The notes: a model not told the origin generated them from the letters alone. 64,000 nt of DNA from Hormiphora californensis (GCA_020137815.1 CM035361.1:6572001-6636000); one strand, 5' to 3'; shown: positions 1 through 64,000, counted from the stretch's first letter. Translations and numbers: made by a program.

Positions 1-3000
1 GATCTGAGGACATCCATGTCACTGTTTGTTTGAATCCCAGTACGGAGCCTATGACAGATTTCGGTAAATTGTGAATCACCTTTGCTTCTTACAATTTCTG
101 TCAACTCAGAAAACGTGACCAAGTCCTTCCATAAGTTAACTGAGAGCTTCGCGGGCCCTCTGGGATCAAATATCTTTGTCTGTTGTACAGGAGGTATCTG
201 GTAAAAGTCACCAAAAAATAAGATATTAACACCGCCAAAATAGTCATGTTGTCCATTCATACCCTTTAACTGGTTCAAGCGACCATGAATATGATTTAGC
301 ACAGTATTCCCTAGCATTGATACCTCATCAATTATGAGATACTGAAGATTACCAAACAGTCCATCGATCATATTCTGGCACTTGCTCGAGCTGAGAGGCT
401 TTTGATTTGAGATATATCCGCCTCTTTGTGTATCTAGCTGAAGCATTTGGTGCACGGTAATGCCTTCCACCAACGCTGCAGCTGTTCCAGTGGTTGCCGT
501 GACAGCCACATAAGGCTTCAAGGCTGAGCCACCCAATGTCTTGTTAATGCAAGCACGAAGTACACTGATGAGGAAGGTTTTCCCTACACCGCCTGCACCA
601 GATATAAAATGGATTAGCTGGCGAACGCCTTTACCCGAAGCAACCTTAATAACATGGTCTTGCACCAACTTGAATACTCCCTGTTGCTTGATGTTCAGTG
701 AGTTAACACGGGTATCATACTCCTCTTTGCTGATGTCTGGCTCAACGTACGTAACTTTAAAGTTAACCTTGTCATCTGGGTCCTTCAATCCAGGCCGAGG
801 ATGAAGCAAAGCAAACCGATTATCCAACTTATCACCATGTTTTTTACAGGCATCTTCTACATCAAGTCGATCTTTGATAGACTGTTTAACTTCATCCACT
901 ATATCCTCCATTGTATCAGAGTCAATTGTCTCAAACCTGGACATATTACTGTTAATGACTGCAGCTTTATACATAAACGAATCCTCAAGGTTGTCGTAGT
1001 GACCCTCAATCTCGCCCTCTGACCTCCAAGGGAAGTACATACAGATCTTAGAGTAATAATAACCCTCGGGATCTGTTTTCCTTGACGGGCAATGTGTACG
1101 TACAACCACAGGAGACAAACGCTTAATCATACGACCCAGCTCCTCTTTCTTCAATACAATGATTCGTGACCTGTTATTGTTATTTTCTTTTTCATAACAC
1201 GTCTTGTAATGAACGGCAAACTCCATAAAGCTCATATCATTTAAACAGTCCGGTCTATGGGGATAGCGGTCAATCAGGCCCTTGTTGAACACATCCTTAG
1301 AATCACTATGAAGAGCTTGCAGCTGATGTTTAGACTTGAGCATACCGTGACGAAATTTAGGTTGATTAGAAGGGACAAATATTACCTCAGGCTTAGACAC
1401 AGACATGGAGTAAGGCATGGTCCTATAGATCGATTCCTGCTGACTAACAGATCGTGTATTAATGAAAACGTTGCCAAGCTGTTTCAACTTAGTCCGCGTA
1501 TCAATGTTAACAGGGTCGTCAATTTCCTTCAAAACATCCTTCATCTTGTCACAAACAGCCTTCTCGGTTTTAGTAGCATAAGCCAATACATAGTTGACCA
1601 TGTCCCACATGGACGTAACGAATTGAATATCCATGTTTGATCGGGTAGCCCTCAATAGGGCCTCGTTATAAGGATTGACATACTCATTTCCGACAGAACG
1701 CTTGTACTCTACCTTCTGCTTACGACCACTATTCCTGAGACCTGATTTGACTTGCCCATCTGCCATTCCTTCTTGAGACTCGGTCCCAATGATGAATGTT
1801 TTCGCCGTGACTTTTCTAGGGAAATGGAAACGACATGAACCTCCACTATTTTCCGAATACTTAGTACAGGTTTTCGTGTGTCGGTGAGTTTGCAACTTCA
1901 CAAGTTCGTGGAGGCAGGCATCTTCTTCCAAGGAAGGATTTTCAGTAGAAACGTGTTGATCAATGTAAGAGATTACCTTCTCAAGAGAATCAACCCCGAG
2001 CTGTGGTGCATCTTGGCATTTCAACATCATATGAAGGTGCGGGCTTCCACGATCACCAAATTCAACTCGTCCAAAATAAGCGTCGATGGCACCTAACAAT
2101 TTACCTCTTTCTAGCAAGATGGATAGTATTTTATGCAAATATCTATCAAAAGTGCGGACAGCGGTGACAGGGTCATCCTTCAGTATGCGATGTTTCTCAA
2201 ACCACGAAATATCATTGAGCAAATCATCTGTAACTTGGATCCCCTGAAGCTTTAGAATAGCAGGTATAGAATATACCAGATCGTTGAAACTGAACGTAAC
2301 AAACCATGTAAACATCCCAAGCTGATTTACCATTCCAAAAGCATCTGATTTCACACGTTGCCAGTATGCAGGCGACCCTTTGATGTTTTTCATGAACTTC
2401 AGGCAATCAATTTGATTTCGAAGGTCCCCCTCTGACATAGATGTCAAAACACCTGCACTCAATTCTGTTCCGTCTTCATCACACTTAGTTGATTTTCTCA
2501 TATGTGTGTTGACACTCTGATAAATAGAAGTCCTCTCAACACAGGCCTGCATAGTGAACACATATTCAGGATCCTGGGCGAACCTACGATCCTTGTTAAG
2601 AAGTCTATGCTCGCAATAATCTTTCAACGATAATTTAGGCAACTCTTTTGACTTGATTCCCAGCACCCTTTCTTCGTCATAGAAATGGCCCTTTCCCAAC
2701 GGAAAGTGGTGAGGAAATGCAAGGGGCTCCAAATCCTGATCGCCAATCAATGAAATCGGAGTTTCATTTTGACCTGGGGCAAAGTCTAAAATCGGTGTCT
2801 TTTTGAAAATCTCATCGGTCATCGTTTGAGCAATGTCCTCAACTTGAATACAATTCTCATAGGGAAGGGCACTATATGTACCTTCTGCTCCAATAGAAGT
2901 TACAATCTCTTCCACAATAGATCGGCAAATTATAAAAGGATTGTCAGTCAGGGAAGCATTAAACAGCTCCTGGTTATCATGATAATTTTCTGCGACCCAG

Positions 3001-4700
3001 GTGTTTGTCAAGACAACATCCTTGTACTTTGGGTTATTTTCCTGAAAAAATTGCAACAACTTGAACACCTTAGTCGGATCAACTGTATCTTGAACAATTA
3101 CCGACCGGTGGTTGACGTTCCTCTTGATACGAACATTCATGATTCCCAGGTCTTCATTTGCACGCGGCAGAGTTAGGCACGTATCCTTGATATTAATTGG
3201 CACGTTAATTACATTGCCAGAGATACCTCGTTGCCCGCCTGCGGGCAACAGCCTTATTTTCATACATGGTATCCGTTGTGATACCATTCTAGCCTCTGTG
3301 GGATTTGGGTCTAATGTAGCTGGCAATGATCCAGGGTTCAGCAACATCTTTTCTTCATGGACAGGCGAAAACTTCCCCTTGGATTCATGAGTTTTACAGC
3401 GTTTGCAAATCCAGTCATCAGTATTCGGTAGTTTAACAACACCTTGTAAATAACACAGCTTACTGCAGTGTTTGCAAACATACTCTGGATAACAATTCAT
3501 AGCTTCCTGAAACTCCTCAACCACGTTGTTACACTTTTTTGTCCTCTTTACTTTTTTAACTGCTTGGGGCGGCGCAGTTCCTGTCTTACTAGTATTAGGA
3601 ATGCTCCCATACCCACTATCTCCAATCTGAGAAGTAAGTTGGAGATCCTTTGAGAGTGCTCCAGTGGTTCCATTACTTTGAATATCACAATCGGTAATGT
3701 CTTTACTAGTCACTGACATACAAACTCGCTTCAGCGGGGGATTTGTTTTATCACTGATTTGCGGACTCTTGACTGATTGGGAAGTTTCCACGTCCTGGCT
3801 ACACTCAGCCAACATACGCTTCTCCGCTTTCTTTTTTGCCCTGTATGTCCTCATATGCTTGTTTTTCATTTCCCTTAGCAGATCTCGGTCCATCGAGTCA
3901 TTGTACTTTTTTCTTCTTTCATCATTGATCTCTTTCACATGCCTCTTCTTACTTCCAACTCCATGTTTGGCCCTCGATTTCCTTTTTCGTTCACTTGGGT
4001 TTAACCCACTGCCACGTTTGTTTTGATATTCTGCTTCACTCTCACTGCCAGAGCAACTGGTACCAGATGACAATGATATCTCATCCAAATCAAAGTATGG
4101 AGTAAAGTCAACATATACAGCAGAGTCGTCAATAAAAAGATCATCCAATTTAGAAACATCATCACTGATTTCCTCGTCTGACGTTCCACTACCACCGGCT
4201 TCATCGTCGATAAACGGGTTATTTGCAGGACCAGGATTAGTCTCAACATCTCCGCTCAGTAATAGTAACATCATGATTACAGCATGTGTTGAATACAAAT
4301 ATCCAACGCAGATGAAAGTCGTCATAGGTTGTGTTAAATCCATTTGCGCAGCAGGTAACCCTTGAAATTGCGAAGAAGGGGCAAATGACAACCCAATGAT
4401 AAGGCCTAGCGAAATGAAACACAACAGTCGGGGAATAGTGTAAACATATCGGTACATTTGAGCTGTTCTTCTCCACACCATAACAGGTCCTGTCACACGA
4501 TGCAAAAATACAGGTACCGGCTCGTCGTAAACTATCCAAAGAATGACGAGGTGCTCTAAATTGAACATAACATTAATTCCTTGCACAATTTCCAGTAAAA
4601 ATGTCCACAAGTCAGGAACTACCCTGTTTCCTAGTAGAAATTCATCCGTTGCCACCCGTTCCCATCCGTAGCCATAAGATTCATGGTTCATTGAATTGTT
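1..4700 (-). mobile_element. Decayed Helitron/Helentron Rep-helicase (RepHel) coding region, continuing off the window start
   Basis: Minus-strand translation by eye gives the Rep motif AYFGRVEFGDRGSPHLHM (~2025-2090) and PIF1 helicase motifs FISGAGGVGKTFL (~570-612), VAVTATTGTAAALVEGITVH, YLIIDEVSMLG and FGGVNILFFGDFYQIPPV. The frame is broken by stops and frameshifts. The 5' boundary is approximate. Confidence 0.85.
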
Positions 4701-5160
4701 CGCCATATCATCACTCAATTCACTCAAATCAATAGGTATTGTGAAATTGAAAATAATTCCTACCAATAACATCAGTAGAATTGAATGACGCATTTCCTTT
4801 CAGTTAAATTCAGATATTTATTCCTGATCACTGATAGGTCGAACAAAAGGATTTGTGTTTTTCGAATTTTTGAAAAAAACGCAGTACAGAATTTTCAACT
4901 TCTCAATTTTCTCCAATGAAAACGCGCGGCCGATATAAAACAAATTTTGCCGCGCGTTACAGTTTATAACCGCGCGCTCCTCATAAAATGTCAATTGTTT
5001 GCACGCGCGCAATTTACTCCGCAAGTGTCAAATCGCGCGCGCCGCAGGGTTGCCCTTCGCAACGAAAGTGTGACCAAAAAATGTCCCTCTACCGATTAGT
5101 TAGTATACCAAAATGTCGTTTTCGAATTCTAACCCTGCTATGCCTTTTTACAAAGTAAAA

Positions 5161-5197
5161 AGGCATCCGGGTGGATGCCTTCGGCATCCACCCGGGC
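5161..5197. other. GC-rich hairpin upstream of the RepHel, possibly a Helitron/Helentron terminal structure
   Basis: CCGGGTGGATGCC-TTC-GGCATCCACCCGG is a perfect 13-bp stem. Confidence 0.45.
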
Positions 5198-5309
5198 AGG
5201 GAAAAAATATATTTGAAAATTCATAGCATTCGATACAGTCTCGCCGAAATGTGATAACAGGCAGGGTCATTATTATTATGGTAGCTGCAGTCTATACTAG
5301 TTGCAGTAA

Positions 5310-7351
5310 TCAGAACATGAACCCGTTTGTTTGGCACTCATTCAGGCGTAGTCGTTCCCGCTGCATTACTAGATTCCCTCTCAGAAAGGTATCAAGACAG
5401 TCTCTCCCTCTCGCTCCAGAACTCTAAAGTCAAAGTTCTCGCTCAAAAGTATCTGTGTCTCTAGTGTTCCTTCCTCCATTTACTGCTTCTGGGTGAGCCG
5501 AGATACCCGGTGACTCTTCCAATGCGTTATGATGTTAACTCCCCTTTCTGCGTGCTTTTCATTGGTGTCCGAAACAATCGACCAGCGATCAGGGAGTTCA
5601 TACCGATCCTGAAACAATAGGGAGAGATAGTTATACTGCAGTAGCACACAAACCGAATTAATATCCTTGATGAAACTTGATGATATATGTGTTGCACCAA
5701 AATATCAAACAAACTAACCCAACATAGCCAAGAGAGTGTTGGTAGGATGAGGTTGTTCTGGAGCGCGATCCCTCCACTGCTTTTCTCAACCGGGTGTTCT
5801 TGATGAGTATTCAGTTGCACAGCCTCCAGGAAGTGAGCTGCTCCCTGTTCTAATGCGTGCATTACTTTACATCTGAGAAACACATTGATTTTGTTGGTGT
5901 CAGACAGAATTTAAAATGTGATGAAATATGAAGCCTGTCATTATTACCTTAGCGCATACAGTCCTACAATGGACCACACCAAATACATTCCGATAGTCTT
6001 TGGGATCCATTGTACAGTCGGATGATCCATCTGGCTTTTCTTCTCCTGGGACAGCTGGAATTCTCGGATCTCCTCAATTCGTTCCACAGCTTGTTGTTTC
6101 ATATCTTCACGAACTGCGGGAAATCGATCAGGAATAATAATTTACCACTCCAGACATTTTCAATTTTGATAGTTACCCTCTCTTTTATTACACACACACT
6201 GACAGAGACAGGAACAGAGACAGGAACAGAGACAGGAACACTAGACTAAGACAAAGAGAGATATTATAACAATTCCTCTTACCTACCATGTTTTAGAAAA
6301 TTATTGATTCGCGTTTAGCCACGTCTCGTCTCCTGTAATCAACGGTTGGTTGTAACCAATGGTCAATGATGGCTTGTGATTCAGCATGAACAGGTATATC
6401 AGGTGTCGAGTTTCTGAGAGAGGAGAGATCGGGTTAGATTAAATCAAAGAAATTTCAAAACAAAAAGAAAACAAAAAAAATCAACCATACCCCGCGTTTC
6501 GGAAAAAGTTTTATTTTTATTTTTTTGGGGGCTGCCCCCACCCAATTGAGATTTGGAACTTTCAGAAATCATTGCTACTATGTATGTAAGTAATCTTTAA
6601 TTTTAATTTACCTTGCGTGACATAGTGACACATTTTTAGCAGCTTCTGGGCGTCCTGGTTTAGTGTTGTAAGAACAACATCCGGCATCAGGGCAAACTCC
6701 ACTGGAATAGGGTCGAAATCCCTCCTGACAGGTATTCCATGGAGCTGTAGCTCGGCTTCGCGGGCTTCGTTTGCCACGCTTCGCGCAGCCAGTGTAGGGG
6801 TGGCCGCGCCACCAAGGCATCGTTCTCAATTCGCCTCCCAAGCCAGATCCAAGTAGCATTGCCAACAGGAGATCGGTTTGATCCGTTTGCTTTAACTGCT
6901 CTCGTCGAATCCACGGTGATATACAAACGGATCAGTTCCGAGGTTCATCCACCGGGCTGTGTGAACCACACCAATCGCTTGTTTCCCTCGCTGGGAAATC
7001 TTTGGCATCTGCAGAAGGTTGTTTTATTTTAGGGATGGCTTAGGGCCGATTCTCCAGATGGAGAGATAGAGGGGTGAGAGAGTGGGATAGACATTAAGTG
7101 AGTGAAGGAGTGAGATTACAAACCTTGTGTTACATAATGGCACATTCTGAGTAGTTTCTGTGCATCTTGATTTAATGTTTTCAAGACCACATCTGGCATT
7201 AGTGGGAAGTCCACTGTTATCGGCTCGAAATCCCTCCTAACAGGAATTCCATGCAGCTGATGTTGAGCCTCATTACATATCCTCTTACCAACAGTTCCAG
7301 GGTAAGAATCGGGGCCATCTGCTGGTTTGTCCAGTAGTTCAAAAACTGCCC
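5310..7351 (-). pseudogene. Intron-containing, partly duplicated hAT-like (hATm-type) transposase remnants
   Basis: Two paralogous GT-AG bounded pieces (7122-7351 and 6612-6840) encode QLHGIPVRRDF.PI.V.F.LMPDVVL.TLNQDAQKLL.MCHYVTQG. HTARWMNLG and VREDMKQQAVERIEEIR also resemble hATm-like transposases as I recall them. Stops and frameshifts are present. Confidence 0.45.
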
Positions 7352-7731
7352 TGCAATTAAAGAAAAACATTGTTATAAACAAATCAGAGTTATCGATCTA
7401 ACATTGGGTAGCGACTAGCTATTTGAAACACCCCCTCTACAGGCCAGCAGGTGCACCAGATTTGGATTTTTAGTGGGCTAGTCAGAACTCACAGACAAAG
7501 AGAGATGCTATAATGATTCCTCTTACCTGCCATGAAAGACATAGACAACAATTTGGAGTTGGTGATCTATGTGTTGCACCAAAATATCAAACAAACTTAC
7601 CCAACATAGCCAAGATAGTGTTGGTAGGACGAGAACGGGTTGTTCTGGAGCGATCCCTCCACCAGCCAGATCCATGTAGCATTGCCAACAAGAGATCGGT
7701 TTGACCCGAGAGAGACTGCTCCTTTTTTACC

Positions 7732-10700
7732 ATAGCTTCATTTCGTATTTCAAGGAGCATTTCCTCCTCCTTGTCGGGGTCGGTCCTGACGTCAAACTCC
7801 TCCTCCTTGTCGGGGTCGGTCCTGACGTCAAGCTCCTCCTCCTTGTCGGGGTCGGTCCTGACGTCAAACTCCTCCTCCTTGTCGGGGTCGGTCCTGACGT
7901 CAAGCTCCTCCTCCTTGTCGGGGTCGGTCCTGACGTCAAGCTCCTCCTCCTTGTCGGGGTGGGTCCTGACGTCAAGCTCCTCCTACTTGCCGGGGTGGGT
8001 CCTGACGTCAAGCTCCTCCTACTTGCCGGGGTTGGTCCTGACGTCAAGCTCCTCCTCCTTGTAGGGGTCGGTCCTGACGTCAAGCTCCTCCTCCTTGTCG
8101 GGGTTGGTCCTGACGTCAAGCTCCTCCTCCTTGTCGGGGTCGGTCCTGACGTCAAGCTCCTCCTCCTTGTCGGGGTCGGTCCTGACGTCAAGCTCCTCCT
8201 CCTTGTCGGGGTCGGTCCTGACGTCAAGCTCCTCCTCCTTGTCGGGGTCGGTCCTGACGTCAAGCTCCTCCTCCTTGTCGGGGTGGGTCCTGACGTCAAG
8301 CTCCTCCTCCTTGTAGGGGTCGGTCCTGACGTCAAGCTCCTCCTCCTTGTCGGGGTCGGTCCTGACGTCAAGCTCCTCCTCCTTGTCGGGGTCGGTCCTG
8401 ACGTCAAGCTCCTCCTCCTTGTCGGGGTCGGTCCTGACGTCAAGCTCCTCCTCCTTGCCGGGGTCGGTCCTGACGTCAAGCTCCTCCTCCTTGTCGGGGT
8501 CGGTCCTGACGTCAAGCTCCTCCTCCTTGTCGGGGTCGGTCCTGACGTCAAGCTCCTCCTCCTTGTCGGGGTGGGTCCTGACGTCAAGCTCCTCCTCCTT
8601 GTCGGGGTCGGTCCTGACGTCAAGCTCCTCCTCCTTGTCGGGGTCGGTCCTGACGTCAAGCTCCTCCTCCTTGTCGGGGTCGGTCCTGACGTCAAGCTCC
8701 TCCTCCTTGTCGGGGTCGGTCCTGACGTCAAGCTCCTCCTCCTTGTCGGGGTCGGTCCTGACGTCAAGCTCCTCCTCCTTGTCGGGGTCGGTCCTGACGT
8801 CAAGCTCCTCCTCCTTGTCGGGGTCGGTCCTGACGTCAAGCTCCTCCTCCTTGTCGGGGTCGGTCCTGACGTCAAGCTCCTCCTCCTTGTCGGGGTCGGT
8901 CCTGACGTCAAGCTCCTCCTCCTTGTCGGGGTCGGTCCTGACGTCAAGCTCCTCCTCCTTGTCGGGGTCGGTCCTGACGTCAAGCTCCTCCTCCTTGTCG
9001 GGGTCGGTCCTGACGTCAAGCTCCTCCTCCTTGTCGGGGTCGGTCCTGACGTCAAGCTCCTCCTCCTTGTCGGGGTCGGTCCTGACGTCAAGCTCCTCCT
9101 CCTTGTCGGGGTCGGTCCTGACGTCAAGCTCCTCCTCCTTGTCGGGGTCGGTCCTGACGTCAAGCTCCTCCTCCTTGTCGGGGTCGGTCCTGACGTCAAG
9201 CTCCTCCTCCTTGTCGGGGTCGGTCCTGACGTCAAGCTCCTCCTCCTTGTCGGGGTCGGTCCTGACGTCAAGCTCCTCCTCCTTGTCGGGGTCGGTCCTG
9301 ACGTCAAGCTCCTCCTCCTTGTCGGGGTCGGTCCTGACGTCAAGCTCCTCCTCCTTGTCGGGGTCGGTCCTGACGTCAAGCTCCTCCTCCTTGTCGGGGT
9401 CGGTCCTGACGTCAAGCTCCTCCTCCTTGTCGGGGTCGGTCCTGACGTCAAGCTCCTCCTCCTTGTCGGGGTCGGTCCTGACGTCAAGCTCCTCCTCCTT
9501 GTCGGGGTCGGTCCTGACGTCAAGCTCCTCCTCCTTGTCGGGGTCGGTCCTGACGTCAAGCTCCTCCTCCTTGTCGGGGTCGGTCCTGACGTCAAGCTCC
9601 TCCTCCTTGTCGGGGTCGGTCCTGACGTCAAGCTCCTCCTCCTTGTCGGGGTCGGTCCTGACGTCAAGCTCCTCCTCCTTGTCGGGGTCGGTCCTGACGT
9701 CAAGCTCCTCCTCCTTGTCGGGTCGGTCCTGACGTCAAGCTCCTCCTCCTTGTCGGGGTCGGTCCTGACGTCAAGCTCCTCCTCCTTGTCGGGGTCGGTC
9801 CTGACGTCAAGCTCCTCCTCCTTGTCGGGGTCGGTCCTGACGTCAAGCTCCTCCTCCTTGTCGGGGTCGGTCCTGACGTCAAGCTCCTCCTCCTTGTCGG
9901 GGTCGGTCCTGACGTCAAGCTCCTCCTCCTTGTCGGGGTCGGTCCTGACGTCAAGCTCCTCCTCCTTGTCGGGGTCGGTCCTGACGTCAAGCTCCTCCTC
10001 CTTGTCGGGGTCGGTCCTGACGTCAAGCTCCTCCTCCTTGTCGGGGTCGGTCCTGACGTCAAGCTCCTCCTCCTTGTCGGGGTCGGTCCTGACGTCAAGC
10101 TCCTCCTCCTTGTCGGGGTCGGTCCTGACGTCAAGCTCCTCCTCCTTGTCGGGGTCGGTCCTGACGTCAAGCTCCTCCTCCTTGTCGGGGTCGGTCCTGA
10201 CGTCAAGCTCCTCCTCCTTGTCGGGGTCGGTCCTGACGTCAAGCTCCTCCTCCTTGTCGGGGTCGGTCCTGACGTCAAGCTCCTCCTCCTTGTCGGGGTC
10301 GGTCCTGACGTCAAGCTCCTCCTCCTTGTCGGGGTCGGTCCTGACGTCAAGCTCCTCCTCCTTGTCGGGGTCGGTCCTGACGTCAAGCTCCTCCTCCTTG
10401 TCGGGGTCGGTCCTGACGTCAAGCTCCTCCTCCTTGTCGGGGTCGGTCCTGACGTCAAGCTCCTCCTCCTTGTCGGGGTCGGTCCTGACGTCAAGCTCCT
10501 CCTCCTTGTCGGGGTCGGTCCTGACGTCAAGCTCCTCCTCCTTGTCGGGGTCGGTCCTGACGTCAAGCTCCTCCTCCTTGTCGGGGTCGGTCCTGACGTC
10601 AAGCTCCTCCTCCTTGTCGGGGTCGGTCCTGACGTCAAGCTCCTCCTCCTTGTCGGGGTCGGTCCTGACGTCAAGCTCCTCCTCCTTGTCGGGGTCGGTC

Positions 10701-13409
10701 CTGACGTCAAGCTCCTCCTCCTTGTCGGGGTCGGTCCTGACGTCAAGCTCCTCCTCCTTGTCGGGGTCGGTCCTGACGTCAAGCTCCTCCTCCTTGTCGG
10801 GGTCGGTCCTGACGTCAAGCTCCTCCTCCTTGTCGGGGTCGGTCCTGACGTCAAGCTCCTCCTCCTTGTCGGGGTCGGTCCTGACGTCAAGCTCCTCCTC
10901 CTTGTCGGGGTCGGTCCTGACGTCAAGCTCCTCCTCCTTGTCGGGGTCGGTCCTGACGTCAAGCTCCTCCTCCTTGTCGGGGTCGGTCCTGACGTCAAGC
11001 TCCTCCTCCTTGTCGGGGTCGGTCCTGACGTCAAGCTCCTCCTCCTTGTCGGGGTCGGTCCTGACGTCAAGCTCCTCCTCCTTGTCGGGGTCGGTCCTGA
11101 CGTCAAGCTCCTCCTCCTTGTCGGGGTCGGTCCTGACGTCAAGCTCCTCCTCCTTGTCGGGGTCGGTCCTGACGTCAAGCTCCTCCTCCTTGTCGGGGTC
11201 GGTCCTGACGTCAAGCTCCTCCTCCTTGTCGGGGTCGGTCCTGACGTCAAGCTCCTCCTCCTTGTCGGGGTCGGTCCTGACGTCAAGCTCCTTGTCGGGG
11301 TCGGTCCTGACGTCAAGCTCCTCCTCCTTGTCGGGGTCGGTCCTGACGTCAAGCTCCTCCTCCTTGTCGGGGTCGGTCCTGACGTCAAGCTCCTCCTCCT
11401 TGTCGGGGTCGGTCCTGACGTCAAGCTCCTCCTCCTTGTCGGGGTCGGTCCTGACGTCAAGCTCCTCCTCCTTGTCGGGGTCGGTCCTGACGTCAAGCTC
11501 CTCCTCCTTGTCGGGGTCGGTCCTGACGTCAAGCTCCTCCTCCTTGTCGGGGTCGGTCCTGACGTCAAGCTCCTCCTCCTTGTCGGGGTCGGTCCTGACG
11601 TCAAGCTCCTCCTCCTTGTCGGGGTCGGTCCTGACGTCAAGCTCCTCCTCCTTGTCGGGGTCGGTCCTGACGTCAAGCTCCTCCTCCTTGTCGGGGTCGG
11701 TCCTGACGTCAAGCTCCTCCTCCTTGTCGGGGTCGGTCCTGACGTCAAGCTCCTCCTCCTTGTCGGGGTCGGTCCTGACGTCAAGCTCCTCCTCCTTGTC
11801 GGGGTCGGTCCTGACGTCAAGCTCCTCCTCCTTGTCGGGGTCGGTCCTGACGTCAAGCTCCTCCTCCTTGTCGGGGTCGGTCCTGACGTCAAGCTCCTCC
11901 TCCTTGTCGGGGTCGGTCCTGACGTCAAGCTCCTCCTCCTTGTCGGGGTCGGTCCTGACGTCAAGCTCCTCCTCCTTGTCGGGGTCGGTCCTGACGTCAA
12001 GCTCCTCCTCCTTGTCGGGGTCGGTCCTGACGTCAAGCTCCTCCTCCTTGTCGGGGTCGGTCCTGACGTCAAGCTCCTCCTCCTTGTCGGGGTCGGTCCT
12101 GACGTCAAGCTCCTCCTCCTTGTCGGGGTCGGTCCTGACGTCAAGCTCCTCCTCCTTGTCGGGGTCGGTCCTGACGTCAAGCTCCTCCTCCTTGTCGGGG
12201 TCGGTCCTGACGTCAAGCTCCTCCTCCTTGTCGGGGTCGGTCCTGACGTCAAGCTCCTCCTCCTTGTCGGGGTCGGTCCTGACGTCAAGCTCCTCCTCCT
12301 TGTCGGGGTCGGTCCTGACGTCAAGCTCCTCCTCCTTGTCGGGGTCGGTCCTGACGTCAAGCTCCTCCTCCTTGTCGGGGTCGGTCCTGACGTCAAGCTC
12401 CTCCTCCTTGTCGGGGTCGGTCCTGACGTCAAGCTCCTCCTCCTTGTCGGGGTCGGTCCTGACGTCAAGCTCCTCCTCCTTGTCGGGGTCGGTCCTGACG
12501 TCAAGCTCCTCCTCCTTGTCGGGGTCGGTCCTGACGTCAAGCTCCTCCTCCTTGTCGGGGTCGGTCCTGACGTCAAGCTCCTCCTCCTTGTCGGGGTCGG
12601 TCCTGACGTCAAGCTCCTCCTCCTTGTCGGGGTCGGTCCTGACGTCAAGCTCCTCCTCCTTGTCGGGGTCGGTCCTGACGTCAAGCTCCTCCTCCTTGTC
12701 GGGGTCGGTCCTGACGTCAAGCTCCTCCTCCTTGTCGGGGTCGGTCCTGACGTCAAGCTCCTCCTCCTTGTCGGGGTCGGTCCTGACGTCAAGCTCCTCC
12801 TCCTTGTCGGGGTCGGTCCTGACGTCAAGCTCCTCCTCCTTGTCGGGGTCGGTCCTGACGTCAAGCTCCTCCTCCTTGTCGGGGTCGGTCCTGACGTCAA
12901 GCTCCTCCTCCTTGTCGGGGTCGGTCCTGACGTCAAGCTCCTCCTCCTTGTCGGGGTCGGTCCTGACGTCAAGCTCCTCCTCCTTGTCGGGGTCGGTCCT
13001 GACGTCAAGCTCCTCCTCCTTGTCGGGGTCGGTCCTGACGTCAAGCTCCTCCTCCTTGTCGGGGTCGGTCCTGACGTCAAGCTCCTCCTCCTTGTCGGGG
13101 TCGGTCCTGACGTCAAGCTCCTCCTCCTTGTCGGGGTCGGTCCTGACGTCAAGCTCCTCCTCCTTGTCGGGGTCGGTCCTGACGTCAAGCTCCTCCTTCC
13201 TTGTCGGGGTCGGTCCTGACGTCAAGCTCCTCCTCCTTGTCGGGGTCGGTCCTGACGTCAAGCTCCTCCTCCTTGTCGGGGTCGGTCCTGACGTCAAGCT
13301 CCTCCTCCTTGTCGGGGTCGGTCCTGACGTCAAGCTCCTCCTCCTTGTTGGGGTCGGTCCTGACGTCAAGCTCCTCCTCTTCTTCTTCTTCCTCAATATC
13401 ATCATCGTC
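7732..13409 (-). CDS. Putative giant acidic-repeat exon (DDDDIEEEE-(EEELDVRTDPDK)n-EEEMLLEIRNEAM)
   Basis: Minus-strand acceptor ctccatacag|GAC and donor ATG|gtaaaa flank the array, with both ends in the acidic frame. It follows the phase-0 exon at 13493-13632. The two single-base indels must be errors for the frame to be open. Confidence 0.45.
7760..13380. repeat. 36-bp tandem array, ~156 near-identical copies
   Basis: Unit is CTCCTCCTCCTTGTCGGGGTCGGTCCTGACGTCAAG. Single-base indels occur at ~9721 and ~13197 and a 6-bp deletion at ~11290. Variants cluster at the left edge. Confidence 0.98.
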
Positions 13410-13492
13410 CTGTATGGAGAGTCAAATTTGAAGTTAGGACTAGGAAATGAAATTGAAAGAACGAAATGGAGAATAGTTATGGGGTTTTTACC

Positions 13493-13632
13493 TTGATATC
13501 AATAATGATAATCGGCCTTATCTTGGCATCAGCAAGCAATTCCGCTTTGTAAAACTGCTCCTCGACCTTTTTAACGTGACCCACCAGTTTCTTGCAGTAT
13601 TCAGGTGTGACCTGTCGAAAACCTTCCTGTAT
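13493..13632 (-). pseudogene. Exon resembling the C-terminus of an IS630/Tc1-like DDE transposase
   Basis: ttttcag|IQEGFRQVTPEYCKKLVGHVKKVEEQFYKAELLADAKIRPIIIIDIK|gtaaaa, followed by an acidic tail. The family assignment is from memory. Confidence 0.45.
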
Positions 13633-14127
13633 CTGAAAATGAGAGAGCTAGGTGAGAGATAGAGAGGCACGAGGATATAGGTTATAGCCTAAAAATTTAA
13701 AGAGCAGTAAAAAGCAGTTAGGGGATGGAAACTGATTGTACCTTTGCCTCTGATGGGTTGTCCAATTGAGACCATGCACCCTCTCTCCTGGTGGTCTCTC
13801 AGCTGTTGGTTTTATACTTGTTAGTGCAGTGAAGTGGTCCTCAGCACCTGCGTCTCCTCAGCCGTTATTATATATCCAACTATAGCCTTTGAAGTCCGCC
13901 TGAAAATAGAGAAGTTTTTTTAGAGAGAGAGACAGAGAGAGAGACAGAGAGAGAGACAGAGACAGAGACAGAGACAGAGACAGAGACAGAGAGAGAGACA
14001 GAGACAGAGACAGAGACAGAGACGAGACAGAGACAGAGACAGAGACAGAGACAGAGACAGAGACAGAGGGATTTCCTAGCCAACTTGCTACATCAATATT
14101 CAATCTAGCTTACATAAACTAGCTTAC

Positions 14128-14441
14128 CGTATTCCTGCACCCCCGGCATTTGCAATAAATTTTACAGCGTTTGTTAGCTGCAACGGTTGCTCAAGCAGCC
14201 AGTACTGCAGCTACAGCTGGTCTCGTCTTTGGGCTTTTTTGAAAGTGGTCCCATACACCATTGCCTCACTCTTCATCATCATCTCGAGGAGCAGTTCCTC
14301 TTGCTTGTCAGTAATATGTGTTCGTTTAACATGTTCCACCATCCCTCTATTATCAAGTTTGTTGAGGATTGCAGTGTTCTTATCCTCCTTGCAGTCAGAA
14401 GGGTCCAATAGCATTGCCAACAGGACATAGGTAGGATACCC
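14128..14441 (-). pseudogene. Transposase-like exon fragment with a disrupted CXC cysteine cluster
   Basis: GYPTYVLLAMLLDP... is followed, across frameshifts, by SCSCSTGCLSNRCS*/KRCKIYCKCRGCRN. It is AG-GT bounded. Confidence 0.4.
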
Positions 14442-14875
14442 TAAAATATCAAATACTGGATTAGGGGTACGGGGAGTTGCAAAAAGCTTAGCAAGTAATG
14501 AGAGTTCGATCTGCCACCATATATTACAAGAGTGGTGTGTAAACCTGTAGATCAATTTCCGGGGTGGGGAACACAGTTCAAAGCAAGGTGGATCAGGGTG
14601 GTGAGAGCTAACAGTGCACGACAAACAATAGTAGGGAACATGGCAGAAATAGGAACAAAACTGGATATAATCTCTCTTTCTCTCTATCTATCTATCTATC
14701 TTTCTCTCTTTATCCGATTGTTGCACGCTCCTCGATCATCCGATTATTGCACTACCATTATCTCCCTCTCTATCATGCTCCCTCTATCATGCTCTCACAT
14801 TAACACATATCTCTATTATAATTTTTTTGGAAAAACAATTAAAAATATATACACAATGGTATTTACAATAGCAAT

Positions 14876-15262
14876 TTACAATTTTATATTATTAAAAGCA
14901 TAGGTAAAATCATCAACATTATAATCTTTCATTGTCCTGCTGTTTCTTGACCCACGTATACATAAAAGGCTCAATTTTAAAATGATAAAGGAGAGTCTCA
15001 CTCTTAAAAAGCTAATAACGTCATTAAAATTCTCATTCTTTTTATTACAAATCTTGTTACATAAAAGTTTTAAAAAAGTCTTGCATTCAGGTCCATAGCC
15101 TCCTGTTATTGAAAAAATTAAAGGGGTAAAAGTGCCTCTTTCGACATTTAAAATTCTCTCATTATATTTACACCTTTTCTTAGATTCAAGATATGTAAAA
15201 ACCTTCTTTGCACTTTTACATTTAGTTATGTAGCTTTTAGAGTTCGGATTAATAAGCTGCAC
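14876..15262 (-). mobile_element. 3' fragment of a CRE-clade non-LTR retrotransposon (restriction-like endonuclease domain)
   Basis: KKRCKYNERILNVERGTFTPLIFSITGGYGPECKTF...LRVRLSFIILKLSLLCIRGSR is the typical C-terminal RLE region. Confidence 0.75.
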
Positions 15263-15879
15263 ATCAACGTCGTGGTGATGGCCGTTCGTTAGGCGGTATC
15301 TAAGCGACAGACTGCTCCTTCATTAAGAATTTCAATGGCGTCCTGCAGTGGTGCAGTGACCAAAATTACGTAACTATGACGGAAGTTGAGCCGCGCACAC
15401 ACAGTGGCTACTAACAGCGACTGCTTTAACCTCTCCTTCCGCTGCGCGCGTTCCTGAATGATCAACTCCTGCCATGACCACTTTATGTTGCTATGGCACT
15501 GTTTTGGGTCCTCTTAAGATGTGTGCTCACTGCTCCTGCTATCCGATCACATTTCATCTCATCAGTTTAGTTTCACCTCATCAGAACACAGGCCCTGTCA
15601 GTGTCACATGTCTCACAGTCATCAGCTCTGTACACTGTACAGTGTCACATGTTTAAATTACCACACCCATCATTATGGGAGTGTTGAATAGAACTCTAAA
15701 TCAGATGGCAAACCCAAAGCGTTATGTTTAACACCCAGCCCTCTTTTGGGGGCAGTTGTTTTTACTTTGCTGGCAGTTTGCGATCATTTCGGAACATAAT
15801 TTAGCAATTCAGTCTCCATAGTTACCGATTTAGTTGCCATGGCAACCATTGAGTTGGTGACATATGAGGGAAAAAGAGG

Positions 15880-15947
15880 GCCACCCGGCGGAGCCGGGTG
15901 GGTTATCAAAAAGCCCTTACTTAGGGCACACCCAATGGGTGCGCTAG
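15880..15947 (+). mobile_element. Helitron-like 3' terminus of a non-autonomous element
   Basis: Hairpin CCACCCGGC-GGA-GCCGGGTGG, then a second hairpin (CACCCAATGGGTG) directly followed by CTAG-T. Confidence 0.55.
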
Positions 15948-16627
15948 TATGATATATGTAACAATTACAAAAAAACAGGGCTGCAAATAGTCAGATCCAA
16001 TACAGAAAATTACAAACTTCACAGAGATGTTCAAACTTGTTATGTTCTAACCCTCCTTTACATTTGCGGGGCACAGTCTATTATAGCTAGGCAAGTTCAA
16101 TCTAGAAGTAAACTCTCAGACTACACCACTCCAAGTTTATATTCACACGATTTCCGATTTCATGACACGTGTTGTAATCAGACCCCAGCTCAGAATGATT
16201 GGGTACTATGTAATTACCTGATTTGTTAATTAGTGGGAATATCATGATTCTTGACAAGAAACTGAACCTGGTAACATGATGCCAGAACTTCCTTCCTGCC
16301 AAGATACCAGGTCCGGTTTCAGGAAATCCTGATGGGATAAATTCCATATCTTACTCTCCCTTAGCAACCCACTTAGAAACTCCCCTATTAGAAACTCGCC
16401 TATTAGAAACTCCCCTATTAGAAACTAACTATCCCCCATACGGATCAGATGTCGCTCTGAAATTAAACAACCACTTACTCACAATTCACAATCACTTGTC
16501 TCCTTTCATATGGATATTAATTAGTGCCTTGATTAATTCCTAATTAATGTACTAAATTAATTCGGGACTAATTCACATAATGGAAAGTTAATTAAATCCT
16601 GACTATCTCTCTCTCTCTCTCTCACAG

Positions 16628-26852
<10,225 letters not shown>

Positions 26853-27857
26853 AAGATATCAGTTCATTGATGTGGGTCAAAGTTAATTGATGCAGCAAGA
26901 TTAAGAAGTTCAATCTGGAATTTAGAATCGAATGTTCGTAGCAACGGTAGCAATGCGATTTAGTGCAAACACGGGGCAAGAACACTGTTTTATTGGGCCA
27001 GGAAGGGGACACGTTTAGTTAGTAGAGAGAGAAAATGTTTTTCTTTAGTTTTGTACTGAATTTTAATATTGTCTTGTCGAATATTCTAGAGTACAGCAGC
27101 ATATATGAATTAATTAGTTCTGTTAATAACTATAAGTTATAGTGGTGGCATTTCAGTGCATTAGATTTAGCTGTAGAACATAGACGATATAGAATTAGAT
27201 ATTGCATAAGCCAAATATGGCTCATCGATATCTCTCTCATATCTCTCTCATTTGCCTAGCTAGACTCTGTTTCGCGCTTTACAAAATGTTTATTTAATGT
27301 AAAGGAGGGTTAGAACAAAACAACTCTCTCATATGCTGTCAGAGCATTGGCCTGACCCATTCTCGTTTCTCGCGCGAGAACTGTGGTCAGAGCATTGGCC
27401 TGACAGCTCATATGAGACTGAGAGTGCTATCTGACGTCGCCAGACCCCGTTTTGATTCTTGAAATCTCAGATCGGGTCATTGGGCACGTCACGCCCTCTT
27501 TTTTCGCGGCCAAATCGGGTCAGCGCCGTCAGGAAGTGAGAATGAGATTGAGATTTAGGAATTCGTATAATTATTCAATTTATTGTTGGTAATGATGGCA
27601 TGGTATTGGTTGGAATGGTTGACTTGGAACCAACTGGATGGTTGTATAATTGTTCATACTATTATGCAACTGCACAAGATGATGGACATCATTTCGGAAT
27701 TGCAAAATGCAAGAATCAAATTGTTTAACTGAAGAATTCGAGACTTCACTTTCTGCGTGGTATTGGTAAACTTTTCTTGGATTTACTCTTAGTTGCCAAA
27801 AACTATAATTAGATTGTCTATCATTTTGTTTCTATTACGGCCTACCTTGCACCTACC

Positions 27858-28091
27858 TAGGGCGCGCACAGACTGTCCAATGTCCATGCGTGATCATTAT
27901 GGGCATGGGCAAGATTTTGACCAATTCGCACAGACTGACAAAAATTGGTCATTTGACCAAGCTTGGAGAGTAAAAACTGAAACTAATTCATAACATATCG
28001 AAAACCACTGAACCCGACTAATTTTGATACGCTGGCGACTTGGTCAAAATAATGGACATGATCACGCATGGACAGTCTGTGCGCACCCCTA
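27858..28091. mobile_element. MITE with TAGGG...CCCTA inverted termini
   Basis: TAGGGCGCGCACAGACTGTCC...CCATGCGTGATCA mirrors TGATCACGCATGGACAGTCTGTGCGCACCCCTA. Confidence 0.7.
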
Positions 28092-29614
28092 GAGACATCC
28101 CATCAATCTGACTGCCGAGGGATTATAATAGATTTGGGCACGTCGCGCCCCCTACGGGGCTTGCTGTACATCAAAATTCAAAAACGAGTGCCATGTCAGA
28201 ATTGTCACTGAGTCACTTATTCTGGCAGTATATTTCGTCTAGCTGGGGCCTGGGAGATCTCTACTAGTACTTCTAGGCTGGGAGATCTCCCGGGGACGTT
28301 TCCAGGAGATCTCCGCGCCGGAGGTGCGGGGCCGTAATTGAGAGTAACAATTACAAATGCAATTGCATGCAAGTCTGTGATCGACTGTATGGAGAATGGA
28401 GATTGGCGGCGTCCATACCCTAATTTGATTCTCAAATCTGACAGTGCGCTCAGATGGGGTCGGCGGCGCCGGACAGGTGATCGAAAACGGTTCCAAAAGG
28501 CCCCTTTTTCTCCATTTGAATGAAAATAAATGCGAAGGATGTGACGCGCTTAAAAACAATAAACACGCTGCAGATGAAAATGCGCGGCGCGCTTTGAAAT
28601 TGGCGTCGCAACGTGAGCTGAAAAGTTTGAAATCAAACTTTTCAGCTCACAAACCCCCTTTCTCTCTTCGGCAGCTTCTCTTCGGCTGTTGGAAAGTGAT
28701 GCCAATCGGTGTTGGGGTTAGTGAATTTAAAAAAAAAATTTCAGCTCACAAAAAAATTTCAAGCCGAAAATTTTCAGAATTTCCGTTCCCCGTCTGCCTT
28801 TTGGCTCTTGCAGTGCATAGTGTTGCGCTTGGAGCCCTCGGTAAATGGAATATCCCTAGGAAAAACTCACTCCAATAATTTGGGATTTCCCTAGCTGCAA
28901 AGCAGCCGTCGCGTTGCATGTCTGTTCAAGGTAGACCGAAGACTAGCTGTCTGGTAATCCACGAATAGCACTGTCTTCAGAACTAGGAGGTCAGGATATG
29001 GGGTGCCCTGTGGTTGCTGTCTCGCGATCAAGAAATGAGTACAACTGTCAGTTCAGCAATCGAAGAAGCTGTGAGCTGTCGGGAAGACTGAAGCCATCAC
29101 TACACCTGTTTTCAGTGGCTGTAACAGTTATATTTGTACTATTTTTCCATAGCGCTGTTTCCATTTTGTTACTCATTAAGGTACAGACGACCAAGATCTC
29201 AATATAATTATCCTAATCGAGTAATATAAAATGAAGGATGTAAGCAAGATTTGGATTAGCATATCTTTCTTCATTCTTGGTTTACTTGTTAGAGTTAAAA
29301 GTGTGTGTCCTGTAGAATGCTCGATCCGGGCATGCAGAGAGCTTTCTGGGTTTACTTCTCCCAGTTCGTCGACCATACGACTCCTGGGAATGAGAGATGT
29401 TAAACTCTCACACGACGGGGTGAAGTTTTTGCTTCAATTTGTTTCTGTCCAAACGAACCGGTGGTCAGTGGTATTTTGAAGGAGTTTCATTTGAAACTCT
29501 TCCTGGATATCTAATGTTTGGGACTCCGTACTTCTCTTGGAGTGTCAAGATAATATTTTTGTTTTCTGATGTTAATCGATAACAATCATCGTTGGTCAAT
29601 ATGAGGTGTCGTCA

Positions 29615-29720
29615 GCAGGGTGGTGTAGTGGCTAGTACACTCGCCTCTCGTGCATTAGGTCCAGGTTCGATCCTAGCACATGCCGTCTAGTCCACCCTAG
29701 CTATGACTGGTAGGGGCACG
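29615..29720 (+). mobile_element. tRNA-derived SINE head
   Basis: A box TGGTGTAGTGG (29621) and B box GGTTCGATCC (29664). I could not see a proper acceptor stem or poly-T terminator. Confidence 0.6.
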
Positions 29721-29751
29721 AAAGTAACACAAGTTTACACCTCCAGCTTTC

Positions 29752-31374
29752 ACAACTTTACAAGTTTACAAGTTTACAAGTTTACAATTAAAGTTTTATT
29801 TATAAAGAAACATGCCTTCCCTGAATGGGTCCACCTAAATAAAATTAAGTTGAAAAACTATCCCTTCACACTCACACTCATCAGCACAGCACAGCACATT
29901 GAGGCGAAAGGTCATTTGGAAGTGGCGGGTACCCTCTGACTGGAGGACGATCGTGAAATCCTGTCAAGTAATTGCCCAATGATGATTTGAACTGAGTCAA
30001 GCTCACACAAGAATTGACAGCAGCTGGTAGAGTGTTCCATAAATGAGCTGCTCTTGGACCAAATGAGCAGTGAAATTGATTAGCTCGTTTCGTTTCTGCT
30101 CTATAGGGGTAAGGTGGTGGGACTATCCGCATACCCAGTCTAGCGTGCTGTTGAAATACTAGGTTGGCAGAGTTAGGTACAAAACCATGAATCGTCTTCC
30201 ACACATGAATCAGAATGTAGCGCTGTCTCCGACGCTCAAGGGACATAAGATTGAGCAATTTCAGTCTATCCCAATAGTCATGACCCTGCATACCATCAAG
30301 ACGTCTGGTGAAACAACGTTGGACATTCTCAATAGCCTTGATATCACCAGCCTTGGAAGGGTTCCAGACTAGGCAACAGTACTCAAGAATAGGCCTGACC
30401 AAGGACTTGAAAAGCTGTACCATAACCTCCGGAGAACGGTCCCGAAAAACGCTGAATATCCAGCCACTCAAGAGGGAAGCCTTCCGCACTATGATAGAAA
30501 TGTGCCTCGTCCATGACCCATCTGAAGACATCTGGACACAAACATCAGGTTCGGGGGTCAACTGCACACCTGAGCTTGTAGTATATGAAAACACTTCAGC
30601 TGCGAAAGGAAACTGTCTGAGGATAGTAGACTTATTCAGACTATAGCTCAAGAGCTGAAATTTATCCTCATGTAACTTCATATTGTTCTTTTTTGCCCAT
30701 TCTGCCACTCTTAAAAGATCGTTCTGTAGGCACGCCTGGCCAGCCATATCCGAAATAGCTTTTACCAACTTAGTATCGTCAGCAAAAGTTAGACACATGC
30801 TACCGTCTAGCACTGACTCCAGGTCAAGAATATATATGAGGAAAAGAAGTGGTCCGAGCACACTACCCTGGGCAACCCCTCTAAGTACCTCAACCCAGGG
30901 TGACCTCACTCCATCCACCATTACACACTGATTCCTGCCCAGGATCCAAGCACTGATCCACTGCAGGAGTTGACCTCCAATACCATATCGCCTCAATTTA
31001 GCTAGCAGAACATTGATATCCACGGAATCAAATGCTTTACTAAAATCTAAGTAGATAGCATCGACTTCCTGATCACCGCATAGATCAGATAGGATGATGT
31101 CAACATGGGTTAGTAGCTGTGTCATGGTACTGCGCCCCTTCCTAAACCCATGCTGAGTGTCACTCTGCAACTCCATCTCGTCCAAGTAGTCACTGATCCG
31201 TTTCCTCACCAGCCGCTCAAACACTTTAGACAGGTGACTTGTTATAGACACTGGGCGATAGTTCACAGGTTTCGATTTAGCCCCCTTCTTGAATAACGGT
31301 GTTATGAACTGTTGCTTTAAGCAACTAGGGACCGATCCGTCTTCAAATGACCTGTTCCACAACATCCAAATCAT
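29752..31374 (-). mobile_element. 5'-truncated CR1-type LINE (reverse transcriptase ORF 29881-31374)
   Basis: NYRPVSITS, QHGFRKGRST, YLDFSKAFDSV, GVAQGSVLGPLLF and FADD motifs, with a (TTGTAAAC)n 3' tail. Confidence 0.92.
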
Positions 31375-31386
31375 GTTTTATTGGTG

Positions 31387-33213
31387 AGTCTCCTGCTCAG
31401 AAGTGTTCAGTGACCCTTCAGCTATCGATCCAGAAGTTGCAGCGGGACGAGTCGAAGATCTGGGTGACATCCTGTGCCATCTGGAATTTACGCCCAACTC
31501 GATTCTTGATGCCCTTAAGGAGATTAAACCATTCTCGGCCTCTCCGCCCGACTGTATACCAGCGTATGTCCTGAAACAATGTTGTACCAGTCTGTCATAT
31601 CCTATCTGGTTACTGTGGAATCAGTCATACATGAAGGGGGCTGTATCACCCGTTCTCAAAAATCAGTATATAACACCCATATTCAAAAAGGGTCCTAAAT
31701 CGTTGAAGGAAAACTACCGCCCTGTTTCCATCACGTCTCATCTTACCAAGGTGTTTGAGAGACTCATCAGGAGGAGTGTAGCTGATCATATCGATAAACT
31801 GGAGTTACACAGCGAAAACCAACATGGGTTCCGTAAAGGCCGAAGTACCATGTCTCAACTCTTGACTCACGTTGACTACATATTGAGTGAACTCTGCTCG
31901 GATCGGGAAGTTGATGTGGTTTATTTGGACTTTAGTAAGGCCTTCGACCGTGTGGATATTGAGCTCCTCCTTGCCAAACTCAAACGATATGGGATAGGAG
32001 GTAAGGTTTACGACTGGATACGTGCCTGGATTAAAGGACGGCACCAGTGTGTGGTTGTGGATGGGGCTACATCGGCATGGATCGAAGTTTTAAGTGGAGT
32101 GGCCCAGGGCAGTGTTCTTGGACCCCTTCTCTTTCTCATTTACATACTGGACCTGGAATCAGTTCTAGATAAAACTATGGCACTCACCTTTGCTGATGAT
32201 ACCAAACTCATTCGGGCCATTAAAGAGCTGAGTGATAAGAACGAGCTTCAGTTGGACCTGCTCAAGGTATCAGAGTGGGCAACCTCTAACAACATGGTTC
32301 TGCACGAATCGAAGTTCCAACTCCTCAGCTACAGGCTCAATAAGTCTGCTCTCCTTGAGAATTTGCCATTCATGTCTGAGGTATACTCTTATACGACAGC
32401 CTCAGGATGCGATTTACTACCGGAGGAACATGTGCGTGACCTGGGCGTACTAATATCAGAAGATGGCTCATGGTCGAGACACATATCTACCATAGTACGA
32501 AAGGCGTCTCTTCTCTCCGGTTGGATCTTCAGTGTGTTTAGAGATCGAACCCCGGAGGTTATGTTGCAGTTGTACAAATCATTGGTACGGCCTATCCTGG
32601 AATACTGCTGCCTGGTCTGGTGCCCATCGAAAGTGGGGGATATCAAGGCAATTGAAAATGTCCAGCGGTGCTTCACCAGAAGACTTAATTGAAGGAATGA
32701 AAGAGTTGGATTACTGGGCCAGACTCAGAGAGCTCCGGATGATGTCACTTCAAAGGAGGAGACAGCGATACCTACTCATTCATACCTGGAAGACTCACCA
32801 TGAGCTGGTTCCAAACTCAGCTGATATTATCTTCCAAACGACTCTGAGGCTAGGGGTACGGGCTATACCACCACCTTATCCTTATAGAGCTGAAACTAAA
32901 CGGGCAAATCAGCTCCATAACTCATTCGGCTGTCGGGCGGCCCATTTGTGGAACTGTCTACCGAAATCTGTAAACTCTTGTCAATCATTGGGTGAATTCA
33001 AAGCGGAGCTGGGGAAGTTCCTAAACACCTTCAATGACTGTCCCCCCACTAGGGGATACCCGGTACTCCCTAACAATCTCTCTCCGGCATGTCTAATATC
33101 TGTGTAGGCCGGTATGGAGTAGCGTTTAAATAATTTATGGGGGACCCACTATGGGAAGCCCTTTTTATTGTATAAAACTATCTATTTGTAAACCTTGTAA
33201 ACCTTGTAAACCT
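31387..33213 (+). mobile_element. 5'-truncated CR1-type LINE (RT ORF 31403-32692, frameshifted into 32532-33107)
   Basis: Same RT motifs, one frameshift near 32688, and a (CTTGTAAAC)n tail at ~33186-33213. Confidence 0.92.
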
Positions 33214-34543
33214 AGGTCACTGTCCTGAGGACAGTGCCTTTGGTTTTTTGGGGGCCCGGGCGGTATTATTGGTAACTCAGTTTTCCGTGAGGGACCCGGG
33301 TTCTTTTTGGGGATTTTAATTTTTCTATCAAACGAGTGAATTGTTTGATGTTATTACACAACATTTAATTTCAAAGTTTGACATTCTCGTTGACTGTACA
33401 TCATCTTTTCAAAATAACCCAGTGTTTGGTCACTTACAATTATTGTACATTACCTAACATTATAATAGGTTATGTTAAAGGGGGAATACATTGTGGTCAT
33501 TAACTAATCTTGTTATAGGAAAGGTATGGCGGGGGTTAGAATAACCAGTAGTCCCGGGGAAGAAATCTTTAAAAACCTCAAAAAATTTTTTTGTACATTT
33601 ATTTTTTTTCATAAAAAAGAATCATGTGAGGGTTCAGTAGATCAACAACTGTCGTTCAGTAGGGTTCAATCGTTATTATCTTTACAGAGAAGACGAAAAA
33701 AAAACAGGCGGGGGGAGGGGCGGACGGCGCGGGAAGGACGAGGGCAGGGGCACGGCCAAAAGGAAGCAAAGAAGGGACAAGGCCCCGAGGGGAAAGAACA
33801 CGAAGGGGCGAGCGCGCACGGGAAAAGACATGCCCCCAAAACGAAACCACCAGCCGGCGCCAGCGCGCGCGCAGCGTCGCGCCGCGAGCGAGAGCGCGGC
33901 TCAAGCGCGCGCGCGCAAGACGCGAGCGAGCGAGAGCGAGAGGAGATGAACAGCCGAGCGCGCGGCGCGCGCGCGCTCGCGCGGCGCGCGCGCGCAACCA
34001 GCGGGGCGCGCTCCGCGCGCGCGCTATCGCTCGACGCCGCGCCCGCGCTCGCTCGGCTCGCGCGAGTTCTGCTCGTAGCACCCTCCCGCTGCTCGCGCTA
34101 GAGCTCTAGCTCTCGCTTCTAGTCTAGCTCTCGCTCTCTCGATCCTCGAGCTCTCGCTCTGTCTCTCTATTCTCTATCGAGCGGTGCCGCGCTGACTCTG
34201 GCTCTCTCCAGGCTCTCGACGCGAGAAACAGCGAGAGAGCGCGCGAGAGCGAAAGGCGAGATGCTGGAGCACAAGCGCGCGCGCGCGCCAGAGCTGCGCG
34301 AGAGACAAGAGAAGAGAGAGAGCCCAATGGCGCGAGACGCGAGAAGAGAGAGCGAGACGAGTCGCGAGAGAGAGAGAGGAGAGAGAAGAGAGAAAGCAGA
34401 GCGGAGAGAAGAGAGAGAGAGAGAGCGCATAGAAAAAAAAGGTTGCTCTCCCTCTCTCTCTCTCGCTCTCCTGTCTTTCTCTCTCCGCTCTCTCTCTCTC
34501 TCTCTCTCTCTCTCTACCATCTCTCTCTCCCTCCCTCTCTCCA

Positions 34544-34615
<72 letters not shown>

Positions 34616-34626
34616 TCTTTTTGCAG

Positions 34627-38601
<3,975 letters not shown>

Positions 38602-38679
38602 GTTTGTTCTAACTCATAACTTGGTGGTGGGGGAGGCCGAGGGGGGTGTTTGCAAAACTAAAGTTTGCTATAACATTTT

Positions 38680-41600
38680 TTTCACAAAACCGGGGGGGGG
38701 GGTGGGGGTGGTTTGTTTTGTTCTAACCCTTTCTTTTACAAAACCGGGGGGGGGGGGGGGGGGGGTTGTTGTGTTCTAACCCTTTCTTTTAAAAAACCCG
38801 GGGGGGGGGGGGGGGGGGGAGGTGGTTTTTTGGGTGTTAATCCTTTCTTTACAACCGGGGGGGGTGGTTTGTTGTGTTCAACCTTTAAGCAAAATGGGGG
38901 GGGGGTGGGGGGGGGGAGGTGGTTGGTGTTCTAATCCTTTTTTACAAACCGGGGGGGGGGGGGGGGGGAGGGGTTTGTTGGTTCTAACCCCTTTCTTTTA
39001 CAAAACCGGGGGGGGGGGGGGAGGTGGTTTGTTGTGTTCTACCCTTTCTTTCACAAACCGGGGGGGGGGGGGGGGGGGGAGGTGGTTTGTTGTGTTCTAA
39101 TCCTTTCTTCACAAAACCGGGGGGGGGGGGGGGGGGAGGTGGTTTGTTGTGTTCTAACCCTTTCTTTTACAAAACGGGGGGGGGGGGGGGGAGGTGGTTT
39201 GTGTGTTCTAACCCTTTTCTTTACAAAACCGGGGGGGGGGGTGGTTGTGTTGTGTTCTAACCCTTTATTTCACAAACCGGGGGGGGGGGGGGAGAGGTGG
39301 TTTGTTGTGTTCTAATCCTTTCTTTCACAAAAACGGGGGGGGCGGGGGGGGGGGGGGGGAGGTGGTTGTGTCTTGTTTGTGTTCTAACCTTCTTTTACAA
39401 AACCGGGGGGGGGGGGAGGTGGTTTGTTGTTGTTCTAACCCTTTCTTTTTACAAAAACCGGGGGGGGGGGGGGGGAGGTGGTTTGTTGTGTTCTAATCCT
39501 TTCTTTTACAAAACCGGGGGGGGGGGGGGGAGGTGGTTTGTTGTGTTCTAATCCTTTCTTTTACAAAACCGGGGGGAGGTGGTTTGTTGTGTTCTAACCC
39601 TTTCTTTTACAAAACCGGGGGGAGGTGGTTTGTTGTGTTCTAACCCTTTCTTTCACAAAACCGGGGGGGGGGGGGGGGAGGTGGTTTGTTGTGTTCTAAC
39701 CCTTTCTTTTACAAAACCGGGGGGGGGGGGGGAGGTGGTTTGTTGTGTTCTAATCCTTTCTTTTCACAAACCGGGGGGGGGGGGGAGGTGGTTTGTTGTG
39801 TTATAACCCTTTTCTTTCACAAAACCGGGGGGGGGGGGGGGGAGGTGGTTTTGTTGTGTTCTAACCTTTCTTTTACAAAACGGGGGGGAGGGGGGGAGGT
39901 GGTTTGTTGTGTTCTAACCCTTTCTTTCACAAAACCCAGGGGGGGGGGGGGGGGAGGTGTTTGTTGTGTTCTAACCCTTTCTTTTACAAAACCGGGGGGG
40001 GGGGGGGAGGTGGTTTGTTGTGTTCTAATCCTTTCTTTTACAAAACCGGGGGGGGGGGGGGGAGGTGGTTTGTTGTGTTCTAACCCTTTCTTTCACAAAA
40101 CCGGGGGGGGGGGGGGAGGTGGTTTGTTGTGTTCTAACCCTTTCTTTTACAAAACCGGGGGGGGGGGGGGGGGTGGATGTTGTGTTTCTTTTTTTCAAAC
40201 GGGGGGGAGGGGGTTTGTTGTGTTTAACCTTTCTTTACAAACCGGGGGGGGGGAGGTGAGTTCTCTTTTCGAACACCGGGGAGGTGGTTTGTTGTGTTGG
40301 TAACCTTTCTTTACAAAACCGGGGGGGGGGGGTGGGTGTGTTACCTTTTTTCACAAACCGGGGGGGGGGGGGGGAGGGGTTGTTGTGTTCTAACCTTTTC
40401 TTTTACAAAACCGGGGGGGGGGGGGAGGTGGTTTGTTGTGTTCTAACCCTTTCTTTCACAAAACCGGGGGGGGGGGGGGAGGTGGTTTGTTGTTCTAACC
40501 CTTTCTTTACAAAACCGGGGGGGGGGGGGGGGGGTGGTTTGTTGTGTTCTAACCTTTTTAAAAACGGGGGGGGGGGTGGGTGTTTTGTTGTTTTCTAACC
40601 CTTTTTTTAAAAAGGGGGGGGGGGGGGGGTGGTTTGTTTTTTTACTTTTTACAAAGGGGGGGGGGGGGGGGTGGTTTTTTTGGTTTCTAACTTTTTAAAA
40701 GGGGGGGGGGGGGGGGTTTGGGATGGGGGGTCAATCCTTTTTTTAAAACCCGGGGGAGGGGGGGAGGGGTTTTGTTGGGGTTTTCTTTTTTAAAACCCCC
40801 GGGGGGGGGGGTGGTTGTTTGTTCAACTTCTTTTACAAAACGGGGGGGGGGGGTGTTTGGTTAATCCTTTTTTAAAAGGGGGGGGGGGGGGGGTTTGTTG
40901 TTTCCTCCTTTTTTTTTAAAAAACCGGGGGGGGGGGGGAGGTGGTTTGGGGTTTACCTTCTTTTACAAAACGGGGGGGGGGGGGGGGGGGTTTGTTGGTT
41001 TAACTTTTTTACAAACCCGGGGGGGGGGGGGGGGGGGGTTGTTTTTCTTTTCTTTAAAAAAAAGGGGGGGGGGGGGGGGGGGAGTGGGTTGTTTTGTTTC
41101 TAACCTTTCTTTTACAAAACCGGGGGGGGGGGGGGGGGTGTTTTTTAAAATTTCTTTTACAAAAACCGGGGGGGGGGGGGGGGTTTTGGTTGTGGTTGAA
41201 CCTTTTTTCAAACCCCGGGGGGGGGGGGGGGGGTTGTTGTGTTTTTCCTTTTTTACAAAACCGGGGGGGGGGGGGGGGGGGGTGGGTTTTTTGGGGTTTT
41301 AACCTTTTTTAAAAGGGGGGGGGGGGGGAGGTGGTTTGTTTTTCCTTTTAAAAGGGGGGGGGGGGGGGGGGGGGGTGTTTTTTTTTTTTTTGGGGGGGGG
41401 GGGGTGTGGGATTTTTGGGGGGGGGGGTTTTTGGTTTGTTTTCCTTTTTCCAAAAAGGGGGGGGGGGAGGTGGTTTTTTGTGTTCAAACCCTTTTTTACA
41501 AAGGGGGGGGGGGTGGGAGGGGGTTTGTTTGTTTTTCCCCTTTCTTTTCCCCCGGGGGGGAGGGGGGTGGTTTGTGGTCTAACCTTTTTTACAAACACGG

Positions 41601-42174
41601 GGGGGGGGGGGGGGGGTTTGGTGCTTTTTTTACAAAAGGGGGGGGGGGGGGGGGGGGGGGTTTAATTTTTTAAAAACGGGGAGGGGGGGGAGGGGGGTTT
41701 GTGGGTTTTAATTTTTTAAAAACCGGGGGGGGGGGGGGGGGGTTGGTGTTAACCTTCTTAAAACGGGGGGGGGGTGGTTTGTTTACTTTCCCTTTCCAAA
41801 ACCGGGGGGGGGGGGTGCCCCCCCGGGGGGGGTTTGTTGTTTTTAACCTTCTTTTAAAAACCGGGGGGGGGGGGGGGGGGGGGGTTTGTTTTGTTTAATT
41901 TTTTTAAAGGGGGGTGGGGGGGGGGGGGGGGGTGTGTTTTTAACTTTCTTTAAAAAGGGGGGGGGGGGGGTTGGTTTTTTTAAAACTTTTAAAAGGGGGG
42001 GTTTTTTTTCTTTTTTTTAAAACCGGGGGGGTGTTTGGAAACCTTTTTTAAAACGGGGGGGGAGGGGGGTTGTTGTGTTATTTCTTTAAAAAAAGGGGGC
42101 GGGGGGGGGGGTGGTTTATTGTTTAAAAAGGGGGGGGGGGGGGGGGGGGAGGGGGGGGGGGGGGGGGGGTTTTT

Positions 42175-42209
<35 letters not shown>

Positions 42210-42224
42210 GTGTTTTTTTTAAAA

Positions 42225-42255
<31 letters not shown>

Positions 42256-44088
42256 TTTTGTTTTCTCCCCCTTTTTGGGGGGGGGGGGGGAGGGGGGTGG
42301 TTGGTTTGTGTTCTAACCCTTTCTTTACAAAACCGGGGGGGGGGGGGGGGGGGGTGGTGTTTTAACCTTTCTTTTACAAAACGGGGGGGGGGGTTTGGTG
42401 TTTCCCCTTTTTTTCCAAAAGGGGGGGGGGGGGGGGGGGGGGGTTTTTGGTTAACTTTTTTTAAAACGGGGGGGGGGGGGGGGGTGGTTGGGTTTTTTTT
42501 TCCCCCCGGGGGGGGGGGGGGGGGGGGGGGGGTTTGTTGTTTCCCCTTTTTACAAAACCGGGGGGGGGGGGGTGGTTTGTGGTGCCCTTTTTTTAAAACC
42601 GGGGGGGGGGGGGGGGGGGTTTTTTCCCTTCTTTTAAAAACGGGGTGGGGGGGGGGGGTTGTGGTTAACCCTTTCTTTAAAAAGGGGGGGGGGGGGGGTT
42701 TGTTTTTAACCTTCTTTAAAAAACCCGGGGGGGGGGGGGTTGTGTGTTTTTAAACCTTTTTTTCACAAAAGGGGGGGGGGGGTTGGGGTTTCAACCTTTT
42801 TAAACCGGGGGGGTGGTTTGTTGGTTGTTCCTTCTTTTCAAACCGGGGTGGGGGGGGGGGGGTGGTTGGTTCAACCTTCTTTAAAAACCCGGGGGGGGGG
42901 GGGTTTTTTTGGGGGGGTTTTTTTTTTTTCAAAACCGGGGGGGGGGGGGGGGGTTGTGGTTTTTGTTTCAAAAAGGGGGGGGGGGGGGGGGGGGTGGTTG
43001 GTTTGGGTTTTCCTTTCTTTAAAAAACCCGGGGGGGGGGGGGGGGGGGGGTTGGTTTAACCCTTTCTTTACAAAACCGGGGGGGGGGGGGGGGGGTGGTT
43101 TTTTTTCCCTCCTTTTTTAAAAACGGGGGGGGGGTTTGTTGTGTTCTAATTCTTTTCAAAACCGGGGGGGGGGGGGGGAGGTGGTTTGTGTTTTCCTTTT
43201 TTTTCCAAAACCGGGGGGGGGGGGGGGAGGTGGTTTGTTGTGTTTTCCCTTTTTTTAAAAACCGGGGGGGGGGGGGGGGGGTGGGGTTTTTTCCTTTCTT
43301 TTAAAAACCGGGGGGGGGGGGGGGTTTGTTGTGTTTAACCTTTCTTTTAAAAAAACCGGGGGGGGGGGGGGGTTTTTTTTGTTTTTTTTTTTTTGGGGGG
43401 GGGGGGGGGGGTGTTTTGTTTCAACCTTTTTTTTAAAAACCGGGGGGGGGGGGGGGGGGGGGGGGGGTTTGTTTGTTCTCCTTTTTCCCCCCAAAGGGGG
43501 GGGGGGGGGGGGTTTTTTTCTTTTTCTTTACAAAAGGGGGGGGGGGTTTGTGTTGTTTAAACCTTTCTTTTAAAAACGGGAGGGGGGGGGGGGGGGGGTG
43601 GGGTTGGTTTTTTCCCTTTCAAAAACGGGGGGGGGGGGGGGTTTTGGTTTTGGGGGGGGTTTTTTTTTTTTTTTCCCCGGGGGGGGGGAGGGGTTTGTTT
43701 TTCCCCTTTTTTTAAAAATGGGGGGGGGGGGGGGGGGGTTTTGTTGTGTTCTAACCCTTTTTTACAAAACCGGGGGGGGGGGGGAGGTGGTTGTTGTTTT
43801 TAACCCTTTTTTCAAAAGGGGGGGGGGGGGGGGGGGGTTTGGGTTTTTTGTTAAAAAACCCCGGGGGGGGGGGGGGGGGGGGTTTTTGGTTTCCTTTCTT
43901 TAAAAAGGGGGGGGGGGGGTTTGTTGTTTAACGTCCCGGGGGGGGGGGGGGGTTTTTGTTGTGTTGGTGTTTTTTCCTTTTTAAAAAGGGGGGGGGGGGG
44001 GGGGGGTTTTGTTGTTTTCTAATTCTTTAAAAAACCCGGGGGGGGGGGGGGGGGGGGGGGTTTGTTTTTTTTAACCCTTTTTTTAAAA

Positions 44089-44124
<36 letters not shown>

Positions 44125-44129
44125 AATTT
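38680..44129. repeat. G-rich ~50-bp tandem array (roughly 100 units), progressively degraded towards the N-gap
   Basis: Unit is approximately GGTGGTTTGTTGTGTTCTAACCCTTTCTTTTACAAAACC(G)n. Homopolymer noise increases towards 44129. Confidence 0.85.
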
Positions 44130-44229
44130 NNNNNNNNNNNNNNNNNNNNNNNNNNNNNNNNNNNNNNNNNNNNNNNNNNNNNNNNNNNNNNNNNNNNNNN
44201 NNNNNNNNNNNNNNNNNNNNNNNNNNNNN
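44130..44229. other. Assembly gap (100 N)
   Basis: Run of N flanked by low-quality sequence. Confidence 0.99.
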
Positions 44230-44801
44230 GAGAAGGGGGGGAGAGAGGAGAAAGGGAAAAAAAGGGGGGAGGGGGGGGGGAGGAGAGAGGGGGAAAGAGA
44301 GCGAGGGGGAGGGAAAAGGGGAGGGAGGGGGGGAAAGAGAGGGGGAGAGAGAGGAGGGGGAGAAAAAAGGAGAGAAGGGGAAAAAGGGAAAAACCCCAAG
44401 AAGGGGGGAAAAAAAGGAAGAAAATTCTCCTTTATCCCAACTCTCCCCTCTCCTCTTCCTCTCCTCCCCCAAATCCTCCTCTTCCCCCTCTTCCCTTCTC
44501 TCCCCTCCTTTTCCCTTTCTTCTCCCCTTTTTCCCCACCCCCTTTTTTTAAATTTTCCCTTTATCCCCTCCTCCTCTTCCTTCTATCTTTCTCCCTTATT
44601 CTTTTTTTTAACCTTTCCTCTTCTCCTTCTCCTTCTTTCCCCCCTTTTCCTCATCCCTTTCTTTTATTTGTTTCCCCGATGCATTAAAAACCAAAACCGG
44701 GGAAACAGCCTAGTGGAGGGGACCCCTGCCTTTTGTTCGGGGGATTTTTAAAGATTAAGCCTCCCATTTCTTTTTTTTCAGTTCTTAATCATTCCCTTTA
44801 A

Positions 44802-51306
<6,505 letters not shown>

Positions 51307-51544
51307 CAGATATATCCACCATTGGTGTGCTTCTAATGGAGAGTGGATATCCAATTCAGGAAAGATATTCAGATTGCTAACTGCTAAATGCCTCGATACA
51401 TGATACATGAAATCACAAGGGGATGGAGAGAACATGACATTGTGGGTTAGGACAAATTTGTATACGGGCCAATAAGGACCAATACGACCGAGTTATTGGT
51501 TATATTATTTGTCAGCTTCATTTTTCGCGAAGTTTGCTTATATC

Positions 51545-51610
51545 CATGACACACCCCGTTATGTACAGGGTGTCTCACTGTATCTGACCCGGGAGTATGG
51601 TTCTCGTACA
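51545..51610. mobile_element. Tiny Tc1/mariner-type MITE
   Basis: TA|CAGGGTGTCTCACTGT...ACAGTGGGACACCCTG|TA. Confidence 0.65.
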
Positions 51611-51711
51611 AAAACAGTGGGACACCCTGTACCCATGTTCAGGTGTCCAGCACTCTCTCTCTCCACTATTGGAAAGACCTACCTTTTGAGTGACAGGCTA
51701 ACGAGAGCGAG

Positions 51712-51756
<45 letters not shown>

Positions 51757-53039
51757 GAAGTAACAAATTTTTAACATTTTTCCATATATTTACCGTTACC
51801 CCCAGAGCGGCTTGACGTGTGTGTAATATCCCTGTGTCGATAGATAGGTTAGCTTCCAGTATTTTATACAAAACTACTCCTTTTGCCTATTTTTATCACG
51901 TCTATTATAGACACCATATAAAGAGTTAGCTACTTAAAAGTTACTGTATTAGCTATAATAATAGTTCCCCATTGCCCCATTATTTATTACTAATTGATAC
52001 GTAATGATATGATAAACGTGAAAATAACAAAAAAATAGCAAAATGTAAAAGACGTTATAAAGAGATAGCAATTTACACGTTATGAACGCTTGTGTTGATA
52101 CAAGGATGATTGTTTTTGTATCAGTTTGTTGGGTCAGTGAAAGTGAGAGAAAAAAGCGACGGATTCCTTTTTAAACATATATATGTAACCAGACTTTGTT
52201 ATCTCGTTGAGAGAGAGAAGAGAGATACATTCATGTATAAAATTTGTGTCAGGAGCCTTATTTTCCAAGTTGATGGTGGTGGCTCCATTATCACTGGTGG
52301 GTAGTGGGTACCAGTAGATGGTGATCCCCACAATGGGTGGGCTCCATGATGGTAGTGGGCAACTCCATTATCACTACCATGCTGGTGGTATACCAGTGTT
52401 TCTGTTTCATGTAGTGTTAGTTTTATTACCCAGAAACGCTCCCTTCCTAGTGTAATTATGTGTTACATTATAACCTCTCCATATTAACTCAGAAATCAAT
52501 CCTCTAGATCAGTAGTGTGTCCTTCCTTATCGTTTGTAAATGGCCCATCTGATTCCCTTAAAAATAACTTTGGTTTTACTTTTCTGCAGACCCGTTGTGG
52601 TGGCGTCAGTCAAATTGAGAATACACTGCATTTAGGTGGCGCGCAGTTACTGGTGCCGCGCGCTCAAACTCAGCAATAAAATTATGTCATCATTTTTGAG
52701 TTTCAGATTTGAAGTTTTTTTTCTCGAGTGCCGACACAAATTTAATTTCATGGGCAATTCCTGTGCCTTACTCGTGGGGGTTCTATCCCCTACACCTCCA
52801 CCGGAGCTGGGCCGATAAGCTTCCGCTGACCCCCTCATTTTGGGTTTCATACCCCCTGACCGGGGCTGCTGCCCTAGCCCCGGATTGCCTTGTTCGACCC
52901 TCCCTCCCCGCGTCCCGGTTTGAACAAAACAAGCCCCGGACGCACCAGCCGAGCTCCGTACCTTAAAAATTCAACAGAAGTATTTATATTTATTAAAGTT
53001 GTATTTTCACTCTAGCAATGTGACCATATTTCTACAAAG

Positions 53040-54150
53040 ATGTGGTTTCCTTGGAGCGATTCAATCAAAACCCGACTATGTCGCTTCCTTCTTCAGGTAA
53101 ACAAAGACATTACTTCTAGGAAATCTTCACTTTTATGACCCCTCAACGCATTCTAGCAATAAATCGTTACCCCCCCCCCCTCAATATGTATCACCTCTAG
53201 TAATTTGTCCCCCTCAGCACTACATAGGGCACTTTCTCTCAATATGTATCACCTCTTTGTCCTTCTCCCCTCAGCACTACATAGGGCACTTTCTCGATGA
53301 AAAGCTGTCGCTGGAGCAGATGAGTATTGAGCTGTATGCTGGTAAAGGGACAATCCACAATGTAGGTCTCAACACAGAGGCACTCAATGAGGTGCTGGAT
53401 AAAGTTAATTTGCCTTATGAAATTACACAAGGATTTATCGGGTATGTGTTCTTTTTTGTGGTCATCACACAGCGTCATGCACTTGCACCTTGCCCGACCC
53501 TCTTCCCGTGTTCTCCGTAAAGGAGGTTTAGAACATACCAAGGATTCGGCTGATCAAGTATTCTTGTCAGCAAATATATATTTTTTTCAGTTCTTACACA
53601 ATTCAGATCAAATACAACCACTATTATTTCAGTCGTGTGTCAATTGATGTTCCCTGGAGTGCTCTAATCTCGGACAGCACTGCAGTTGAGGTCGATGGTT
53701 TGGAGATAACGGTTCAACCCAAGAGTTATTGTACACAGGATAATACTAGTATGATGGATAGTGTTCGAAACATGACATCCAGGTAACCAGCTTGAAACTA
53801 CCCTTCCTTTTTTCAAAAAACAACCTTCCTTTTTTCCCCTTCTTGCGAAAACTCTCACTATTTCATTCCTCAGTTTGGTTCCTTAACTTGCTATAACACA
53901 CAATTCTCCCTATTGTCAGTTTGGTTTTGGCTCAACAGGTTATGGAAGAGGAATTGGATACAAAGTTAGAGGGGCTGGAGGCATTTGCTCAGATGATCGA
54001 GAGTGTTTTATCACGTGTAAAATGCAGCTTTAAGAACACTTCAATTAGATTGCAGTCACGTGATCCTGTCATTGGGGTGTCACTGGAACTTGTTATTGAT
54101 AGGTGAGTAGGAATTGGTAGATTTCACTAATTATATTTCACTCCATCTCA

Positions 54151-54181
<31 letters not shown>

Positions 54182-57100
54182 CCACTAACCTCACAATGTA
54201 TACCCCCGCAGTGTAAACTATTTCGATGAAAGAGAGAAGACAGAGGGAGAGGATGGAATCCAGAAGTAACACCAGGGTAAAGTAACTGAGAGACTAAGTA
54301 GGGTTTAGATAGAGATGGTCGGTAGGTTGTGGGGTGGTGGTCGGTAAGAACAATCTCCCCTTCATTGGGTAGGAGGTCCCCTTTTTCTTCTCTCATTCCT
54401 GTTCTTTCTCGAAATGTTTAAAAAGGGGAAGAAAAAAGAAAAAAAACCGTACTCCAAAAACCCCTCCCCTTCCGACCGATTCCCCCGATTCCCTTTTAAA
54501 AAAAAAAAAAAAAAAAAACCCCCCTTTTTCCCCTTTTCTTTCCCCAATCCCGTTTGCCAAAAAAAGGGGGTTTTGAAAACCCTTTTTTCAGGGGAAAAGT
54601 TTTCGTATAAACAACTGGCCCCCCCCCCCCCCCCATTTTCCCAAAACCGGGGGGCCCCCAGTTGCGTGATTATAACAACTCCCCCCCCCGATAATTTAAC
54701 GGGGGGTCATAAGGGATAAATATGTCTGGGTTTAGGGTTCGAGTGAACCCAGGACACCCAATTTAAAGCCCGGGTCAACAACCCCTTTTGTTTTTAGAGG
54801 TATTGGGCCCAAAAATCTCCTCTCGCTCTCTCTCTCTTCTCTCTCCTTTATCTCTCTCTTTTCTTCTCTATCTCTCCCCCCACCCCCTCTCCCTTTTCTC
54901 CCCCCTTTTCTCTCTCTTTTCTTTTTCTCTCTCCTCTCGCTCCCCCTCTCTCTCTCTCTCTCTCTCCTAAAATTTTCACTCTTCCCCCCCTTTTCTCTCT
55001 CGCCCCTCTCTCTCTCTCTTCTCTCCTCTCTCTCTCTCCCCCCCTTCTCTCCTCCTTTCAGAAAAGGGGCTCCCCGGGGGAGGAAGAGGGAAACAGAAAA
55101 ACCTTTCCAATAAACCCAGACCCTCCTAAAAAATTTTGGGGGGAAAAGGGGGGTCAAGATTCACCCGAAAATCAATGTCAGTGCCCGGACCCAAAGGGAA
55201 AATTTCCCCAGCCCCTACTGGGTATTACTATCTTCAAATTTTTATCCTTCCGGGCTCCCCTCCCCCCCCCCATTTTAGTTTGGAATGTAGGTTTGGCCCC
55301 CCCCCCCTCCCCTTAATTACCCCCCCTTCTCCCTTTTTTCTAGCTTGATATGGAGTGTAAGGGTTGGGGATATTAAAGCCGCCCCCCCCCCCATTTCAAA
55401 ATCCCCTCTCCCTCCCCACCTAAAAACCCTCTCTCCCCCGCTGGATAGGAGTGTAAAGGTTGGGGGAGTTTTTCACGCCAAAGCTCCCCCACCCCCCCCC
55501 CCCCCAATACTAACTCCACTCCCCCACCTAACTAACTCAACTACCCCCCCCCCCCCCTAACTAACCCCCCACCCTAACTAACTCCCTCTCTCCCCTAGCT
55601 GGATATGGAATGTAATGTGGGCAGTATTCATGCCATGCTCTCGCCACATGATGTCCATGTTATTGGAAATCTTCTGGAAAGCGTCACCTCAACTCTTGCT
55701 GGTCAGTTCTTTTAGTGTGGGGCTGTGTTTGTGAGATCTGCTTGCTGGTCAGTGCTTTTAGTGTGGGTCTGTGTTTTATGTGTGGAAAGTGGGTTAGACA
55801 TGGTTTGACACACATAATTTGACATATTTTGTTTGTGTGAAACTGCGTGTGTGAGATGCCGGTCAGTCCTTAGACCCGAAAGAAAAGCTTGTAACAGCTG
55901 TTGTAACAGTGATTGTACAGGAAAGACGCACCCTCACTATTCACATTATATGACGTCAGCTAACGTTGGGCACTGGACAGTAGACTGCAGCGTTTATAGT
56001 CTAACATCAATATATCCCCGGTCTACTAGATAGTAGAAAAGAGACGGCTCCCTCGCAGGCTCGTGCACTAATGTACAAGAATTCTATAAGTAACTACCTC
56101 TAACACCATACCCCCACTAGATAGTAGAAAAGAGACAGCTCCCCTCCCCATCAAACAACGTCCCCCCACTATACTACTTGGGGTTTCACTCTCCTCCATA
56201 CCCCCCCCCCCCCACTAGATAGTAGAAAAGAGACGGCTCCCTTCCGCTGTAAGAGGATGAGTTCTGAAGATTACGCAACCGTTGAACGAGATCTGCATCT
56301 CCATTATACGAACAATAGTGAGAGCAACCATCGCAATAAACACCCTGTAAGTAGTAACCATCGCAATAAACACCCTGTAAGTAGTAACCATCGCAATAAA
56401 CACCCTGTAAGTAGTAACCATCGCAATAAACACCCTGTAAGTAGTAACCATCGCCAATAAACACCCTGTAAGTAGTAACCATCGCAATAAACACCCTGTA
56501 AGTAGTAACCATCGCAATAAACACCCTGTAAGTAGTAACCATCGCAATAAACACCCTGTAAGTAGTAACCATCGCAATAAACACCCTGTAAGTAGTAACC
56601 ATCGCAATAAACACCCTGTAAGTAATAACCATCGCAATAAACACCCTGTAAGTAGTAACCATCGCAATAAACACCCTGTAAGTAGTAACCATCGCAATAA
56701 ACACCCTGTAAGTAGTAACCATCGCAATAAACACCCTGTAAGTAGTAACCATCGCAATAAACACCCTGTAAGTAGTAACCATCGCAATAAACACCCTGTA
56801 AGTAGTAACCATCGCAATAAACACCCTGTAAGTAGTAACCATCGCAATAAACACCCTGTAAGTAGTAACCATCGCAATAAACACCCTGTAAGTAGTAACC
56901 ATCGCAATAAACACCCTGTAAGTAGTAACCATCGCAATAAACACCCTGTAAGTAGTAACCATCGCAATAAACACCCTGTAAGTAGTAACCATCGCAATAA
57001 ACACCCTGTAAGTAGTAACCATCGCAATAAACACCCTGTAAGTAGTAACCATCGCAATAAACACCCTGTAAGTAGTAACCATCGCAATAAACACCCTGTA

Positions 57101-58915
57101 AGTAGTAACCATCGCAATAAACACCCTGTAAGTAGTAACCATCGCAATAAACACCCTGTAAGTAGTAACCATCGCAATAAACACCCTGTAAGTAGTAACC
57201 ATCGCAATAAACACCCTGTAAGTAGTAACCATCGCAATAAACACCCTGTAAGTAGTAACCATCGCAATAAACACCCTGTAAGTAGTAACCATCGCAATAA
57301 ACACCCTGTAAGTAGTAACCATCGCAATAAACACCCTGTAAGTAGTAACCATCGCAATAAACACCCTGTAAGTAGTAACCATCGCAATAAACACCCTGTA
57401 AGTAGTAACCATCGCAATAAACACCCTGTAAGTAGTAACCATCGCAATAAACACCCTGTAAGTAGTAACCATCGCAATAAACACCCTGTAAGTAGTAACC
57501 ATCGCAATAAACACCCTGTAAGTAGCAACCATCGCAATAAACACCCTGTAAGTAGTAACCATCGCAATAAACACCCTGTAAGTAGTAACCATCGCAATAA
57601 ACACCCTGTAAGTAGTAACCATCGCAATAAACACCCTGTAAGTAGTAACCATCGCAATAAACACCCTGTAAGTAGTAACCATCGCAATAAACACCCTGTA
57701 AGTAGTAACCATCGCAATAAACACCCTGTAAGTAGTAACCATCGCAATAAACACCCTGTAAGTAGTAACCATCGCAATAAACACCCTGTAAGTAGTAACC
57801 ATCGCAATAAACACCCTGTAAGTAGTAACCATCGCAATAAACACCCTGTAAGTAGTAACCATCGCAATAAACACCCTGTAAGTAGTAACCATCGCAATAA
57901 ACACCCTGTAAGTAGGAACCATCGCAATAAACACCCTGTAAGTAGTAACCATCGCAATAAACACCCTGTAAGTAGTAACCATCGCAATAAACACCCTGTA
58001 AGTAGTAACCATCGCAATAAACACCCTGTAAGTAGTAACCATCGCAATAAACACCCTGTAAGTAGTAACCATCGCAATAAACACCCTGTAAGTAGTAACC
58101 ATCGCAATAAACACCCTGTAAGTAGTAACCATCGCAATAAACACCCTGTAAGTATATAGTGTGTATATATTGTAGGAATGGTAATGAGTGTTTATTATTA
58201 GAAATGGCATAAAGTAGAGGTGAACTATACCCCCCTGTTTCACAGGTTGAACAAAGTGACTTCTTCTATAGTATGCACAGTGGTCTTCCACCCCTGGCGC
58301 CTCTTGATGACACTGAATTACAGGTACCCCAATAAACTATTCACTTTAATGTTTCATGTTAATGTGTCTGTTCATTCTCATGCCCAGCACATTTATTTGT
58401 TTATTTGTTTATTTGTTTATTTGTTTATTTGTTTATTTGTTCATTTGTTTATTTGTTCATTTGTCTCTATATTGTAACCACCCTCCTCTCTCAGAGTATA
58501 CCGCTTGGCAGTGTGGGTGGTGACTCCCTACCATTTCATCCTAACAGAACAACATCCCGAGGGGGCGGCCCAAATGACCCTAGACAAACCCAGACTGAAC
58601 TGCAGAAAGATGAAATTATTGTAAGTCGCCCCCCCCCCCCCCCCCCCCCCCACGACGCTATTGGCCCCGCTCCCGCCGCTATTGGCCTATTTGATGAGTT
58701 AAATTTTCCGGATTTCCATCCGTGTGAGATACTTTGAACAACAGCCTGTTATTTTATGATGAGAGTTATAAATATTATATTGTATGATCTTTCAGTTCCA
58801 ATTGAATGTCCGATACCTGGCAGTTACCCTCCTCCACCAAAATCTTACCAATGCAAGTGTTACTGGAAACTTAACTCAACCCATGGTGACTCTCTCCAAC
58901 AAATATTTTGACAAG
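53040..58915 (+). CDS. ATG2: Autophagy-related protein 2, N-terminal part. Exons 53040-53096, 53275-53441, 53633-53782, 53920-54102, 54212-~54277, [unresolved], 55599-55701, 56219-56346, 58246-58323, 58495-58620, 58796-58915; the gene should continue beyond
   Basis: MWFPWSDSIKTRLCRFLLQ/HYIGHFLDEKLSLEQMSIELYAGKGTI (chorein-N), IDVPWSALISDSTAVEVDGLEITVQP, LEGLEAFAQMIESVLSRVKCSF, GSIHAMLSPHDVH and MSSEDYATVERDL. Confidence 0.9.
56327..58153 (+). repeat. 30-bp tandem array (~61 copies) of an ATG2 donor junction
   Basis: Unit is AACCATCGCAATAAACACCCT|GTAAGTAGT. The first copy is the real exon end at 56346. Confidence 0.95.
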
Positions 58916-59219
58916 GTAAGGACCTTCCCCAACAAGTGTTTTTAGGGTGTTGTTGTATTTAGACGTGTGCAGCAAAATATGTTAATTCTTATCAAAATTA
59001 AAAGCATAAAGGTAAGGTGTTGTTTTTATTTCGACTTTTTCACAAAGCAGGAGATGTTTTTTATCAAAATTAAAAGCATAAACAATACAAGGACCGGTTT
59101 ATTTGTGTAGATAAGTTAATTTAACGTTTATTGAGAGACGGTTGTAAACAAGATAATGATATCAATAAGTTGTGTTAACCATCTCTTAAAGGAACGTCCA
59201 GACCCACTGAGTGTCATAA

Positions 59220-59256
59220 TTAGATAGGGCGGGTTTTTCTACCTCTTATTCTGATC
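59220..59256 (-). CDS. Putative terminal exon of an unidentified minus-strand gene (xIRIRGRKTRPI*)
   Basis: Acceptor gtttcttacag|G ATC AGA ATA AGA GGT AGA AAA ACC CGC CCT ATC TAA, with a minus-strand AATAAA at 59127-59132. It is too short to identify. Confidence 0.35.
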
Positions 59257-62200
59257 CTGTAAGAAACATGACAGAGGTTTTTCTACCTCTTATTCTGATC
59301 CTGTAAGGAACATGACAGAGGTTTTTCTACCTCTTATTCTGATCCTGTAAGGAACATGACAGAGGTTTTTCTACCTCTTATTCTGATCATGTAAAGAACA
59401 TGACAGAGGTTTTTCTACCTCTTATTCTGATCCTGTAAAGAACATGACAGAGGTTTTTCTACCTCTTATTCTGATCATGTAAAGAACATGACAGAGGTTT
59501 TTCTACCTCTTATTCTGATCCTGTAAAGAACATGACAGAGGTTTTTCTACCTCTTATTCTGATCCTGTAAGGAACATGACAGAGGTTTTTCTACCTCTTA
59601 TTCTGATCATGTAAAGAACATGACAGAGGTTTTTCTACCTCTTATTCTGATCCTGTAAAGAACATGACAGAGGTTTTTCTACCTCTTATTCTGATCCTGT
59701 AAGGAACATGACAGAGGTTTTTCTACCTCTTATTCTGATCCTGTAAGGAACATGACAGAGGTTTTTCTACCTCTTATTCTGATCATGTAAAGAACATGAC
59801 AGAGGTTTTTCTACCTCTTATTCTGATCATGTAAAGAACATGACAGAGGTTTTTCTACCTCTTATTCTGATCCTGTAAGGAACATGACAGAGGTTTTTCT
59901 ACCTCTTATTCTGATCATGTAAGGAACATGACAGAGGTTTTTCTACCTCTTATTCTGATCCTGTAAGGAACATGACAGAGGTTTTTCTACCTCGTATTCT
60001 GATCCTGTAAGGAACATGACAGAGGTTTTTCTACCTCTTATTCTGATCCTGTAAGGAACATGACAGAGGTTTTTCTACCTCTTATTCTGATCCTGTAAGG
60101 AACATGACAGAGGTTTTTCTACCTCTTATTCTGATCCTGTAAGGAACATGACAGAGGTTTTTCTACCTCTTATTCTGATCCTGTAAGGAACATGACAGAG
60201 GTTTTTCTACCTCTTATTCTGATCCTGTAAGGAACATGACAGAGGTTTTTCTACCTCTTATTCTGATCCTGTAAGGAACATGACAGAGGTTTTTCTACCT
60301 CTTATTCTGATCATGTAAAGAACATGACAGAGGTTTTTCTACCTCTTATTCTGATCATGTAAGGAACATGACAGAGGTTTTTCTACCTCGTATTCTGATC
60401 CTGTAAGGAACATGACAGAGGTTTTTCTACCTCTTATTCTGATCCTGTAAGGAACATGACAGAGGTTTTTCTACCTCTTATTCTGATCCTGTAAGGAACA
60501 TGACAGAGGTTTTTCTACCTCTTATTCTGATCCTGTAAGGAACATGACAGAGGTTTTTCTACCTCTTATTCTGATCCTGTAAGGAACATGACAGAGGTTT
60601 TTCTACCTCTTATTCTGATCCTGTAAGGAACATGATAGAGGTTTTTCTACCTCTTATTCTGATCCTGTAAAGAACATGACAGAGGTTTTTCTACCTCTTA
60701 TTCTGATCCTGTAAGGAACATGACAGAGGTTTTTCTACCTCTTATTCTGATCCTGTAAGGAACATGACAGAGGTTTTTCTACCTCTTATTCTGATCCTGT
60801 AAGGAACATGACAGAGGTTTTTCTACCTCTTATTCTGATCCTGTAAGAAACATGACAGAGGTTTTTCTACCTCTTATTCTGATCCTGTAAGGAACATGAC
60901 AGAGGTTTTTCTACCTCTTATTCTGATCCTGTAAGGAACATGACAGAGGTTTTTCTACCTCTTATTCTGATCCTGTAAAGAACATGACAGAGGTTTTTCT
61001 ACCTCTTATTCTGATCCTGTAAAGAACATGACAGAGGTTTTTCTACCTCTTATTCTGATCCTGTAAGGAACATGACAGAGGTTTTTCTACCTCTTATTCT
61101 GATCCTGTAAGGAACATGACAGAGGTTTTTCTACCTCTTATTCTGATCCTGTAAGGAACGTGACAGAGGTTTTTCTACCTCTTATTCTGATCCTGTAAGG
61201 AACATGACAGAGGTTTTTCTACCTCTTATTCTGATCCTGTAAGGAACATGACAGAGGTTTTTCTACCTCTTATTCTGATCCTGTAAGGAACATGACAGAG
61301 GTTTTTCTACCTCTTATTCTGATCATGTAAAGAACATGACAGAGGTTTTTCTACCTCTTATTCTGATCCTGTAAGAAACATGACAGAGGTTTTTCTACCT
61401 CTTATTCTGATCCTGTAAGGAACATGACAGAGGTTTTTCTACCTCTTATTCTGATCCTGTAAAGAACATGACAGAGGTTTTTCTACCTCTTATTCTGATC
61501 ATGTAAAGAACATGACAGAGGTTTTTCTACCTCTTATTCTGATCCTGTAAAGAACATGACAGAGGTTTTTCTACCTCTTATTCTGATCCTGTAAGGAACA
61601 TGACAGAGGTTTTTCTACCTCTTATTCTGATCATGTAAAGAACATGACAGAGGTTTTTCTACCTCTTATTCTGATCATGTAAAGAACATGACAGAGGTTT
61701 TTCTACCTCTCATTCTGATCCTGTAAAGAACATGACAGAGGTTTTTCTACCTCTTATTCTGATCCTGTAAGGAACATGACAGAGGTTTTTCTACCTCTTA
61801 TTCTGATCCTGTAAGGAACATGACAGAGGTTTTTCTACCTCTTATTCTGATCATGTAAAGAACATGACAGAGGTTTTTCTACCTCTTATTCTGATCCTGT
61901 AAGGAACATGACAGAGGTTTTTCTACCTCTTATTCTGATCCTGTAAGGAACATGACAGAGGTTTTTCTACCTCTTATTCTGATCCTGTAAGGAACATGAC
62001 AGAGGTTTTTCTACCTCTTATTCTGATCCTGTAAGGAACATGACAGAGGTTTTTCTACCTCTTATTCTGATCCTGTAAGGAACATGACAGAGGTTTTTCT
62101 ACCTCTTATTCTGATCCTGTAAGGAACATGACAGAGGTTTTTCTACCTCTTATTCTGATCCTGTAAGGAACATGACAGAGGTTTTTCTACCTCTTATTCT

Positions 62201-64000
62201 GATCCTGTAAGGAACATGACAGAGGTTTTTCTACCTCTTATTCTGATCCTGTAAGGAACATGACAGAGGTTTTTCTACCTCTTATTCTGATCATGTAAAG
62301 AACATGACAGAGGTTTTTCTACCTCTTATTCTGATCCTGTAAGGAACATGACAGAGGTTTTTCTACCTCTTATTCTGATCATGTAAAGAACATGACAGAG
62401 GTTTTTCTACCTCTTATTCTGATCCTGTAAGGAACATGACAGAGGTTTTTCTACCTCTTATTCTGATCCTGTAAGGAACATGACAGAGGTTTTTCTACCT
62501 CTTATTCTGATCCTGTAAGGAACATGACAGAGGTTTTTCTACCTCTTATTCTGATCCTGTAAAGAACATGACAGAGGTTTTTCTACCTCTTATTCTGATC
62601 CTGTAAAGAACATGACAGAGGTTTTTCTACCTCTTATTCTGATCCTGTAAGGAACATGACAGAGGTTTTTCTACCTCTTATTCTGATCCTGTAAGGAACA
62701 TGACAGAGGTTTTTCTACCTCTTATTCTGATCATGTAAAGAACATGACAGAGGTTTTTCTACCTCTTATTCTGATCATGTAAAGAACATGACAGAGGTTT
62801 TTCTACCTCTTATTCTGATCCTGTAAGGAACATGACAGAGGTTTTTCTACCTCTTATTCTGATCCTGTAAAGAACATGACAGAGGTTTTTCTACCTCTTA
62901 TTCTGATCCTGTAAAGAACATGACAGAGGTTTTTCTACCTCTTATTCTGATCCTGTAAAGAACATGACAGAGGTTTTTCTACCTCTTATTCTGATCCTGT
63001 AAAGAACATGACAGAGGTTTTTCTACCTCTTATTCTGATCCTGTAAGGAACATGACAGAGGTTTTTCTACCTCTTATTCTGATCATGTAAAGAACATGAC
63101 AGAGGTTTTTCTACCTCTTATTCTGATCCTGTAAGGAACATGACAGAGGTTTTTCTACCTCTTATTCTGATCCTGTAAGGTTCACATGACAGAGGTTTTT
63201 CTACCTCTTATTCTGATCCTGTAAGGAACATGACAGAGGTTTTTCTACCTCTTATTCTGATCCTGTAAGGAACATGACAGAGGTTTTTCTACCTCTTATT
63301 CTGATCATGTAAAGAACATGACAGAGGTTTTTCTACCTCTTATTCTGATCCTGTAAAGAACATGACAGAGGTTTTTCTACCTCTTATTCTGATCCTGTAA
63401 AGAACATGACAGAGGTTTTTCTACCTCTTATTCTGATCCTGTAAGGAACATGACAGAGGTTTTTCTACCTCTTATTCTGATCCTGTAAGGAACATGACAG
63501 AGGTTTTTCTACCTCTTATTCTGATCCTGTAAAGAACATGACAGAGGTTTTTCTACCTCTTATTCTGATCCTGTAAGGAACATGACAGAGGTTTTTCTAC
63601 CTCTTATTCTGATCCTGTAAGGAACATGACAGAGGTTTTTCTACCTCTTATTCTGATCCTGTAAAGAACATGACAGAGGTTTTTCTACCTCTTATTCTGA
63701 TCCTGTAAGGAACATGACAGAGGTTTTTCTACCTCTTATTCTGATCATGTAAAGAACATGACAGAGGTTTTTCTACCTCTTATTCTGATCCTGTAAGGAA
63801 CATGACAGAGGTTTTTCTACCTCGTATTCTGATCCTGTAAGGAACGTGACAGAGGTTTTTCTACCTCGTATTCTGATCCTGTAAGGAACATGACAGAGGT
63901 TTTTCTACCTCTTATTCTGATCCTGTAAGGAACATGACAGAGGTTTTTCTACCTCTTATTCTGATCCTGTAAAGAACATGACAGAGGTTTTTCTACCTCT
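59232..64000. repeat. 44-bp tandem array (at least 108 copies), running off the window end
   Basis: Unit is GAACATGACAGAGGTTTTTCTACCTCTTATTCTGATCCTGTAAG, with recurring CCT/CAT and AAGG/AAAG variants. Confidence 0.97.

Follow-up and report, generated by a model that had tools for sequence, protein, structure and literature searches.

A tandem array of splice donors across an ATG2 exon-intron border in the ctenophore Hormiphora californensis

In the ctenophore Hormiphora californensis, a 30-bp tandem array of 61 units (56326..58154, plus strand) starts across the border between an ATG2 exon and the intron that follows it. Positions refer to the whole stretch of DNA that was analysed (the window, 64,000 nucleotides; GCA_020137815.1 CM035361.1:6572001-6636000). 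The repeat runs head to tail at minisatellite size and its first unit crosses a genuine border, which are the two structural features of 'mirages' or F7-type VNTRs, and the array belongs to this known kind of exon-intron border minisatellite. We think it probable that it arose by one local duplication, grew by unequal exchange or slippage and is removed almost whole through the exon-nearest donor. A 30-nt duplication across the donor of a 98-nt ancestral intron would have produced a second donor, and repeated unequal exchange or slippage would have expanded it recently. If the exon-nearest donor is taken, the array would be spliced out almost whole and its copies would depart with the intron, so that selection would hardly see them and the array would drift without a job. 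Splicing may leak slightly to donors 2-3 at most, with a gain of 10 or 20 residues; this is plausible because no structure is predicted for the repeat RNA and the linker that would receive these residues is variable. As most likely read, the array matters little, as one more border minisatellite; the density of duplicated borders in the window is more notable than the ATG2 array itself.

The ATG2 gene and the anatomy of the array

The 5' part of the gene (53040..58915, plus strand) was identified through Pfam ATG2_CAD, human ATG2A (E 2.8e-9) and ctenophore ATG2, and the gene continues beyond the window. Three exons matched ATG2_CAD at ascending profile positions (E 6.7e-6, 0.057 and 0.063), each of them below the whole-protein cut-off. 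Nine exon blocks were collinear with proteins P0002 and P0003, and both features of ATG2 membership, a chorein-type N-terminus and collinear similarity to ATG2 proteins, were found. Exons between about 54280 and 55590 were lost to garbled sequence. The coding exon 5' of the array (56219..56346, plus strand) was placed by tblastn and by alignment with Mnemiopsis and Bolinopsis ATG2 and forms an open chain with its neighbours, while the next exon (58246..58323, plus strand), with a phase 0 acceptor (CAG/GTT), was placed by alignment to ctenophore ATG2. Together they form one open frame that aligns to ctenophore ATG2, and the assignment of these exons to ATG2 in a preliminary description of this DNA is upheld on both sides of the array.

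The array is located in a linker that is variable and has a conserved block on either side. With the first donor the linker is 19 aa long, compared with 15 aa in both ctenophore relatives, and each further donor would add 10; neither relative has a repeat there. Protein searches with the exon (56221-56346) or with the repeat returned no matching protein, a weak negative because the ATG2 of this species was wholly absent from the results.

Tandem Repeats Finder (TRF) described the array (56326-58154) as having period 30, 60.9 copies and 99% matches. Each unit consists of the final 21 nt of exon 56219-56346 followed by GTAAGTAGT. When the array was split into units we found 61 donors, with the first GT at 56347 and the last at 58148, and GTAAGT was kept in all 61 copies. 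Of these units 56 are identical, as in a young, homogenised array. Three (copies 10, 40 and 53) differ by one base, located in the last codon; copy 5 is the only 31-nt unit, with an extra C at about 56455; and the final copy departs from the unit past GTAAGTA. The intron (56347-58245) is 1,899 nt long, of which the array takes up 1,808 nt (95%). The 21-nt exon piece matched the window 60 times, a count that misses copy 5 with its insertion; every match was inside the array (chance mean 0.00), and the same piece had 0 exact matches among metagenome contigs. These results reproduce much of the preliminary description, namely a stop-free phase 0 unit of 21 exon and 9 intron nt, a GTAAGT donor in every copy and an array filling about 95% of the intron. 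Its count of about 61 copies also stands for the assembled sequence, though only 56 are identical where all had been called perfect, and the first unit begins at 56326, one base before the start it had given (56327).

The first, exon-nearest donor (CCT/GTAAGT, 56347..56352, plus strand) is the putative working splice site, and gives the linker length nearest to that of the relatives. The last donor and the unique intron tail behind it (58148..58245, plus strand; 98 nt) probably represent the intron as it was before expansion. The exon half CCT fits the consensus poorly and the donor matches at 7/9 positions, as do 14 of the 24 donors that were scored. A 180-nt piece of the repeat RNA gave -1.9 kcal/mol (z +4.7) and is predicted to be unstructured, so that all donors of the array would be accessible; concealment of the spare donors by RNA folding was rejected on this ground. 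A donor-like GTGAGA just 5' of the first unit was rejected by inspection, as it lies in phase 1 and clashes with the phase-0 acceptor. Long minus-strand ORFs across the array follow from a unit that has no stops in any of the three minus frames, and no meaning was assigned to them.

The extra C in copy 5 (56446..56476, plus strand) throws donors 5-61 out of frame. It creates a TAA within copy 5, upstream of these donors, which lie at +1 (5 of the 57 were displayed, all with that stop). As assembled, open products are therefore obtained from donors 1-4 only, and donors 2-4 have predicted gains of 10, 20 or 30 residues. Copies 6-61 and the next exon together give 583 codons with no stop, and should the extra C prove an error, the array reads open from end to end and in phase with the exons on either side. 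It may well be an assembly error, because a one-base insertion at 55993 of the window was missing from matching contigs and because, in a 36-bp array of coding appearance elsewhere in the window (described below), 152 regular units are accompanied by a single +1 and a single -1 unit. The preliminary description had read the unit (VSSNHRNKHP) as in frame throughout apart from this base, with downstream donors adding 10-aa modules stepwise. The unit itself is indeed in frame and donors 2-4 do give open products; as assembled, the claim holds for donors 1-4 alone and donors 5-61 stand behind a stop. We consider an open unit unremarkable and its in-frame state probably due to chance. No special cause is needed, since one third of all lengths are divisible by three, the exonic portion is necessarily open and GTA AGT in phase 0 reads as two sense codons.

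Duplicated splice borders elsewhere in the window

We searched for other borders of this type by taking 14 exon bases together with the GT or AG at the border and looking for their recurrence in the adjoining intron. Copies in the border's own adjoining intron were found for 8 of the 47 exon borders of ATG2 and of the gene upstream of it, which encodes poly(A) polymerase. Controls were blank, both for borders compared with other introns (0/1081) and for exon-internal 16-mers (0/1027). Besides the ATG2 array, the duplicated borders were the poly(A) polymerase donors 36319, 47980 (4 copies) and 50814 and acceptor 49901, and the ATG2 acceptors 53275, 55599 and 56219 (2 copies). The short copies in the two genes lie at 36279-36391, 47951-48270, 50767-50870, 53180-53295, 55340-55362, 55697-55776 and 56030-56218. 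The last of these intervals (plus strand) holds two partial copies of the acceptor and first bases of exon 56219-56346, located 98 and 189 nt upstream of it, and both would lead to a stop if used.

A second long array served as an internal control, with the poly(A) polymerase gene presumed functional. This 41-bp array (48750..49913, plus strand) lies before a poly(A) polymerase exon, each unit comprising 28 intron nt and 13 exon nt, and offers 29 acceptors, of which only the last, exon-nearest one yields an open product. When exon-nearest sites are used throughout, 16 poly(A) polymerase exons form an open chain of 522 codons, and the Pfam positions are continuous across the array-filled intron. 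At 6 of the 7 other duplicated borders every outer copy tested led to a stop, the exception being acceptor 53275, which is open. If the genes work, the spliceosome must therefore take the exon-nearest site at those six borders. From this we infer that the exon-nearest donor is likely to be used in ATG2 as well, and that the in-frame state of its array is probably chance. Some border duplications of the neighbours are out of frame or contain stops, and these have persisted no less well than the ATG2 array.

Four poly(A) polymerase exons are doubled across a 100-N gap (37111-38614 and 44835-47992). The two sets are 90-95% alike and encode the same protein, and we believe that both haplotypes were probably assembled side by side. 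One copy has four extra donors and the other has none, as is expected of polymorphic, tolerated repeats. The copy without extra donors has a 5-kb G-rich 54-bp array past its last exon. A dispersed element of about 90 nt was also observed (23246, 38226 and 47601), which starts exactly at a poly(A) polymerase donor. In two samples it seems to be placed between an ATG2 acceptor copy and the true acceptor (loose ends at 56208 and 56246), and it may be linked to the origin of the border copies.

Whether duplications favour borders was approached in two ways. After hand merging, 9 of 13 events were border events, a count for which intron sizes were estimated by hand and three rows were relabelled as border events. 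P ranged from 4e-6 to 0.055, depending on the assumed unit length and on the omission of three long or garbled introns. In a symmetric 20-mer test, 6/48 borders (12.5%) scored, compared with 11% of the positions of an intron on average, 26/717 exon positions and 17/697 intergenic positions. It detected no border enrichment over intron interiors, where many of the matches are the border copies themselves. Taken together, the counts are only suggestive of enrichment at borders. If 8 in 47 holds genome-wide, this ctenophore would be a good system for studying the origin of mirages and a possible seeding of new introns.

Choice among the donors

Several published arrays provide precedents, all quoted here from excerpts of the papers. 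In the excerpts of Borensztajn et al. (2006; PMC1557585), human F7 intron 7 has a 37-bp VNTR in which the most upstream of the identical donors alone is used, the downstream ones being functional. The first F7 unit lies across the exon-intron border, with the true donor followed by identical donors, and the ATG2 array is arranged likewise. The F7 units number 5-9 and include 4 exon nt each, whereas ATG2 has 61 units with 21 exon nt and a length that is a multiple of three; use of the first donor is shown for F7 and putative for ATG2. LMNB2 and PDGF also use the first donor only, while in 6-16 intron 2 (25 donors) and CBS intron 13 (15-20 donors), both with fewer units than ATG2, two further donors are used besides the true one (PMC1557585). 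The amphioxus 'mirages' (Adh3 and the globins BflGb6 and BflGb9), as described in parts of Ebner et al. (2010; PMC3087553), occur at donor and acceptor borders alike, are unstable in length and leave splicing undisturbed. BflGb6 has 3-6 units, compared with 61 nearly identical, in-phase and open units in ATG2, and the host there is a cephalochordate rather than a ctenophore. Among the human and amphioxus cases compared, as far as these excerpts describe them, the ATG2 array is the larger and more uniform. In an early-branching animal whose introns are short, its 61 identical donors form a natural test of exon-nearest against acceptor-nearest choice.

For ctenophores, the passages of PMC8527503 on one genome give 13% tandem repeats and show nothing on border repeats, and our searches of open-licence papers listed no case of a ctenophore border minisatellite. 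Mnemiopsis is listed in part of PMC6142364 among the non-bilaterians with higher rates of exon skipping, which is generally tied to exon definition.

Several points speak against use of the first donor. All 61 donors would be accessible in a repeat RNA predicted to lack structure; introns here are short (17 of 23 measure 110-317 nt), and pairing across such introns could favour the last donor; the other giant array of the window (36 bp x 156) appears to be coding; and the human precedents are mammalian. We regard as unlikely a reading in which copying is aimed at borders, at about one border in six, and the ATG2 array, the only large one here with a unit open in frame, is read past its first donor, either as a 10-residue ladder or as a repeat insert of up to 600 residues, its length differing between alleles.

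In the ladder itself, many donors would be used and ATG2 isoforms would carry 0, 1, 2 or more 10-residue modules in the linker. The donors are identical and predicted to be accessible, the unit is open and in phase with open products from donors 2-4, and the position between conserved blocks is one where length varies. The nearest precedent for a short ladder is the use of two extra donors in human 6-16 and CBS (excerpts of PMC1557585), which stop at the second or third site, and use of the extra ATG2 donors is only putative. As assembled, 57 of the 61 donors are behind a stop, destructive outer copies are tolerated at 6 of the 7 other borders, and the linkers of both relatives are free of repeats. 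We consider the ladder improbable.

Use of the last donor, by pairing across a short 98-nt intron, would make the array exonic and add about 600 residues of the 10-residue repeat. The intron left behind would be close in size to the other short introns (minimum 110), copies 6-61 read open into the next exon, and the extra C that stands in the way is possibly an error on the grounds given above. However, the same rule applied elsewhere would break the frame of poly(A) polymerase at four borders, and that of ATG2 at acceptor 56219. Near-perfect identity at all codon positions is the mark of a young repeat and not of a conserved protein module. A repeat retained in the mature product would have its frame broken once as assembled, and the product would end in copy 5 if the extra C is real. 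We judge this explanation quite improbable, and splicing at the exon-nearest donor remains the preferred reading.

It is highly unlikely that the array is a U1 sink or splicing modulator, in which 60 spare donors on the nascent RNA would capture U1 and so adjust the splicing, termination or level of ATG2. The sites on one transcript are few relative to the nuclear U1 pool, and with a poorly matching exon half (CCT) each fits at 7/9 positions, against which stand sixty sites, predicted to be unstructured, whose intron half (GTAAGT) agrees fully with the consensus and, in part of PMC10078293, an association of human tandem-repeat length with splicing.

DNA contigs and other features of the window

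In order to examine the reality of the array, contigs of four sequencing runs were compared with the window at 55590-56400, with a 10% share threshold that is blind to a variant present in 1 of 61 units. Seven runs had been listed for 52900-54300, none of them recorded as RNA, and the one run presumed to be RNA gave 0 contigs at the locus, which speaks neither for nor against any splicing pattern. Run X2 gave a 60-base contig lying entirely within the repeat, with a depth of 121.8 compared with 16-27 in its neighbours (about 5-8x). The summed depth of the unit was 44,644 in X4 and 307,304 in X5, a different sample and study, as against a few hundred on the exon; these sums are not a copy number, and they place the unit far above single-copy depth in the contigs of two samples. 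The array is thus supported by DNA contigs. They do not bear out its length of 61 units, and X2 alone suggests far fewer.

That the assembler inflated a short duplication is very doubtful. Parts of the window are indeed garbled, it has a gap and it probably includes both haplotypes next to each other, none of the listed contigs spans the array, and the X2 repeat contig is only about 5-8x deeper than its neighbours. Against inflation, that contig is wholly repeat, the depth of the unit in X4 and X5 is far above that of the exon, and single variant units are scattered through the array.

One X5 contig leaves the unit at another junction and enters the same tail of the intron, which fits either the array end or a one-copy allele. 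A loose end at 56355 in X5, continuing into the intron sequence beyond the array, was considered as an array-free allele and dropped, since the exit of a long array looks alike in 31-mer contigs. A joint in X4 (56052-56208) was likewise dropped as a loss of acceptor copies, the loose ends suggesting a rearranged haplotype. Between the two acceptor copies, a 31-nt piece (56052-56082) has very high depth in the DNA runs and is a fragment of a common repeat.

Further repeats and coding-looking sequences were noted in the window. A 36-bp array of 156 units (7762-13379, minus strand) follows an acceptor and can be read, one +1 and one -1 unit excepted, as about 1,870 residues of a repeating acidic 12-residue motif; it is probably a giant coding repeat in some gene. 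A 44-bp array of at least 108 units (59232-64000) lies past the last ATG2 exon seen, has stops in all six frames and runs off the window; it may or may not cross a splice border as well. Two long ORFs on opposite strands (29881-32692; 497 and 429 aa) resemble by eye pieces of what we take to be a LINE-type reverse transcriptase. A long coding-looking stretch without introns (1-4800, minus strand) is, again by eye, presumably a rolling-circle transposon helicase gene. Two 329-aa ORFs (24727-25716 and 45965-46954, minus strand), the second of them within a poly(A) polymerase intron and in one copy only, are probably mobile-element genes. Finally, 17960-19040 and 20270-21280 (minus strand) appear by eye to be two small multi-exon genes, similar to each other and arranged in tandem.
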